Source: an uncultured virus (IMG/VR IMGVR_UViG_3300023227_000005) | Taxonomy: Duplodnaviria > Heunggongvirae > Uroviricota > Caudoviricetes | Strand: one strand, 5' to 3' | DNA length: 64,000 nt | Virus record (IMG/VR): IMGVR_UViG_3300023227_000005 | In this document: piece by piece, positions 1-64,000 of the stretch | How the letters are laid out: the number at the start of each line of letters is the position of its first letter | How positions within the stretch are numbered: the stretch's first letter is position 1 | Made by a program: the position numbers and the translations under genes | Notes under the pieces: model-generated | Seen by the model: only the letters and a program-made list of their open reading frames with translations | Told to the model about the DNA's origin: nothing | The model's database searches: none

Positions 1-2064
1 CAACTAGCTAAGCAAGTAATTAAAGAAGCTAAATTCCAACAAGAGTCTAACACGCTCTTTGATAAGGTTAGTCAAGACTTTGCTAATCTTAAAGTTACAG
101 GTCTAGACCCTAATACAAAGGCTAGTGATGCTGCTGGTAAGTTCTCGACTATCGTCAACGCCGCTACAGGATTCGATCCAAAGAGTGGAAAAGAAGATTC
201 GACTCTTGGTAAGCAGATGAAAGAGTTGTTCAGGTCTAACATCATTGCCGAAGCTGGTCGCGCTGGTGGGGTTGTCGATCCGGCTAAACTTGAAGAAGCT
301 AGACGCAAGACCATGGAACAGCTTCAACCTCTATTGAAGGCTAGTACTAAAACTCTTGAAGCCTTTAGTGCCGCCCTTCAGAAGCTTGACGCATTCAAGC
401 TTCAAAGATTGCAAAAGCAAATTGAACTTGAGAATGAACTAGTTAATGTTAGACTTTCTGGAATAGACTTAAATCAAGAGGCGGACAAGCTTATTGAGAG
501 TGCTGGAGGTCCAAAGGCTAAGTCTGATACAGACGTTGCTATCCAAAGGCAGAACCTATTAAACAAAGAGGCTGGTGTTGCAGAGATTTCTGGACCACAA
601 GATTTCTCTAAGAATATCTCTGAGATTGAAAACGCTCTTAATAAGGCACAGTCTGACGTTAGTAGTGGTAAGTTTGACGGAGATCCATCAGGATTAGCAG
701 AGCAGCAAGATACCATCAATGATCTTAACAAGGCTATGCAACAACAGACTTCTACTATTAGAGACACAGTGAAAGCCAAGCAAGACGAATTAGAACTTAT
801 CGGAAGAAAGAACAAGCTTGAAAAAGACTCTATCGACAGTTTAATTAAGGGCGACATTGCAGACTTCTTTAAGAAGCAATCTGCTGTGGGTGCTACCGCT
901 GCGGCTGCTAGTGGAGACGACAGACTTATTGGACTCTTTGGTGCTAGTGCTATCGGAGAGGCCCTAGATGACGTACAGTCTCAAAAAGGGGCTGGCGTAA
1001 CCAGTCTTTATGGGCAAGATATTGGTTCTCTTCAAGAAAACCTTAGAACTTTTGGACTAAAAATGAGAGGGTTTGACGCAGAGGAAGCTAGATCTGCTGC
1101 TAGGTCAGTAGGTGGAAATAGCCCACAAGAGCAAAGAATCAACGCAGAAACAAGAGGACTTGGTGGAAACTTAAAGCAATTATCTGGAGCACAAAATAGA
1201 GTATCTCGAACTGCTGTTAGAGGTGGAGAAGAGGTAACTAGAAGAATTGGAGAAAGGTTCCAAGATGACGTTAGAAAAACTCTAACTACTCCTGAAACTG
1301 AGGCTAAGATAGCTGCGGAACAAGCTGCTAAAGAAAAGGCAAAAGAGAAGAGCGTTCCAGACTCCAAGCCTACTCCTAAGCAAAAAGCAGATAGTGACAG
1401 TGTAACTTCTACAACAGAAGGAAAGACTGTTCCAGAAGCAGGTGTTGATCCATTGGATTCTGTTAGAGATTTAAGTGTTCAATCGCAGTCCGTTTACTTG
1501 AATGGTGTTAGCTTGGCTTCTGTTACAAGGTCTTCTCCCGATGTTGATAGTACTAAACTGTCTTCTAGTAAGTTTATGGGATCTTTAGATAGGCTAGCAA
1601 GCAGTTCCTACGAATCGATTTCTAACGTTGTATCTCCAGGCTTGAAATTTGTGGACAATGGAGCTTCTAGCGCTTTAGATGCGTATCTTAATCTTGTTGG
1701 ATCTACAAACACCCCAAGACAACAAGCAGAAGCGGTTTCTACGGCCACTTCTACCAGTACCCCTGTTGCAGATGGTGTTCCCACTGGAGCGGCAACAACC
1801 GAGAGCGAATCTAGTCCTTCGAGATCTTACTTTTCGGAAGCCGACGTGAAGAACTTTAATATCTTCTTAGAGGCTACTCAAAAGTTATCTGCTGCTGTAG
1901 AGAAGCTTGCTAGCTCGCAAATTCATGTTAAAGTTGACCCTATGACTGTTACTCTTAATGTTACTGGCCCAGATTTATTAGATTATGTTTCCAAGGCTGC
2001 TAGAAATGCAGTTGCCGACGAAGTTAGGAATCAAATCGCCGCTAGGAACGATAGTGCTTTCTAG
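1..2064 (+). CDS. C-terminal part of a tail tape-measure-like protein (5' truncated by window edge)
   Basis: Frame of ORF 217..2064 is open back to base 1; Ala/Gln/Lys/Glu-rich helical coiled-coil sequence; first gene of a virion-protein arm. Confidence 0.6.
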   Translation, partial: QLAKQVIKEAKFQQESNTLFDKVSQDFANLKVTGLDPNTKASDAAGKFSTIVNAATGFDPKSGKEDSTLGKQMKELFRSNIIAEAGRAGGVVDPAKLEEARRKTMEQLQPLLKASTKTLEAFSAALQKLDAFKLQRLQKQIELENELVNVRLSGIDLNQEADKLIESAGGPKAKSDTDVAIQRQNLLNKEAGVAEISGPQDFSKNISEIENALNKAQSDVSSGKFDGDPSGLAEQQDTINDLNKAMQQQTSTIRDTVKAKQDELELIGRKNKLEKDSIDSLIKGDIADFFKKQSAVGATAAAASGDDRLIGLFGASAIGEALDDVQSQKGAGVTSLYGQDIGSLQENLRTFGLKMRGFDAEEARSAARSVGGNSPQEQRINAETRGLGGNLKQLSGAQNRVSRTAVRGGEEVTRRIGERFQDDVRKTLTTPETEAKIAAEQAAKEKAKEKSVPDSKPTPKQKADSDSVTSTTEGKTVPEAGVDPLDSVRDLSVQSQSVYLNGVSLASVTRSSPDVDSTKLSSSKFMGSLDRLASSSYESISNVVSPGLKFVDNGASSALDAYLNLVGSTNTPRQQAEAVSTATSTSTPVADGVPTGAATTESESSPSRSYFSEADVKNFNIFLEATQKLSAAVEKLASSQIHVKVDPMTVTLNVTGPDLLDYVSKAARNAVADEVRNQIAARNDSAF

Positions 2065-2072
2065 TGTATAAT
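2064..2072 (+). promoter_or_regulatory. GTGTATAAT putative late promoter
   Basis: Exact motif also at 12887, 24486 (+) and 49153, 61084 (-), always shortly upstream of a gene start. Confidence 0.6.
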
Positions 2073-2110
2073 CTAATGTCAAACGTCGTTCAGGATTAGA
2101 GGAAATCGGT

Positions 2111-5100
2111 ATGAATTGCTGTCTACAGCCAATCAAGACTAAAAAGTCTCCTGGGTCTAAGATTAAGGCCCATCTAAGTATAAGGTCAAAGAATAAAGCT
2201 ACACTTAAAGCCGTAGCTATTATTAAACCTGCAAACACCAACCTACCTAGTTTAACCCCTACTATTAAGGGTTCTGCTAAGGTTGATGCTGCATTGTCGA
2301 TTAGGCTTGCGGCCAAGTCTGCTCTCACCAGCAAGGCTAAGCTAAGACCTCACCTAAGTCAAATCTTCAATCTGAGCAAAGAACTGGTCGCCCAAGCTGA
2401 AATAAAGGCTAAGGTTGCTAAGTTTGCTGGCGATTTCAGACCCAACGACTGCTATGACAAGCTGTACCCCACTCAGGACGTTTCTAAGCTCAATCTAATC
2501 GGAATGTCTAGCGACACACCTGTTTTGGATAACCTCTACGAGCTAGTCAATGAGGGCGTCTACGCGGGTGACTACCATTTGCACGAAAAGCAGTCCGATT
2601 CCCTGTTTTCTTACCAAGACTTCATCAAGTCTTCTGGTGACTCAGATCATACAAAATACACGACTAATATGAGCCTACCATCTGTGTCATTCACAGAGAG
2701 TTATATTGTATTTAACGCACAGGCTTTTAACTCTAAGCAAAAGATCTACGAGATTGAATTTAGAGACGAAGAAGACAATCTAATCTGCGAGTATGAAGAT
2801 ATCGAGTTTGTTGGTGACAACTACCCGACTATGTACTCTTCCAAACCTAGAATTAACAATGGTGCCCAGTATACATGGTCTGCTGAGTACCCAAAAATCC
2901 CATCATCTGGCTGCACCCTTAGTTTCAAGACGCAAGCTTCTTGCATTGAGGACGCTGACGGCTTTGACGATGGATTCGATCAGGGATTTGAGCGATGCTC
3001 TACCCTTTACAGTCCTGAAATTAGAATCTCTGCCGTTGAAATTTGCAACAGTGGTGACTTTGGATTCAGACATGAGAACTTCTTGCCAGTTTCCGTTGGT
3101 GTTAGAGAAAAAGGAGACAGACTAACTAGGAAAATTGAACCTAGTAAAGTTTTGCCCCACAACTTCTCTACCGACGTTTGGCCAGAGGTTCAGACCATTT
3201 GGGAAAACACATACGGATATTCTAATCTTACTGAGCCCCAAGGTAGGGTTTTGGCTAATGATTTAAGTAAGCCGTATGACTATTCTAACATAACCCTTAC
3301 AAGCTCTAGTGTACAAGACTCTGGAAAGCTAAACCTATTATTTGAACACAAGCCTCAAGAATTTGTATTTGGATTCAAGGGTGGCGCTTTTGGATTAGGT
3401 TTTGATCATAAAGAGTTTGAAGTCGGTAGGGCATTTAAGGAAAAAGCTAGCGATGATTTCTTTGTAGTAGACGAGATCTACTTAAAGATTAGAGCTAAGA
3501 AAGAAGTTGGATCAAGAGACTATGCCCTTGACGTAGTCGGGTGGAGCGATGACAACCTATTGAACGTAACTTCTCAGGTTGGTGGATTCTTACAAAACAC
3601 AACTGGAACCGGAGTTGTACCAGTTGAGTCGGGATGGAACAATTTAGACAACGAAGGAATCTCATCAGAATCACTCTCCGAGCAGGATGAATACTATGAA
3701 TATGAAACGGTTCAGGGTCATGGTTCGGATCACTATAAGATATCTCCAGCTATTGTTGACTCGACTAGCTATAGAGATTACGAAGTTCCACTGGTAATAG
3801 AAGTAGACGAGTTCAAGCTTGGGCTTCAAGATAGATCGAGTGCTTCGTTCTTCGAGAAGCTTTTCCTCGATATTTATCCTCTACCTAGCGGTGCTAGTAT
3901 TTCTAGTGCCGAACTATGTGTAAAATATACTCCTTCTAACGCTCTTCAATTTACAACCCTTGCTGGTGGTATTTCAAGAATTGAGCTAGATAGAAAAGAA
4001 GGAAAATTCTTCCCAACGACTAGAACTGTCAATGACTTGCCAGTGAACAGGGAGGCTACGTCCTTAATTGAAAGCGTTCCACACGGATATGAGAGTCCCG
4101 CCACCCTAAAGAGCAACTACGCTAGAAGATGGCGTGGTGTTGAGGGGATTACAAGCGGCCCATTCGATACGAATGCTTTCGACTTTGGATTTGAGAGCCA
4201 TCAATTAGACTCTCCGTTCTTACTGGGGCACTTTGACTTCACTAACATTAGTGGGGACTCTGTATTCTCAAGACCAATGAACGACCTAAGTACGACTGTT
4301 GGTACTTCTGTTGGAATCTCAGCAGAGCAAAATGTAGGCTTTAGATTCAAGAGTCCTACTTTAGTAAATACAAGCAATACATATCAGTCTATTGATTGGA
4401 ACGGCAAGACCGTAGACGCTTACGATAGCGTTACTAGACTTGCTAATAACATCTCATTTCCTGCACAGGACTTCTCAGAGGGATTTGCCTTTTACTTGAG
4501 GTTCTCTCCAGATGAAAACGCAACCGGCACTCCTACCGTATTGCTCAAAGATGGAGTTTCTATTGCATTCAATCATGACACTAATCAGTTCTCTGCTACC
4601 GTTTCTGGTGGCGGATCTGTAAGCTCTAGTGCCCAGCCCGATGCGGTCTTCCCCGCTTCTGTCGTGTTCACATATAACGACGCAGGTTCAGGAAAAGCTA
4701 AGCTCTATGTTAAGTATGAAAACAAGGATATCGAGAAGTCTCAAATTCCTAGTTTCTCAAGGGTTGATACTCCTGGTCAAATTCTTGTAGCTCCAGCTAA
4801 TAATCTTTATCATGAAATTGGAATCTCTGCTGGTAATGGCTCTGGCGTAAACCTAGTCGATGGCGACGAAGTTTCGCCCAACCCTCTTTACAAGCAGCAA
4901 ACAGTACAGAGTTTCTTAAACGCACAATCAGTTCATTGGACTGACTCTAATGGCGTATGGAGTGACGACTCCTACGTCTTGCCGAGCTATATCGACGGAG
5001 ACACATTAGATTGGAACCTAGGGGCATTTAACTGGAAACAGTTCACCCCTCACGAATTCGACATGTTCACGCAGCGTATCGGAAAAGACGCAATCAACTT

Positions 5101-8100
5101 TAGACTAGTTGGGGACGGAGTGCCCTATGCTAACAAGACAGATTTGCCCTTCCCATCTGATATTGACTCTTCCGTCAGTTACCACACTCAGGCAGAGAAT
5201 GACTTCCTTAGGATTAACCTAACAGACTCTCTTCCTAATTTCTATTCAGCCTCTCCGAGAATTGCCAAAGCTCTTCCTCGTGGCTATCACTTCGACGAGA
5301 AGTCTATTGTAGTTGACAGTATTATCAGTTACGCACAGTCTGGAGAGATTGTGTGGCCAGATGGAAACGTTGGCCCTAAGCTTATCGTATCTGTTTACAC
5401 TAGAAACCAAGAAGACGAAGAGATTGGTACTCACAATTGGGGTCTTGTTAATAGAAAATCCCACTACTTGAATCCTAACAATAGGTGGTCCAAGCTGGAG
5501 AGCACGTTTGACCTAGAGTCTCTGCTTGATGAAAGCGAGAAGTGGTCCGTATTCCCAGAAGAGAAGAGGCTAAGCGAATTCAATCACAGGTACTTTTCTA
5601 AAGACGCCGACGAGATGTTCTTACAGTATGACCTTGTGACTCCGTCTGGCGACGAGTTTGAAGTTAACTTGAATATCCACTCAGCTAATTTGAGAATGGA
5701 GAACGCTTTCATTAAGCCCACGTTAGTAGATCAGGCTTTGAATGTATTCACTAGTGGAGAGTCTTACTCGTACTCACCAATGCCTCTGTATGTTGACCCA
5801 ATTGGTCTCGAAATAGAAAGCATGAATCTATACATGTCTGGAGTTCCAACTCCAGTAGACCTTGGTGCTGTTAATCTTTCTACTTCTGGTGCTTACTTTG
5901 AGACTTCTCAAATGTCAATGCACTTAGTAAACAAAGAGACAGTAGAAAACAGTGGACTACCTATTGCGACAAGTGGGAACTATCGCGTTGAAGCGGAAAT
6001 GAACTTGGTTTCGTTTAATGACGACCCAGTTCTCCCTTCCGAAATGTTCCTGCCTCTCCACATGTTTGGTAGTGCCACTAATGCAGATCTTTCAAGAAGT
6101 ATTTCTATGACTGCCTATAGCTCTTTATCTAGTAGCCAGGGCGCCCTAAGTGGCGTCTTGCCTATGAAGATGGTTGCTTCTCGTGGCTTCCAAGATGTAT
6201 TTGCCGATAACGCTATGCCGCTATTCACAGACTCCCCTACGGAGTTTGGAGATAGTATGAACCTAGTGCTGTTTGGAAGAGAGAACGAAGGGTTGAAAAC
6301 AGACTCATTCATGAACTTGTATAACAAGTGCTTCCCAGCGGTTTACTTAAACGGCAGCGGAGATTCTTACGTTTCTTGGAACAATAGAAACGTTGGACGA
6401 AACACCGAAGAGATTGACGAGGGGCTATTGACTGTTCCTTCTATTGATCTTATTAGAGGTACGCAAACTATTTGTTGGGGCGATTGCTCTGCTGTAGATG
6501 ACAACCCATGCGTTGAGCAAGACATCATTACTCACGATACAAATTGGGCCAACAAAGAGTGCGTTGACGGCGGTATCCTTAGACCTAGTACGACATATCG
6601 AAACTCAGGCGAATTCGCCTTCGGCAATGAGGACGCTGGTACATACAACGGACACTTCTACGGCTCCAGAAAATATCAGGGACTATTCCCCAACACTCCT
6701 TATACGATTACTGTTGTCGGCAAGACCGGAGACAAGAAATCTATCGCCCTTCCTCCTAAGTTTGAAGAGTGGGAATACGGTACGCTTGGAGATATTGACT
6801 TTGAAGGATTCAAGCATGTTGCAGAAGAAAGACACGAGGGCGATCTTTACGGGAAGTGCGTGAAGGTTAAGGGTGAGATCATGGGAGTTGGTGCTCCAGG
6901 TCACGACTTGGGTATCTACAAAGAGGCCGGTGCTATCTTCCTCTATAGAAGACAAGAAGAAGAAGGTGGAGAAAAGAAGCCTTGGGATCTTGAGACTAAG
7001 CTTACACTTCCTTCTGGGTTTATTGGTGACTGGTACTACGACAGGGGTGGAAAGATTTCGTTCCCAGGTATCGGTACGATCCCAGAGAAGCAGTGGAACA
7101 TTGGACAAGAGGGTCGAGAGCTTGGTCACTCGTTTGATATCGCTGTAACTAAAGATAGAGAAGTCATTGTAGCGGGTGGCCCTGGTGCTAAGTGGGACAC
7201 TAGAGGCTTTGAAGAGATTGAAACATCTGGCGTTAATGTCGCTATCATGGTGTTCAATAATGAGTTCTCATACGATCAAGACCAAATTAAAGAGATAATG
7301 GACAATATTGACATCCACAATTTCCTTTACAGATACTTTGCAGAGCCAGCGGTAAACATTAACTTAAAGATCATCAGTTGCATTCCAACAGGAATCTTTG
7401 ACCAAAGTGTATACACCGAGCCTGGAATTGAAAATCTGATTGTAGGAACTATCCCTAGGGCAATCCCTAGCAAGCCAGAAGACCCAGCGGTAACCGCTGA
7501 GATGCTTAGTGGAATTAAGAGTAGCTTCTTTGAGGCTTTCCCTTATGATGAAACACAGGTCAACAATAATATTCCTCCTATTGTTGGCTTCTACGTTGAC
7601 AATAGTAGGTCTCTTGGTAGACCGGTAGTTGAGCCAGCTATCGATCAGTTCGTCAACTTCTACAAAAACTACTCATTCCAAAGTGGAGTGAGAGATTTCT
7701 ATGACAATCCTGCAAGCGGATACATTTATGAGTACACTCCAACAGACGAAGACCAGGGTGAAGACTGGTTCAAGATCTCCAACAATCTTGTCAATAACTT
7801 ACTCGACACTGGAAACCTATACGATGGTGGACATCACACCCTCATTACTTCTGGTATTGGCCTTGAGTTCGCTGATGAGCAAGCTATTGACTTTAACCTA
7901 AGCCCAGAAAGTGGCGGTAGAGTTTATGTTTTTGAAAAAGAGTTTGGCGATTGGAGCTTAATGCAAGAGATCAAATCTCCCGTTTCTGCACCTGACAAAC
8001 TACCAGCAAGATTTGGCCACGCCGTTTCTATCAGTGACGACGCCTCTGTTTTCTCTATAGGTTCTCCTTTTATTAGAGAGTCGTGCTCGATGTATCAATT

Positions 8101-11100
8101 TGCAGACGGAGAGAGAAACAGGCTATATGACAACATTGGAAGATGGTTAAAGTTCAGAAATGACGCAACTGTTACTCTTGGACAGTACTACAATAGACTT
8201 GCCGAGTATCAGGAGCTTGAGGTTGCATCTGGAGTCAGAGAAGCTGGAATGTCTATCTATGCAGATCTAAGCAGAACAGATAAGTTCAAAGCTAGATCAG
8301 ACTATGATTTCTGGAGAAATAACCACATTCAAGAATACAGAAAGGTTTTCAAGTATGGACTTGATGATATTGAGCGTGGACTAGAAGGCACATTCACAAA
8401 GACAATGCGTCAGAATGCCCCCAACCCTAGACTTGGTTACAGCACTGCTGTTAGCGAGGATGGTCAGACTGTGGCTTTTGGTGCCCCTACCGACAGCATT
8501 GGTCAATACGAAGATGCCGCATTCTACTTCTTACATAAGGATGGAGAGTATCTATCTGAAAGTGGAGATCCAGAGTTCCCTAGAAGCCTGTGGGCCTCTA
8601 ATGTAAATGCTGGTGCCGTTAGAATGTTTGAGAAAGGTCAAGACTTTGAGCCCATCTCTGAGAGAAATGTGCTTGAGTACAACAAATTTGGAAACTTGAG
8701 TAATACCATAAACAACACAGGAGGATACGACGACGAAGGTAATGAGACAAATAGTACTGCCATTAGTCAAAACGAACACTACGACAAGACTGACTTTGGT
8801 GATGTTTCAATTCCTAAGGATGTTGGATCTATTTTCATTATCACGCCTGAAATTGACGCTGCAAACGACGAAGTCATTGAAGAGATTAAGCGATGGATGA
8901 GCCTTGGCGATAGAAGGCTCGTTTTAGTAGGGGATGACCCTGTGTGGGAAAAGAACGGAGCATACGCAAAGTCTAACGAAATCATTAACAAGATTCTTGA
9001 GAAACTAGATTCTCGAATGAGACTACATCCAGCTAGAAACGAAAGAGAGGCCCTTATTGCTAATACCTCTTGTTCTGGTGAGATCGCCCCTAATGTTATC
9101 AAGTCTTACAAGCCTCAGGGTAGTAACAGTAGCAACGTAGAAATTGAAAATCACTTGTTTGGATACGGCGTTGCCGATATTCGGCTTCACGTTCCAAACG
9201 CAATCTTCAAAGAAGACAACTGGGGCAAAGATCATAGCATTGTAAATAATAAAAGGTATGGAAACTGTTCTTTTTACAATCCTAAGTGTGGACCTCCCAT
9301 TGCCCATAACGGAGACTTGAGAGCTAGATGGATTGAGAGAGAGATTAAAGATCCACCCGACCCAGAAGCCAAAGATCCGTACACATACTGGGAGAGAAAT
9401 CTACCCTTTGAATTTTATAGCAATGGACTTCCACCTGTAAAACCTGAGGATGCTGTTGACATCGCTAAAGATCTTAGTCTGGGTGGTCAGGGCGAGCAGC
9501 CTAGACCTCTTATGGTTGCTGCTGAGTTTACAGAAAACTACGGAATTATTCCAGCTAAGCCTGAAATTATTACAATAACACCTATAACTGAAACCACTTG
9601 TTTTCAGTCTAATACTTCTAATACTTACTACTTGTTTGACGACAACCACGTAGATGAGTTGGCTTTTTATTGGATGCAAGGTAGTGGTAATCAAAACTTC
9701 CTAGACACTAATATTGGAAGCAATCAAAGCGAAGGACGATTTTATAATCCCGAGTCGTTCAATGAAAGGGGCGCACTGCTACAAGCAGACGGAACGCTAG
9801 ACATTCAAGTTACAAGAGAAGAATTGACTGAAAGATTCCAAGTTGGAGATCCTGTCAACTATGTAGCTAAAGAATCAATTTCTGGTTCTGAGGTCTACTT
9901 AATTGCTGGTACTGCCACTGAAAACCAAGTCGCCCTAACTACCGATAATGACGAAAACATTTCATTCTACGATAATCTTGTTAGAAATGCAAACTGCGAT
10001 AACGCATTTATCATTCAACTTGGAGGATGGACGGCTAGAAGCTCGTTTGCTAGTGCCGGAGAAGGTTCGTTATTAGGCAAGGTCTTTGATGCAATGGGTC
10101 ATAATTTAGTAGAGAACTGGGATGGCCCCATTATTCCTGCTTCTAAGGATGTCCTTTGGATCGCGAATGCAGACGGAGAGCCTGCCGCCCAAGACATTAC
10201 TAAGATTAAAAATTGGTTAGCACTTGGAAAGAAGAAGCTTGTTATCACATACGAAGAACAAGAAGAACAATCTTCTAAGGCTTATAGGCTTTGCGAAAGC
10301 TTAGGACTTACTATGAAGCCTTGGTATCTTCCAGGTGCAAACAAGTTCCCAACAACAAGGGAAAGAATCTACGTCTCAAGAAAGAAGCTAGAAGTTCTAC
10401 TGGACGACAAAGATCAGTCTATTGCTAGTTGTGACGGAAGCTTCTCTGTAGAGAACTTCACGCTTAACGCGACTTACTGCCCTGTCGATCTAAGATCTGG
10501 AGGAAAAGCTGTTGTATGGCAAGACGGAACTGTGAAAGATGAAAGACTTCAAGTCACAGAAGAGTACAAAGATATTTGGAGTATGAATACTGGTGTTGCT
10601 AAGGTTCAGTTTCCGGCTACTCCTGGCTCTGGATATAGGATCTTCTACAATTGGATTGCAGATAGACCAGAAGAGAAACAAGAAATCGATCTGTATGCAG
10701 GAGATATTCTCCACAAGATTAAGCCTGAAACAAGGGCCGGTAATCCGGCTACACTTATTGCTAGGACTGGCACTCCCATTAGAGACTATGACGAAAATAG
10801 AGATCTAAAAATTGTAGACTACGCATCTACTAGAGCTATTAAGCTAGAATCGCCCTCTTTTGGTACTGCTGTGTCAGAAGGCTATTTAGACGTTCAAGTT
10901 TCTAGCGACAAAGACTACCTTAGCTTGTTCTTCACTGGAAATAGAGACAAGATCAAGGTTAACGGAAATCAAGTGCCCACAACCTATAAACTCCTTTCTG
11001 TTTCTGGAGCCCCACTTCCTATCAACGAAGTGACAGAATACTTTACTTCGGAAAGATGTGAAACAAGAGAAATTGGATTTACGGAAGAAGTCACGCAAGA

Positions 11101-13060
11101 GTATGTTCCTCCTAAGGCCGTTCTGCTTCCTGCTACAATTAAGCCTATCATGAACGACAACACTAGATACTGCTTGACAGATATTTCTTGTGGTGGCAAG
11201 CTTGTGGCTGACGGTCCAGTTGTTATTGCAGAAGAGCCAGAGCACTTCTCAGACGGTGCTACTGGAAACTCAAGATCTAAAATTTTACTTATCTCTGATT
11301 CAACAATCGTTAATGGTTGCCTAGAAGAGACCGGAACTGGAGAGCCTTCGCTTGTAAGTGGAGTGCCAACCGTTCCTAATAATACAATGCTCGCCAGAGT
11401 TAACTCATTCCTGAATAGTTTGACGACAACTGAGACAACTCTGGTGGGCAACAAGACAGAACTTAATCTTGGGTATAAATATACCGAAAAGATTGTTTCT
11501 CCAGAGAAAGGTAGTCCAGCTATTTATTCTCTTAATCAGTCCAATATGGGGACTAAGTTTGGAGGTTTTGCTGGTGGTTCGCTAGAAGAGTTTGGCCACG
11601 AAAAAGATTACCAGCAGGGCAAAGTGGTTCAGAATGTTCATGAGAAAATTGATGAATTTGAAGAGGCTGAAAAGGCTGTTTTAGGAGAATTTGATTCTAC
11701 TGTTCAAGGTTTTTCTAGTCCTAGATTTTCATACAACGGATATGTCGACGCTCCTATGAGCGGTAATCCATTTTCTGATTTACTAAGAGACACCGGAAAA
11801 GACTTTTTAGATTATGATTTGCAATCTGGTTCATATCCAGGCGACCTATTTGGTCACAGTCTTGATATTCACAATAGCAAACTTGTTGTTGGTTCTCCAT
11901 ACTCAGCCTACACTGGCGATTTACAGACAATTTCTGGCGTTTCTGAATTAGGTATAGAGGGAGGTGGTGGATCTGCTTACGTCTTTGAAAAGACTATACA
12001 GTTTGGCTGGGACGTCTCTAAGAAGTTAAAGCCAGAAGAGATAAGAAGCTTCGATAACTCAGATAGATTTGGATGGAGCGTTTCGATGGACGGCGACTTT
12101 GCGGCTATCTCAGCTCCAGGTCATGACTTTGGAAATTCAGTTGAATACACCAAGGGGGCTTTCGTAAGAAAAGAATTTAGTGCTGCGTTTGACATTGGTA
12201 CACGTTCTGTTTCAAGCCTAGGCCCTGGTGAGACTCCAGCTTCTAACAACACTGGTGCTATCTTTACCTTTGAAAATAGACTATATGATTGGTCTAATAG
12301 GGCCAAAGACTGGACTTTCGCAGAAAAGCTTGTGCCTCACGGGTATGCTTCTGGTGAAGATACCTCTAGCTTTGGAAACTCTGTATCAATCTCAAGATTT
12401 GCTAGAAGAGACAGTGACTACTCAATGAGCGTAGGATCTCATAGACACACAAGTGGACTAGATGGATCTTACTCTCAAGAGAGTGGCGGTGGTGCTTCTT
12501 ACACATACGATGCTATGCTTAGAAATCAGCCTCCAGCTACTTTTAGTGAAGAATCATGGCTCAAGGCTAGTATTTTTGGACTAAACAGAGAGCTAGACGA
12601 AGTAAACCTTGAATTAGATCAATTAGGAGCATTTAACACCAACGAAGAAGTGATTGCCAAGGGTTTGATTTATTCAGACGCTAAGGGGCAAATCTTCTTA
12701 GAAGCTTCTGGTCAAGATCCTAGAGAATTAAGCTTTATAGTACAAAGACCATACATTGAAAGGATTGAAGGAGAAATTGTTCATGGTACTCCAGTCGAGG
12801 AGTTTATGCCTTTAACTTCTTACACCGACCCGTTTGACCTTAGCGGAAGCGTCAATTTGTTTATGCTTGGCCAAGAGTCTGACATAGTGTATAATAACCT
12901 AGACCTGTTCACTTATTCCGCCTACTCCGCCGAGTCTGGAGTCAGCCTGTTAGTCAAGGGTGATGCCCCAACTTTGACAGACAATTCATTGATTCTTTAC
13001 GGAGGATCTGGATACGGAGTTCTTGATACTAATTTGGACCTTAGAGTTAGAGGAAAATAA
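2111..13060 (+). CDS. Giant virion/tail-associated protein (3649 aa) with FG-GAP (integrin-alpha-like) repeats and a probable LamG-like domain
   Basis: Seven FG-GAP-like repeats (e.g. ARFGHAVSISDDASVFSIGSP, DRFGWSVSMDGDFAAISAPGHD); beta-rich FSEGFAFYLRF segment; structural gene context. Confidence 0.7.
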   Translation: MNCCLQPIKTKKSPGSKIKAHLSIRSKNKATLKAVAIIKPANTNLPSLTPTIKGSAKVDAALSIRLAAKSALTSKAKLRPHLSQIFNLSKELVAQAEIKAKVAKFAGDFRPNDCYDKLYPTQDVSKLNLIGMSSDTPVLDNLYELVNEGVYAGDYHLHEKQSDSLFSYQDFIKSSGDSDHTKYTTNMSLPSVSFTESYIVFNAQAFNSKQKIYEIEFRDEEDNLICEYEDIEFVGDNYPTMYSSKPRINNGAQYTWSAEYPKIPSSGCTLSFKTQASCIEDADGFDDGFDQGFERCSTLYSPEIRISAVEICNSGDFGFRHENFLPVSVGVREKGDRLTRKIEPSKVLPHNFSTDVWPEVQTIWENTYGYSNLTEPQGRVLANDLSKPYDYSNITLTSSSVQDSGKLNLLFEHKPQEFVFGFKGGAFGLGFDHKEFEVGRAFKEKASDDFFVVDEIYLKIRAKKEVGSRDYALDVVGWSDDNLLNVTSQVGGFLQNTTGTGVVPVESGWNNLDNEGISSESLSEQDEYYEYETVQGHGSDHYKISPAIVDSTSYRDYEVPLVIEVDEFKLGLQDRSSASFFEKLFLDIYPLPSGASISSAELCVKYTPSNALQFTTLAGGISRIELDRKEGKFFPTTRTVNDLPVNREATSLIESVPHGYESPATLKSNYARRWRGVEGITSGPFDTNAFDFGFESHQLDSPFLLGHFDFTNISGDSVFSRPMNDLSTTVGTSVGISAEQNVGFRFKSPTLVNTSNTYQSIDWNGKTVDAYDSVTRLANNISFPAQDFSEGFAFYLRFSPDENATGTPTVLLKDGVSIAFNHDTNQFSATVSGGGSVSSSAQPDAVFPASVVFTYNDAGSGKAKLYVKYENKDIEKSQIPSFSRVDTPGQILVAPANNLYHEIGISAGNGSGVNLVDGDEVSPNPLYKQQTVQSFLNAQSVHWTDSNGVWSDDSYVLPSYIDGDTLDWNLGAFNWKQFTPHEFDMFTQRIGKDAINFRLVGDGVPYANKTDLPFPSDIDSSVSYHTQAENDFLRINLTDSLPNFYSASPRIAKALPRGYHFDEKSIVVDSIISYAQSGEIVWPDGNVGPKLIVSVYTRNQEDEEIGTHNWGLVNRKSHYLNPNNRWSKLESTFDLESLLDESEKWSVFPEEKRLSEFNHRYFSKDADEMFLQYDLVTPSGDEFEVNLNIHSANLRMENAFIKPTLVDQALNVFTSGESYSYSPMPLYVDPIGLEIESMNLYMSGVPTPVDLGAVNLSTSGAYFETSQMSMHLVNKETVENSGLPIATSGNYRVEAEMNLVSFNDDPVLPSEMFLPLHMFGSATNADLSRSISMTAYSSLSSSQGALSGVLPMKMVASRGFQDVFADNAMPLFTDSPTEFGDSMNLVLFGRENEGLKTDSFMNLYNKCFPAVYLNGSGDSYVSWNNRNVGRNTEEIDEGLLTVPSIDLIRGTQTICWGDCSAVDDNPCVEQDIITHDTNWANKECVDGGILRPSTTYRNSGEFAFGNEDAGTYNGHFYGSRKYQGLFPNTPYTITVVGKTGDKKSIALPPKFEEWEYGTLGDIDFEGFKHVAEERHEGDLYGKCVKVKGEIMGVGAPGHDLGIYKEAGAIFLYRRQEEEGGEKKPWDLETKLTLPSGFIGDWYYDRGGKISFPGIGTIPEKQWNIGQEGRELGHSFDIAVTKDREVIVAGGPGAKWDTRGFEEIETSGVNVAIMVFNNEFSYDQDQIKEIMDNIDIHNFLYRYFAEPAVNINLKIISCIPTGIFDQSVYTEPGIENLIVGTIPRAIPSKPEDPAVTAEMLSGIKSSFFEAFPYDETQVNNNIPPIVGFYVDNSRSLGRPVVEPAIDQFVNFYKNYSFQSGVRDFYDNPASGYIYEYTPTDEDQGEDWFKISNNLVNNLLDTGNLYDGGHHTLITSGIGLEFADEQAIDFNLSPESGGRVYVFEKEFGDWSLMQEIKSPVSAPDKLPARFGHAVSISDDASVFSIGSPFIRESCSMYQFADGERNRLYDNIGRWLKFRNDATVTLGQYYNRLAEYQELEVASGVREAGMSIYADLSRTDKFKARSDYDFWRNNHIQEYRKVFKYGLDDIERGLEGTFTKTMRQNAPNPRLGYSTAVSEDGQTVAFGAPTDSIGQYEDAAFYFLHKDGEYLSESGDPEFPRSLWASNVNAGAVRMFEKGQDFEPISERNVLEYNKFGNLSNTINNTGGYDDEGNETNSTAISQNEHYDKTDFGDVSIPKDVGSIFIITPEIDAANDEVIEEIKRWMSLGDRRLVLVGDDPVWEKNGAYAKSNEIINKILEKLDSRMRLHPARNEREALIANTSCSGEIAPNVIKSYKPQGSNSSNVEIENHLFGYGVADIRLHVPNAIFKEDNWGKDHSIVNNKRYGNCSFYNPKCGPPIAHNGDLRARWIEREIKDPPDPEAKDPYTYWERNLPFEFYSNGLPPVKPEDAVDIAKDLSLGGQGEQPRPLMVAAEFTENYGIIPAKPEIITITPITETTCFQSNTSNTYYLFDDNHVDELAFYWMQGSGNQNFLDTNIGSNQSEGRFYNPESFNERGALLQADGTLDIQVTREELTERFQVGDPVNYVAKESISGSEVYLIAGTATENQVALTTDNDENISFYDNLVRNANCDNAFIIQLGGWTARSSFASAGEGSLLGKVFDAMGHNLVENWDGPIIPASKDVLWIANADGEPAAQDITKIKNWLALGKKKLVITYEEQEEQSSKAYRLCESLGLTMKPWYLPGANKFPTTRERIYVSRKKLEVLLDDKDQSIASCDGSFSVENFTLNATYCPVDLRSGGKAVVWQDGTVKDERLQVTEEYKDIWSMNTGVAKVQFPATPGSGYRIFYNWIADRPEEKQEIDLYAGDILHKIKPETRAGNPATLIARTGTPIRDYDENRDLKIVDYASTRAIKLESPSFGTAVSEGYLDVQVSSDKDYLSLFFTGNRDKIKVNGNQVPTTYKLLSVSGAPLPINEVTEYFTSERCETREIGFTEEVTQEYVPPKAVLLPATIKPIMNDNTRYCLTDISCGGKLVADGPVVIAEEPEHFSDGATGNSRSKILLISDSTIVNGCLEETGTGEPSLVSGVPTVPNNTMLARVNSFLNSLTTTETTLVGNKTELNLGYKYTEKIVSPEKGSPAIYSLNQSNMGTKFGGFAGGSLEEFGHEKDYQQGKVVQNVHEKIDEFEEAEKAVLGEFDSTVQGFSSPRFSYNGYVDAPMSGNPFSDLLRDTGKDFLDYDLQSGSYPGDLFGHSLDIHNSKLVVGSPYSAYTGDLQTISGVSELGIEGGGGSAYVFEKTIQFGWDVSKKLKPEEIRSFDNSDRFGWSVSMDGDFAAISAPGHDFGNSVEYTKGAFVRKEFSAAFDIGTRSVSSLGPGETPASNNTGAIFTFENRLYDWSNRAKDWTFAEKLVPHGYASGEDTSSFGNSVSISRFARRDSDYSMSVGSHRHTSGLDGSYSQESGGGASYTYDAMLRNQPPATFSEESWLKASIFGLNRELDEVNLELDQLGAFNTNEEVIAKGLIYSDAKGQIFLEASGQDPRELSFIVQRPYIERIEGEIVHGTPVEEFMPLTSYTDPFDLSGSVNLFMLGQESDIVYNNLDLFTYSAYSAESGVSLLVKGDAPTLTDNSLILYGGSGYGVLDTNLDLRVRGK
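12887..12895 (+). promoter_or_regulatory. GTGTATAAT putative late promoter (inside CDS, 165 bp before next gene)
   Basis: Exact motif copy followed by AAC as at 24486. Confidence 0.45.
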
Positions 13061-14853
13061 TGCCGATTCTAGTAAGATATCTTAACGACCCCAATCAGAA
13101 CTGCGTACTTAGGCCTGCACCTATTGTTTCAGTGTCTCCTAGTCCAAATAGGACAAAAGACGGAACCAATAGTTCTACCTATCAGATCACTCTAAAGGGG
13201 CACATTCTTGCTGACCTTGGTTTCCCTCTAGCTAGGGATACTAGAAACAATGGACTATTTGACTACCATGACTCTGTAGGTGCTGGACCTTATGTTCCTG
13301 CAACAGCCAATGCTGGCCCATATCTATCTTTTGACACGAGGCAGAGTCATTCGTATTCTGTAGACATCGTTACAGGTGCGGTTACAGACAATAGGCCAGA
13401 TAGACAGTACGTTCCATATGAATCTGCGGTTGATGCTATTCTGTTTAAGCAGAAAGTAATTAGGGCTCTCTTTTCTAAAGACGGCCAAAGGCTAGAGATC
13501 AGTGCTATTCACACTGATGAGCCTTCTATTATTTGTTACCCTAGATTTGTTAGCTGTGATTTTACAGACGGCATCTATGTTGATCGATGTGAATACACGA
13601 TCACGCTAGAGACAGACGTTCTATACGACAAAGACCTCAAAGTTGACCTTGATGGCAACCCTTTGTATCTTGAGGGCATGGTTGTAGCTTCTGGAGGCAT
13701 GACCGATTCAGAGATCATGGAAGCTTCTGGTCGCTTCATTGACACATATTCAGACAATTGGTCTTTAGAGGCCGAAGATGGCCTTGGTGAGTCTGCCAAT
13801 TTGACAAAGAGCTATAGAATTAGTAGAAGTATTTCTGCTACTGGTAAAGACTATTGGGCTCCGACTTCTTTAGATAGAAATGGAACAGAGGGCGTAGAGA
13901 AAAGACACGCATGGGAACAAGCTAGAGACTATGTTCAGTTTAGACTTCAAGATGAGCCGTTAACCTCTGGCTATCCTAATGTTATGGGTAGATTTGGTAG
14001 TGGCCTTCTTGATCTAGTTGAAGCATATGAAGGATTTGACCATAAAAGAACAGAGAGTATCTCTATTACCGATGGAACATACTCAGTAACAGAAGACTGG
14101 GTTCTTGCTAGTGGTAAGGCCTATGAGAACTACAACATGTCGGTCTCCACGTCGATTGACGACCCATTTGTCAATGTCTCAATACAGGGCGAGATTAGGG
14201 GCCTAGGCTGCGTTACGCCTTCTGGGTCTCTCTATGGCGGAATGGACGACAGAGCCGCTCAGACGCCCTACCAGAGTGCCCTATCGAAGTATTACGACGT
14301 TAGTTCCAGCGGTAGGTTTGGAGTTGGCTCTGATATCTTCAAAAGGGCGAATAATTCAGTTGCCGTAGAGCTTAATGCACAGCCTCAAAGCATTGCTTTA
14401 GCAACTAATGAGTTCGATGGTAGTATCACGTACTCCTTAGACTTCAACAATAGGCCAACAAACATTATCTCTGGAGTACTCACTGAGACAATTAACATAA
14501 GTGATACATATCCTGGCGATATTTTTGCCGTAATCCCTGTAATTGGAAGGGCAACTGGTCCAGTACTGCAAGCAATTGGCGGTAGAAGTGAATACACTAG
14601 GGATCTTAGTATTGATTTAATTATGGACTACACAGATATTCCATACGGATCAGGACGTAATTCCTTATTGCTTAAAAAGCCCAGCGTACTTGAGCCAACA
14701 AAAAGTCAGCTTAATCAGCTCGTTAAAGAGCTTAGTCCAGAGTTTGAACCTGGAGTTAGAAAGTGGTTCGTTTCTCCAATGACTGAAAGTTGGACTCCAA
14801 AAGAAGGAAGATATTCTTTTAGTATTAGCTGGACGTATGAATTATCGAAGTAA
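13060..14853 (+). CDS. Putative virion structural protein (tail/baseplate region)
   Basis: 597-aa beta-strand-rich ORF, TAATG-coupled to the upstream giant gene. Confidence 0.55.
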   Translation: MPILVRYLNDPNQNCVLRPAPIVSVSPSPNRTKDGTNSSTYQITLKGHILADLGFPLARDTRNNGLFDYHDSVGAGPYVPATANAGPYLSFDTRQSHSYSVDIVTGAVTDNRPDRQYVPYESAVDAILFKQKVIRALFSKDGQRLEISAIHTDEPSIICYPRFVSCDFTDGIYVDRCEYTITLETDVLYDKDLKVDLDGNPLYLEGMVVASGGMTDSEIMEASGRFIDTYSDNWSLEAEDGLGESANLTKSYRISRSISATGKDYWAPTSLDRNGTEGVEKRHAWEQARDYVQFRLQDEPLTSGYPNVMGRFGSGLLDLVEAYEGFDHKRTESISITDGTYSVTEDWVLASGKAYENYNMSVSTSIDDPFVNVSIQGEIRGLGCVTPSGSLYGGMDDRAAQTPYQSALSKYYDVSSSGRFGVGSDIFKRANNSVAVELNAQPQSIALATNEFDGSITYSLDFNNRPTNIISGVLTETINISDTYPGDIFAVIPVIGRATGPVLQAIGGRSEYTRDLSIDLIMDYTDIPYGSGRNSLLLKKPSVLEPTKSQLNQLVKELSPEFEPGVRKWFVSPMTESWTPKEGRYSFSISWTYELSK

Positions 14854-14855
14854 TC

Positions 14856-15392
14856 ATGATTTGTACTAAATGTAACACAGACAAACCAGCTACAGACGAA
14901 TTTTTTCAAGTTCGAGCTGATACAAAGAAGTTTCGCAAACAGTGTCGTGACTGTAGAAGTCTGCACACTAAAGAGTACCACGACCAAGATAGGAAACTTG
15001 TAAACAAGAGAAACAGAGATAGCTATGCAAAAAATGCTAAAGCCAGGATATCCAAGACGGTTGAGTATAAAAGAAAAAAAAGGAAAGAATGTCCTCAGTT
15101 TAGAATAGAGGATAGCCTAAGAACTAGGGTTTGTCGTGCTTTGAAAGGGCTACCCAAAGTAGACAATACAAAGGTCTTAATAGGATGTTCTATGAAAGAG
15201 CTAAGACAGCACTTAGAATTACGATTTACTGAGGATATGACTTGGGATAATTACGGAGATTGGCACATGGGCCATATTAAGCCCTGCTGTCAGTTTGACT
15301 TGACAAAACCAGAGCAGCAAAGGAAGTGTTTCAGCTATAAGAACTTACAGCCATTATGGGCCGCAGATAATTTAAGAAAAGGTGGAAAATAA
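14856..15392 (+). CDS. Free-standing HNH/endonuclease VII-like homing endonuclease, possibly inactive
   Basis: N-terminal CxxC..CxxC; MTWDNYG-WHMGHIKP...NLQPLWAADNLRKG; paralog of 39819..40562. Confidence 0.8.
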   Translation: MICTKCNTDKPATDEFFQVRADTKKFRKQCRDCRSLHTKEYHDQDRKLVNKRNRDSYAKNAKARISKTVEYKRKKRKECPQFRIEDSLRTRVCRALKGLPKVDNTKVLIGCSMKELRQHLELRFTEDMTWDNYGDWHMGHIKPCCQFDLTKPEQQRKCFSYKNLQPLWAADNLRKGGK

Positions 15393-15955
15393 TGACCATT
15401 CTTCAAGGCCCTATTGAAAGCGGATGGGTAGTCGCATCTGGTGAAGGTAATTTTTACGATCAAAACATACAAGGTAGCGGAGGTCAAGATATAGATCTTC
15501 ACGCCACTAGTGGTCAAGTGCCTAGGTTCTATTCTGGTATAAATAGACACTATCCTAGTCCAGAAACCCACGAGTCGGGTGTTCTTCACACTTATCCTGA
15601 AAATTCTGGGTCTTATGAACAGATACTAGGCAATTCTGGAGAAGTCCAGGGTATTAAAGACTCTTTTCTTTCTCCACCTAGAGACATTTCCTACAGCGAA
15701 GAGCCTTACTATGCAAATCTTGGTGTATTCTTTCCTTACATACACCACTATCCAAGGTGGGTTCCGCCTGCGACCAGTCTCTTCTCGACGATAGAAGTGC
15801 CTGTGCCGTTTAAGGTGGATTATTCTCTTACCTTTTCGCCCACAAATAGCTATAATAGATATAGCGAGAGAGACGTAGACTACGATGCCGTAGATAGTAG
15901 CGGAGACCCGATTTTTACAGACGAAGCAGGAAAACCACCAACAAGGTTTGGATAA
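15392..15955 (+). CDS. Hypothetical virion-arm protein
   Basis: 187-aa ORF, TAATG overlap, in structural operon. Confidence 0.6.
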   Translation: MTILQGPIESGWVVASGEGNFYDQNIQGSGGQDIDLHATSGQVPRFYSGINRHYPSPETHESGVLHTYPENSGSYEQILGNSGEVQGIKDSFLSPPRDISYSEEPYYANLGVFFPYIHHYPRWVPPATSLFSTIEVPVPFKVDYSLTFSPTNSYNRYSERDVDYDAVDSSGDPIFTDEAGKPPTRFG

Positions 15956-15969
15956 TACAGAGGTAAAAT

Positions 15970-18900
15970 ATGAGTTCAGATTTAGGATATAGCGTTAATC
16001 CAGCATCAGGTGCTTATGGAAGTAGCTGGCCTGGGAGCGGTGCGGTTCCAGAGTCATACTCTGCCGCTGGATGGACATTGAACAACGAGGGGTTTACACA
16101 ACAAACCTTCTTAGGTGGTTCTGTCAGGAATTTTTCTGCCCAGGGTGCTTTTGGGGACTCTAGTTCTATGTTAAGCGTCTCTCTTGTGGATGACGAGTTT
16201 AATACTTCTGATGGCTTCGGCCTTGGTATTGGTGACGACGTTTATCACAATGGCGTTGAAGATGAATTCAATCCGCCTCCAGTTGGGTCTCCTGTGTTCT
16301 TTAAATTTGGAAAGGGTTTTGCAACCATAGAGCAGTCTTGGAGAAAGACCTTTGACGACATCTATGACTACCACACTTTCAATCCTATTCTTGAGCTACC
16401 AATAAGAGAGGTCTCTGGCGTACTACAAGAGCTTAATCCTGGGGAATATGTAGATATAGAAAACTCGGATATCTCTGGATCTGGTGGTAATGGTCGAACT
16501 TATACGGTTGTCGACAAGTCTAGCATAACCTATGACAACCACAATGCGGTTGGTAGCGGCCACTTCGTCTTTGGCGGAATCCTGCAAAGATATAAAGAGA
16601 GCAACAACACAGAAGGCAAGAATCTTTATGACACAACCGTCGTTGACCCAAGAGAAATCTTATCAAACACAACTTTGATTCTTAACAATTACTCTGATTC
16701 TACTCTTAATTGCCCAAACCTAATTAACATTTTTGGCTTTCTTGAGTACAACCCTACGACACAGCTTCGTAACAGGATGAATACGTTCTATGAGAATAGC
16801 GGAATTCTAACAAAGGACGTTCAGTCTAATGGTACTGTTATCTATAGGGGTGGAGTTGATCCATTTACTATGGATTCTATTCCACAATACACAGATAGTT
16901 ATGCTAGATCTGATTGGCTAGGAACTATCTTTGGTAGAATTGGACCTGGAGCCGTTAGAGATTCTATAATTGACAGATTGTTTGATACAGACGGTGATGG
17001 AAATAGAAATCTTCCTAACGAATTTCCATTCACTGGAACGTCTTATTGTCGTAGATGTGAAAAGGGCGTGCCGTTCTACAGGATTGTTCAGGGTATCAAC
17101 GCACTTATGGGATTTGCTGGACCTCTTCCAGAAGAGTATGAAGTTAAGAACTTCGGAGGTAGAATTAACTTCCGAGGATTTAACTACGTTGTCGACTTTA
17201 CTGGTCTGCCATCAGAGAAGATTCCTCCTATGTACTTCTTTGACTTTGACCAAATGACACTGATGGAGTTCTTGCAAGAGTTTTGTGAGACCATTAGTCA
17301 TGACCTGTATGTGTCACTGCTTCCTGTTATTGACCACCCAGGCTGTGACTACTACTACAAGCAAAACAAGAGAGCAATCGAAAACAATGAGCCAGAGAAC
17401 CTAATCGCTGGAATTATTCGTATTGACACTATTGATAGAAGTGTTAAACCTGAGTATGGTGCTATTGATAAGTTCATTAAGAACTTAGAAAAAGACAATA
17501 TCAACGTAACGTCCAAAGAAGTTGGGTATGAATTATCCAACATCTCGACAGACAAGTTTATCGTAGGTGCTCAAGAAGTAGAAATGCACTACTTCACGAC
17601 AAATGGAGATAGAGACCACCTAGAAGTCCGCAAGTCTCAAAATGGACTACCAAATAGACTACAGCAACAAATTAGTGAGCAGTGGCACCTGTCGAATTCT
17701 TTGAAACAGCAAGTGCTGCCATTCTATGGATTTTTGGGCAAGGATGCAATCACTATTCCTCGTGGCTATGGTTCGTTTCAACAGATTATGCTCGACACAA
17801 CTAGCTTGAATGCCAATGGCGTTGGGAATTACTATGTAGCTACAGAAATAGAACTACGTGCCGCGTCGGTCTCTTTTGAGGCTTGGAAAGAATTCTTGTT
17901 ACAGTACAATGACCTTTATATGGAGTCTACAGAAGAAGACGACATCATCCAAGGAAGTTTACTTAGAACGTCTGATCCTAGCAATCCAGCTTTTGATATT
18001 TCTGTTCCTACTAATCTTTCTAATAACTATGCCGTCACTGTGCCTAGGTGTATTTTTAGATCAGAAAGAAACTACATGGGAGAAGATGGTCTTCCTGCTT
18101 CTCCTTGTAATCCCCCTTTCGGATACCCTTTGTATTACAAGAGGGGTTTAAAGATTGGACTACCTGAGGCTGGACTTGCTGCATTCTATAATTCTGGTAA
18201 CAGGATTGTTACTAGCTTGCAGAAGTTTGAGTCCACAGGTAATAAAAACTGGAAGGAGCTTGTTAACAGCACTCTTAAAGAGTCGCTAAATGATAAGCGT
18301 CCAGGCATCTCTCCAGAAGAGAAGGCTTTTATAAAAGAAATTAAGTCTATCTTAAATAACGCAAACTCAAAAGCAGAAGACGTTATTGCCCTTATTCAAG
18401 AGAAGCTTACTAAGCACGAATCTGTGTTTAAATCTGTACCAAGGCTTTCAGAAAAACACACAGACAACGCCCTAAAGATCTATAACTTTGTCAAAGGGGT
18501 TGCAGATCAAAATTTAGGAAGAAAATTCTTGGTCAAGATTCCTAAGGAAACCAACTCTTTCTATTCAAATGTTATCGGCCTAAAGTCGACGAGCAAACTA
18601 GCCATCCCTACCGTAGCTTCTACGGCAGACGATGAGCGTGTAAACGAATTGCAATGGGGTCCGTTTGGATTTATGCCTAGGAAGATCTCTGACAACATTG
18701 GCGTACTTTACGACAGTCAGTATAATTTCCAGCTTTATCAAATGAGACTCTTCACAGAGACCCTTAATGAGAATGTCCACAAGGCCTACTTGGACCTGGG
18801 CATTGAAAATGGCGTATCTTCTCTTGTTGGAAATTATTTAGATGGTGCTTCGTTTGTGTTTGATAGACGATATGGAGCCTTGCAGTCTGACTACAACGGA

Positions 18901-20829
18901 GTAAACGACAAACACGAGTTTAACTATAGACCTGAGCCACAAGGTGGTTTCTACGAATTCGGCTTGTTTAACAATCTACTAACGGATGAGCACCACAGGC
19001 TAATTCCAGACACGTCGAAGTTGCCCCTTGGCACTCAGCAGGCTCTTATGCCTAGAGACTTGACCAACTTCTTAACGGAGCAAAATAGAGTCACTTGTTA
19101 CGCAAGGTTTGACAATAGTCAGTTCTTGAACTTTAGCAAGATGCCAGAAGGTTCAATAGCTCAACAAGCAGTAACTAGAGAGGGGTATATTATCCCAGAT
19201 GTTACCAATCAGCTTGAGAACATGGAAGAAGACCAAATGTCTGATTTCCCTAACCAGGAATACACAGAAGAGGGCTCCCCAGATAGAACCAAATTTGTTG
19301 CTTTTGTTAAGTGTGAGCTTGATGAAAGATTCTACATGCCCCCAAGAGTCAATTACAACGTTAGAACAGAAGTTTTTGCCAGAGAAGTAGATGACATTGG
19401 AAAGATTACTCCACCTAGTCAAATTTGGAGTGAATCAAAAGGCAAGTTCGTAGACTCATATCCAATCTACAAGTCGCACTTTATCCCTTCTAGCGGAGAT
19501 GGCACACCCGATAGTCGAGGAGGGGTAGACGGAACAGACGTATTAGAAGAAGACTTCATGAGATACTGGGACATCTTGCAAAGCGGAGAGTTGGTAAACA
19601 CCGCCCCTGCTAACCAAGACTCTAACCACGTGTATGCCCTTATTACTTTACCTGCCCAAATCCAAAGTACAATTGATTCAAGAATGAAAGATGGCCCATT
19701 TCAAACTTATCAAGCTGGTGCCATTAAGCACTTCTTGGCTATGGATACAGTCAAGGGTGTAAATGGACTAGAGAAGCCAGCTATTAAAGGCAAGTCCCCA
19801 AATTTCCTTCCTGGTGATACAGACATAATTAACGTAGAAGGTGATTTCACTTCTAATACTGATCCTATGGCAAACGCATTCAACGCACACAGAGCGGCCC
19901 TGAAAAGTCTATCTGCTAATTCGTTGTCTGTTCTTAACATGACTAATCCATCTCCTGTTTATCCAGACTTAGTCGTTATTCCTTTGATGTCTCAAGAGAG
20001 GTGTTACGGCCCTTGGTTGTCTTCTCAAGTAGAGTCTGATAGTAAAACATACGCTGAGATCCCAGGTAAGGTGGACTTTATTAAGGATGAAAACTTAGCA
20101 CCATGGAACTACGCTGGTTATCAACTGATGGACGAAGCTGGTAAGCTACAAGCACAGTTCTCAAATAGCCTACAGTTATTCACAGAGAATGGTAGTTTAA
20201 GTTATGAAGGATTACCATCTGGTAACACTCTTTGTAGTTCGCTTATTGAAGGTGGCCCATTGGTTACTAATATCGACGTGTCTATTGGTGCTTCTGATGG
20301 AGTCAATACTAACTACTCAATGAACATTTATACGCCAAGGTTTGGTAGACTTCAAAAACAAAGACAAGACTTGATTTCTCAGATTTCAAGACAAAGACAA
20401 CAGATCACAGACGAAAGAAATGCTCTTATCAGAAAGGGCATGGGCAAGGCTCAGAAGTCTGTTAACTATGCCGTTATGAAGCAAAGCCTAGATTCTATCA
20501 ATGGTGCTTCAAGGTTTGCAGACTCTTGGGCAGAGAGGGTGCAAAGGGGAGAAGACCTTGGAATTACAGAGGTTGCAGCACTAGAAGAGACAACTACTAC
20601 ACATGTAGGCGAAGACGGAAAATCTGGACAAAAGAAAAGAACCGGATTTAGTGACACCAGTAGACCATCCGTAGCCACAAGGGCTGCTATAGACAAGGCT
20701 CCAACGGAAGCAGACAAGAGAAACGTGAAGGCAAACTCAGCAACTAGGGCTCCAAGTCCTCCTGCTAGTAGATCAGTTCACCCGTCTCTTCCTGCTGGAA
20801 AGCCAGTTAACACTCACTTTGAAGTTTAG
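15970..20829 (+). CDS. Large putative virion structural protein (tail/baseplate hub-like)
   Basis: 1619-aa ORF with GAGG RBS; structural context; no catalytic motif recognised. Confidence 0.55.
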   Translation: MSSDLGYSVNPASGAYGSSWPGSGAVPESYSAAGWTLNNEGFTQQTFLGGSVRNFSAQGAFGDSSSMLSVSLVDDEFNTSDGFGLGIGDDVYHNGVEDEFNPPPVGSPVFFKFGKGFATIEQSWRKTFDDIYDYHTFNPILELPIREVSGVLQELNPGEYVDIENSDISGSGGNGRTYTVVDKSSITYDNHNAVGSGHFVFGGILQRYKESNNTEGKNLYDTTVVDPREILSNTTLILNNYSDSTLNCPNLINIFGFLEYNPTTQLRNRMNTFYENSGILTKDVQSNGTVIYRGGVDPFTMDSIPQYTDSYARSDWLGTIFGRIGPGAVRDSIIDRLFDTDGDGNRNLPNEFPFTGTSYCRRCEKGVPFYRIVQGINALMGFAGPLPEEYEVKNFGGRINFRGFNYVVDFTGLPSEKIPPMYFFDFDQMTLMEFLQEFCETISHDLYVSLLPVIDHPGCDYYYKQNKRAIENNEPENLIAGIIRIDTIDRSVKPEYGAIDKFIKNLEKDNINVTSKEVGYELSNISTDKFIVGAQEVEMHYFTTNGDRDHLEVRKSQNGLPNRLQQQISEQWHLSNSLKQQVLPFYGFLGKDAITIPRGYGSFQQIMLDTTSLNANGVGNYYVATEIELRAASVSFEAWKEFLLQYNDLYMESTEEDDIIQGSLLRTSDPSNPAFDISVPTNLSNNYAVTVPRCIFRSERNYMGEDGLPASPCNPPFGYPLYYKRGLKIGLPEAGLAAFYNSGNRIVTSLQKFESTGNKNWKELVNSTLKESLNDKRPGISPEEKAFIKEIKSILNNANSKAEDVIALIQEKLTKHESVFKSVPRLSEKHTDNALKIYNFVKGVADQNLGRKFLVKIPKETNSFYSNVIGLKSTSKLAIPTVASTADDERVNELQWGPFGFMPRKISDNIGVLYDSQYNFQLYQMRLFTETLNENVHKAYLDLGIENGVSSLVGNYLDGASFVFDRRYGALQSDYNGVNDKHEFNYRPEPQGGFYEFGLFNNLLTDEHHRLIPDTSKLPLGTQQALMPRDLTNFLTEQNRVTCYARFDNSQFLNFSKMPEGSIAQQAVTREGYIIPDVTNQLENMEEDQMSDFPNQEYTEEGSPDRTKFVAFVKCELDERFYMPPRVNYNVRTEVFAREVDDIGKITPPSQIWSESKGKFVDSYPIYKSHFIPSSGDGTPDSRGGVDGTDVLEEDFMRYWDILQSGELVNTAPANQDSNHVYALITLPAQIQSTIDSRMKDGPFQTYQAGAIKHFLAMDTVKGVNGLEKPAIKGKSPNFLPGDTDIINVEGDFTSNTDPMANAFNAHRAALKSLSANSLSVLNMTNPSPVYPDLVVIPLMSQERCYGPWLSSQVESDSKTYAEIPGKVDFIKDENLAPWNYAGYQLMDEAGKLQAQFSNSLQLFTENGSLSYEGLPSGNTLCSSLIEGGPLVTNIDVSIGASDGVNTNYSMNIYTPRFGRLQKQRQDLISQISRQRQQITDERNALIRKGMGKAQKSVNYAVMKQSLDSINGASRFADSWAERVQRGEDLGITEVAALEETTTTHVGEDGKSGQKKRTGFSDTSRPSVATRAAIDKAPTEADKRNVKANSATRAPSPPASRSVHPSLPAGKPVNTHFEV

Positions 20830-20835
20830 GATATT

Positions 20836-23800
20836 ATGGACCATACAATTCAAACAAACGACCCAATTATGAAGTTGGTCGGTATGCAGATTTTTGATCT
20901 GGATACCCTGGAAGATTTTGCTAAGAGTCATCAAACTGGTGCTCAATTTGCCCCTTATATTACAATAGACCCATTAGGTGCCACTTGCACGCCTGGAGAG
21001 TTGTATGGTGGTGTCTTGACTGGCGTTGCGGAGATTATGAGATGGGATGATGACGATAGAGCATACGAAACAACTGCCCTAAATACCTACCCCGTCGTAG
21101 ACGAAGCTGTTAAGCCTGAGGCTGAATGGGCTTCTATTGCTAACGACTTAGTACTTAGAGAGAAGTATAGACACGAAAGCGATTCCGAAGATTACTTTAG
21201 TGATTACAGTTTTAACTTAGACCAAGCCGAAGACCTGGTGGGAGATATCAAGAATAGTTGCTCAGGCGATGCCGTTTGGCACCCAGAGTTATACTACGTT
21301 GTGGGCGGAAGGTTTGTGCAGAAGTTTGCCCCAAGGCTTTCAATTTCCCTGTTTGATTCTTCTAAGAGTCCTATGGCTCAAGAGATTGCGACTTACGCAC
21401 CCTTCATCGCAGATATCCCTAGAACCAAAGGGGGCTTGAAGTATGGAGCTAGAGAAACAGAAAAAAGAGAAGACAAAGACGGCATCGCTAGTTACAGGCC
21501 TGTTATAGAGGGTGGGCGTGCAAATCCAGACAACCTTCGTGCTGGTGAACTAGACGTTACATACAACAGAACAATAGGAAAGTTCGAGGCTGGTACTAGA
21601 CAGGTTCTCGTAAGACTTACAACAGATATTCTGAGTGTTAATTCTCCTGGGTTCGATCCTGATACCGTACACTCCCTAGATCACGACCAAGTATACAAGA
21701 AAGACGCTCCGTTTAACCAAATTGGAGACTGGGATAAGGGGTCAAGTATTGGTAGTGGAATTCCCGTCAACATCCAAAAGGGAAACCCATACCTGTTCGG
21801 CCCTAACTACGTTAACAGATACGACAAGGATGACGAGTATCGAAAAGAAGAGATTAGGATCACTAACAGAACGCCGAGAAACTTTCAAGCAAATCAGCTT
21901 GTAATGTGTAGCTTCTTAGACGGCGAGTGGATTCCACAAGACCTGGGACAAGATGGTGGCATTGCCGCTAAGTTTAGCGTTCAGAGATGGCAGTTTCAAA
22001 AGCTTGTCGCTGGTGCTGACGATTTCTTTAGAGACGAGAGATACTTAAACGCCTCTGCCCCAGACTACACTAAGCAAAGAATTGATCCTCAAAGCTATGA
22101 GATCATGATGCGTAATAGATTCTACCTAGGCCTAAAGAACTACTTGGGCGGGAGCACTTCTCCCGTTCCAGATGGTAGCTATCCAGTGGACTTTTTAACA
22201 GACTTAGATCCGCAGGTATTTGGTGCCCTTGGGTATATGAACCTGGGCAATAATGACGATGCAGTACTAGATAGTGAAGACCCTAAGAATTGGGATTTTA
22301 TTCCTTCTAATCGCTATACTCAAATCACAGCGTTTGACCAAATGGGCAACTTCGCTGGCGGAAAGAACAAGGCAAACGTAATCGCTAGAACTAACGCTAT
22401 CGCCCCCATAGACACCACCAAGGAAGACTCCGATCCATTCGCTCCTTATGAAATGATGGAGTACTGGGGGCCTACTTTCCCTCGTGGTTTTAACTCCGAA
22501 GATGTGCAAGGGCTTTCTAGCGTAAGAAAAAACGTAACACTTAGACCAATGCCCGGCTATGGCTCCTACTCTACCAATGACTTCTTCTTTCAAGAGACAG
22601 AGTTTGAATATGTGGCTACAACTGGAGAGCCTGCCCTAGTAGACAATTTGCCCGATAGGAATGTTTCAATTTCCTACGCTGGTAAGGGTATGTTTTTCAA
22701 CAGTAGAGACAAGACGGCCCTCAACCTGCCAGCAGAAGTGGGTACAAACGGCCCACCTAATCAGGATAGATGTTCTCCAATCGAGAGTCTTTCTGCTTTA
22801 GATGACACCGCTAATGAATCGAAAAATCTAGTAGACGCATTCGAGCTTGCTACTAGAAGAGATTATGCAACCGGAGAGCAAACTAGGTTTAATTGGTTGT
22901 ACAGACATGACGAAGACGATCCAGTTGGTGGCATAACGACACCCGTGTATGGTTTTAGACCTAATAGCCCCAGTTCAATTGATTTTTATCCTTTAGCTGC
23001 CGAAGTTGTTTCGTCAACTGACTACAATCGTGGTGGAACAAGTTCAGAGCCGGGTGTCTCTCTTGAGTATGGTATGCTGCCCTTGATGGCTAGAAATACA
23101 GAAATTAGGAATGCCGTCTGGCATAAGGACTTTATTACCAACGGAGTAGACCACCTTCTAGGTTCTGACCACCTGTTTATTAGAAATCGCCATGTAGGAA
23201 AACGAGACTTCGTTCAGTACTCCTATAATGGGTTTGCTAGTGCTCCAGACCCTTCTAAGAAGAACTACACCCTTCCTTACTTTGGTTACGTTGAGAAGAG
23301 GTCTACTGGAGACAATAAGATCTCTCTACCGGCCATTTGGCCAGACGAGCAAGATGAAAACGCCAGTTGTGTTGGTGTTATCGCTTCTAGGTGCCGAATT
23401 TCCTTTAGGGGTGACGGTTTGAAGTTCAACTTAGATCAACAGTTTGGCTTACAGACTGACACTAGATCTACTTTAGGCACCGCTGGTAGTTTTAATGCCA
23501 TCGGCAACATATTCTCTGCTTCCACACAGGGTACGCAGTCTAGCTCTAATAGTTATCCAAGATGGGGAGGATTAAGCGATGAGCCCAATAGGTTCAAAAC
23601 AACAGCCCTTCACATGAAGATGTTTGACGCTTGGCCAGAAGACCAGACCATTTATGACGCTAGATACTTCTCTGTGTTTCATTTTAACCCAGGTTCTTTA
23701 TTAAGTAGGCCAGACCAAGCGGAAGAAGAGATTACGGTCCCTGGCGTTGCTCCATTCAAGCCTGACGTTTTAACGGAATCTGTTGACTTTAGGGTTCCTA

Positions 23801-24486
23801 CTTATCCAGACAACACTCCAGCTAAGCATGGGGATGTAATTGATGGGGATGTCATTTTGGCAGACGAAGAAAACTGGAGAGTTAACACAATGAGAAGGGG
23901 CATGATGCTTTCAGACGGAGGCTTTAGGTACTACAAAACCTCTTGTGGCGTCAAAGAGTCTTCTATCATCGATGGAGGCACCGGCTATGAGGATCAAGAG
24001 ATATTAGAAGTCTCTGGTGGCTCTGGAAAAGACGCGACTGTCAAGATTTCAGTAGATGCTTCTGGTACTATTGTCAGCATGGTAGCTGAAAACAGAGGAG
24101 AAGGCTATATTCCAAGTGATTTTGGAGATCCCTCAGACCCTACAACCTCTAAACTTAGCTTAGTAGGCGGAAAGGGCACTGGATCTGACGTAAAGATTAC
24201 AAAGGGCATAATGCACAGGGTAGAATACCTAGATGAAGGCCCAAAGAACAGATCTCAAGGCTATATTCGATTAACAGATGGGAATGGAGACGGCAGAGGA
24301 AACGCCGGGGAAGGCTTCGTAGAAGGACCAAGAGAACAATTCTTAACCATTGAAGAGCAAAGCGATACAGGTGAGTACGATATGTTCTTCTATTTTCACA
24401 ACGACATTACTCATACAGTCCATGATGGTGGTGGTAGAATGCTCATTGAGCCCCAAAGGGTTTCAATGGAGATTACCGCCCTTTAG
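20836..24486 (+). CDS. Large putative virion structural protein
   Basis: 1216-aa ORF; C-terminal IIDGGTGY...ENRGEGY Gly-rich repeats typical of phage structural proteins. Confidence 0.55.
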   Translation: MDHTIQTNDPIMKLVGMQIFDLDTLEDFAKSHQTGAQFAPYITIDPLGATCTPGELYGGVLTGVAEIMRWDDDDRAYETTALNTYPVVDEAVKPEAEWASIANDLVLREKYRHESDSEDYFSDYSFNLDQAEDLVGDIKNSCSGDAVWHPELYYVVGGRFVQKFAPRLSISLFDSSKSPMAQEIATYAPFIADIPRTKGGLKYGARETEKREDKDGIASYRPVIEGGRANPDNLRAGELDVTYNRTIGKFEAGTRQVLVRLTTDILSVNSPGFDPDTVHSLDHDQVYKKDAPFNQIGDWDKGSSIGSGIPVNIQKGNPYLFGPNYVNRYDKDDEYRKEEIRITNRTPRNFQANQLVMCSFLDGEWIPQDLGQDGGIAAKFSVQRWQFQKLVAGADDFFRDERYLNASAPDYTKQRIDPQSYEIMMRNRFYLGLKNYLGGSTSPVPDGSYPVDFLTDLDPQVFGALGYMNLGNNDDAVLDSEDPKNWDFIPSNRYTQITAFDQMGNFAGGKNKANVIARTNAIAPIDTTKEDSDPFAPYEMMEYWGPTFPRGFNSEDVQGLSSVRKNVTLRPMPGYGSYSTNDFFFQETEFEYVATTGEPALVDNLPDRNVSISYAGKGMFFNSRDKTALNLPAEVGTNGPPNQDRCSPIESLSALDDTANESKNLVDAFELATRRDYATGEQTRFNWLYRHDEDDPVGGITTPVYGFRPNSPSSIDFYPLAAEVVSSTDYNRGGTSSEPGVSLEYGMLPLMARNTEIRNAVWHKDFITNGVDHLLGSDHLFIRNRHVGKRDFVQYSYNGFASAPDPSKKNYTLPYFGYVEKRSTGDNKISLPAIWPDEQDENASCVGVIASRCRISFRGDGLKFNLDQQFGLQTDTRSTLGTAGSFNAIGNIFSASTQGTQSSSNSYPRWGGLSDEPNRFKTTALHMKMFDAWPEDQTIYDARYFSVFHFNPGSLLSRPDQAEEEITVPGVAPFKPDVLTESVDFRVPTYPDNTPAKHGDVIDGDVILADEENWRVNTMRRGMMLSDGGFRYYKTSCGVKESSIIDGGTGYEDQEILEVSGGSGKDATVKISVDASGTIVSMVAENRGEGYIPSDFGDPSDPTTSKLSLVGGKGTGSDVKITKGIMHRVEYLDEGPKNRSQGYIRLTDGNGDGRGNAGEGFVEGPREQFLTIEEQSDTGEYDMFFYFHNDITHTVHDGGGRMLIEPQRVSMEITAL

Positions 24487-24494
24487 TGTATAAT
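24486..24494 (+). promoter_or_regulatory. GTGTATAAT putative late promoter
   Basis: Exact motif 30 bp upstream of 24524 start, which has an AGGAG RBS. Confidence 0.65.
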
Positions 24495-24523
24495 AACACA
24501 GAACAACATACAGGAGAAACAAA

Positions 24524-25249
24524 ATGGCAGATATCAAATTTTATGCAACAGAACAGAACGCAGCCAACGTAGGTGGCGTACTAATCACACACGAAGAAGG
24601 TTCTGGCCTTGGCTTCTATGGCAATGGGTACGGTGTTTCTGTCCCTATTGGTGGAACTCAAGACAGCACTTGGTTAACTAACTCAGATGGGACAGCTAGT
24701 GAGAGGGTTCGCCTTCAAAACACTAAGGCTGTAGACTTTGTAAATAAGGACAAAGTAGCCATCAACGGACAAGCTCCTGTGGGCCTCGATAAGCTCACCA
24801 ACGGCCAGTGCCCACTAAACATCAGGTTTGAGCACGACGAGGCTGTACGGGTGCAAAACTGCAAGCTGAGAGTGTTTGACAGGAACAACATCGCCAATCA
24901 GGCCAGTGGTGTCACTACTTATGTTTACGAAGCTCGACACCCAGCATCAGATGAGAACGCGGGAGTCCTAGATCAAGCAGGTAGAGACGCTTTGACTTGG
25001 TATGAATTCGATCCAGTTGACGACATGTCAGACATGCCCTTGACTTCGTCTCCAGGCGTTAGCGGTGTTAATACCACATCAGACGACGACTATGACTTCA
25101 CTGGTCCCCAGGGACAACAAGTGCTTTCGTTCCAAGGACTTAGCCATACAAGCCTAAGACACGACTGGTATGTGGGACTTAGTTCTCAGCCTGACAGCAT
25201 TGGAAGTAAAATAAATTATGCTCTTTATATTTCAGTAGAATACCTATAG
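24524..25249 (+). CDS. Putative virion structural protein
   Basis: 241-aa ORF, strong RBS, own promoter motif, last gene of + arm. Confidence 0.6.
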   Translation: MADIKFYATEQNAANVGGVLITHEEGSGLGFYGNGYGVSVPIGGTQDSTWLTNSDGTASERVRLQNTKAVDFVNKDKVAINGQAPVGLDKLTNGQCPLNIRFEHDEAVRVQNCKLRVFDRNNIANQASGVTTYVYEARHPASDENAGVLDQAGRDALTWYEFDPVDDMSDMPLTSSPGVSGVNTTSDDDYDFTGPQGQQVLSFQGLSHTSLRHDWYVGLSSQPDSIGSKINYALYISVEYL

Positions 25250-25369
25250 GAACAAAAACATAAGATTGTTTAGATAGTTTTTTGAATTTTAGCTTAAAGA
25301 ATATCAGGATTCTCAATAATTCTTTTAGAGTGGACCCTCACTATGTTGGGGCTAGCGATTTAGACGCAT

Positions 25370-25406
25370 AAAAAAAGGGAGGCCCCTCACGGAGTCTCCC
25401 TTTTTT
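25370..25406. terminator. Bidirectional rho-independent terminator between convergent arms
   Basis: A7-GGGAGGCCCC-TCAC-GGAGTCTCCC-T6: GC stem flanked by A and T tracts. Confidence 0.85.
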
Positions 25407-25420
25407 CGTAGACACTTGGC

Positions 25421-25753
25421 TTAGACGTAACCGCCTGATGCCTTGTCCCACTTGACCCACCCGCCGTCTGGCAGATACTTATCGCCATCCTTCTTCTTCG
25501 GGAATAGGCCCTTACCATCTTTGTTAGCACCGAATGCCAACTTAGCTCCACACTTGTTACATCGTAACTCGTAGTAGTCGTTTCCGTCTACGGTACGCTT
25601 TACAAATCGCAAGTCGTCGCTACCGCACTTGCCGCAGGTTGAAACGTCAAAGATCTCTTGAAACTCTGCAATCTGACCAAATAGGTCTTTAGCGGAGTTA
25701 CCTTCAAAACCGACGTTAATTCTGCCGTTGGCAGTTGTGTAATTCAACTTCAT
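25421..25753 (-). CDS. Zinc-ribbon protein
   Basis: CGKC...CNKC motifs, 110 aa. Confidence 0.7.
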   Translation of the reverse strand: MKLNYTTANGRINVGFEGNSAKDLFGQIAEFQEIFDVSTCGKCGSDDLRFVKRTVDGNDYYELRCNKCGAKLAFGANKDGKGLFPKKKDGDKYLPDGGWVKWDKASGGYV

Positions 25754-25768
25754 TCTTTTTCACCTAAA

Positions 25769-26518
25769 CTATTTTTTGATATTTGTTGGAATGTCTTCTT
25801 TCTCGTCTCTGTACTTATGTAGTTGGTCAATACTAATACTAGCATCGGCCTTAGACAGAGCGTCGCCATCTTTTACCTTGATGACTTCCGATAAGAACTT
25901 CTCACGATCAATTTCAAGCTTATCAGCTAAAAAGCCAATAAGATTGTTTTGCTTATCAGTCGCAAGGTTGTCGCCCTTAAACTCACCATCCGTTTCTTTC
26001 TTCGCCTCTTCGGTTCGGACAGAATCACGGACAATTTGTTTGGCGTCTTTGTTTGTGATCTCGTCAGCCGAGACACGATTGATGCCTAGTGCCTTTCTCA
26101 AGGCCCTGGCTTCTGCTCTTGTACTGGCAATAGCGGATGGATAGATGGCAAACTTATCGTCAGTATTATCAACATAAGATTCGCCCACCTCTCTAAACAC
26201 TGTGCCGTCCTCAAATTCAACTTGGAAGACAATAGTTGCACGGCCAGGATGATCCACATTCGTTGCGGGGAACACTGTAGTAGGCCCACTTGATACAATC
26301 CTGCCTAGAACTAGGTTTGCCACACGTCGAAGCCCTGCCACCTTGGGCATTGGGTCTCCCTGCTCTGGCTGCACCAGTTCAGTTTCGTCAAATAGGCTCA
26401 TCACCCAACCAGCCCACTCTACAGAGGTTGGGTCTGGGGCAGATTCGCCGTTAACTACTAGTTCCACTTTGTCATCGCTCACTACTGTGTCGCTGAAAAT
26501 CTCTTCCTTCTCACTCAT
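25769..26518 (-). CDS. Rad52/Sak-like single-strand annealing protein (putative)
   Basis: AIASTRAEARALRKALGI..SADE motif; C-terminal ATDKQ...I..L helical module. Confidence 0.55.
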   Translation of the reverse strand: MSEKEEIFSDTVVSDDKVELVVNGESAPDPTSVEWAGWVMSLFDETELVQPEQGDPMPKVAGLRRVANLVLGRIVSSGPTTVFPATNVDHPGRATIVFQVEFEDGTVFREVGESYVDNTDDKFAIYPSAIASTRAEARALRKALGINRVSADEITNKDAKQIVRDSVRTEEAKKETDGEFKGDNLATDKQNNLIGFLADKLEIDREKFLSEVIKVKDGDALSKADASISIDQLHKYRDEKEDIPTNIKK

Positions 26519-27287
26519 AAGTTATCACCTTTAATTGGGAGTCAATTGTTCCTTCTGAAATCTGTGTAAGAACTTGAACCAAGTCCGTCTCTAGCTGAGC
26601 CAGTTTAGACAGGGCCATCGAACTACTTCGGTTTTCAATCCTGATAAGTTGATATCCTTTACTTAGGAGTACTCCATCTTTCTCAGTATCGAAGCCCACT
26701 TGCTTTCTTAGAGCCTTTTCTCCCCAAATCGGTGCGAAGTGAGAGAGTCCATCTATTTCTATTATAGTCCTTAACGCAGGAATGTACAAATCTATTTCGT
26801 AATTTTTTTGCGGAATCAGATCTTTCTTGTGAGCCTGGAATCTGTAGCCAGCACCAGCTACGAATTTCTGCACCTCACGCTCAAGCTTAGACCCCTCGAT
26901 AGCGGCCTTCCTAATTTGTGCGTGACCCTTCTTCCGCATGTCTTCTCTTTGTGCAGGGGTCATCTTCTTCCAATTGGCCTCAGCCTGCTTACGACGCTTC
27001 TCTTTCTCGGCTTCGTCCATATTGTTCCAATATCGAACAGCAGAATGGCTAATAGCAAGCCTCTCTTCTTTTGTTCTCTTTCTGCCCTTGGTTGGGTGCT
27101 CAACATTGCCCTTCTCTAGTGCGTTCTTCTGGGCTTCTGCTTTGCTTCGTAGTTTCACTCCTTCTTTCTTTAAGAGCCTACGAATCCTATTGGGGTTTGT
27201 GTTGTTCTTTCTGGCAATGTCGTATGTAGACTCTCCGTCTTTATACGCTTGAATTACCTCTGTTTTGTTTAGGTCTGTTTTAGTCAT
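26511..27287 (-). CDS. Homing endonuclease-like protein: HTH + NUMOD3-like + Vsr/DUF559-type PD-(D/E)XK domain
   Basis: YKDGESTYDIA HTH; KGRKRTKEERLAIS; YEIDLYIP...IEIDGLSHF...DTEKDGVLLSKGYQLIRI. Confidence 0.75.
   Translation of the reverse strand: MTKTDLNKTEVIQAYKDGESTYDIARKNNTNPNRIRRLLKKEGVKLRSKAEAQKNALEKGNVEHPTKGRKRTKEERLAISHSAVRYWNNMDEAEKEKRRKQAEANWKKMTPAQREDMRKKGHAQIRKAAIEGSKLEREVQKFVAGAGYRFQAHKKDLIPQKNYEIDLYIPALRTIIEIDGLSHFAPIWGEKALRKQVGFDTEKDGVLLSKGYQLIRIENRSSSMALSKLAQLETDLVQVLTQISEGTIDSQLKVITYE
26761..26789 (-). promoter_or_regulatory. sigma70-like promoter TTGTAC-17-TATAAT
   Basis: Similar -35/-10, same spacing and GAC-TATAAT-AG context as 40579; internal to endonuclease gene, upstream of annealase. 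Confidence 0.4.
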
Positions 27288-27720
27288 TGATAATATCCAC
27301 TACGTCTTCTAAGTTTTCACATGTCACAACGTCGTGTCTACAAAGCTTACGCTTTACATAGTCAACGTCTGAGCCACCAGCGAGAATGGTGACGTTCTCA
27401 TCTCGTAGGTATTGCAAGTAACCAAATAAATCTCTGTTCTTCTCAAGACCGAAGTAATAATACAGGTCTCTATTGTTAATCTCGTTTGACACGCTCTTGA
27501 TACCATCAAGGAATGTAACCACTAAAGAGCCCTTAAAATGACAAATATCAGTAGAATTGAAGATGCCAAAAGTTCTTTCTTCTGAACAGCGGCCCACATC
27601 TTGATAGAACAGGCTCGCATCCTTAAACTTTCGGGAAGACACCGCCTTGTTCGCGGCTTTATAAGCAGGAACAGAGACTCTACTGTCTCCTATGTTCTCA
27701 ATAAATACTCCAAAATTCAT
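27280..27720 (-). CDS. Hypothetical protein
   Basis: 146-aa ORF, GGAGG RBS, overlapping neighbours. Confidence 0.65.
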   Translation of the reverse strand: MNFGVFIENIGDSRVSVPAYKAANKAVSSRKFKDASLFYQDVGRCSEERTFGIFNSTDICHFKGSLVVTFLDGIKSVSNEINNRDLYYYFGLEKNRDLFGYLQYLRDENVTILAGGSDVDYVKRKLCRHDVVTCENLEDVVDIIND

Positions 27721-27839
27721 GAGGCCTCCACTGTTACTGTGACTTTGATATCGCCCTTTAATTTATCAAGCCAAGGATGCACATCCTTGTATTTACATGG
27801 ACAGAATTTAGGTCTGTGACCAGTTCCGCAAATTATCAT
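27717..27839 (-). pseudogene. 40-aa ORF, probable truncated SLOG/YspA-family gene
   Basis: Read by hand: MIICGTGHRPKFCPCKYKDVHPWLDKLKGDIKVTVTVEAS*; AAGGA RBS; GTGHRP is the typical SLOG N-terminus. Confidence 0.45.
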
Positions 27840-27895
27840 TTATTATCCTTATTGTTGTAAGTATTATACATCAAGTCTTTAAAACCCCCATCTTC

Positions 27896-28258
27896 TTAGT
27901 ATCTCATTCCTTTTGGATCAAAAGCTCGTGATCTCTTCATTGGTTTTGTTTGAAAGAAGTCCTTGTCTACTCCCAAGATCTCTCCTAAGATTAAACCCCT
28001 ACCCTCGTGTCCGATCTTGAAATAGCGACACCAACCTTCATCGCTATGTTCGTAGGTGACAAATCTTTCCTTTGGAAAAATCCATCGCCCCTTTTGCTCA
28101 TTGATGGTTGGCTTTAGCTTGTTGTCAAACTTGATATCAATTCCATTGAACCCAAACTCAAAGCCGCTTGTCATGACTTGTTGCTTCGCCTTGAACACGT
28201 CTGGATGCTCTTTCAAATATCGAAATGTAGTTTCGTGCATATACATTACTCTATTCAT
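27896..28258 (-). CDS. Hypothetical protein
   Basis: 120-aa ORF coupled by TAATG. Confidence 0.6.
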   Translation of the reverse strand: MNRVMYMHETTFRYLKEHPDVFKAKQQVMTSGFEFGFNGIDIKFDNKLKPTINEQKGRWIFPKERFVTYEHSDEGWCRYFKIGHEGRGLILGEILGVDKDFFQTKPMKRSRAFDPKGMRY

Positions 28259-28596
28259 TAGTATGTCACCTTGTTGTTTTCTGATATTTTTTTACACATA
28301 CGGATAAACGCTCCTTGGTCTAGGGACATTTTCATGTTATTTACATACTTATGAACCCACTGAACGTTGCCCTCCTTTATGCCTGTTAGATAGCCACAAG
28401 AGATGTCTCCATAATCAACACTTTTTCTAGTACGACAGACGCATCTGCATTTAAGGTCTGATTTTTGGTATCTTCTTTCTGCCGTCTTACCACAAGCAGA
28501 ACAAAACACCTCGTATATCTGAAAACCATTGTGGGACTTTTTAACGAACTTTCCTACGGTCTTAGTCCCAAAGACTTCTCCTGTGTGACTCTTCAT
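28258..28596 (-). pseudogene. Internally deleted HNH homing endonuclease
   Basis: Retains GEVFG..TV..CSACG N-terminus and GNVQWVHKYVNNMKMSL C-terminus but lacks the central ..DRIDS..GY core seen in 48426..49112. Confidence 0.65.
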
Positions 28597-30362
28597 ACTG
28601 CTACCTTACCAAAGTCAATCTTGTCAAGGGGGTTGTATCCTACGAGTCCCACCTTGTCGTGGGTCCAGTTGAAGATATCAAACTCATTAGGGGCCATTAA
28701 GTTTTGAACATTAGGGTCCAATTCAATAGAGGGCAAGGGTTGCGGCTCTCTTTGGACTTGCTCAATAGCTCCATCTAGTTGATTTTCATAGATATGACAG
28801 TCAACAAATACGCCTGATAGATTGCCCACTTCCAACCCGGCATCTGCGGCCAATAGGCTTAAAAGTAAGCCATAAGAAGCGATGTTGAAGGGCACGCCTA
28901 ACATCAGATCTGCACTACGCTGAGCCCAGAAGAGATTGACCTTGTTATCGATGACTGTGACATTCCAAGCATAGTGACAGGGTGGTAGGGCCATCATGTG
29001 GATCTGATTGGGGTTCCATGCGGAACAGACCATTCGTCTGTCCATAGGGTTGGTGCGAAGAGTCTCAACGATGTTGGCTAGTTGATTAGTGCCAGTCTTA
29101 ATCTTTGGCCTAGTATCTAAGTTTTCTTTTCTATGGAAACACCATCCACCATGGGTCTTTGTTTTGCTCTTTATAGAAGCTTCTACTGTTTTGACATTTA
29201 GATTGTATTTTCTACAGAATCTAGCTAAGCCATACTCGTTAAAGAACGTATTGTTGTTTGGGTCTACAGCGTCAAAATAGTATTGTTGGCTAGTATGATT
29301 AGCGTTGTCTTCTCTAGTGGTCCATTGACACCCCCTAAGTCCATAAAAGCCTAGTCCATTAATGTCTTTGTCTAAGTGGTATCCAGACCAATTATCTAAT
29401 TTAAACTTCCATCCGTTTACTCTTTGAATGTCTCTTAAAAAGTTCTCGAATATTAGCCAGTTATTGTGAACATAGATTCCGTAAGCACCATAATTTTTAT
29501 AATCTTTGTTGCTTTTATCATAGCATCTTTGGATCATTTGTCTCCATTGGTTTTTTATCGCCTCTACCGTGGATTCCTTATCTTCTTCATAGTGAAGATC
29601 TGGAATCTCAACATCTTTATACTCTCCCATGCAAGCGACACCGCATACCGATGGATAATATGGATCGTAGATTTTCCCTTCTTGTACTTGTGATTTACAC
29701 AAATTATCTTTTACAAATCCACTAGTATGAAACTTTACTGAGAACCTACAATTGCAATGCCTGTCTTTGCCGTCGTATGATACTACTGTGTATATCCCAT
29801 TTGTCCCATTGAATTCTTTGCCAACTAGATCGAATGGACAATTTTCACTCAGTGAGACCTTAATTGTCTTATTTAGTCCTGTTGTTATTTGTGGAACTGG
29901 AGCATAGTCTCCATCAAAATTAATCCAATTCGCACCATATATGGGACCAAGGCAATTAAGTTCTTTTTGGGCGGCTTTCTTTCGAGAGTTGTATTCTGCA
30001 TTAGATTCTTCATGACTCATTGTGTCGTCGTGAGAGTATTCCTGCATATACTGGTGCCCCTCTACCGCCTCGGGGTTACACCATTCTGACCAAATCTTAC
30101 AGTTTCGGTCTTGAAACCACTGCTTGTCTGTGATCCCTTTGATAAATCCTTCAAGTTCGACTCTGATTGCTTTCCAAGCCATCTTTTTCGTCGTAAGTAA
30201 AGGAAACCCATCCCGCATTTCGTGAGAAAAGAAAACGTTAGGTACAGCTTTAGTCCTAATACCCCCATCTACTGGCTCCCATGTGTTACCGACTTTTCTG
30301 ACTGGAGACTTCCACTTGCCGTCTTCCAAAACCCTACTTACCATATCAATGTATTGTTTCAT
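28593..30362 (-). CDS. thyA: Thymidylate synthase with in-frame HNH endonuclease insertion
   Basis: GFPLLTTKK, LGPIYG, RRMVCSAWNP, ALPPCH, QRSADLMLGVPFNIASY, DCHIYENQ; ~270 extra aa. Confidence 0.95.
   Translation of the reverse strand: MKQYIDMVSRVLEDGKWKSPVRKVGNTWEPVDGGIRTKAVPNVFFSHEMRDGFPLLTTKKMAWKAIRVELEGFIKGITDKQWFQDRNCKIWSEWCNPEAVEGHQYMQEYSHDDTMSHEESNAEYNSRKKAAQKELNCLGPIYGANWINFDGDYAPVPQITTGLNKTIKVSLSENCPFDLVGKEFNGTNGIYTVVSYDGKDRHCNCRFSVKFHTSGFVKDNLCKSQVQEGKIYDPYYPSVCGVACMGEYKDVEIPDLHYEEDKESTVEAIKNQWRQMIQRCYDKSNKDYKNYGAYGIYVHNNWLIFENFLRDIQRVNGWKFKLDNWSGYHLDKDINGLGFYGLRGCQWTTREDNANHTSQQYYFDAVDPNNNTFFNEYGLARFCRKYNLNVKTVEASIKSKTKTHGGWCFHRKENLDTRPKIKTGTNQLANIVETLRTNPMDRRMVCSAWNPNQIHMMALPPCHYAWNVTVIDNKVNLFWAQRSADLMLGVPFNIASYGLLLSLLAADAGLEVGNLSGVFVDCHIYENQLDGAIEQVQREPQPLPSIELDPNVQNLMAPNEFDIFNWTHDKVGLVGYNPLDKIDFGKVAV
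29094..29903 (-). mobile_element. In-frame HNH endonuclease insertion within thyA (approximate boundaries)
   Basis: WRQMIQRCY..YKNYGAYGIYV..W..FENF..HLDKD..CQWTTREDNAN followed by NUMOD1/HTH-like LARFCRKYNLN..THGGWCF; more AT-rich than flanks. Confidence 0.85.
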
Positions 30363-30543
30363 CTTATCCTCCTAATTCTTCCACGATGTCGTTCATACTG
30401 TCTGTAATGTCATTCACGTAGTTTGTGAAGTAGTCTTCAATCTCTATTTCCGTAAAGTAGCGAGGATGATTTTACTCCTTCGTGATCTACATTCAAAGAC
30501 CCAGCCATGACTTCTAAAATTGTGTATGGAGCCATGTTAACTC

Positions 30544-30996
30544 CTAACCTGCTTGAATGATTTCTTCAATAACTTCACCTAGATCTTCTCTAAGCTCTAC
30601 TCCATACTCTTGGCATGTTATTTCTAAATTCTTTCTTCGGAAATACCCCTGGGGGCACACAACAGCAAGAAAAACATCTCTCTCAAGAGCTTGACCTAGT
30701 TCCAACAGTGTTACTGGAGACTTGGTATTAGGATCAAAATAAAACAAGATGTACTCAACCCGTCTCAAGTAGTGCTGTTCCCATAGAATTTGTGCTTCTA
30801 GTTCAGGACTGTCTTCTGTCCAGCTACTATCCCAGTCGTCCCTTCTTGGGTCGTAGACGTTGTACAGGTGGCCAATTTGTGCCCCTACTCTCTTTTGCCA
30901 CTCTTCTGCGACCCCCATTTCAATGGAGCCAGCTAGAAATACAGAGGGCAAGCTTTCGTCTCTCTCTGTGTCTGTTCCTGGTTTAATTACGGGCAT
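30544..30996 (-). CDS. Nucleoside 2-deoxyribosyltransferase-like protein
   Basis: VFLAGSIEMG.AEEWQ, PRRDDWD, QILWE, SPVTLLELG. Confidence 0.85.
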   Translation of the reverse strand: MPVIKPGTDTERDESLPSVFLAGSIEMGVAEEWQKRVGAQIGHLYNVYDPRRDDWDSSWTEDSPELEAQILWEQHYLRRVEYILFYFDPNTKSPVTLLELGQALERDVFLAVVCPQGYFRRKNLEITCQEYGVELREDLGEVIEEIIQAG

Positions 30997-31127
30997 CTTT
31001 CACCTTTGGCCATTCGTTGTAAATGTCTGTCGCCCCGCATACTTTGTTCTTAATCTTTCTGGCGTGTCTTTTCTCCACGGCCACTATTACTTCATGAATC
31101 TCTTGCTTTTGTTTTTTTTTCTTCTTT

Positions 31128-31409
31128 CTAGGCAGAGTGCTTCTTCCTTGTGACCCATTGAATTATTCTCTCTATAGTGGAGGGTTCTTTGTGTTTGCCA
31201 ATGTCAAAGGCGTGATTAGCAATGTGAATCATATCTCCACCACCAATTAGTGCGATCTCCCTAAATCCAGCTTCCATGTCTTTTGTAAAAGGTATACCAG
31301 ACATGTAGAACTTAGTACCGTAGGCTGGACACATCTTGTGCGTCCCTTCTCTACAGCAGCCTCGACACTTGTCAAAGTCTTCATGCCAAATATCAAGTGG
31401 TTTTTGCAT
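31128..31409 (-). CDS. Hypothetical protein
   Basis: 93-aa ORF in operon. Confidence 0.5.
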   Translation of the reverse strand: MQKPLDIWHEDFDKCRGCCREGTHKMCPAYGTKFYMSGIPFTKDMEAGFREIALIGGGDMIHIANHAFDIGKHKEPSTIERIIQWVTRKKHSA

Positions 31410-32172
31410 CTTGGTTTCTCGCTAATACAGGAACATACCCCTTCCTAAGAATCCAGTTAAAGTACTGAAACATCCCCTGACTAGCATCACCCAGCCGAGA
31501 AGTGGCGTTCATGTCTTCTCCATACTTACTTCCATTTAACGAGCCCCAAAGTTCTTTGTTGTCTTTTGGGTGCTTAGGAACGTAAGTGTTACAATTTGCC
31601 GTATTCCAAGCTGCGTAAGAGATATTGATATCCTCCCCATAGTTCAACGGTAGAACATCTGGAGCATCTATCCAGAAGGCTTTCAAGAGGGTCTTGTGGA
31701 AGAACCAACAGTGTCCACCAAAGTCTACCTGTTCTATCTTCTCGTTTTGACTTGGCCAACCAACTGCGTCATAGCTTTCGGGCATTGGATAGTTGTTGCT
31801 CTTTATCCTCACTCCACGAGTAGTCAAAACAGCTTGATTACCAATCTCTTCAATTGTGTCAATGCAGTTCTCAATCCAACACTTACCTGGGATCGTGTCG
31901 TCATCTGCGACACACACGTAGGAGGTGTCTGCATTAAGAGCGTAGGCAAACCTAGCCCACACACCCATGTTGCTATTGGCGATAGCCGACTTGGAGCCAT
32001 CTACAACATAGCGATCAAAGGAGTCTTCAATTGTGTTCTTGCCGTCGTAGTTGCCCCAGAAGAGAAACTTGGGCGTTCCCGTCGACTGGTTTCTGTAGGC
32101 TTCGTATTGTTCTTTTGCAGCGTGGGGTCTCTTAAACCCGTTCATCACCACTGTTACCGATGTATCTGGCAT
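31393..32172 (-). CDS. GT-A fold (GT2-like) glycosyltransferase
   Basis: VTVVMNGFKR, YVCVADDDTIPG DxD motif, VDFGGH, GEDINISY; start moved to MPDT. Confidence 0.8.
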   Translation of the reverse strand: MPDTSVTVVMNGFKRPHAAKEQYEAYRNQSTGTPKFLFWGNYDGKNTIEDSFDRYVVDGSKSAIANSNMGVWARFAYALNADTSYVCVADDDTIPGKCWIENCIDTIEEIGNQAVLTTRGVRIKSNNYPMPESYDAVGWPSQNEKIEQVDFGGHCWFFHKTLLKAFWIDAPDVLPLNYGEDINISYAAWNTANCNTYVPKHPKDNKELWGSLNGSKYGEDMNATSRLGDASQGMFQYFNWILRKGYVPVLARNQDAKTT

Positions 32173-32929
32173 CTTTTTCTCCATAAGGGCCGTTTTCGCC
32201 AATCTTTTCGAGTAAGGCTGTCACTCTATTATAGGGAGAATGGCCCGATTCGACAACCTCTTTTTGTAAAAATACCGGATTTCCCTCTCGCTGAATCAAT
32301 CCACACTTTCCACCGTAGTAGGCCGCGTCGAAAAACACTTGATTAGACTTTGTTACAATGATCTCTTCGTAGTTTTGGTAAAGCTTTGACAATACCGCAA
32401 TGCTCACATACTCATCAACTTGATTAGAAGCTTTCATATCAATAGAGTTTGTTAAGACGTGATACGTCTCTCTATCTTCAAACAACGGACTAACCAAGTC
32501 AAGTTCTTGTTGAGAGTCTACAATAAATAGCGTCTCTATGGCATATCTTGGAACTTTAAGTCCAGGTGTATCCTTTAGGTAAAAATCAGCACAAGGGGCG
32601 ACAACGTCTATGTCTGGCAGCATTTTGTAGTTTTGAAAACAGTAATGGTTCTCCATCATGTCGTCAATAACCTGTAGGTGCTGTGGCGTGGCTCCGGTGA
32701 CGTTAATTACAGTCTTGATCCCCTCTCCTTTGGTTCTCTTTGCAATGTCTTTAGTCAGCATTAGATAATGAGTAAAAAAGATATCTGGCTTAAAGTCATC
32801 AAAGACATCAAAGGCACTTTCTTGGTTATTCCAAAACTTTACCTCGTTGCCCTCTTCTCTTAGGAACTTAGCAATATAGATCGCCTCAGTTGAAATTTCT
32901 GACGAATAGTTGTGTACCAATGTTCTCAT
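32132..32929 (-). CDS. Divergent GT-B-like protein
   Basis: FDDFKPDIFF N-terminal Rossmann-like motif, C-terminal HSPYNRV; within GT cluster. Confidence 0.45.
   Translation of the reverse strand: MRTLVHNYSSEISTEAIYIAKFLREEGNEVKFWNNQESAFDVFDDFKPDIFFTHYLMLTKDIAKRTKGEGIKTVINVTGATPQHLQVIDDMMENHYCFQNYKMLPDIDVVAPCADFYLKDTPGLKVPRYAIETLFIVDSQQELDLVSPLFEDRETYHVLTNSIDMKASNQVDEYVSIAVLSKLYQNYEEIIVTKSNQVFFDAAYYGGKCGLIQREGNPVFLQKEVVESGHSPYNRVTALLEKIGENGPYGEKDARYIGNSGDERV
32228..32256 (-). promoter_or_regulatory. sigma70-like promoter TTGTCG-17-TATAAT
   Basis: GGTTGTCG..17 nt..TATAATAGAG, 56 bp upstream of the GT2-like start. Confidence 0.55.
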
Positions 32930-33677
32930 ATCTATCTTTAACCCTGTGGTATGTTTTGATGTTGTCAATTTTCACCGCCTTGTCTTTTGTCATTACTTGG
33001 TGAAGATTGTATTTAGTCTTATTGAACTCATTCAAGGCCTCAAAGATCAGTTTGTTCTTAAAGGCTTCTGTAGAGACAATCCTTCTTAGGGACTCTATTG
33101 TCTCTCTGCTGTGCAAGTAAAAGATCTCGGACCACAAGTCGGTTAACCCATAGGACATATTCGTAACAAGTCCATTTTCATCACATACGCTGCCAATCTC
33201 TAACGTAGACTTTTTCTTGCCACGCTTATGACTTAGGATGTATGGCACCTCTTCGTGTATCTTAACCAGTTCAGGATATAGAACCAACTCCCCGTTGCAA
33301 ACCAATAGCGAATCCGAAGACACGTTGTTTAAGCACAATCTGAGAGTCTCACAGCAATTGGTCTCGTCGAAGAGTTGGTTCTCTACTATCCTGATGTTTT
33401 GGTTCTTATACTTCGTCTTTATGTGTCTTGAGACACGGTCAGCTTCAAAGCCGCAACAGACTATGATCTCATAGTTCTTATGTACGGCTCTAATCGCTTC
33501 AATTTGAATGTCAAGCAAGCAGTGCGACCCGACGCAAAGTAGTGATGGCGGACCATAGGACTTCATCCTATAGCCAGGCTTGGCAGACAAGATAGCAATT
33601 GTTACCTTGTCCCCTTTCTTTCTATTCTTTTTATCGCCTCTCGCTGACGTTATAGAGTTGACTCTGTTTCTTGGCAT
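32886..33677 (-). CDS. Nucleotidyltransferase-like protein (LicC/MobA/GlmU superfamily), divergent
   Basis: IAILSAKPGYRMKSYGPPSLL, IIVCCGFEAD, ENQLFDETN, LVCNGELV. Confidence 0.7.
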   Translation of the reverse strand: MPRNRVNSITSARGDKKNRKKGDKVTIAILSAKPGYRMKSYGPPSLLCVGSHCLLDIQIEAIRAVHKNYEIIVCCGFEADRVSRHIKTKYKNQNIRIVENQLFDETNCCETLRLCLNNVSSDSLLVCNGELVLYPELVKIHEEVPYILSHKRGKKKSTLEIGSVCDENGLVTNMSYGLTDLWSEIFYLHSRETIESLRRIVSTEAFKNKLIFEALNEFNKTKYNLHQVMTKDKAVKIDNIKTYHRVKDRYENIGTQLFVRNFN

Positions 33678-33678
33678 G

Positions 33679-34416
33679 TTAGAACTTCTTATAGAGATTG
33701 GCAGTCTTTGCTCCATCCAAAAGACTATCCTCGAAATCTTGGTACGTCTTTCCATCACTCATTTGATAGAATTTTAGAGCAGAGGACATAACCATTACAC
33801 TGTCAGACTTGGAGGCGACAATGAAAACCCCATAGTTTACAGAGAAATCATATTCGATTGCTCTCATTAGATCTTCTGTCCACGGAGTCACTGGAGACAT
33901 AGAGAAGAACTTCCCTTTGACATATCTCAATAGTTCCGCATCAATCTCTGGCTTGGTCAGATCGTCGTGGTACTGGATAACGCGGAACTTCTTCTTACCC
34001 ATCCATTCGTGGACCATCTGAGAGACAATATCCTTATTGTCATAAGTGCCCCTATGTGCCAAAATCACGTCAACACTTTCGTAGTAGAAAATGCTTCTGA
34101 GACTAGTTTGTAGTTCAAGCAATTGAGGCCTAGTGTACTCATCAACGTCTAAGATTAGTGTGAAACTTGGACGTAGCTCTTCTCTAATCTTTTCTAGGTT
34201 TGCTTCGCCCCAGCTTGGAGGCCTATAAGAAGGACAAACCCCTTTGATGACATAGAATTCCTTTTCATTGTCAGTGGCTTCTGTGACCTTGTCTGCTGCA
34301 AAAGATTCCAGCCTCTTGGCCTTGCATCCAGACTGATTGTCTCCATCGTATACGGCGAACACGCAGTCTTTACAGATGGTCTCTAGTGATTGTTTACCTT
34401 GTGGCTGTAACGTCAT
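33679..34416 (-). CDS. Hypothetical protein with N-terminal Cys cluster, possibly degenerate GT-A
   Basis: CKDCVFA..GC..CPSYR; in GT cluster. Confidence 0.55.
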   Translation of the reverse strand: MTLQPQGKQSLETICKDCVFAVYDGDNQSGCKAKRLESFAADKVTEATDNEKEFYVIKGVCPSYRPPSWGEANLEKIREELRPSFTLILDVDEYTRPQLLELQTSLRSIFYYESVDVILAHRGTYDNKDIVSQMVHEWMGKKKFRVIQYHDDLTKPEIDAELLRYVKGKFFSMSPVTPWTEDLMRAIEYDFSVNYGVFIVASKSDSVMVMSSALKFYQMSDGKTYQDFEDSLLDGAKTANLYKKF

Positions 34417-34807
34417 AGTTGAATCCGTTGAGTGTTAGAGTTTCAATTTGTAGTCCAGATCTGCGAATGATCTCTTTTACTGTTGGGACTGACAAGAGAG
34501 AACGGCAAGAATACACAATGGTGTTGAAGTCTTGGTCGTTCATCTTCCCCTTGATAAGTGCCCGACACAGCATCCTAGCATCTACTCCATTAAACCTTAA
34601 CAGCCCACCACGTCTAAGTTTGCACGATAGGGCGGTCAAGAATCCGATTGAAGCCTCAAGGGGCAGACTTGCAAAACAGTTCTGTACTGAGATCTCTTCA
34701 CACTCGTTGTCTGAAATGTGGTCAAGATTAACATCTACGCCTGTCATATAGACAAACTCATACCCGGTTGGTCCCTTCTCGCCTGGGTTCAAAATCATTA
34801 GTTTCAT
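34394..34807 (-). CDS. Degenerate SAM-methyltransferase-like protein
   Basis: DNECEEI...KLRRGGLL resembles class I MTase motifs; glycine-rich motif I is atypical. Confidence 0.45.
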   Translation of the reverse strand: MKLMILNPGEKGPTGYEFVYMTGVDVNLDHISDNECEEISVQNCFASLPLEASIGFLTALSCKLRRGGLLRFNGVDARMLCRALIKGKMNDQDFNTIVYSCRSLLSVPTVKEIIRRSGLQIETLTLNGFNYDVTATR

Positions 34808-35799
34808 AAACTTGCCTCGTATGTTTTGGTGAAGATTTCATTCCACTCTTGAACAAATCTGTCCGAAGAGCATTTATCAAGAACTGTCTGCCTAGCGGCC
34901 TTTCCTAGTTTCTTGGCGTAGTCAGGGTCTCTAGCGAGCCTGTCAAGAGCCTTAGAAGCTTCCTCTGAGGTATTGGCGATTAAACCATTAACGCCGTCCT
35001 CGACGAACTCAGAGATCCCACAGGTGCCAGTAGTGACAACTGGACACTCACAAGCCATCGCCTCTAGGAGACTCATCGGCATTGGGCTGTCCAGGGTTGT
35101 GTTCAGATAAGCTTGGCACTCGCTGTAATAGAACGCCAGTCTTTCTGAATTGCCCTCACTAACAAACGTGTCATTGATTTGATCGCTGTTTTTTCCAATA
35201 ACAGTCATCATGTACTTTTCAGTATTGTAAAGCTCTTCCCACATCTTGTAGTTTAAGCAATAGTCTCTAGCCTTATAGTCGTTTGCTACTGTTAAGATGT
35301 ATTTGCCCGTCCTTTCTGTTTTTGGACTAAAGACATCTGAGTCAACACAGTGATGAATCACATTGTTGTTTTTCTGAATACCAACACTAGACCAAACATA
35401 GTTTGAATGATGCGTAATGAAGATATTAACATCACCAATCATGGCCCCCATTTGATTCAAAGCGGATTGGCTCAAGTCAATTGTGGGCGTTGTGTGCTCA
35501 AGGGCAATGATGGGGATCTGTAGCTTTTGATTGATCTGATTGGCTAGATCAAACTGCCCAAACCTGTTCTGTGACAAGATCAAGTCGTACCCATCGTAGG
35601 GATAGAACTTGTCTAGTGGCATAAGGTGATAGTTGTCTAGTCCATAGTCTTCAACCGCCCCCATACCCTTAATGTTTGCAGCATAGAAGTTGTGACCAGT
35701 CTTGGCCAACTCTGTCTCGTATCTACGGTGAGTACAAAACGTTAATATATTTAATTTTTTCTTAGGTTCTCTTCTAACGTAATTAACTACATTTGTCAT
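34804..35799 (-). CDS. GT4 family glycosyltransferase
   Basis: VIHHCVDSDVF, SPMPMSLLEAMACECPVVTT, EDGVNG. Confidence 0.9.
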   Translation of the reverse strand: MTNVVNYVRREPKKKLNILTFCTHRRYETELAKTGHNFYAANIKGMGAVEDYGLDNYHLMPLDKFYPYDGYDLILSQNRFGQFDLANQINQKLQIPIIALEHTTPTIDLSQSALNQMGAMIGDVNIFITHHSNYVWSSVGIQKNNNVIHHCVDSDVFSPKTERTGKYILTVANDYKARDYCLNYKMWEELYNTEKYMMTVIGKNSDQINDTFVSEGNSERLAFYYSECQAYLNTTLDSPMPMSLLEAMACECPVVTTGTCGISEFVEDGVNGLIANTSEEASKALDRLARDPDYAKKLGKAARQTVLDKCSSDRFVQEWNEIFTKTYEASL

Positions 35800-35881
35800 T
35801 GTTTTCTGTTATCCTTTTACATAGTTCCAAAAAGTAATCTTGATCGTGAGTCCATTTCATATAATTCACATGCTTGTTATG
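35783..35881 (-). pseudogene. 3' stump of an HNH homing endonuclease gene
   Basis: Hand translation HNKHVNYMKWTHDQDYFLELCKRITENN aligns with HKYVNNMKMSLDQGAFIRMCKKISENN (28258 gene). Confidence 0.7.
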
Positions 35882-36983
35882 CTAGAAGTAGCTCCTTCAT
35901 TGTGTTGCCGACCAATTGGTGCGAGAAGTCCTTCGCCCTCTTTAAGCCTCTGGATCTTCTGTCCACTCTGTTCTCGTAGTAGTGTCGCATTGTTCTCTTG
36001 GCTTCGCTTTCGTCTATCTGCCTCCAGGTATCCCTAGCGGTAAACAAGTCTGGGAATGCAGCATCAACAGAATCGCACACAGAAGACTGACAAGAAACAC
36101 AGTAACCAACCTCGTCTTCATCCCACTGAATGTACTCGCTAGTTCCAGGTAGGTCTGTCACAATGGGAGTATTGCCAAACGCCATCGCATCAAAGGCTGG
36201 AATCGACCAAGCTTCTCCGTGTGAGAAGTTAAGGAAGCAATCACCATACTGATGAAGAGACATTATTTGATCTTCTGTGCTATGGCCGGTGATAACAAAT
36301 TCTTTGTGATAGTCTTCTTTGTTTGAATACAGCCTAGATCTAATCTTTATGTTATTACAAAGCCCTTCAATCTGATGTTTAACCTTTTCTGCTGGGATGT
36401 TGAACTTATTAAGCTTCAATATCAGAGAAACAGGCTCAGACCTATCGAACTCGGAGTGAAAGCACCTAACCACCGATTCGATGTTCTTTCGATCATTAAA
36501 ATCAGAGATACAGTAGAATTTAAACGTGTGGTCGGCACCTGGAATCTTAACTTCTGGATATGACTTAGCATACTTAGTAGGATCACAACAGTGATGCACA
36601 ACAGAAGCCTTAAAGCCTTCCATAGACAAGTCACTCCTAAGGCCGTCGTTAGGAACCCAAAGTTCATCTACTAGTTGTAGGTGACTGTTCCAGTCTAAGT
36701 GATTGGTCTCATATGTTTCAGAAACAAAGTAGGCTATGTTCTTCTTATACTTAGTAGTGCCCACTAGATGGTGGGGCAATACATGTTGCACACAATGAGT
36801 AGCGTCGTGACAATCCTTACGCTCAAACTCTACCAACTCCGGTGGAGTATTAACTTGTCCGGTAAGGTCAATGTTGCGACACACAACATCAACACCAGCG
36901 GCGTCGAGAGCTAAAATGTTGTCAAGTGCTGCTCGCCCCCACCCTGTCGGCTCATTTTGGTGACCCAAGTATAGCACTTTCAT
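35877..36983 (-). CDS. GT4 family glycosyltransferase
   Basis: MKVLYLG..TGWG, DRKNIE, SHGEAWSIPAFDAMAFGNTPI; start moved to MKVLY. Confidence 0.9.
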   Translation of the reverse strand: MKVLYLGHQNEPTGWGRAALDNILALDAAGVDVVCRNIDLTGQVNTPPELVEFERKDCHDATHCVQHVLPHHLVGTTKYKKNIAYFVSETYETNHLDWNSHLQLVDELWVPNDGLRSDLSMEGFKASVVHHCCDPTKYAKSYPEVKIPGADHTFKFYCISDFNDRKNIESVVRCFHSEFDRSEPVSLILKLNKFNIPAEKVKHQIEGLCNNIKIRSRLYSNKEDYHKEFVITGHSTEDQIMSLHQYGDCFLNFSHGEAWSIPAFDAMAFGNTPIVTDLPGTSEYIQWDEDEVGYCVSCQSSVCDSVDAAFPDLFTARDTWRQIDESEAKRTMRHYYENRVDRRSRGLKRAKDFSHQLVGNTMKELLLA

Positions 36984-37090
36984 TTTTGAGCTTCCACTAT
37001 TTTTTTGCAGACCCGAATGAAGTCTGACTGATTCATGTCCATTTTCATTCTGTTTACGTCTCTCGTTACCCATTGGCAATTTTCCTTTGT
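36980..37090 (-). pseudogene. 3' stump of an HNH homing endonuclease gene
   Basis: Hand translation TKENCQWVTRDVNRMKMDMNQSDFIRVCKKIVEAQK*; stop overlaps next ATG (ATGA). Confidence 0.75.
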
Positions 37091-37116
37091 ATGGAGATAT
37101 GGTTACTTCTCGTATT

Positions 37117-39822
37117 TTAGATTCTCTTTTGTTCCCAATAGTTCCTCTTCTCTGCTATCTTGAGCATTTCCCGGTAAGCTAGATCAAAGTTAAAGGGTAT
37201 TCTTACCACCTTACCATCAAAACCTGCCGAACTCTCATTCTCATAAACCTTAGAGGTAGAAGAAGTCCTACTCTCATACATAAGGTCTCTAGTAAGACGA
37301 GACTCAAACTGAGTGTTAAGTCTGTCAGGCTCTCCTAGTGCATTTACAATCAACCACTGAGCCAATTGCTTGTGCGTAGTCTGCGGAGGAATCTCTGGTT
37401 TTGGTTTTGGTTGGTGAATTCTTGGTGCAGACTCCCAAGTTTTCTCTACTGGTTCAATCTCGAATGAATCGAATACCTTTGCAAGTATGTCTCCAGTCTG
37501 ATCCCACTGATAATGCTTCTTAAATCTGTCTAAAGTTATGTGCCCCAAAGCGATCCTGTCTTCTTTGTCGATATCGAAGAACCTACCGAAAACCATCGCG
37601 GTGTCTTCGTTATCTGGAACGGCCCTATAGCATCCTGTCTCTAGTTCTTTGTATAGAGCTTTGGGCTTCAAGGGCACTCCGGCTAGATTGCTAACAACAC
37701 TGCTCATAGCACTGTAGTCAACAGAAACAACGGGGATACCACAAGCAGCCGCCTCTACTTGTGGAAGGCCAAATCCCTCGCTGTTAGCATATTGAACATA
37801 TAAGTCAAAGCAATTCATCACTTCTGACAACTGTTCATAGCTAGCACCCTGCTTAACATTGCACATGGTGGCGTTGTATTTACCAGTGAAAGGCGATTCA
37901 CAGATAGCCCCCGCAAACAATGAAGCAAATGTCTTGTTGGTCTCTGGGCAAATGTAAGTAAAATAAACACTTGAAGAGACACAGTTCTGCTGTAGTAACT
38001 CTGGGATATCCCAACCTAGGTCTGGATAACTTGTGTGACAGTACAGCTTGTACTCATTAGGATTCTCTTGTTGCCCTAAGAACAGAGCCCACGCCTCAAA
38101 GAGATCTGGGTAAAGCTTGCGTCTTTGATTACGCATAACCGTGCCCACAATCTTTATATCCTTATCTAGCCCCAGGTTTTCTCTACAAACAGCTTGGTCC
38201 ATTGGCTTATACGCAGGATTAGCAGATGGAGGGGCTGTCCCAACATAGTTGATCTTCCCTCCAGACTGTTCCTTCATAACGTTGCCAGACCACTCAGAGT
38301 AAGACAGAACTGCGTCAGCACTCGCATAAGTACTAATCCACTGTCTAGCTTGTGGTGCTGAGTCTGCCGTTGGCATAATTACCCACTTGAACATCTTCCT
38401 AAAGGGAGATCGCTCTACAAACTCGCAATTATGAATACAAAAAGAAGATACATAGGTATTGTCTTCTTCTACTTCAAAGTTATGAACTTGTTCTCCATAG
38501 GATTGTTTAATAACCTCTTTAACAGTTAACCAAGCGTAGCCATTTTTAATTCTTGTCGCTTTAGCTATTTCTTTATTGAGGAGGTTGTCATAAATAGTCT
38601 TAAATCCCTCTAAGCTATTAGACCTAAAAGAGAATATGTATCTAAAATAATCTTTGTCGATTCCTTTGATATTATTTTTATTTAGATTGAAGGATGGCAA
38701 TATTCCAATCCTTAGGCACATCCTAAATACTTGGTGTGCTAATTGCTCACTCTTTGTGCAGTAAGAAGCTCTTTCCTTGTAATAACCTCCGTCACCCCTA
38801 AATAAGCCACACAAAAACGACCTTATACACTCGTTATTTGAGAAAAACACCTCATCAGAAAGCTTCTTGTCTCCAGCCAAAGAACCGCAAAACTTTAGAC
38901 AATCTTGTGATATTCTTTTGCCGTAACACCTTACTATTGCCGTATTCCCAAGTATCTTTATTTTAGCTTCTTTATCATAAAAAACCTTAACAAGAGAGAT
39001 AAAGTCATCAATATGACTAGACTCATTAGCATTAAAGGTTAACTGAATACCTTTGTATTTGTTGTCCTCTTTTAAGCCCTCGTACATTATGCAGCCTTCG
39101 GCCATATAGTAGCCTAAGAATCTACAAAAGTCATTCTTGTGATTTTTATCTCCCTCTTTGTCAATTGGGTAAACCAATATGTCGTTTTTCTCAATGCCTT
39201 GGGAGTCTACCCATTCTAAATTTTTAGGTGAAAACTTATGCACTGGTAGGCTTTTCTCTCCATTTCTTTTTAAGCAATAGACCGGATGATCGTCTGTTAG
39301 TTCTACATTAAATGGGCAATTTTGCACATTAATAGTGTGGAGATCTCCGAAATAACTCTTTTTAAATGTGTTTATTACTCTTCTATATCTTCCTTCGTGT
39401 GTTAAGACCAAGTCATCGACTTTTATGTCTTTGATCTTCTTGATGGAGTTTTTACATACGATATTAGTATTAGGAGTTAAGCACATCCAGAAGTCTCTGA
39501 TATCAAAGACAATGTCTGGCTTAAAGTCTAGGCAAACTTCTTCAAAGATGAACTCGCCAAATTGATTGAAGGGACTTGAGTCGTATGACTGCATCTCTTC
39601 TCTACTAGCTCTAGGTTGAAACTCCTTGTTTGGTTGTACTCCATAGTACCTCCAAGGCAAAGATAGCCCCCTAGGATCGTTTCTTTGACCATAGGCGGCT
39701 AATTCGGCTAGTTCGTATTTTCCTGTGGAGTTTAGATACTCCATGATTTCTCTAGTGTAGGTAGCATAACCAGTGTTTAGAAAGGTCGCCTCACTACAGA
39801 AGAGGATTCTTTTTTTTCTCAT
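37117..39822 (-). CDS. GT4 family glycosyltransferase containing a LAGLIDADG intein
   Basis: TGYATY, MRNQRRK, NSEGFGLPQVEAAACGIPVV. Confidence 0.9.
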   Translation of the reverse strand: MRKKRILFCSEATFLNTGYATYTREIMEYLNSTGKYELAELAAYGQRNDPRGLSLPWRYYGVQPNKEFQPRASREEMQSYDSSPFNQFGEFIFEEVCLDFKPDIVFDIRDFWMCLTPNTNIVCKNSIKKIKDIKVDDLVLTHEGRYRRVINTFKKSYFGDLHTINVQNCPFNVELTDDHPVYCLKRNGEKSLPVHKFSPKNLEWVDSQGIEKNDILVYPIDKEGDKNHKNDFCRFLGYYMAEGCIMYEGLKEDNKYKGIQLTFNANESSHIDDFISLVKVFYDKEAKIKILGNTAIVRCYGKRISQDCLKFCGSLAGDKKLSDEVFFSNNECIRSFLCGLFRGDGGYYKERASYCTKSEQLAHQVFRMCLRIGILPSFNLNKNNIKGIDKDYFRYIFSFRSNSLEGFKTIYDNLLNKEIAKATRIKNGYAWLTVKEVIKQSYGEQVHNFEVEEDNTYVSSFCIHNCEFVERSPFRKMFKWVIMPTADSAPQARQWISTYASADAVLSYSEWSGNVMKEQSGGKINYVGTAPPSANPAYKPMDQAVCRENLGLDKDIKIVGTVMRNQRRKLYPDLFEAWALFLGQQENPNEYKLYCHTSYPDLGWDIPELLQQNCVSSSVYFTYICPETNKTFASLFAGAICESPFTGKYNATMCNVKQGASYEQLSEVMNCFDLYVQYANSEGFGLPQVEAAACGIPVVSVDYSAMSSVVSNLAGVPLKPKALYKELETGCYRAVPDNEDTAMVFGRFFDIDKEDRIALGHITLDRFKKHYQWDQTGDILAKVFDSFEIEPVEKTWESAPRIHQPKPKPEIPPQTTHKQLAQWLIVNALGEPDRLNTQFESRLTRDLMYESRTSSTSKVYENESSAGFDGKVVRIPFNFDLAYREMLKIAEKRNYWEQKRI
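38428..39483 (-). mobile_element. Intein (352 aa) with LAGLIDADG endonuclease in glycosyltransferase
   Basis: Starts CLTPNT, block B LTDDHPV, FLGYYMAEG and FLCGLFRGDG, ends VHNFEVEEDNTY..IHN/C. Confidence 0.93.
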
Positions 39823-40562
39823 TGTTCTATTTTATTTCCTTTTTTGAAGTTATCAATAGCCCATAGGGGTTGTAGGTTTGTGTAATGCCATGCTATTTTT
39901 AGTTGATCTTCCATGCCATTAGAAGCAAAATCAAAGCTGCTTAATGGCCTTATATGATCTACATGCCATTCTCCATAATTTTCCCTAGTCATACCATCTT
40001 GGAATTTAGATTCTAAATAGTCCCAAAACTCTTCCGTTTTAAGCCCTATGTAGTCAAACGTTTTTAACTTCTTCTTTTGGCCCCTTAGTCCTCTTGTTAT
40101 ACTATTCCTCATATTCCTGTTCATTCTTTGTATTGGGTCGGCATTGCTTTTCCTACTCTGTGCTAAGCATTTTTCTGGATTGTTCTTTCTCCAGGTTCTA
40201 TTTCGCTCCCTCCTTGCTTCTGTGTTGTTTCTACAATACTCTTGTATCTTTTCTTGATTTTTGAGGTAGTATTCTCTTGCACTCCTTTTTCGCCTTTCTT
40301 CATACTTAGGATAACTTTCTTTCACCATTGCTTTATTACACTCTTTACAATAGCTAGGTTGACGTTTTCTATTACCTTGAGGATCTTTTTTATTTGTCTT
40401 GCACTTAGCACACAAAGTACTCACAGGTTTTCTAGGTCTTGGAGTATAGTACAAATCCCTAAGGCACCTTTTACATGTATTATTTTTGCCGCTTTTGTGA
40501 CGTTTGCTATTTCCAAAACGACTTTCATCAAGATATTCTTTGCATCTTCTACAGGTTTTCAT
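39819..40562 (-). CDS. Free-standing HNH/endonuclease VII-like homing endonuclease
   Basis: Two CxxC pairs, MTRENYGEWHVDHIRP...HYTNLQPLWAIDNFKKG; start at MKTC after GGAG RBS. Confidence 0.85.
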   Translation of the reverse strand: MKTCRRCKEYLDESRFGNSKRHKSGKNNTCKRCLRDLYYTPRPRKPVSTLCAKCKTNKKDPQGNRKRQPSYCKECNKAMVKESYPKYEERRKRSAREYYLKNQEKIQEYCRNNTEARRERNRTWRKNNPEKCLAQSRKSNADPIQRMNRNMRNSITRGLRGQKKKLKTFDYIGLKTEEFWDYLESKFQDGMTRENYGEWHVDHIRPLSSFDFASNGMEDQLKIAWHYTNLQPLWAIDNFKKGNKIEQ

Positions 40563-40578
40563 TTTTGCTCCCTTGTCT

Positions 40579-40607
40579 ATTATAGTCAGAAGGTTTGGAA
40601 AAGACAA
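40579..40607 (-). promoter_or_regulatory. sigma70-like promoter TTGTCT-17-TATAAT
   Basis: Intergenic, perfect -10, 17-nt spacer. Confidence 0.7.
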
Positions 40608-40608
40608 C

Positions 40609-42591
40609 CTAAATATCTGAAATTTTTTCAACGATCAGACTTCCGTCGCCCTTCTCTGAACTTCCGTAGATCATCACGTTGTTTCCTTCAAATAAGCTGT
40701 ACTTATTGTCTTCTCTCGCCTCTGGAAAGACCACAACGCTGTCAATTGAGCAGGTTTCGTCCTCAATGGTCAGGAAGGACATCTCTTTTCCCTTACTTGC
40801 CCCTTCTTTCTTAACCTTCGTGTTAAACACTCGGGTAATGTTTGCGGCGATTGTTAGCTTCTTGCCCTTTTTCCCGTCTGCTAGTTCCTTACAGGTTGTA
40901 TTGCCGCACATGTCTGTGGTTTCAATCTTAGACATAGAGACAGGGCAACCTAAGAACTTCACTTCCTGGTCAATGATCCACTCTGGATCGTCTTCTAGGT
41001 CGTAGGGTGGGTTCTGTAGCATCTTAATCTCGTTCAAGATAATCTGCTTTCTGGACTCTTTACTGGTCCCGCCGCCCTCTTTTTTTGTAGGTGCTAGATC
41101 TCTAAAGCAAGACTGCAAATCCTTCCATCTTCTCTTAGGGTAGTTTTCTATTACCCAGTTGGTCTCAGCCTTCGTCAAGATACGAAAGATCTCATAGTCA
41201 TATAAGACCTTGTTTCTCGTAACCTTGTCTTTGATTCCACGGAAGAACCCAATAGACCCAAGCGTCTTGAATACCGTAGAGTTCACCTTAGGAGAGAAGA
41301 ACAACAAGATCTCCATCCACGATGTGTTCTCAATCTTTTTATTTAGATGTACAAATAGATCTTCAACAGCAATGAAAGCCTTGTCCCCATTCTTTCCGGT
41401 CAAAGACTTAATGTCCTTAATGCCAAAGTAAATGGTGTCTCCAACGCAATTGAATTGACGTTTGAAGTTAGCAATACTAGGAGTTTTCAATTGAAGATCA
41501 AAAAGCTTAGCTTCTGACGCTAGTTCATAAACCTCTTGGTGAGCGTCCTGCTTGTCTTTTGCGTAACGAAAATAGGCTACAAAGAACTGTTTGATATAGT
41601 GTGCCTTGAAATAAGCACTCCAATATGAATCCAATCCATAGGCAACCGCGTGAGAATTACTGGTGGCTATTTTATTAGCATAAAAAAGATGGCTATCACT
41701 ATCAACCTCAATGTCCATAGTGGGCATTGTGCCCAAGCTTTTTATTCTAACTATTTTACTAGATTTCATGTCTACACAATCTTGAACAACTATCTCGTGA
41801 AAATATAACAGAATATCAGAAAGAGGTCTAATAACACCATCTTTGCACAAGAATTTATGCTCCATTGTGCATTTTATAGTTTTACCACACTCTAGCTCTA
41901 ACTCATAGACCTCTAGTGACCCGTGGTCATAAGTCTCTAAGACTTTTACGTATTGGTCAGACAATAAACAGGGAGATAGTACAAAATCTCCAGCTTTAAT
42001 TTCTGATAGCTGCTTTTCACCGTCTGGTGTTTGTACTACTGAATCCTTCGTAATAGACTTGTTAAAACTGTATCGAGCAGACTTCTCAATCCACCCGAAG
42101 ATTTCTTCTGCGTCTTTGGCTTCAACCGTCCCTACTTTCTCGCAACCAATGATAAAGTCTTCCTTGACCTTTGCCATCACGTCTGCTTTCTTTTTACCAA
42201 TGGCCTTTCTAAGAACATCAGCCTCTGACTCAGAGAAACCCGCAAGCTCTTTGGCTATAATCATAGCTTGTTCTTGATAGATCAAAACCCCGTAGGTTGG
42301 AGCTAAGAATGGCTCAAGAGAAGGATGTAGATACTCAACGGGTTCTAGTCCGTGCTTTCTGTCTACATAGTGCTGGGACATAGACTTGCCCTGATACATA
42401 GCTTTCAAAGAGCCAGGACGAAGAATAGAGATCAGAGCCGCAAGCTCTTCCATATTTTCTGGCTTGACTTTCTTGGACCACGATCTTCCAAGATTGCTTT
42501 CAAGTTGAAAAATACCCTTGGTTCTACCTTCCGCGAAAAGCTTCCAGACTTCTGGATCATTCATCGGAATATTATCAATGTCAACTGTCAT
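40609..42591 (-). CDS. dnaE: DNA polymerase III alpha, C-terminal piece (finger/HhH/OB) with mini-intein
   Basis: TKGIFQLES, ISILRPG, TYGVLIYQEQ, LRKAIGKK, YSFNK/SHAVAY, MSFLTIEDET..VVFP. Confidence 0.92.
   Translation of the reverse strand: MTVDIDNIPMNDPEVWKLFAEGRTKGIFQLESNLGRSWSKKVKPENMEELAALISILRPGSLKAMYQGKSMSQHYVDRKHGLEPVEYLHPSLEPFLAPTYGVLIYQEQAMIIAKELAGFSESEADVLRKAIGKKKADVMAKVKEDFIIGCEKVGTVEAKDAEEIFGWIEKSARYSFNKSITKDSVVQTPDGEKQLSEIKAGDFVLSPCLLSDQYVKVLETYDHGSLEVYELELECGKTIKCTMEHKFLCKDGVIRPLSDILLYFHEIVVQDCVDMKSSKIVRIKSLGTMPTMDIEVDSDSHLFYANKIATSNSHAVAYGLDSYWSAYFKAHYIKQFFVAYFRYAKDKQDAHQEVYELASEAKLFDLQLKTPSIANFKRQFNCVGDTIYFGIKDIKSLTGKNGDKAFIAVEDLFVHLNKKIENTSWMEILLFFSPKVNSTVFKTLGSIGFFRGIKDKVTRNKVLYDYEIFRILTKAETNWVIENYPKRRWKDLQSCFRDLAPTKKEGGGTSKESRKQIILNEIKMLQNPPYDLEDDPEWIIDQEVKFLGCPVSMSKIETTDMCGNTTCKELADGKKGKKLTIAANITRVFNTKVKKEGASKGKEMSFLTIEDETCSIDSVVVFPEAREDNKYSLFEGNNVMIYGSSEKGDGSLIVEKISDI
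41656..42057 (-). mobile_element. Mini-intein (134 aa), Ser1, ends TSN
   Basis: FNK/SITKDSVVQT, KCTMEHKF, MDIEVDSDSHLFYANKIATSN/SH. Confidence 0.9.
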
Positions 42592-42742
42592 ATTTTTCCC
42601 ACACAATCAAGCAGTAATCAATGTCCGTATTTGGGACATAGCCGTCATCCCACCAGTAGTCTAAGTTACAATCTGGACACTGGCCACCATTCCATGTTTT
42701 GTCCTCAAATTCACATTCACATCTTGGGCAAGTTATGTCCAT
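42581..42742 (-). CDS. Small zinc-ribbon protein (53 aa)
   Basis: Hand-read MDITCPRCECEF..QCPDCNL; AGGAG RBS. Confidence 0.6.
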   Translation of the reverse strand: MDITCPRCECEFEDKTWNGGQCPDCNLDYWWDDGYVPNTDIDYCLIVWEKYDS

Positions 42743-42751
42743 TCCAATCTC

Positions 42752-43447
42752 CTATTCTATGTATAGTCCACCATTAGCAAACGCCTTGTCAATCTTAGGG
42801 CTAAGTGTCTTATACATTGCCCTTCTAGTTTTAAGGAATTTAATAATGATGTTTGCCGTATCTTTTACGTCTTGAAGAGCGTCGTGAGCGTTCTCGCTTT
42901 CCATGCCCATTCGCTTTCTGACGTTGTCCATACTAATAGACTTGATGGTAGGGTCACTCTCGGTCCACAAGAACATGTCGTCCATCATGTCGTATTTCTT
43001 GATAGGATTAAAGAACTTGTTCTGGCCCTTCTTGTCATCCCAGCCTCCATATAACTTTGCCATTCTGTTAATAATTGGCATATCATAGTTGATAATGTTG
43101 TAGCCAGCAGGAATAGGAGCAAACCAAGTCGTACCCTTCCAGTTGTGCTTGTTTACGAAGGCTAAGAACTTAGTCCACACAGCCTTTGGCTTAGGTGCCT
43201 TGGCGATCTGTTCTCTAGTCTTTCCCGTGACCTTCAAAGCCTCTTCCTCAAGAGGTGCCAGCCCCGCCGCAATAGCCTTGTCGTCATCTGTTTCTGCCCA
43301 GATTTCACTGTTAAACTCGCCCCCCACTTTCTTCATTTCAAGAGTTCGTCCATGTAGGGCGATTGCAGCAAGCTGCGTTGGTTGACACGTATGTGGATCT
43401 CTGCCACCGGTTTCAAAGTCAAATACGATGAAGTCTCTATCTGCCAT
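42752..43447 (-). CDS. DEDDh 3'-5' exonuclease (Pol III epsilon-like)
   Basis: VFDFETGG, AGYNIINYD, AHDALQDV. Confidence 0.9.
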   Translation of the reverse strand: MADRDFIVFDFETGGRDPHTCQPTQLAAIALHGRTLEMKKVGGEFNSEIWAETDDDKAIAAGLAPLEEEALKVTGKTREQIAKAPKPKAVWTKFLAFVNKHNWKGTTWFAPIPAGYNIINYDMPIINRMAKLYGGWDDKKGQNKFFNPIKKYDMMDDMFLWTESDPTIKSISMDNVRKRMGMESENAHDALQDVKDTANIIIKFLKTRRAMYKTLSPKIDKAFANGGLYIE

Positions 43448-43595
43448 AATTGTTTATCTCCTTTTGTTTGTCCCATGTTTGGAGTATACTTAAAAATTTT
43501 CTACACTTTCTGTTCAATCTAAAGCCATTTGGGCTTTTATACATCAGATTGTACATCTTCCTCATTTCGTCCTGAGAATAAAACTCTATAATATC
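43437..43595 (-). pseudogene. 3' stump of a LAGLIDADG-like endonuclease gene
   Basis: Hand translation ..MRKMYNLMYKSPNGFRLNRKCRKF.., matches 50027 stump; contains AAGGAG RBS of the exonuclease. Confidence 0.55.
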
Positions 43596-43605
43596 TTAAA
43601 ACTGG

Positions 43606-44106
43606 TTAATAACAAGCTAATAAAGAATGGTTATCTGAAACAAATACGCAAAAATTATGCTTACCATCAACCATGCTAACTTTTTTAGACTCGTAATAGT
43701 CATACAAATAACCCTCGATTAAGCTATTGTCTGTAATTATGAACTTGGGAATCTCACCATAGTTGTCTAGCATAACCTTGTTGCAAAGTACCTTTAGAGC
43801 TTCCGTAAACACGCCGGGATCTCCATCTTGATCGTAAACAGTCATGTTTGCATTTCCAGCGTAAAATAACAAATTCTCTATATCTTTGTTCACTTTCGGA
43901 GAATTTCTCTCCCAATCTAGTTTGCTGCTCATGTGTTCTTCTCCTAGGGGTGTCTCGAAGAGGTCTACGTTCTCTTCTCTGAATTGTTTTAGTTTCTCTT
44001 TCTGTGCCGCCGCTTCTGGGTGATTTGGATGATCCCTGACAGCCTGCACTTCTTGTCTGTAGATCTGTCTCACAAACTCGTCTTTGTTACTGCTATTGAT
44101 TTCCAT
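43606..44106 (-). CDS. Hypothetical protein
   Basis: 166-aa ORF in operon. Confidence 0.6.
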   Translation of the reverse strand: MEINSSNKDEFVRQIYRQEVQAVRDHPNHPEAAAQKEKLKQFREENVDLFETPLGEEHMSSKLDWERNSPKVNKDIENLLFYAGNANMTVYDQDGDPGVFTEALKVLCNKVMLDNYGEIPKFIITDNSLIEGYLYDYYESKKVSMVDGKHNFCVFVSDNHSLLACY

Positions 44107-44305
44107 CTAGTTTCTCCAATTTTGCGTATCCAAATATCGCCCTATGTAATAGCTCAAGCGGCCATCCCCACCAGGGCACGTAAAACTCACAAGTAGAAAT
44201 CTCTCTGCATGGGTTCTTACCAGCGATTGGCTGACCTTCTCTTGTCCTAAGCCACCATCTGCATAGCCACCTTGGTCTAGAGTTTCCTAGTCTGCATTCG
44301 TTCAT
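44093..44305 (-). CDS. Hypothetical protein
   Basis: 70-aa ORF with GGAGG RBS. Confidence 0.55.
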   Translation of the reverse strand: MNECRLGNSRPRWLCRWWLRTREGQPIAGKNPCREISTCEFYVPWWGWPLELLHRAIFGYAKLEKLDGNQ

Positions 44306-44391
44306 CTTTGTCCTCCGATTTTCTTTCCGTCTTTGTCAATGACCACAACTTTGTCGCCTTCTTTGACTATCTTGGTTTCGTCTTGGCTCAT
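44302..44391 (-). CDS. Small hypothetical protein (29 aa)
   Basis: Hand-read MSQDETKIVKEGDKVVVIDKDGKKIGGQR*; GAGG RBS; ATGA overlap. Confidence 0.45.
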   Translation of the reverse strand: MSQDETKIVKEGDKVVVIDKDGKKIGGQR

Positions 44392-44393
44392 GT

Positions 44394-44633
44394 CTACCTC
44401 GTTTGTAAATATGGGTCGGTCTCTTTACACAGATCAAGAACACGTTCTTCCCAGCCCTTATAGTATCTACGGTTGGGTGTGCTATTCTCCATGATTTGTT
44501 TGATATCTTTCAAGGTAGAGTTTTGGAACTCGACCATAAGTCTGGCGATCTCTTCTGTGTCGTCTGACCACCCCTCCCCAAGCTCTTCGTCTTTCTTTCT
44601 TATTAGCTCAAGAGCTTGTTTCTTTGCATTCAT
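44394..44633 (-). CDS. Hypothetical protein
   Basis: ORF from MNAKK with GGAG RBS. Confidence 0.55.
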   Translation of the reverse strand: MNAKKQALELIRKKDEELGEGWSDDTEEIARLMVEFQNSTLKDIKQIMENSTPNRRYYKGWEERVLDLCKETDPYLQTR

Positions 44634-45486
44634 CTTTTTTTTCTCCAATTAGTTCTTGGATTTCCATAAGCTTATCAAGCAACATGAGACCCAAGATATC
44701 AAATTTAACGTGACCCAGTGCTTCTAGGTCGTTCATTTCTAGTCCTGCAATCATTTCGCCATTCTTTTCTGGCAACATAGGACAAACCTTGTCAAGAGGC
44801 TCCCTAGAGATAACCACACCAGCGGCGTGTTTACCTTGACTCTTGAATGTGCCCTCAAGTCTAATAGCCTGATCGAAGTATGGAGCATAGTCACCTTTTA
44901 AGTTTCCCTCTTCATCTAAGTGGCACCACTGACGCAAGCTTTCTGGGTCATTGATGAGGGTCCATCTGATAATAGAACGATCCTCTTCATCCATCAATTC
45001 AAGTTGGTCAGAGATAGCCGCTTCATCAGGGATTGGCTTAGTCATAGCGTTCATTTCATTGAAACCACAAGCTTTGTTCATACGCAAGACTTCCTTGAGA
45101 GAACTTCTACCTTGAAGTCGCCCATAGGTAATCATCTGGCTAACGTTCTCTGCTCCATACCTATACTTGAGATAGGCAATCACTTCATCACGCTTATCTC
45201 CTGGAACGTCGATATCAATATCGGGCAGGGATACGTGTCCACGACCATAATCTAAAGACTTATTAAAGTCAGGTCTATCGGCCTTGTCGTAAATCCACAA
45301 TACATAGCTATTATTTAGGTTTCCTTGACTATAAAATTCTCTATTTGAAATTAAAAATCTGTAGTATTCTACACATTGATCTATAGTAGAAATCAAATCA
45401 AGTTCATTTTGAAGATGAGGATTACGACGCACCTCCACAAGCTTGTCTTTGTTATGATTTATTCCAAAGTCTGTAATTTTTGCCAT
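44608..45486 (-). CDS. dnaE: DNA polymerase III alpha, catalytic palm/thumb piece
   Basis: HVSLPDIDIDVP, GKHAAGVVIS, KFDILGL; preceded by an atypical ~83-aa N-terminal segment. Confidence 0.92.
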   Translation of the reverse strand: MAKITDFGINHNKDKLVEVRRNPHLQNELDLISTIDQCVEYYRFLISNREFYSQGNLNNSYVLWIYDKADRPDFNKSLDYGRGHVSLPDIDIDVPGDKRDEVIAYLKYRYGAENVSQMITYGRLQGRSSLKEVLRMNKACGFNEMNAMTKPIPDEAAISDQLELMDEEDRSIIRWTLINDPESLRQWCHLDEEGNLKGDYAPYFDQAIRLEGTFKSQGKHAAGVVISREPLDKVCPMLPEKNGEMIAGLEMNDLEALGHVKFDILGLMLLDKLMEIQELIGEKKDECKETSS

Positions 45487-45693
45487 TTTGATTCCAATCT
45501 TATTTTTCCTGATAAATAATCTCTAACTTCTAGTATTTGAGGTAGAGATCCATATCTTAGTTCGTAAAGCTCTTGATTTTTCTTTTTGTTAAGGTTTCCC
45601 TCGTAAGGAAGCTCAAACCTTATTATTTCAATATTCTTTCTTAAATAAGAACAAACTCCAAAACATTGTCTAGGGTAAAACTTCTTATATTTT
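45459..45693 (-). pseudogene. 3' fragment of a LAGLIDADG-like endonuclease between dnaE pieces
   Basis: ..KKNQELYELRYGSLPQILEVRDYLSGKIRLESKWQKL; no good start; AT-rich. Confidence 0.5.
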
Positions 45694-45969
45694 TTATTCC
45701 ATTGTTTCCCTATGCATAAAATCTTCAAAAGTAAATTCCTGAAAAGATACATTATCAGGAGTGTTTCTCCCCGAATTATAGAATCTCTGAAACAGTAAGT
45801 CATACTCAATAGGGTCAATCTTTGTGATTCTAATAAGGTAAGAAATCAAACAACCAGCAGCAGAGTTATGCACAGCTAACCCTTCTACGTTGTAAGTGTG
45901 GGAGTTCTCGACGGTTAGATCGTTAACAAGTCCAGAGTATTTAATTTTTCTTTTCTTTTTTATTTGCAT
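45694..45969 (-). CDS. dnaE: Split intein C-half (35 aa) + DnaE extein piece
   Basis: MQIKKKRKIKYSGLVNDLTVENSHTYNVEGLAVHN/SAAGCLISYLIRITKIDPIEYDLLFQRFYN. Confidence 0.92.
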   Translation of the reverse strand: MQIKKKRKIKYSGLVNDLTVENSHTYNVEGLAVHNSAAGCLISYLIRITKIDPIEYDLLFQRFYNSGRNTPDNVSFQEFTFEDFMHRETME

Positions 45970-45980
45970 GGTGCCACTTT

Positions 45981-46115
45981 CTAGCTTTGAGGTAATTTGT
46001 CTTTAACTTCTACGATTGTTTTCTCATTTATAATAAAGTCTGGAAAATACATCCTAAAGACACCATTTTCGTCTTCATATTCAATTGGGTTGTTATAATA
46101 GAACCCCGACCTAGA
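45981..46115 (-). pseudogene. Remnant PD-(D/E)XK (TnsA-like) endonuclease between split-intein halves
   Basis: Hand translation IEYEDENGVFRMYFPDFIINEKTIVEVK, no start codon. Confidence 0.7.
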
Positions 46116-47297
46116 CTATATTTCTGTGATTTCGTCAAATTCTGTCAAGTCTTTTGCTGTAACCCAGCCTCTATTGCTCGTTAAGAACTTGTGATCTTCT
46201 GTACACCGAATAATTTTGCCGTTTTCCATGGTCATTTCAATTATTTCTTCATCCACTAGATAAGAAAGTGTATCTGCAACAATTTGCGAACCACCAAAAG
46301 CGTCTACAACGCTTTCTCCTTTCTTTATTATAGAGATTGGTTTCAATAAGCCGTTAGACATTCTCACCCTCGTGTCTGGCAAAAAGCACCCTCTTCCTGG
46401 TCCGCTGATCCAGCCCTTGCTTTTGATGAAGTTAATGATGTCCCATACAATCAAGAAATAACCAAACAGCTTCGCCCCCTTAATAACTCCAAACTCTTCG
46501 TTGAATTGGTCTAGGTATCTTTGCTTGGCTTCTTCTTTTTCTACTTTGCCCGTCTTCCCAAGTAATTCATTCCAGCCTTGTCGGCATAGCTGCTTTAGAT
46601 ACTCTTCCTCGGACTCTCCATTTGGAGTGGGGAAGGTTGGCAACATTGGCTTCTCAAGAATATCATACTCTGTACAAGAGTCTACAATACTGCAAATATC
46701 CTCACAAACAACTGCGTGATCCTTGTTAGGTACGCCAAAGCTATCTTCTGTGAAGAACTTGATATAGGGTTTTAGTTCGTCTTGAACTTTACCCTTACCA
46801 ATATACTTCATCATGTCGGGAAGGGGCACCTTCAACCCAGAGCATAAAGAAATTCTATGAATATCTACCTCTGACTTGTCCGTGTAGAAGTAATTCTTAA
46901 TCTTCCCGCCCTTCAAGTAATTATCGCCACCTGGGCACAGTGGCGTCTGTTGCTTACGTCCAACATAGATCAAGTTACCACGTTTGCAGTACTCTTTGAT
47001 GACAGTCATTTCATCTTGGTGCTGAATAGCCGACACAATTGCGATAAGGTCAAACCAGCCATCTTTGTTTTTAGAAAACAGACTAAACCCATCAAAAGAA
47101 CACCCAATGATTGGCTTTATACCAGCTTTCTTACACTCTTGAAAGAATCGGACAGTGCCCGAGATACTCTTGTAATCAGAAATACCACATGCGGTATATC
47201 CATTGTCTTTGCATTTCTTAACTAAGGCCTTGGGTTTTGAGAATCCTAGTTGTAAGCTGTAGTGCGTGTAGTTACACAGTGGTGCGAAATTTTCCAA
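46116..47297 (-). CDS. dnaE: DNA polymerase III alpha N-terminal piece (PHP) + split intein N-half
   Basis: NYTHYSL, GIKPIIG, YFLIVWDII, GPGRG/CFLPDTRV..RCTEDHKF..WVTAKDL; TTG start after GGAGG. Confidence 0.92.
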   Translation of the reverse strand: MENFAPLCNYTHYSLQLGFSKPKALVKKCKDNGYTACGISDYKSISGTVRFFQECKKAGIKPIIGCSFDGFSLFSKNKDGWFDLIAIVSAIQHQDEMTVIKEYCKRGNLIYVGRKQQTPLCPGGDNYLKGGKIKNYFYTDKSEVDIHRISLCSGLKVPLPDMMKYIGKGKVQDELKPYIKFFTEDSFGVPNKDHAVVCEDICSIVDSCTEYDILEKPMLPTFPTPNGESEEEYLKQLCRQGWNELLGKTGKVEKEEAKQRYLDQFNEEFGVIKGAKLFGYFLIVWDIINFIKSKGWISGPGRGCFLPDTRVRMSNGLLKPISIIKKGESVVDAFGGSQIVADTLSYLVDEEIIEMTMENGKIIRCTEDHKFLTSNRGWVTAKDLTEFDEITEI

Positions 47298-47325
47298 TTT
47301 TTCCTCCGGTTGGTTGTCCTATTCT

Positions 47326-47354
47326 ATAATAGTCGTCGGCGACGTAATCGACAA
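47326..47354 (-). promoter_or_regulatory. sigma70-like promoter TTGTCG-17-TATTAT
   Basis: Intergenic, upstream of dnaE N-piece. Confidence 0.65.
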
Positions 47355-47378
47355 CCGAAAACCATCAAAAATTTTTGA

Positions 47379-48422
47379 TTATCCTGGGCTTTCGTAGTAG
47401 TCCACTTTGAATCCAGGCTTTTTAAGCTTTTTAGTAGCAGCGTCTATGCCGTATGTCTTTATCGTGTCTTCTACGTGTTTACACTTCATCTTTCCCGTCT
47501 CTGGGTCTATTTTACTAAACTCGCAAACGTACTTACATTTCCAACTATTTCTAGCAGAAGATACTGGCCTAGGCTTTTTAGTATTGCTAATTTCTTCAAA
47601 CTTTTTTCTTAGATGTTCAAGAAACATTTCGTCATCTTCTTTTCCATACATCATAGAGAAAGGTCCGCCGTCTCTTAAAAAGAGTATAGTCATTACTCTA
47701 TTTTCTACTTCTGGATATAATCTGGATAACGCGTGGTTGTACAACAATAGCTGAGGGTCTTTTTGCAGCTTTGCGTAGTCTTTAACTTCTCCAGTAGCAA
47801 AGTCTTTTCTTTGGCCACTTTTGTAGTCTACAACCTCTATAGTGTTGGAGTCTGGCAGCATTACCGAATCTATCGTTCCCTTGATAGATAGTTGCATTTT
47901 TTTACCTTCATGCTCGAAGTGTGCCCAGTCCTTCTCTATGGGTAAATCAAAGTGCTTCTCAATCGCTAAAACATTACTAGTTCTTGGGTCATATTCTTTT
48001 TTCCAGTTTTTAAGTCCTACATACACAAGTTTCTCTACGAACTTGAAAGTATCTTTAATGGTCTCATCGTCAACCTTTTCAGAAAACTTTGGTTTATTGA
48101 AATCTAGTTCTGGATGAGAGGCCCCATAGTAGTCATAGCTTCTCCTAATAAGGTCATCTACAAATTTGTCTGTATGCAGCCCCTTTTTAGTAAACTTTAC
48201 CAATCCTATCGCGTCATCGATAAAAGATTGCTTATCTCCGTCTTGTAGTATTTTTTTACACTTACCTAATATCTCCATAACTCGATGCGTGCAGGTGCCA
48301 AGGACCGCCTTAAGACCACTTGCGTTTTGATACCCAAGTCCATATATTTGATAGTATTGCATCTCACAAAAACTATGACAACCTAAAGAACTGCTTCTAA
48401 AATAAGGAATTAGTATCCCCAT
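47379..48422 (-). CDS. PD-(D/E)XK (RecB/Cas4-like) exonuclease
   Basis: GTCTH, IEKHF, IKGTID, VVDYKSG, QLLLY, C-terminal Cys cluster. Confidence 0.85.
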   Translation of the reverse strand: MGILIPYFRSSSLGCHSFCEMQYYQIYGLGYQNASGLKAVLGTCTHRVMEILGKCKKILQDGDKQSFIDDAIGLVKFTKKGLHTDKFVDDLIRRSYDYYGASHPELDFNKPKFSEKVDDETIKDTFKFVEKLVYVGLKNWKKEYDPRTSNVLAIEKHFDLPIEKDWAHFEHEGKKMQLSIKGTIDSVMLPDSNTIEVVDYKSGQRKDFATGEVKDYAKLQKDPQLLLYNHALSRLYPEVENRVMTILFLRDGGPFSMMYGKEDDEMFLEHLRKKFEEISNTKKPRPVSSARNSWKCKYVCEFSKIDPETGKMKCKHVEDTIKTYGIDAATKKLKKPGFKVDYYESPG

Positions 48423-48425
48423 GTT

Positions 48426-49112
48426 TCACTCCTTGTGTTTAAGTATTAGCTCACACTGTTCATATAAGTATTCTAGTGTAAACTGGTTTTTCATTATGTT
48501 GATATCTTTGTGAACTAACCAAATGTTGTCTTTGGTGTACCCTTCTTCGCTGTCTATCCTATCCACAGAGACGGTTTGACAATTTTGCTTCTCTTTTGTT
48601 TTCTTAAAAGCTATTGGCGTCTTGGTCATCGCACACAAGCCTCCTTGCTCTTCATACTTGTCCCAAATGTCTTCAATCGTTATGTTAAAGTCTATATTTC
48701 TTCTTTTTGCTTGACATTTTACAGAATGAAAAAACCTACCAGGAATTGTGTGGTGAGATCTTTGCCTATTGTGGAAATCCTCTTGTTTTTGACTATAGGT
48801 TTTTTCTCTAATGGTGATTCCGTGTTTTTCTAGTGCTTTTCTAACTATAGACTTTCTTTTGAATCCTCCTAGCTCAGCCACCTCTTTCAATGTCATGTTT
48901 TTGTCTACATAGTATTCTTCTAAAAATTCTTTTGTGAAAGTTTTAGAGCTATCATACACGTGACCTCTGCTAATGCCATGACGACTCAACGCCTGAGACA
49001 CAGAGTTTGAAGACTTGATGCCAGTCTCTTTGGTTATGACTTGGATGCTTTTAAGTTGATTTACATAGTGTTCTTCAAGAAAATCTTTGGTTAACATGTC
49101 TTTTGGTCCCAT
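48426..49112 (-). CDS. Free-standing HNH homing endonuclease with two HTH repeats
   Basis: TKDFLEEHYV/TKEFLEEYYV repeats; AKRRNIDFNIT, QGGLCA, SVDRIDSEEGYTKDNIWLVHKDINIMK. Confidence 0.85.
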   Translation of the reverse strand: MGPKDMLTKDFLEEHYVNQLKSIQVITKETGIKSSNSVSQALSRHGISRGHVYDSSKTFTKEFLEEYYVDKNMTLKEVAELGGFKRKSIVRKALEKHGITIREKTYSQKQEDFHNRQRSHHTIPGRFFHSVKCQAKRRNIDFNITIEDIWDKYEEQGGLCAMTKTPIAFKKTKEKQNCQTVSVDRIDSEEGYTKDNIWLVHKDINIMKNQFTLEYLYEQCELILKHKE

Positions 49113-49152
49113 TTTAATTTCTCCTTATTTAGAATTGGGAACTTCTACACAT

Positions 49153-49161
49153 ATTATACAC
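49153..49161 (-). promoter_or_regulatory. GTGTATAAT putative late promoter
   Basis: Exact motif, intergenic, upstream of the HNH gene. Confidence 0.6.
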
Positions 49162-49178
49162 CCAAAGTTTTATTTATG

Positions 49179-50024
49179 TCAAATTAAATAATTTGACCTG
49201 GCAAACTTCTCAACTAACGCACAAGCGTCTGTAAGTGCTAGATCTTGGTTGTTGATTACTGCGTCAAAGTTGCCCCAATCATAGACATCGGCGTCTAACG
49301 CCACCTCGCTAGGGTGGTCATCTTGAAACATTTCTCTGTCAAGCCTGATGACATAACCACCAGCATCTTTAATTGCTTGTACTTCATCTGGGAATCTAAC
49401 GTCTGTTACGATGGCTAACCCTGATTGCTCTGCCTTGATCTTGTTGATCGTGGCGTTTACCCAGATCGGGCCGTGCATCTTTCTTCCAATTTCTGTACCA
49501 AAGAACTGCAAGAACTCTCTACCTGTCATCATCCCTTCGGAATGCAAAATTAAGCCTAGTCCATTGGCGATATCTTGGTGTATCTCTTCGGCACCGTCGC
49601 AAAGCAAATTATCAGAGTTTGCATTTATTGTAGAGGGCGTTATTACTCCTGGCATATCTTCCCATCGTAGATGGGTAGTCTCCATCTTCTGTGCGTCTGT
49701 GCCATAAGCAGAACTTGGTTTAAGTTCAAACAGATTGATAGCAGCTTCTTTCAAAGAGTCTGCAAAGCTATAGTTCTTCACAAAGGGGAAGATTCGATTC
49801 TCTGCCGCCTCTAGGAAGGTATAGTCTTTACGATAAAGGTCCAAGACTCCCCAGTCTTCTTTTCCATTCTCAAATTTTGTCAAGACGTTTAGCTCTCCAG
49901 TCTCCAACATATTGAAGTCTGACACTACTCCTCTTTGTTGCAGGATAACACCATTCAGGTGATTAGCCGAAGAATTCTTTCCGCTCTGTTTTCTCCCGCT
50001 GATTCCGATGATTTTACAACTCAT
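49179..50024 (-). CDS. Deoxynucleoside monophosphate kinase
   Basis: IIGISGRKQSGK, SFADSLK, REFLQFFGTE, TDVRFPDE, HPSE. Confidence 0.88.
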   Translation of the reverse strand: MSCKIIGISGRKQSGKNSSANHLNGVILQQRGVVSDFNMLETGELNVLTKFENGKEDWGVLDLYRKDYTFLEAAENRIFPFVKNYSFADSLKEAAINLFELKPSSAYGTDAQKMETTHLRWEDMPGVITPSTINANSDNLLCDGAEEIHQDIANGLGLILHSEGMMTGREFLQFFGTEIGRKMHGPIWVNATINKIKAEQSGLAIVTDVRFPDEVQAIKDAGGYVIRLDREMFQDDHPSEVALDADVYDWGNFDAVINNQDLALTDACALVEKFARSNYLI

Positions 50025-50026
50025 TT

Positions 50027-50116
50027 TTACCTCCTTTTTTGTGTGAATAATTCTGTAAATTTGTGGCTCTTTCTCGGCAATCTAAAGTTATTACTTTTGT
50101 AAAATGTTTCATAAAA
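50027..50116 (-). pseudogene. 3' stump of a LAGLIDADG-like endonuclease gene
   Basis: Hand translation FYETFYKSNNFRLPRKSHKFTELFTQKRR*; contains AAGGAGG RBS of the kinase. Confidence 0.55.
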
Positions 50117-50123
50117 TCATAGA

Positions 50124-50456
50124 TTATACCTCTACCCTTGTTTTGAAGCCATGCTTGGCTGACGTTTTGTTAAATTTCAAAGCAGCACAGGCCACTACAT
50201 CTAATCCATAGTGATCTGCTAAGATCAAGGTAGAAACAATTACGTCTCCAATTTCATCTGCTAAATCAGAGAGTCCTTCTTTTCCACCTTTCATTCCAAT
50301 TCTCGCCCTTTCGAGCTTCTTCACTTCGTTTAAGACTTCTCCAGCCTCACCTCCCATCTCACAAGCTTTGAATAAGGCACTTTTCTCTTCGCCTCCCCAT
50401 TCATTTGTTCTTGTTTCAATAGCTTCTATCAGTAATTGTAATCTGTCTGAAATCAT
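50124..50456 (-). CDS. MazG-like NTP pyrophosphohydrolase
   Basis: GEAGEVLNEVKK..LADEIGDV..KFNKTS. Confidence 0.85.
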   Translation of the reverse strand: MISDRLQLLIEAIETRTNEWGGEEKSALFKACEMGGEAGEVLNEVKKLERARIGMKGGKEGLSDLADEIGDVIVSTLILADHYGLDVVACAALKFNKTSAKHGFKTRVEV

Positions 50457-50625
50457 ATTGCGAAAACTCCTACTATCACGCCAACGAAAAAACCTAAGGC
50501 TAGCACCATTAGGCTGTATAAAAGAAAATTGTGTGTGCTCATGTCCCTACAGTTGAGAGGACATTTATAATCCTTGGTTGAGGATTGATATGGATTTATA
50601 GGTTCGTTTTCATATCCGTGAGGCA

Positions 50626-51657
50626 TTAGTATAGCCCTCTTAGGTCTTTAAGGATTGTGCTTTTGATTTTATCTGGAGCCATTTGGGCTACGTCTCTTCT
50701 TGTGGGCACCTTAGGAAAGATAAGCCTAAACATTCTGTCGTACTTACGCTGAATCTTGATCTTGGCTTCTCTTCCAGGTTGGTCGTGGTCTGTCAACACC
50801 ACTAGCGTGGTGATACCCATTTCGTCTAGTAGGGTTTCATGCCTAGGTGATAGCTCTTTGCCTAGCATACTGATAGCATTGAACACACCACACTCGTGCA
50901 ACCTCCAAACGTTGCCCTGGCCCTCACTAAGAAAGGCACAGTTAGTCTCTCTTATCTTCTCAATGGCTCTGTGGTGATTGTAGAAGTAGTTTCTCTTGTT
51001 GAACCCAGGCTCAATTACAAACTTAGGATCAATATAGTCAAGGGTAGACCTACCAATAGCCCCAACTTGGACAGTACCATCTTTGTTATGGATAGGAATG
51101 ACGGCCCTATACTTCATAAGGCCGTTGACTTTGCAGTCTCCTACGCCAAAATGATCGATGGTGGCGGGCTCAAATCCACGATAAACGAAGTACTCCGAAG
51201 GAACCTGCGTTTCCCACTCCCTGCCGGGCTCGTCTGCGACTTCGTCGGTTGGTTTGTAGAACTTGTCGACCAAGCCAAAAAAGCTGTCAGGGGCCTCCTT
51301 GTGGATCTCTACGGTGTCGATGTCTCTGGTGTCTAAATTCAAGACTCTGAAACACCAACCTAGGGTCTCTCCAAAGCTAACCTCTTTTCCTTGCTTTTTA
51401 GAGAGCACTCCGCGAATAAGGCCAAAGATATCACAACTGTAGTCAGAGTGACATTCGTGAGTCCAGCACTTCCACATGTTCTTTTCAACACTATAAGTGA
51501 AAGCACTAGGATTATCACTATCATCATGGATAGGACAACAACCAATATAGCTACCGCCGTCCTGTTCAACTTCAAGCTCTAAGTTAGCAAAAACCATCTC
51601 TAGGTTTTTGTACATAACTGATTTAAGCTGATTCAGATCCGTTTGCTTCGATTTCAT
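50626..51657 (-). CDS. DNA primase (zinc finger + TOPRIM)
   Basis: CPIH..WKCWTHEC, SEGQG, LTDHDQPG. Confidence 0.88.
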   Translation of the reverse strand: MKSKQTDLNQLKSVMYKNLEMVFANLELEVEQDGGSYIGCCPIHDDSDNPSAFTYSVEKNMWKCWTHECHSDYSCDIFGLIRGVLSKKQGKEVSFGETLGWCFRVLNLDTRDIDTVEIHKEAPDSFFGLVDKFYKPTDEVADEPGREWETQVPSEYFVYRGFEPATIDHFGVGDCKVNGLMKYRAVIPIHNKDGTVQVGAIGRSTLDYIDPKFVIEPGFNKRNYFYNHHRAIEKIRETNCAFLSEGQGNVWRLHECGVFNAISMLGKELSPRHETLLDEMGITTLVVLTDHDQPGREAKIKIQRKYDRMFRLIFPKVPTRRDVAQMAPDKIKSTILKDLRGLY

Positions 51658-53080
51658 CTAGGTCGTCCTCATTTACAAGTCCTGTGTCGTTTTTGATTTC
51701 TATGTGTGCGTCGTTCCTGGTTCCTATTTCCAAAAGCTTCGCTTGGTCACCAATCATGTTCATATTGATATAGTTACCATCGACTAGTCCTGGCCCATGC
51801 CTAGCGGCGAGAACGACAGCTTTACGGTTGCCATTCTTTGTCCCGTCTTGGGCTATCTCTTCCTCAGACTTGTTCTTGAAGATCGTACACGAAGTACAAA
51901 GCCAAACCAATCTGTCAGATCCACTAACCGCGTCGGTGCTTTCCTTACTGATACCATCCCTATTCAATTGAACGAAGGCTAGGCAGGGAATGTCAAGCTT
52001 GACACATAGATCGTGTAGGGCCGTAATCTGGAAACCAAGCACTTGATACTCTTGAATGTTACCGCTGATACCCTCAGCCGACATCATCTTCAAGTAATCA
52101 AACACCAATAGACAGTCATTTGTATTGCCCTCTTCATCTTGTCCAACTTCGTGCATCACCCATCGCTTAACGATGTTCAGGATACTACTAAAGGATTTAC
52201 CAGCAACACTAACGTAGTGGTAGGGCAAAGCTTCTAGCTGTCGACCTGCGGCAATGACCTTTGACTTCATGTTTTGGTCTTCTGAGAACTTGCCCGTCTC
52301 AATCATCTTAATAGGCACACCACTAAGGCTAGCCAAAATACGATTGATGTGATCCTCTTTGCTCATTTCCGTGTCGAGCATCAAGGTGGGTGTTCCATCT
52401 AGTGCTGCATTAACGGCGACGGCGTCACCAAACACAGACTTACCAGTCTTTGGTCTAGCGGCAATTAGGTTAACAGTCTTTCTTCTTAACCCGCCCCCGA
52501 TTGCTTCATCGTAGTGCTTGAAGTGTGTTGGGATACCAACTAGGTCGCAAGGGTTTTCTTCTAGGTAGGTTAGATGGTCCATGACCCCACTACCAAGTAC
52601 GATAGTCTTGTCAGTAGATTCACCTTGCCTCACAAACTCTTCAACGGGCCTCTCAAGGATATTGATAATCTCATCAATAGTCTCGCTACCGTTGATATTT
52701 GAGACTGTAGCCTTAATACTATCTGCCGTAACACAGATAGACCTCGCATACTCAAACTTCTTAACCTGAACGGCAAAGCTAAAAACATTGGCCTTGTTTA
52801 CGAAAAAGTTAGATAGCGACTTGATGTAGCTTAGTTCTTGTTCTGTCTGAATAACGTCAAGTAAGTTTAGACCTTCTGCGGCAGACAAGATTGCGGGCAA
52901 GTCTACTTGTTGTTCTGCTTCGATTACTCTCTTCAAACACTTATAGATCACTTGATTGCTAGTAGAAGCAAAGGAGTTTTCTGACAGAACGTCGTGTACC
53001 TCTACATAAGCCTCTGATCCGTACTGTAGAAGTCCAGCCAGTACGGCCCTCTCTGCACCATTGTCACATAAATTTTCCAT
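51623..53080 (-). CDS. dnaB: Replicative DnaB-like helicase
   Basis: AERAVLAGL, AARPKTGKS, DTEM, FDYLK, VQLNR, ARHG. Confidence 0.92.
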   Translation of the reverse strand: MENLCDNGAERAVLAGLLQYGSEAYVEVHDVLSENSFASTSNQVIYKCLKRVIEAEQQVDLPAILSAAEGLNLLDVIQTEQELSYIKSLSNFFVNKANVFSFAVQVKKFEYARSICVTADSIKATVSNINGSETIDEIINILERPVEEFVRQGESTDKTIVLGSGVMDHLTYLEENPCDLVGIPTHFKHYDEAIGGGLRRKTVNLIAARPKTGKSVFGDAVAVNAALDGTPTLMLDTEMSKEDHINRILASLSGVPIKMIETGKFSEDQNMKSKVIAAGRQLEALPYHYVSVAGKSFSSILNIVKRWVMHEVGQDEEGNTNDCLLVFDYLKMMSAEGISGNIQEYQVLGFQITALHDLCVKLDIPCLAFVQLNRDGISKESTDAVSGSDRLVWLCTSCTIFKNKSEEEIAQDGTKNGNRKAVVLAARHGPGLVDGNYINMNMIGDQAKLLEIGTRNDAHIEIKNDTGLVNEDDLDEIEANGSESA

Positions 53081-53088
53081 ATTCTCTC

Positions 53089-53523
53089 CTATCTTCCACC
53101 GCCAACACAATTTTCACAACGGTAATAAGCCCTACTACTGGTCATCAAACCAGGAGAAATCTCTTTGGGCTGGTGACACACAGAGCAGTTTACCTTAATC
53201 ATCTCTACTTTCTTGCGAACACGAGGCATTGGGTCTTTCTTGATCTGTGTCTCTTCTTTTCTTTCTTCTCCAGCATCCACCCAAGTATTGCTACTGGCCT
53301 GGACTGGAACAGATTTTCTATCTTCCTTATCGTCTCTGTTGACGGTGAAGTCATCATTCACGATTCTTTTGGTCATCGCTGGCGGCTCTTCATACACTGG
53401 GCCAGTGTCTTCTGTTTTGTTAGACTTGGCGTCGACGGCTTGAAGTCTGGCAATCAGTTCCTTCATTTGGTCTTGCGTAAGAATATCAAGGACCACGTTT
53501 ATTAGTTCTTGTTTCGTTATCAT
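53089..53523 (-). CDS. Hypothetical protein with C-terminal zinc ribbon
   Basis: CSVC..RCENC. Confidence 0.65.
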   Translation of the reverse strand: MITKQELINVVLDILTQDQMKELIARLQAVDAKSNKTEDTGPVYEEPPAMTKRIVNDDFTVNRDDKEDRKSVPVQASSNTWVDAGEERKEETQIKKDPMPRVRKKVEMIKVNCSVCHQPKEISPGLMTSSRAYYRCENCVGGGR

Positions 53524-53996
53524 TTTCTTGACTTCTCCATTAGTACCTCTCCACGTTTCTTGATGTTGAGAGATTTAAGTTCTAAGATCTGATACTTAGA
53601 CTCAGCTATGAGTCGTAGCTCTTCGACCTTTTCGGCGTATATGTTTTCGCGAATCACAATTGGTTTCTTTGACTCGTGCTTAGTGTACTTGTCAAAGCCA
53701 GACTCTTTCTCGTATTTGCTTACGATCTTTTCTAGCTGACTGTTGCACCAGTTGAGTATAACCCTTTGCTTGTTCGCACAATCCTGAATGTAAGAACAGT
53801 ATCCAAACAAAAAGTAGGCCCCATCGAGTAATTCTTTGGAGCCCATCCGTCTTAGGTCTTCTGCGGTTAGGTCCGCGTATGATTTATACTGTTCTTTGTA
53901 TGTCGAGTCTGTAAAGTGATTGCACTCAATAAACTCGTCAATTTGAACTAGATACTTGTCAAGTTCATCCTGGGCGTAATTGCTCTCTCCACTCAT
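53520..53996 (-). CDS. Hypothetical helical protein
   Basis: 158-aa ORF between recA and dnaB genes. Confidence 0.6.
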   Translation of the reverse strand: MSGESNYAQDELDKYLVQIDEFIECNHFTDSTYKEQYKSYADLTAEDLRRMGSKELLDGAYFLFGYCSYIQDCANKQRVILNWCNSQLEKIVSKYEKESGFDKYTKHESKKPIVIRENIYAEKVEELRLIAESKYQILELKSLNIKKRGEVLMEKSRK

Positions 53997-54387
53997 CTTC
54001 TGCTCCTGAATACTTGAGTACGATTAGTTCGATGTCATTAAGTTCACACCAACGTGCCTTGTCTTCGTCTCTGTTTAAGCCTTGAAGAAAAGCAGCCTTG
54101 TTCTTATGAAAGAAGGGCGTGTACTCATAATGCTGCTGACCGTGAACCTCTATGGCTAGCCTTAAATTTGGTAGGAAGAAATCGAAGTACAACACTGATT
54201 TCTTTTCAGCTATGACGCTGCCTGGAAGCTTTACTTCTTCCAGAACAACGTAGCTGTGATAGATACTAGATATGATTTCTCTAGCTTTTAGATGGTACTT
54301 AGACCTGTTCTTAGTAACCGTGTTTGAAGTATTGTACTTAGCGAGGTTCCAACTGTATTCTCTACCGTTAAAACCTAGTACTCTCAT
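53965..54387 (-). CDS. DUF559/Vsr-like endonuclease
   Basis: LYFDFFLP..AIEVHGQQH..RDEDKARWCELNDIEL. Confidence 0.8.
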   Translation of the reverse strand: MRVLGFNGREYSWNLAKYNTSNTVTKNRSKYHLKAREIISSIYHSYVVLEEVKLPGSVIAEKKSVLYFDFFLPNLRLAIEVHGQQHYEYTPFFHKNKAAFLQGLNRDEDKARWCELNDIELIVLKYSGAEDEWREQLRPG

Positions 54388-55487
54388 GCAAACAACTCAT
54401 TCATTTTCTCGTTCATAACAGGAATGAACTCAGGATGATCTTGGAAGAATCCTTGCAGCTTAGCCATACCCTGGAATTTGAAGGCCTTGTCGATATTCTC
54501 TTGCTTAGAGGTATCAGTGCCCTTCTCTTCTAGGTACTTGGCAACCAACGGATGCTCTGGATCTTCTGATAGGGCACAAACTGTATACCAACCAGAGCCA
54601 GAGATTAACCTGTATTCACAAGCAGCTTCTAGCATTTCCTTTACATCGTCAATTCCAATGCCATATCTAAGCCATCCAACAACTTTAGTACCAGGGATAG
54701 CCCCAGTATTAGACGTTAGGACTTCCCAGTTTAGACACTGACCAATGTCAGACTCACCCTCTTTGCCCTTCCAAGGTGTCTTGAAATTGATAACAAGGTT
54801 TGTACCCACTTGGTATTGGAACATGTTGCCGCAGTCCGTCATCTTAGTCTTACGAGAAGGTCCGGTGTCTGCAATTTGGTGAGCAATACAAATCAGGATA
54901 ATTCCGTTCTTTGTAATGTAGTGACTAGAACGCTTAAAGAATTGAGCAAGCAGTCTTGGCAGGCTATTTCTAGTCTGTGCATTAAGCTTGTCTTCCATTT
55001 CGTTCTTTGGGACCAAACTAGATAGCGAGTCAATCAAGATTACGCAACCCGGCACAGTCTTACCATAACGCTCAGCAATGTCCAAGAACATTTCGCCAGT
55101 AACGGCAACCTTGTCTGTAGATTCTACAATCTTCAAAGCTGCAACATCAAGACCCTTGACGCCATCGAAGTTCTGGCTGTTAAGTCTACCTTCACTGTTG
55201 AGGTAAACCACTAGCTTGCCCTTCGCTTGACACTTGGCCGCGAAGTTAAGGGCCGCTGTTGTCTTTCCAGTCTTAGGTGCCCCTGCGATACCTACTACTG
55301 TTCCTTCTCTGATGCCCCCGTTAAGTGCAGAGTCAAGGGCTGGAGAAACGCTAATGGTTTTTAGCTCTTGGATTTCTCCCAAGACTTCTGAACCACTCTT
55401 GATAATGTCGCCGTACTCTTTCAATAGGGCGTTAGAAGTATCATCGTCAAACTTCTTCTTCTTTTCTACTGATGATTTTTTCGCCAT
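54384..55487 (-). CDS. recA: RecA/UvsX-like recombinase
   Basis: SPALDSALNGG, GAPKTGKTT, ILIDSLSSLVP. Confidence 0.85.
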   Translation of the reverse strand: MAKKSSVEKKKKFDDDTSNALLKEYGDIIKSGSEVLGEIQELKTISVSPALDSALNGGIREGTVVGIAGAPKTGKTTAALNFAAKCQAKGKLVVYLNSEGRLNSQNFDGVKGLDVAALKIVESTDKVAVTGEMFLDIAERYGKTVPGCVILIDSLSSLVPKNEMEDKLNAQTRNSLPRLLAQFFKRSSHYITKNGIILICIAHQIADTGPSRKTKMTDCGNMFQYQVGTNLVINFKTPWKGKEGESDIGQCLNWEVLTSNTGAIPGTKVVGWLRYGIGIDDVKEMLEAACEYRLISGSGWYTVCALSEDPEHPLVAKYLEEKGTDTSKQENIDKAFKFQGMAKLQGFFQDHPEFIPVMNEKMNELFA

Positions 55488-55989
55488 CTTTACCTCTTAG
55501 CTTGTTAAGTATAGAGCCCTTACCCGCAGGTCTAGCTTTTCTACGAACAGGATTGTCTTTTACTTCCAGTGTTTCTTCTTTTCTATTCTTCTCTTCTCTA
55601 AGAAGCCTTTCGTGATGCTTCTTAATGATGGGCTCAATAGGAGGGTTGATCTTCCAACCTCTGCCGTTTTGAAGACCAATGACTAAGTATCTATTGAAGT
55701 CGGGTGACTTGATGGCAGCTAGTACAGCTTCTTCGCTGTATCTTTTAGCAAGGGCTCTCGCCGCATTCATCTGCTTCATCCAAATCCAGTGATTAGGGTC
55801 GCCCTTGGTCCAGAATTTGTATCCTGGTTTCTCAAGGTTCATCCTCTCTGCCCTTCTAAGAACTAGATACTCTGCTACATAAGCCTCAAAAGTACAATGC
55901 TCACCCGTATGAATGTGCTTGTACTTGTACTTATCAGACTGCTCTTTCTGATACTCTTGATTGAACAGCTTCGGCTTTTCTTTAGCCAT
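55447..55989 (-). CDS. Hypothetical protein
   Basis: 180-aa ORF in operon. Confidence 0.65.
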   Translation of the reverse strand: MAKEKPKLFNQEYQKEQSDKYKYKHIHTGEHCTFEAYVAEYLVLRRAERMNLEKPGYKFWTKGDPNHWIWMKQMNAARALAKRYSEEAVLAAIKSPDFNRYLVIGLQNGRGWKINPPIEPIIKKHHERLLREEKNRKEETLEVKDNPVRRKARPAGKGSILNKLRGKDGEKIISRKEEEV

Positions 55990-55991
55990 TG

Positions 55992-56234
55992 TTAGTCCTT
56001 GTTTTTAGGTTCCCATTCCCATCCGTAAATCCAGTACATCTTCTTCTTACTCCACCACGAGGGCTCATAATAAAAAGCAACACGTAGGTTTTTTCTGTTG
56101 TACCATCCGACCAGTTCTCTGTCTGCGTTGTTTGAACAAGCAAACCCCTTGTCGAAAAGGTGTACATCTTCAAAGGTCTTTTGATCTTCTACTGATAGGT
56201 ATTCTACCAAAATTTCTTCTACTTCCATATCCAC
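55992..56234 (-). CDS. Hypothetical protein
   Basis: 80-aa ORF. Confidence 0.55.
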   Translation of the reverse strand: MDMEVEEILVEYLSVEDQKTFEDVHLFDKGFACSNNADRELVGWYNRKNLRVAFYYEPSWWSKKKMYWIYGWEWEPKNKD

Positions 56235-56644
56235 ATAACCTCTCTAAAGCAGTTTTCAATACCGTCTTCAAATGAATCCATGACCTGAAAGGCGGGCAGT
56301 TGAATTGTTGTTTTTAATACCGAGTTGTTTAACACGGTTCCAATGGTCATCGTTTGTGTCGTTGCGACCCCAGGCGAACCCAGGGCTGACTTACTCAAAT
56401 ACAAACCATCGCCCTCTACGGGCTGTCTGTATACACTAGACCTATACCTAAGGCCCACTTCTTTTACTTTCAATTGCCTTTCTTTGCCCCGCTCAATGAT
56501 CTTGTACCAATCATCGAATTCGTTAAAGAAATAAAGAGAGTCATCAGACAGAGTAACGACGATCCAGACCTTAGTCTTATCTTTTCGATACTCTGCCTTC
56601 CACTCTTCAAGGCTGCTTACAAGTCTGTGATCTTGACTGTGCAT
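56219..56644 (-). CDS. Hypothetical protein
   Basis: 141-aa ORF. Confidence 0.6.
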   Translation of the reverse strand: MHSQDHRLVSSLEEWKAEYRKDKTKVWIVVTLSDDSLYFFNEFDDWYKIIERGKERQLKVKEVGLRYRSSVYRQPVEGDGLYLSKSALGSPGVATTQTMTIGTVLNNSVLKTTIQLPAFQVMDSFEDGIENCFREVMWIWK

Positions 56645-56922
56645 CTTTTTTGCCTTCTTGTTGATCCAGAGCTTCTCTTAAAGTCGTCACCACGCATGGT
56701 AGCGGCCTCTGTTGCTACTACGGCTCCACCCTTCTCAGGGTCTCCGTACCTAGCGAACTGTCCACCAGCCTTTGTCTTCATGATCTTAACATGTTCCACG
56801 TAGGTGTTGACGGTTTCTTCTGATCTCTCCAAGAACGCAGAAATAGCTTTTACGCTCTTGTGCATCCAGTTCTCATCGATATAGAACTTGTCTGCCTTAC
56901 TCAGTGGTCCTGGTTTAGCCAT
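56617..56922 (-). CDS. Hypothetical protein, possible HTH
   Basis: SVKAISAFLERSEETVNTYV. Confidence 0.6.
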   Translation of the reverse strand: MAKPGPLSKADKFYIDENWMHKSVKAISAFLERSEETVNTYVEHVKIMKTKAGGQFARYGDPEKGGAVVATEAATMRGDDFKRSSGSTRRQKRCTVKITDL

Positions 56923-57415
56923 TTAGGATACTCCTGTTTGCTCGCCAGTAGATAGGCTCTCTCTTGCTCTTTAGGAACTCAACATAGTCATTGAAGCAAG
57001 CTTCTGTGCATGTTTTGTAACTAAAGAAGTCCTTGAGGTTCTTATTTCTACGAGAAAAAGGACCAGCAGGGTTGTATAGGGAGCCATTATACAGGGCTAA
57101 CGAATACTTGATAGACTCTGACCCATCACTGTTAGTGGTTACGGTCTTCTTTGCGAAGTAGGGCTCGCTCTCTAGTACTTCTTTGGCATCAATTCCAAAG
57201 TAAAGAGTCCCCTGCTTTCTTTGCTCGCCCACTACAAAGTTCTTCTCTTCTTGTCGTAGGGTCACTTCGGCAGTTGAAGGTTGTTGTGGTGCTGGAGTCA
57301 ATTCTGGCTCCACAGTCTCCTTTGAATCTACAACAGGGCTTGGCCTTACAGGCTGTGCTGGTGTTGTAATTGCGTCAATAGAAGCTTCAACTGTCTTTTC
57401 TGTACTTTCTTGCAT
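56915..57415 (-). CDS. Hypothetical protein
   Basis: 166-aa ORF. Confidence 0.6.
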   Translation of the reverse strand: MQESTEKTVEASIDAITTPAQPVRPSPVVDSKETVEPELTPAPQQPSTAEVTLRQEEKNFVVGEQRKQGTLYFGIDAKEVLESEPYFAKKTVTTNSDGSESIKYSLALYNGSLYNPAGPFSRRNKNLKDFFSYKTCTEACFNDYVEFLKSKREPIYWRANRSILNG

Positions 57416-58140
57416 TAGTATTCTCCGTCGTCGTCGTAAAGGAAGGCGTCATCGTTATTATAGCCGGAATCGCCTTCGAGAGCCGATAAAACTCTGCCCA
57501 AAATGCCATTTCGTTGAATATCGCCGTAATTTAACTTGGACACGCCCACGCCCTTCACGCCCTCAAGACGCCCCATGCAAAAGGCTAGTCCACTCTGACC
57601 ATGTAAATCGGTCTGGTTCGTATCTCCATTGATAAGAACCTTTGTGTTTTCGCCCATACGGGTGATGAACATCTTGATCTGATCGGAAGTACAGTTCTGT
57701 GCTTCGTCAAGGATCATGTAGGCGTTGTTAAAGGTCGCCCCTCTCATCAATTCCAAAGGCTCATATCTAATAGAGCCCTCGTTCATGAATTTGCCGTAGT
57801 TAACTTTCTGTAGGAACCACTTTAGGTTCTCTTCCATGGGAGCAAGGTGAGGCATTACCTTTTCACTGACATTGCCAGGGAGGGCACCAAGTTCTCGACC
57901 AGTACAGACTAGGGGTCTGGTAACAATGATCTGATCTACCTCTCCAGTGTACAGCTTGTTAGCTGCCATACCAGAGGCGATATAGGATTTACCACTACCT
58001 GCGGGACCAGAACAAAAGATGATATCATTCTCGACAATTGTGCGAATGTAATCCTTTTGATTCTTAGACTTGGCAGATAAGCCACGAGGCTTTTGTGAAA
58101 CTTCCTTTTCTTGGTTTCTAGCTTTACGTCTTGTTGTCAT
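57415..58140 (-). CDS. phoH: PhoH-family ATPase
   Basis: GPAGSGKS, LGALPG, MRGATF, ILDEAQN, GDTNQTD. Confidence 0.95.
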   Translation of the reverse strand: MTTRRKARNQEKEVSQKPRGLSAKSKNQKDYIRTIVENDIIFCSGPAGSGKSYIASGMAANKLYTGEVDQIIVTRPLVCTGRELGALPGNVSEKVMPHLAPMEENLKWFLQKVNYGKFMNEGSIRYEPLELMRGATFNNAYMILDEAQNCTSDQIKMFITRMGENTKVLINGDTNQTDLHGQSGLAFCMGRLEGVKGVGVSKLNYGDIQRNGILGRVLSALEGDSGYNNDDAFLYDDDGEY

Positions 58141-58152
58141 GTTTACTCTCTG

Positions 58153-58722
58153 TTAGTGTCCACTTGAGCCGAACCCTTTTGCTCCACGATTGGAGTCAGA
58201 TAGGGCTTCCGCCTCGATCAATTTGAATCTTGGCACTCCCTGAATCAAGATCTGTGCGATCCTGTCTCCTTTCTCAACCTTGTATAGTGGCGTCCCTTCC
58301 TCTCTGTGTGCCATTTGAAGACACACTTTGATTTCTCCACGATAGCCGCTGTCAATGACGCCAGCAAGCACATCAATGCCGTGCTTAGCAGATAGGCCAG
58401 AACGCGGCCAGATGAGCCCCACATAGCCCTCTGGGATCTCCATAGAGATATCGGTGCAAACTAGATTGGGGCCATCATACAGCACCACCTCTTTGCTTGC
58501 ATAGAGGTCAAAGCCTGCATCTGATTCATTTGCCTTAGTGGGCAAAGTTGCCGTATCTGACAGTTTAATGACTGCCAGTGGTGCGGGTTCAAACACTTTG
58601 TCTACAAACCCATCTATTTTCTTATTTGCCCCTTCAAGAAAGCTATCGATCATCCCGTTGGAGTCGATCTTTCCATTTTTAATGAATCCGTCAAACATTC
58701 CTGTGTGCATATTTCCTGACAT
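58153..58722 (-). CDS. dut: Trimeric dUTPase
   Basis: AGFDL, PRSGL, GVIDSGYRGE, GDRIAQ, RGAKGFGSSG. Confidence 0.95.
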   Translation of the reverse strand: MSGNMHTGMFDGFIKNGKIDSNGMIDSFLEGANKKIDGFVDKVFEPAPLAVIKLSDTATLPTKANESDAGFDLYASKEVVLYDGPNLVCTDISMEIPEGYVGLIWPRSGLSAKHGIDVLAGVIDSGYRGEIKVCLQMAHREEGTPLYKVEKGDRIAQILIQGVPRFKLIEAEALSDSNRGAKGFGSSGH

Positions 58723-58730
58723 ATTCTCTC

Positions 58731-59321
58731 CTACTTGTCGTCGTCTGTAAAGACTTCCAATGTGGCTTCGTAAATGTTAATAAGTTGTGGGCTCATGCCA
58801 AAACGTTTGGCGTTGTGTTTGATAGACTTTCTGATGTTACCATCGTTATGTCTTTCACTAGATGCCTTCCAGTCGCATAGCATTTCACTGTGGTCTAGCA
58901 AGCTCATGTTGTTGATGGAGCTTCTAAGGGAAGCAGCATAGTCTTTGAGTGTTGCTACCAACTCTGGCTGTGCTTCTTCATTTAATGTTTTAACATGCTC
59001 ATCCACTAGGTCTGCTTCTTTGCTGTCTACCGAGGGCCAGTGTTCTGGGTGGTGTCGGTTCTTAGCATAGTGGTGATCCAGTGCAGGACCAAGCTTAGCT
59101 TTGCTCTCGTCATATTCTGGACTCCCGAATGTAAGTTGACTAAGAAGGGGAGTCATTTCTGTGAACAACTCAACCTCTGGACTCTCTAGTTTACTCTGAT
59201 CGTGCTTCTCACCTCTTCTTATTAAAGAGCACACGAACCTATTAAGGTAATTCCTTACAGTTTCGATGTGTCTAAAGGTATGAAAGCTTGCTGCTTCTTC
59301 CTCTTGTGTTAAATTAGACAT
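58731..59321 (-). CDS. DUF5662-like HD-type phosphohydrolase (putative)
   Basis: HDQSK, HHYAKNRHHPEH, EMLCDWKA; start at MSNLT after AGGAG. Confidence 0.7.
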   Translation of the reverse strand: MSNLTQEEEAASFHTFRHIETVRNYLNRFVCSLIRRGEKHDQSKLESPEVELFTEMTPLLSQLTFGSPEYDESKAKLGPALDHHYAKNRHHPEHWPSVDSKEADLVDEHVKTLNEEAQPELVATLKDYAASLRSSINNMSLLDHSEMLCDWKASSERHNDGNIRKSIKHNAKRFGMSPQLINIYEATLEVFTDDDK

Positions 59322-59477
59322 AACTTCTCCTAAGATAGTCTTCCGTCTTGACAGAACCCGGCTAGAGTCTCGCAAGTCAAACTCGACATTTGTTATATTG
59401 TAGCTAGTTGAGCGACTTTTGAACCGATAATTCTCGGTTTTTTTTCAAAATAATTTTATGGAAGCTTGTTAGTGGAC

Positions 59478-59520
59478 AAAAAAAGGGGCTCGGTGTCGCT
59501 TTAGACACCAAGACCCCTTT
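59478..59520 (-). terminator. Rho-independent terminator
   Basis: On - strand GGGGTCTTGGTGTC-loop-GACACCGAGCCCC-T7. Confidence 0.85.
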
Positions 59521-59535
59521 CTCAATTCAAATAGA

Positions 59536-60060
59536 TTAAACAGTGGTTTCTTCGTCGCCTTCTGGGGCTGTCACGTCTTCAACTACTGGTACAACATCGG
59601 TCTCTTCACCTAAGTTGTCAAGTTCACCTCCTTCGACAACCTCAACAGGCTCTTCATCTTTAACAGTTACAATCTCAAGAACTTCAATCCCAACAAACGA
59701 CGCAGGGGCCGGTGCTGTTAGATCTCCAACTTGATAAGAAGCAGATACAGGATCGCTATCGAACACACCATCATTAGCAATCACTGTTTCCGTAATGCTT
59801 GTATTCTCAGGAACCTCAACTACAACTTCTGTCTCAGCAAAAGAAACTGTCTGCTCTAAGACCGTCTCTTGAGTACTCTCGTTAATCACAATGACGCTGT
59901 ACTCAACAACATCGCTAGATGGGGACTTACCCCAATAAACTCTCAACTTTGCTTTCTTCATAGAACAACTCCATAAGTAAATGCCCACAACATGAGGGGG
60001 CTTGGGAGGGAACAACCCCTCGACTAAGTGCCGAGCTAGGTATCTTATTCGTCTAAACAT
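59536..60060 (-). CDS. Fibronectin-III-like protein with acidic tail (start may be 59961)
   Basis: VYWGKSPSSDVVEYSV..ANDGVFDSDP..APAP pattern. Confidence 0.55.
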   Translation of the reverse strand: MFRRIRYLARHLVEGLFPPKPPHVVGIYLWSCSMKKAKLRVYWGKSPSSDVVEYSVIVINESTQETVLEQTVSFAETEVVVEVPENTSITETVIANDGVFDSDPVSASYQVGDLTAPAPASFVGIEVLEIVTVKDEEPVEVVEGGELDNLGEETDVVPVVEDVTAPEGDEETTV

Positions 60061-60062
60061 GC

Positions 60063-60497
60063 TTACCTCTTAAAGAGAGACAATAACATAACGTATACAA
60101 CGCCAACAATAGAACCAGAAATCCACAAGTTGGCATTTAGGTTTGAATCTTTTTTAAGTTCAGTGTAGGACTTTAAGTGACAATATGCGGCAAGAATACC
60201 ACAAACTTGTCTAAAGAATATGTTAAACACAACGCCCATGTGGGCGATAGTTGGGTCTAGTTCTTGTCCTGATAGATAGGTGTGAGACCACGCAAATCCC
60301 CAGTACAGGTTGTTTACAACGCTTCCTAGGAAGGCGATAACAACGCCGATAATCAACCACTCCATAGGGTTACTTGGGCCTGCCTTAAATACTCTTAGTG
60401 CCTCTTTGCCCCAAATACACAACACCGCAACGGCAAACACCACAGTTGGAACGGTTAGGGCAAGAGAGATTAGTGCTGATATGTCATTAAACATCAA
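60063..60497 (-). CDS. Membrane protein, ~4 TM helices
   Basis: Four hydrophobic segments. Confidence 0.7.
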   Translation of the reverse strand: MMFNDISALISLALTVPTVVFAVAVLCIWGKEALRVFKAGPSNPMEWLIIGVVIAFLGSVVNNLYWGFAWSHTYLSGQELDPTIAHMGVVFNIFFRQVCGILAAYCHLKSYTELKKDSNLNANLWISGSIVGVVYVMLLSLFKR

Positions 60498-60747
60498 GTT
60501 TTTCTCCAGATAGTATCTCTAGTGTTCGTTTGTGTAGGTCTCGAATGCTACCTAAATTTTCCGCAGAGACTTCCATAAATCTATCTGTCACCTCCCTAGT
60601 CGTTTGACACTGCTCTTTGCAACTTTCTTCGTATGAAGACATTAAGGTTTGTACCGCCTTGGTCTTTTTTTGCTCGCCTTTATGAAGGACGTATACGGAA
60701 AAGAGCACTATTCCAACCATAATCACCACAGAAATCAATAATTCCAT
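60487..60747 (-). CDS. Single-TM coiled-coil protein (holin-like)
   Basis: N-terminal hydrophobic helix, charged tail. Confidence 0.55.
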   Translation of the reverse strand: MELLISVVIMVGIVLFSVYVLHKGEQKKTKAVQTLMSSYEESCKEQCQTTREVTDRFMEVSAENLGSIRDLHKRTLEILSGEKLDV

Positions 60748-61067
60748 TAGTTCTCTCCCTTATCCAATTCAAGCCTATTACAAATCCTATTCATGAGACT
60801 CTTCAAGTCCTCTTTCCAAGACGCGTCGGCTATCATTTGTGTGGTCTTTGTCGTCTTTTCTTGGTCTTGTCTCTCTAGAATCTTTGTAATACACTCAATA
60901 GATTGTCTGGAAATGTCCCTGTTTTCTTCTTCTAGTCTTTTATTAGAAGCGGAAAGAGATTTCACCCATAGCATCAACACAATCAGAGCACCACCGGAGC
61001 CAGTAATTAAACTGACCCAGTAAGGATCTGCCGATGATGTTTCGGCTTCTGCGATTATGTAAAACAT
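60747..61067 (-). CDS. Single-TM coiled-coil protein (holin-like)
   Basis: WVSLITGSGGALIVLMLWV followed by coiled coil. Confidence 0.55.
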   Translation of the reverse strand: MFYIIAEAETSSADPYWVSLITGSGGALIVLMLWVKSLSASNKRLEEENRDISRQSIECITKILERQDQEKTTKTTQMIADASWKEDLKSLMNRICNRLELDKGEN

Positions 61068-61083
61068 GATTGTACCTCATCTT

Positions 61084-61092
61084 ATTATACAC
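61084..61092 (-). promoter_or_regulatory. GTGTATAAT putative late promoter
   Basis: Exact motif, intergenic, upstream of GAGG RBS of membrane cluster. Confidence 0.65.
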
Positions 61093-61095
61093 CAA

Positions 61096-64000
61096 CTATG
61101 CGTACTGAGTTTGGCAAGCTCCCCCTGAACATGCCGTTGTTTCCTCTATTTTGGTATTATCCTCTTCTTCTACCATTCCTGAATAATCGATGTCCTTGTA
61201 CTCTCTTTGAAGGTCACACCAGTATTTCCAATTATTTACGTCCTTTAGACAGTATGTCATCTTTTTGACATCACCATCGAAGTATCTTTCCGCAAACTGT
61301 TTAGACCTTCTAACCCAATCATGTTGACTCCAAAGCTTTTTATAGCCTTCTTCTGCTGCAAAAACAATGAATGGGGGCACATCTGCACCTTCTTCGATGC
61401 CATTTCTTAGCTCTTTAAGCTCTTTTTCTGCCTCTTCTAACTTACCATAGTCGACCTTCCTTACACCAAGGGCCGCTTCACAAGCACTCCAAAGGTTGCC
61501 CTCAAAGGCATGTAATCCATCGGTAATCATACCAGAAGCCATTACAGAAGCATCTCCGTACATAGTAACTAGCTCTCTGGGGGTATAGATCGCCGTAAAG
61601 GGGGCCTGTTGGTAGTCCTTGTCGCCACTAATGGACAACAGGCTGATACCAGCAAAGTACTCTCTATTGGCGTAAATATACTCAGTTACGTCTTCCCACT
61701 CATCGTCTTTAACAGTAATGGTGTTAGAAACATTGTGGGATAACCAAGGCCTAGTACATCTTTCTTCTACTTTACCTGCCTCTACCCAGTGCTGTTGTGT
61801 CGATTTGACATAATCTAGCAACTGAATAGCACCAATGTCATTCTTTGTCTTTGCTCCCTTAGGAACTTCTACACAAAATGCGATCACATTGTCTGTTCCG
61901 TTGGCTGACCAAACGGACTTTTCCACGGCCAAGGGGTTCGTTTTGGTAAAGAAGGCCAGTGGAGCCTCCAGGTAGTTGCTCTGAGTGCGTCGGATGTATC
62001 TTTTGGCATGGTGGGGGTGAATGCCGCTAGAAGTCCCTAGGACGCAACTGGTGGTCCCTGCGGGCTTCACGCAAGTTGCCCTTGCGGTTGGGTTAATCCC
62101 AATAGCTTTGGCAATACGCTTGTTTTCTTCTAGGATTACTCTTGCCCCTTCCTTTTGTACCTCTGGATCAAACAATACGTCTGGATTATCCATCATGCCA
62201 GTAACAGAAATACCAAGTAGGGCTTCTTTTTCTAGGATTCGCTTACTAACGTCTCCAAGGTAGCCCATGTCAGTATAGCCAGCCTGGGCAGTCCCAATGA
62301 TGGCCCCAGCTTTGCAAGCACTATAGAACCTTTCTGGGGTGTTGCAATGCTTGCCGTTAATCTCACAAAGGTTACACTGCTTAGTTAATACGTTGTTGAA
62401 TGTGCATTGGTTCTTTTCTTCTTCGTATACGCAATAGGTGGTGTGCAAGCCTTGTAGCTTTGTCACAGATTGAATAATTTGCCTTCTACCTTTACTTTTC
62501 GACCTAAGTTTGACTGCATTTGGTATTTGAAGATACCAAACTGAACGTCTCCTTTCTCCAATATTTGTAATTGAACCAGCTTCGGACATTAGGTTTACAC
62601 TAGAATTAACCCCAACCTTGGTCAAAAGAAGTTGACAATCTCTAATTTTACTCTCTTCGCCGTATAGTCTACATCCATCATTGGCTTTTGATCCATCTGC
62701 GTCAATCCACCCACTAACAAACTCCAATATGCAATGTTCATCCCAGGTAAATACATCTCTAGGTAGCCCTTGAGAGTATTTGAGGTCACAACTAAATTTG
62801 TTATCTAGATCTGTAAAGGTTATATGAGCGTGTTCTAAAGCGTATTTTTCATTCGGGGGCTTAGTTTCACTCTGTTTTCCTCGTAGGTTTAGCTTAAAGT
62901 CGTCTCCAAATAGGGTTGCAAAAGGAGAATGATTAGGTCTAGCCGTCCCATCTCCTAAGACAAAACCATACTCATAGGCATACTCTTCCCACCTACCTCC
63001 AGGGTTTACACAATTAACCCTGGGCGTCGATATTTTATACTTTTCACCCGTCAGCAGGTCTTTAGTCTTAACAACCCTATATTCTTGTTCAAACCTGTTT
63101 TTAACTAGCCATTCGTGATTATCGGTACAGTCTAGATAAGACCCATCAGAAAGTTCTACTCTGTATAGTTCTCTATTTTCACCTGTCACAAATGGGTTTA
63201 CGGTTTTCCAGGAGTCACCATTCCAAATTTTACAATCTTTACCTACGAGATTTTTGATGTTATCAATGCCGTCCTTGGTAATTAGTTTTGTATCTCCAGA
63301 AACACAAGCCTGCCATCCGCTTTCTCCGGTCTCTACGCATACTGGGTAGAAGCCAATCTCTACACAGGGATTTACCATTAAGTCTCTATGGTCTACCCAA
63401 ACAAACCCAGGCTCTCCATACTGTTTAACGAATCCCATTAGAGTCTGGAATTCTTCAAATGTCGTTTCGCCTCTAACTAGCACAGCCGAATTGTTTGAAC
63501 GTCCACGCTGTGGGTTGTCAATGAACCAGTTCCCAGTCTTGGCTTTCGCCATTTCTTCGTCATCTGGGCTGAATAAACAAATAGTAGCACTACGTCTGAT
63601 ACCACCAGAGATAACAGCATCGCTAGCGTGCATGATGATATCATAACAGTTGATTGACTTAAATCGAGTCTGTCCTGCGGCAAGGGCATCGGCAAAAATT
63701 AGTTTGATCTTATTGAGGGCTTTTTGTAAAGGTTCGGGGCCTGGAGCCTTCCCCCTGCCGCTACCAACCTTAGCACCTTCTGGTCTAATTTCTGAGAGAT
63801 CAAATTCAACATTGTATCCCTCATACTCTGGGAAGTCTCCTCCCCCATAGACACTACTAATGAAAACCCCTAGTGTATCTGCCCAGCCCTCTATGGAGTC
63901 TTCTGCCGTAAAGACTTTAGTGTGTCGACCATCGTTGTCGTTCCATTTCTTTGAGAAGCTAGGTAGTCTATCAATATGATGGTCTTGTACTGAGAACCCA
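61096..64000 (-). CDS. nrdJ: Class II (B12-dependent, RTPR-type) ribonucleotide reductase with intein, 5' truncated
   Basis: Frame open to window edge (GFSVQ, DSIEGWAD, APGPEPL); GGIRRSA, NPCVEI, CNL, TCVKPAGT, C-terminal ACSGGAC. Confidence 0.93.
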   Translation of the reverse strand, partial: GFSVQDHHIDRLPSFSKKWNDNDGRHTKVFTAEDSIEGWADTLGVFISSVYGGGDFPEYEGYNVEFDLSEIRPEGAKVGSGRGKAPGPEPLQKALNKIKLIFADALAAGQTRFKSINCYDIIMHASDAVISGGIRRSATICLFSPDDEEMAKAKTGNWFIDNPQRGRSNNSAVLVRGETTFEEFQTLMGFVKQYGEPGFVWVDHRDLMVNPCVEIGFYPVCVETGESGWQACVSGDTKLITKDGIDNIKNLVGKDCKIWNGDSWKTVNPFVTGENRELYRVELSDGSYLDCTDNHEWLVKNRFEQEYRVVKTKDLLTGEKYKISTPRVNCVNPGGRWEEYAYEYGFVLGDGTARPNHSPFATLFGDDFKLNLRGKQSETKPPNEKYALEHAHITFTDLDNKFSCDLKYSQGLPRDVFTWDEHCILEFVSGWIDADGSKANDGCRLYGEESKIRDCQLLLTKVGVNSSVNLMSEAGSITNIGERRRSVWYLQIPNAVKLRSKSKGRRQIIQSVTKLQGLHTTYCVYEEEKNQCTFNNVLTKQCNLCEINGKHCNTPERFYSACKAGAIIGTAQAGYTDMGYLGDVSKRILEKEALLGISVTGMMDNPDVLFDPEVQKEGARVILEENKRIAKAIGINPTARATCVKPAGTTSCVLGTSSGIHPHHAKRYIRRTQSNYLEAPLAFFTKTNPLAVEKSVWSANGTDNVIAFCVEVPKGAKTKNDIGAIQLLDYVKSTQQHWVEAGKVEERCTRPWLSHNVSNTITVKDDEWEDVTEYIYANREYFAGISLLSISGDKDYQQAPFTAIYTPRELVTMYGDASVMASGMITDGLHAFEGNLWSACEAALGVRKVDYGKLEEAEKELKELRNGIEEGADVPPFIVFAAEEGYKKLWSQHDWVRRSKQFAERYFDGDVKKMTYCLKDVNNWKYWCDLQREYKDIDYSGMVEEEDNTKIEETTACSGGACQTQYA
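62377..63306 (-). mobile_element. Intein (310 aa) with LAGLIDADG domain and C-terminal Gln
   Basis: QA/CVSGDT, DCTDNHEW, YGFVLGDG, FVSGWIDADG, FNNVLTKQ/CNL. Confidence 0.92.

Follow-up and report, generated by a model that had tools for sequence, protein, structure and literature searches.

This 64,000-nt stretch of DNA (the window) comes from an uncultured salt-lake phage whose virus record (175.8 kb) is CheckV-complete. It carries successive segments of a DNA polymerase III alpha subunit in separate ORFs, which raises the question of whether, and how, these pieces could form a working replicative polymerase. We consider it likely that they do, with four co-oriented genes giving three chains that would assemble non-covalently into the phage's own replicative C-family polymerase, and with breaks of distinct history. 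The features of the locus are listed in Table 1.

Table 1. Features of the split polymerase locus, in window coordinates
Feature	Position	Strand	Description
Piece 1	46116-47297	-	ORF, 393 aa
Piece 1 N-extein (aa 1-303)	46389..47297	-	PHP domain and first part of palm, to GPGRG
IntN, 90 aa	46119..46388	-	Starts CFLPDTRV; block B TEDHKF; stop codon 46116-46118
Spacer IntN/IntC	45970..46115	-	Contains decayed endonuclease-like remnant
Piece 2	45694-45969	-	ORF, 91 aa
IntC, 35 aa	45865..45969	-	Ends ...GLAVHN; +1 is Ser of SAAG; read from translation
Piece 2 extein (aa 36-75)	45745..45864	-	SAAGCLISYL...RFYNSGRNTPDNVS
Inserted cassette, 507 bp	45238..45744	-	Tail, LAGLIDADG remnant and head; missing from L004-L006
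Tail, 16 aa	45697-45744	-	FQEFTFEDFMHRETME; stop at 45694-45696
Dead LAGLIDADG endonuclease remnant	45483-45698	-	Other frame
Piece 3	44608-45486	-	ORF, 292 aa
Head, 83 aa	45238..45486	-	Helical N-terminal module of piece 3; conserved
Piece 3 palm and thumb (aa 84-292)	44611..45237	-	HVSLPDIDIDV...KFDILGL; stop 44608-44610
DnaQ-like 3'-5' exonuclease gene	42752-43447	-	Between pieces 3 and 4
Piece 4	40609-42591	-	ORF from ATG; frame open up to TTG at 42606
Piece 4 N-extein, fingers	42058..42591	-	...GIFQLES...ARYSFNK; probable ATG 42591
Mini-intein, 134 aa	41656..42057	-	SITKDSVV...; TMEHKF; ...KIATSN, then +1 Ser of SHAVAY
Piece 4 C-extein	40612..41655	-	Rest of fingers to C-terminal OB fold; stop 40609-40611

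A first-pass annotation of the sequence had placed consecutive Pol III alpha segments in four minus-strand ORFs, and both their order and their positions were borne out. Matches to DNA_pol3_alpha (PF07733) run through positions 1-65 in piece 1 (E 2.5e-11, together with PHP, PF02811, E 1.4e-14), 66-101 in piece 2 (E 7.1e-11) and 98-260 in piece 3 (E 1.5e-32). Piece 4 matches DNA_pol3_finger (PF17657, positions 17-164, E 5.5e-50), followed by a sub-threshold OB fold (PF01336, E 3.8e-4, 20.8 bits, under the 27-bit cut-off). Pieces 1 to 4 cover positions 294-406, 407-440, 440-618 and 617-1053 of PHROG 405 (1190 positions), with the C-extein of piece 4 reaching position 1053. No in-frame read-through connects the pieces, as their frames differ and several stops intervene, and none of the four contains a frameshift or internal stop. 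Catalytic and motif residues are retained, including G299, P300, R302 and G303 of piece 1 (invariant in 16 sequences) and D89, D91, D93 and D263 of piece 3 (invariant). The locus lies within a replication module with a primase, a DnaB-like helicase, a UvsX-like recombinase and an RNR. The CheckV-complete genome gave no further dnaE and no polymerase of family A or B, which leaves the four ORFs as the sole DNA polymerase found in it. With no second polymerase and the pieces intact, the genome therefore does not show the intact dnaE beside decaying pieces that the annotation had named as evidence against its reading.

The same annotation had raised the possibility of assembly error, and the breaks recur in independent contigs of other runs. 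Contigs X7 and X9 (697 nt), from runs unflagged as a possible source, equal 45178-45874 with 0 differences, as does X6, from another such run, for 45797-46278; together they cover the cassette, both cassette junctions and the intein spacer. Three other IMG/VR contigs have breaks 1/2 and 3/4 together with the mini-intein, and the exact piece 3 protein is recorded from 2 contigs. We found no support for assembly or sequencing artefacts, and their probability is negligible.

Break 1/2 is, from its sequence, a canonical split intein with a decayed remnant in the spacer. The splicing hallmarks are in place (Cys1, TxxH, ...VHN/S). In a search of PDB sequences IntN matched the NrdJ-1 intein (E 1.6e-6) and the Ssp and Npu DnaE inteins (about 1e-3), and its Intein_splicing and Hint matches lie under the Pfam cut-offs. 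IntC is matched by phrog_21652 positions 5-69, and a similar IntC is present in phage P0019. The spacer is some 89-95 bp shorter than its counterparts in relatives L004-L006 (alignment to L005). A 68-aa ORF of L005 matched it in two fragments (tblastn), and this ORF has weak family matches (DUF7487, 3.6e-5, below cut-off; phrog_15137 'endonuclease', 2.7e-4; PDDEXK_3, 0.075). The split intein would formerly have been associated with an endonuclease gene, now reduced to this remnant.

This layout resembles the fractured genes of Dassa et al. 2009 (PMC2677866), described in the available part of that paper as a split intein plus a free-standing homing endonuclease gene, with three metagenomic DnaE loci among them. 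The host gene is split at a canonical intein split point, the halves are adjacent and co-oriented, and in L005 an endonuclease-like ORF lies between them and overlaps the start of the IntC gene. Unlike those loci, the endonuclease gene here is a remnant with only weak family matches, and IntN and IntC of the window differ from the DnaE-1, -2 and -3 sequences in the supplement. Cyanobacterial split DnaE (Wu, Hu and Liu 1998, as related in the same part of PMC2677866) is also a replicative Pol III alpha encoded by two genes and joined by protein trans-splicing, whereas its halves occupy separate loci and use another integration point. Here only 146 bp separates the halves, the genome is that of a phage, and the trans-splicing break is one of four interruptions.

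Sequence comparison identifies break 2/3 as a separately gained or lost homing-endonuclease cassette, absent from the closest relatives. In L004-L006, relatives with 94-99% DNA identity, pieces 2 and 3 are one 281-aa ORF, and the piece 2 extein is colinear with that of L005 through codon 75. A contig of X12 bridges the empty-site allele, and both alleles occur in contigs of one sample set. After 150 bp with 0 differences, the cassette flank has 30 within about 110 bp, and differences remain elevated for about 350 bp downstream; a second presence/absence pair (L008 vs L009) gave no clear flank-divergence signal over a background of 4-7%. The remnant corresponds to the C-terminal third, now dead, of a free-standing gene for a LAGLIDADG homing endonuclease, and it shares 51% identity with residues 154-229 of the L017 enzyme, which is intact at 230 aa. 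In L008 and L017 an intact gene occupies precisely the place between tail and head (PF14528, 27.8 bits for L008 and 35.4 bits for L017 against a cut-off of 22.5; phrog_4645, E 3e-25 and 1e-26, respectively), and altogether it is found there in 12 of 18 head-bearing loci, or 5 of 12 lineages. The other seven lineages lack an intact endonuclease gene, and both polymerase halves are still open. Cassettes in other phages have an intact endonuclease gene, have none, or are fused in frame (P0019, P0136 and P0154). We propose that the cassette was mobile, built around a LAGLIDADG gene that would target the conserved catalytic-strand sequence, and that it supplied a stop, a new start, the conserved upstream tail and the conserved helical downstream head; in this phage the endonuclease gene would have decayed while the split persisted. 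Since the endonuclease is dead here, the cassette in its present state cannot have moved by its own enzyme.

The order of tail, endonuclease and head mimics an intein. Group I introns and inteins are common homes of LAGLIDADG genes, and atypical split inteins with an IntN of about 16-25 aa are known. Pieces 2 and 3 might accordingly be rejoined covalently or via RNA, by a group I intron, by translational bypassing, or by an atypical split intein with the tail as a very short IntN and the head as a long IntC. Such rejoining is disfavoured, and we hold it to be very improbable. Positions 40000-48000 gave no Rfam match at E <= 1. The head evolves as protein in frame with the palm, is helical with no HINT fold, and piece 3-type homologs begin with Met at about the same place. 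The residue preceding SLPDID is variable and never a conserved Asn, and the first tail residue in L027 is Asn, not Ser. The known translational bypass is far shorter than the gap, whose length is 207 nt in this phage and reaches about 1 kb in L008.

An endonuclease cassette has precedents in intein-less genes in pieces that arose by free-standing homing endonucleases, for which the available part of a review by Edgell et al. 2010 (PMC2988022) gives mobE/nrdA (Aeh1), mobA/T4 topoisomerase and seg/gene 43 (phage 25). As in these cases, a free-standing endonuclease gene lies in an essential replication gene, two polypeptides must reassemble, and related phages have uninterrupted alleles. The endonuclease here is LAGLIDADG, in contrast to the HNH, GIY-YIG or Vsr-like enzymes in the available parts of PMC2988022 and PMC2677866. 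The host gene is a C-family polymerase, unlike those cases and the intein-less SbcD-like locus of PMC2677866. That locus resembles break 2/3 in having short extra stretches, of 25 aa and 9 aa, next to its break. The available parts of both papers mention no adaptor module like the tail and head. Peculiar to the present cassette are a long, well-folded head and a tail, both conserved in 12 lineages and outlasting endonuclease loss, which some phages have fused back as an internal insertion.

By sequence criteria the head is coding and conserved: E28, Y41, Y42, N56, N59, S60 and W64 are invariant in 20 sequences, and codon-position identity is 0.54/0.64/0.37, with third-position relaxation. Modelled alone (AF2), it forms five helices (pLDDT 80.5). 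It has no Pfam or PHROG family match, and a search of 1.84 billion representatives gave 37 matches. Of the 119 other homolog clusters listed for piece 3, 20 span 90% or more of its length. Piece 3 matched structures 5LEW (Z 12.2) and 4IQJ (Z 11.6), and its model aligned over 88-288 to E. coli alpha 401-580.

The tail/head module is a new element of this system, and it may have arisen as a degenerate copy of the palm segment next to it. An unbiased search of 48,161 chains with the head gave Z >= 2 in only 12. Seven of the best 8 are C-family polymerases. In each of these the alignment spans 80-83 of 86 residues and falls on the stretch immediately ahead of the catalytic strand (E. coli 290-398, Mtb 319-417), a region predicted beforehand. 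By eye, the tail corresponds to the catalytic strand at each position. The head could instead have originated as an unrelated adaptor or regulatory domain acquired by the cassette. Consistent with this, Foldseek gave no match at E <= 0.001, the head profile matched no DnaE among PDB sequences, and no canonical DnaE N-palm was matched among the 1.84 billion representatives. By hhalign the match is borderline, spanning 17 columns with P 0.033, a level that 5 of 200 shuffles also attained, and VIA Z is <=4.4, a range that the tool warns may reflect a common arrangement. Given the polymerase alignments, we find an unrelated origin conceivable and somewhat doubtful.

Break 3/4 is, on sequence comparison, an old split common across the clade. 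Palm and fingers are split with the exonuclease between them in 59 of 66 clade loci, the remaining 7 stop before this point, and no locus is contiguous; the exonuclease occupies the gap in 48 loci, and 11 more end just past it. The split would be old and fixed in the clade. It is not universal among head-bearing phages, since L100 has head, palm, fingers and OB in one 820-aa ORF. The intervening genes, small ORFs and an exonuclease, are present as first annotated, but the exonuclease, described there as unrelated, is probably the proofreading partner of the polymerase (PF00929 RNase_T, E 1.1e-11; phrog_192 'DNA polymerase exonuclease subunit', E 4.1e-27). The suggestion of different kinds of break also held, each having its own origin: split intein, endonuclease cassette and old split.

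Within piece 4, whose start was judged against L008 and L017, the mini-intein aligned end-to-end with the gp41-1 intein 6QAZ (E 1.1e-13, 6-134 to 9-128). It has the hallmarks Ser1, TxxH and ...SN/S, with Ser replacing His before the terminal Asn. At the same site L022 has a split intein, whose two halves flank a gene for a DUF559/NUMOD3 endonuclease, and the mini-intein is probably a contiguous relative of this form. L022 has at FNK/S the full arrangement of the available part of PMC2677866, with an endonuclease of the 'Vsr-like' kind.

The hallmarks and PDB matches of both inteins fit the trans-splicing and cis-splicing proposed from the first reading, and the sequence evidence likewise fits its three mature chains. 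Chain A would arise by split-intein ligation of piece 1 (PHP to GPGRG) to piece 2 (SAAG to NVS). Chain B would be piece 3 (head, catalytic palm and thumb), and chain C would be piece 4, from fingers to OB fold, once the mini-intein is spliced out. The three would come together non-covalently, and the DnaQ-like exonuclease from the gene lying between pieces 3 and 4 would probably be part of the complex. Comparison of related loci and multimer prediction, two of the checks suggested for this scheme, gave the uninterrupted 2/3 alleles and clade-wide 3/4 split described above and a model with piece 3 placed on pieces 1+2 (ipSAE 0.84, 0.84 and 0.85; best of 3 controls 0.01). The ipSAE mark that it passed is reached by 116 of 157 solved complexes versus 2 of 215 mismatched pairs, a calibration that is only rough because own alignments were used. 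At least 92% of contacts agree between runs, and partner pLDDT is at least 86. The predicted interface takes in tail residues 76-88 and head residues 31-63, and we infer that tail and head help the polymerase halves dock; the pass may largely reflect memory of single-chain DnaE structures.

If the cassette had instead inactivated the polymerase, pieces 2 and 3 would be decaying and the phage would rely on host Pol III or on an uninterrupted allele brought in by co-infecting relatives. The empty-site allele in the same sample set, the already decayed endonuclease gene and the weak start signals (ribosome-binding sequences are weak ahead of pieces 2, 3 and 4) are compatible with this. We regard it as unlikely, because the same split, with its tail and head conserved, is found again in the 12 lineages, including the seven with open halves and no intact endonuclease, the head shows coding-type conservation, the pieces are free of frameshifts and stops with invariant catalytic residues, the genome has no other polymerase, and the predicted complex passes.

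An active polymerase in pieces would have a parallel in group 2.2 jumbo phages, for which Iyer et al. 2021 (PMC7824862, available part) describe a minimal Pol III alpha as two distantly encoded proteins. In both, a phage C-family catalytic module is encoded in separate proteins presumed to reconstitute the enzyme. The jumbo-phage form lacks PHP and other domains and stands beside a family B polymerase, whereas the one described here extends over the full length from PHP to OB, has no second polymerase beside it in the genome, and is split between palm and fingers with an exonuclease gene in the gap.

Four ORFs on the minus strand of the window carry consecutive segments of a Pol III alpha (DnaE) polymerase, at the positions and in the order described from the sequence alone in the first-pass annotation. 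Their profile positions run on from one ORF to the next, both for DNA_pol3_alpha (PF07733; 1-65 in piece 1, 66-101 in piece 2, 98-260 in piece 3) and for phrog_405 (294-406, 407-440, 440-618 and 617-1053 in pieces 1 to 4). Piece 1 contains the PHP domain (PF02811, E 1.4e-14), and piece 4 the fingers (DNA_pol3_finger, PF17657, positions 17-164, E 5.5e-50) and a possible C-terminal OB fold, whose match (PF01336, E 3.8e-4, 20.8 bits) falls under the 27-bit cut-off. The canonical C-family order is thus present, with PHP, a palm with GPGRGSAAG and the catalytic Asp, and fingers, as expected of a DnaE / Pol III alpha. The residues of GPGRG, PDIDID and KFD are invariant among the aligned homologs. 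The modeled palm of piece 3 resembled solved Pol III alpha palms (5LEW, Z 12.2; 4IQJ, Z 11.6), with its residues 88-288 aligning to E. coli alpha 401-580.

Coordinates of the polymerase pieces, the inserts and other features of the window
Feature	Coordinates	Strand	Description
Piece 1	46116-47297	-	PHP to GPGRG, then IntN (N-terminal intein half)
Piece 2	45694-45969	-	IntC (C-terminal intein half), SAAG, tail
Piece 3	44608-45486	-	Head, palm
Piece 4	40609-42591	-	Fingers with mini-intein, possible OB fold
Cassette at break 2/3	45238-45744		507 bp; 16-aa tail, LAGLIDADG remnant, 83-aa head
LAGLIDADG remnant	45483-45698		Out of frame
Second difference from L004-L006	43466-44387		922 bp (176 bp in L004-L006)
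ORF within this segment	43606-44106		166 aa
Glycosyltransferase	37117-39822	-	901 aa; Glycos_transf_1 E 5.5e-11; LAGLIDADG_3 at aa 331-381
Thymidylate synthase	28593-30362	-	589 aa; phrog_160 E 1e-81, in two stretches
Endonuclease VII/HNH-like gene	39819-40631	-	
Endonuclease VII/HNH-like gene	48426-49112	-	
Giant ORF	2111-13060	+	3649 aa
Giant ORF	15970-20829	+	1619 aa
Giant ORF	20836-24486	+	1216 aa
Sigma-70 consensus	49182-49153	-	TTGACA, 18 nt, TATAAT (12/12)

The window is part of a 175,823-bp IMG/VR virus record with a CheckV completeness of 100%. Across this record PF07733 matched pieces 1-4 only, leaving no intact dnaE elsewhere beside which the pieces could be decaying, and no family A or family B polymerase was found. 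Genes around the locus encode a primase, a DnaB-like helicase, a UvsX-like recombinase, RNR, a dNMP kinase and a PD-(D/E)xK exonuclease. From these surroundings and the lack of any other polymerase match, we infer that pieces 1-4 are the phage's own and only detectable DNA polymerase. A blastn search against cultured phages gave no DNA match. With piece 4, tblastn yielded no match of 60% identity or more among 1297 records; among the 25 matches listed were Rhodococcus and Streptomyces phages and one 'Bacteriophage sp.' (25.5-35.7% identity).

An alternative genetic code or read-through was ruled out as the origin of the breaks by three-frame translation, since the frames differ and several stops lie between; simple read-through occurs at none of the junctions. 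That the breaks are assembly errors, a possibility raised in the first-pass annotation, was contradicted by contigs from other sequencing runs. Part of the window was present in 22 runs labelled as salt-lake or lake-water metagenomes, 12 of which held at least half of the sampled words; no RNA run was among those listed. Contigs were compared in four (X6, X7, X9 and X12), none flagged as a possible source. X7 and X9 each yielded one 697-nt contig identical to 45178-45874 (0 differences), covering the whole cassette and both junctions. X6 contigs matched 44300-45307, 45316-45655, 45627-45791 and 45797-46278, likewise with 0 differences, the last covering the intein spacer. A 9361-nt contig of X12 joined 45237 to 45796 with 42 other letters between them, corresponding to an uninterrupted allele, and further contigs of X7 and X9 showed, in the piece 3 flank, the letters by which the relatives differ. 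Both alleles therefore occur within one sample set; being contigs, this evidence concerns presence and says nothing of abundance.

Between pieces 1 and 2 (break 1/2), GPGRG is followed by an IntN of 90 aa (CFLPDTRV..., block B TEDHKF), and an IntC of 35 aa ending in ...GLAVHN precedes SAAG. All hallmarks of a split intein are present, namely the position-1 nucleophile, TxxH, a terminal HN followed by Ser, and two ORFs divided at the canonical endonuclease insertion point. Among PDB sequences, IntN matched the NrdJ-1 intein at E 1.6e-6 and, at about 1e-3, the DnaE inteins of Ssp and Npu. Judged by its sequence, break 1/2 is a split intein with predicted trans-splicing. In the 146-bp spacer between the intein halves lie fragments of an ORF of which relatives have a longer version (68 aa in the related viral contig locus L005); about 89-95 bp of it are missing in the window. 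The L005 ORF had weak, sub-threshold matches to endonuclease families (DUF7487, 3.6e-5; phrog_15137, 2.7e-4; PDDEXK_3, 0.075), and neither it nor the remnant had significant similarity to the endonuclease of locus L022. Dassa et al. 2009 (PMC2677866) described 'fractured genes', among them three DnaE loci from metagenomes, each with its split intein at a different site; break 1/2 has this layout, but only a remnant of an endonuclease-like ORF is left between its IntN and IntC genes. A first census took in 66 clade loci whose palm was at least 45% identical, leaving out duplicate contigs; the split intein occurred in four, the window and L004-L006. An IntC of similar kind stands at the start of the homologous protein P0019.

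Comparison with the related phage loci, proposed in the first-pass annotation, showed that the break between pieces 2 and 3 (break 2/3) is absent in L004-L006, and that the break between pieces 3 and 4 (break 3/4) is common across the clade. L004-L006 share 94-99% DNA identity with the window and encode pieces 2 and 3 as a single 281-aa ORF (...RFYNAGRNTEDHVSLPDIDIDV...). In a codon-by-codon comparison, the window had a net gain of 516 bp between 45744 and 45238, with three codons, (N/H)-V-S, on both sides of the inserted DNA. The upstream flank showed 0 differences in 46006-45857, and then 3, 4, 12 and 11 per 30 nt to the junction; downstream, divergence was raised over about 350 bp, against a background of 0.6-1.75%, and the flank differences were mostly synonymous. 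Such a burst is what co-conversion at a recombination event would leave, and either the window gained the cassette or its relatives regained the uninterrupted allele. No clear signal was seen in the flanks of the L008/L009 pair.

Loci of two more distant phages, L008 and L017, have a free-standing gene at exactly this place, with the tail of the upstream half on one side and the head-bearing piece 3 on the other. Both genes encode a LAGLIDADG endonuclease (PF14528, 27.8 and 35.4 bits, cut-off 22.5; phrog_4645, E 3e-25 and 1e-26). The remnant in the window has 51% identity to residues 154-229 of the 230-aa L017 enzyme and starts after the second LAGLIDADG motif, so the enzyme is dead in this phage. 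Uninterrupted alleles were found in L004-L006 and in L009-L014, the latter matching P0089, the piece 3 protein of L008, at 94-98% from residue 86 on, with the cassette absent. The pattern is that of intein-less genes in pieces, in which an endonuclease gene separates two colinear halves and relatives have the gene unbroken, and on these comparisons the insert of the window is a homing-endonuclease cassette with a dead LAGLIDADG gene. No further copies of the cassette were found in the genome.

A group I intron was considered for the cassette and rejected. There was no Rfam match at E <= 1, which alone is weak, as phage introns can be missed; in addition, conservation in the 3' half of the insert is that of a protein, with identities at codon positions 1, 2 and 3 of 0.54, 0.64 and 0.37 for the head (palm 0.65, 0.77 and 0.37) across the four cassette loci with DNA. 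This pattern indicates that the head is protein-coding rather than RNA. An intein formed by tail and head was also rejected, because L027 has Asn at position 1, the residue preceding SLPDID varies, and the head is predicted as five helices and not as a HINT beta fold. The AlphaFold2 model of the head was confident, both alone (mean pLDDT 80.5, pTM 0.69) and within piece 3 (block pLDDT 71-92).

To investigate where else the module occurs, homologous proteins and viral contigs were searched. Piece 3 was covered to at least 90%, head included, in 20 of the 119 other clusters listed, and E28, Y41, Y42, N56, N59, S60 and W64 were invariant in the 20 aligned heads. A head-only profile retrieved 37 proteins at E <= 0.001 among 1.84 billion representatives. 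In proteins of about 280-300 aa or 530-1170 aa the head stood at the N terminus. In P0136 and P0154 it was internal, at about residue 406, and the tail continues in frame into it; the same fusion follows the IntC of P0019. All tails recovered fit the pattern [VI]-[SN]-F-x-E-[hydrophobic or E]... and reach a stop in about 15 codons or fewer. A close-relative search of viral contigs with the head peptide confirmed none. An alignment-based search recovered 18 loci, among them the contigs of L008, L017 and L027 for a second time; 12 have an endonuclease gene, and six lack it yet are still split. Because L103-L110 are 98-100% identical to each other, they were counted as one lineage, giving 12 head-bearing lineages including the window, five with and seven without the endonuclease gene.

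Several comparisons bear on the origin of head and tail. By eye, the tail looks like the true strand S-L-P-D-I-D-x-D in which other residues have taken the place of the catalytic aspartates, and the head resembles the N-palm region. An unbiased VIA-align search with the head alone placed 12 of 48,161 chains at Z >= 2, with C-family polymerases as seven of the best eight, at Z-scores that are low (9QPC 4.4, 5LEW 4.3, 5M1S 3.6, 7PU7 3.5, 5FKU 3.4, 3F2B 2.8, 2HPI 2.4). Each of the seven aligned 80-83 of 86 head residues. For five the matched range was the segment directly before the catalytic strand (E. coli 290-398, Mtb 319-417, PolC 827-971), the region predicted beforehand from the by-eye resemblance; the 5FKU and 2HPI matches begin in the same segment (290 and 308), their listed ranges extending much further. 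Profile comparison by hhalign against the pre-chosen N-palm region was marginal (17 columns, P 0.033, equalled by 5 of 200 shuffles), its global mode was useless, and against whole fused DnaE it gave a probability of 0.5% (E 0.11). Foldseek returned 0 matches at E <= 0.001, the head profile found no DnaE among PDB sequences and no canonical DnaE N-palm among its 37 matches, and ESM Atlas gave scores of 0.89-0.92 with low shared-feature counts, which are leads only. Taken together, piece 3 is probably colinear with alpha about 290-580 and its head a degenerate duplicate of the N-palm segment, of which pieces 1 and 2 already provide the working copy with GPGRGSAAG. Correspondingly, the catalytic strand would have its own degenerate duplicate in the tail, which suggests that the cassette originated with an overlapping duplication of its target.

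Break 3/4 lies in the linker after KFDILGL.... No intein motifs or duplicated segments were found at this site. An exonuclease gene lies between palm and fingers in 48 of the 66 clade loci; 11 end after palm and then exonuclease, seven end too early, and none has palm and fingers contiguous. Among distant relatives the two are contiguous in one frame in 18 of 21. A second census turned up one exception, L100:4950-7412. Here an intact LAGLIDADG gene precedes a single 820-aa ORF that contains head, palm, fingers and OB fold, and the exonuclease gene lies about 2 kb beyond, so that the palm/fingers split is absent in this lineage. The long head-bearing proteins of the profile search suggest that more unsplit forms like L100 exist.

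The fingers of piece 4 are interrupted in frame, in a conserved motif, by a predicted mini-intein (FNK, then SITKDS...TMEHKF...KIATSN, then SHAVAY). It has a contiguous HINT region, Ser1, TxxH, a terminal Asn preceded by Ser, not His, and a +1 Ser, and its alignment with the gp41-1 intein (E 1.1e-13) runs end to end. In L022 this site is occupied by three ORFs, an IntN, a 305-aa DUF559/NUMOD3 endonuclease gene and an IntC. The two forms make up the contiguous-versus-fractured pair predicted by the model of Dassa et al. (PMC2677866). In the piece 4 homologs of L009 (9361-11721) and L026, a further intein was observed at another fingers site (IIRPG, C...HN, C), that of L009 with an HNH-like region. 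With this site and the three in the window, dnaE of the clade has at least four insertion sites of mobile elements.

The first-pass annotation had proposed that the active enzyme needs one trans-splicing, one cis-splicing and non-covalent assembly of three chains. As far as sequence and models go, the evidence supports this proposal; the three chains would be ligated pieces 1 and 2, piece 3 and piece 4. The multimer structure prediction it had called for was run with residues 1-303 of piece 1, residues 36-91 of piece 2, and piece 3, each with its own alignment, and gave ipSAE values of 0.84, 0.84 and 0.85, the best of three controls reaching 0.01. Among solved complexes 116 of 157 attain this ipSAE mark, among mismatched pairs 2 of 215; with own alignments this calibration is only rough. 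At least 92% of contacts agreed between runs, with partner pLDDT of at least 86. Since DnaE has been solved as one chain, the pass may in large part reflect the predictor's familiarity with that fold, and it indicates likeness, not binding. The predicted interface includes parts without a solved counterpart (tail residues 76-88, head residues 31-63).

Homing endonucleases are thought to be safe in essential genes only under the shelter of a self-splicing intron or intein. We tentatively propose that tail, LAGLIDADG gene and head constitute a third vehicle, next to introns and inteins, for a homing endonuclease in an essential gene, docking by target duplicates. Neither RNA nor protein splicing would be involved; the cassette would bring degenerate duplicates of the flanking structure of its own target, the head as a copy of the stretch of palm that precedes the catalytic strand, and the tail as one of the strand itself, minus its aspartates. 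These would act as a built-in docking module, so that the halves reassemble non-covalently, and the module would move between phage dnaE genes as a unit and outlive its own endonuclease. One site of one enzyme offers a natural series, from empty, through a cassette with a live, dead or no endonuclease gene, to in-frame fusion, and a conserved, foldable adaptor on both sides of the break throughout makes the adaptor question directly testable; this module is the part that merits experiment. The locus also illustrates the degree of fragmentation that a replicative polymerase can undergo while a phage retains it as its sole polymerase. The new split intein, the mini-intein and the possible non-covalent docking pair are candidates for protein engineering.

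Published work covers split-intein fractured DnaE, genes without inteins that HNH, GIY-YIG or Vsr-like endonucleases have split (PMC2677866, PMC2988022), and a split minimal Pol III alpha of jumbo phages (PMC7824862). No description of a free-standing LAGLIDADG cassette in dnaE, or of a conserved tail/head module, was found in a search that left out most subscription journals, and such absence is unproven. Known kinds of break come together here in a new variation, with one enzyme uniting a split intein, a mini-intein, an old fission and an endonuclease cassette that brings its own adaptor.

Other features of the window are listed in the table. The segment that differs from L004-L006 between pieces 3 and 4 also carries a 70-aa ORF; neither of its ORFs has a Pfam or PHROG family. 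The glycosyltransferase ORF, also present in L005, has an internal region bordered by ...DFWMC, LTPNT... and ...FCIHN, CEFV..., and so looks like it contains an endonuclease-bearing intein. In the thymidylate synthase, the HNH endonuclease region (about aa 205-422, phrog_2081, E 9e-43) may be an intein or a fused endonuclease. Two endonuclease VII/HNH-like genes flank the polymerase locus (phrog_1035, E 3.5e-16; phrog_3322, E 6.6e-26), one overlapping the stop of piece 4. The three giant ORFs, on the other strand, had no PHROG at E <= 1e-5. A promoter and terminator scan (28 vs 21.6 ± 5.7 and 12 vs 6.5 ± 2.8) was not informative. Upstream, a perfect sigma-70 consensus precedes the HNH gene and the block of polymerase genes.
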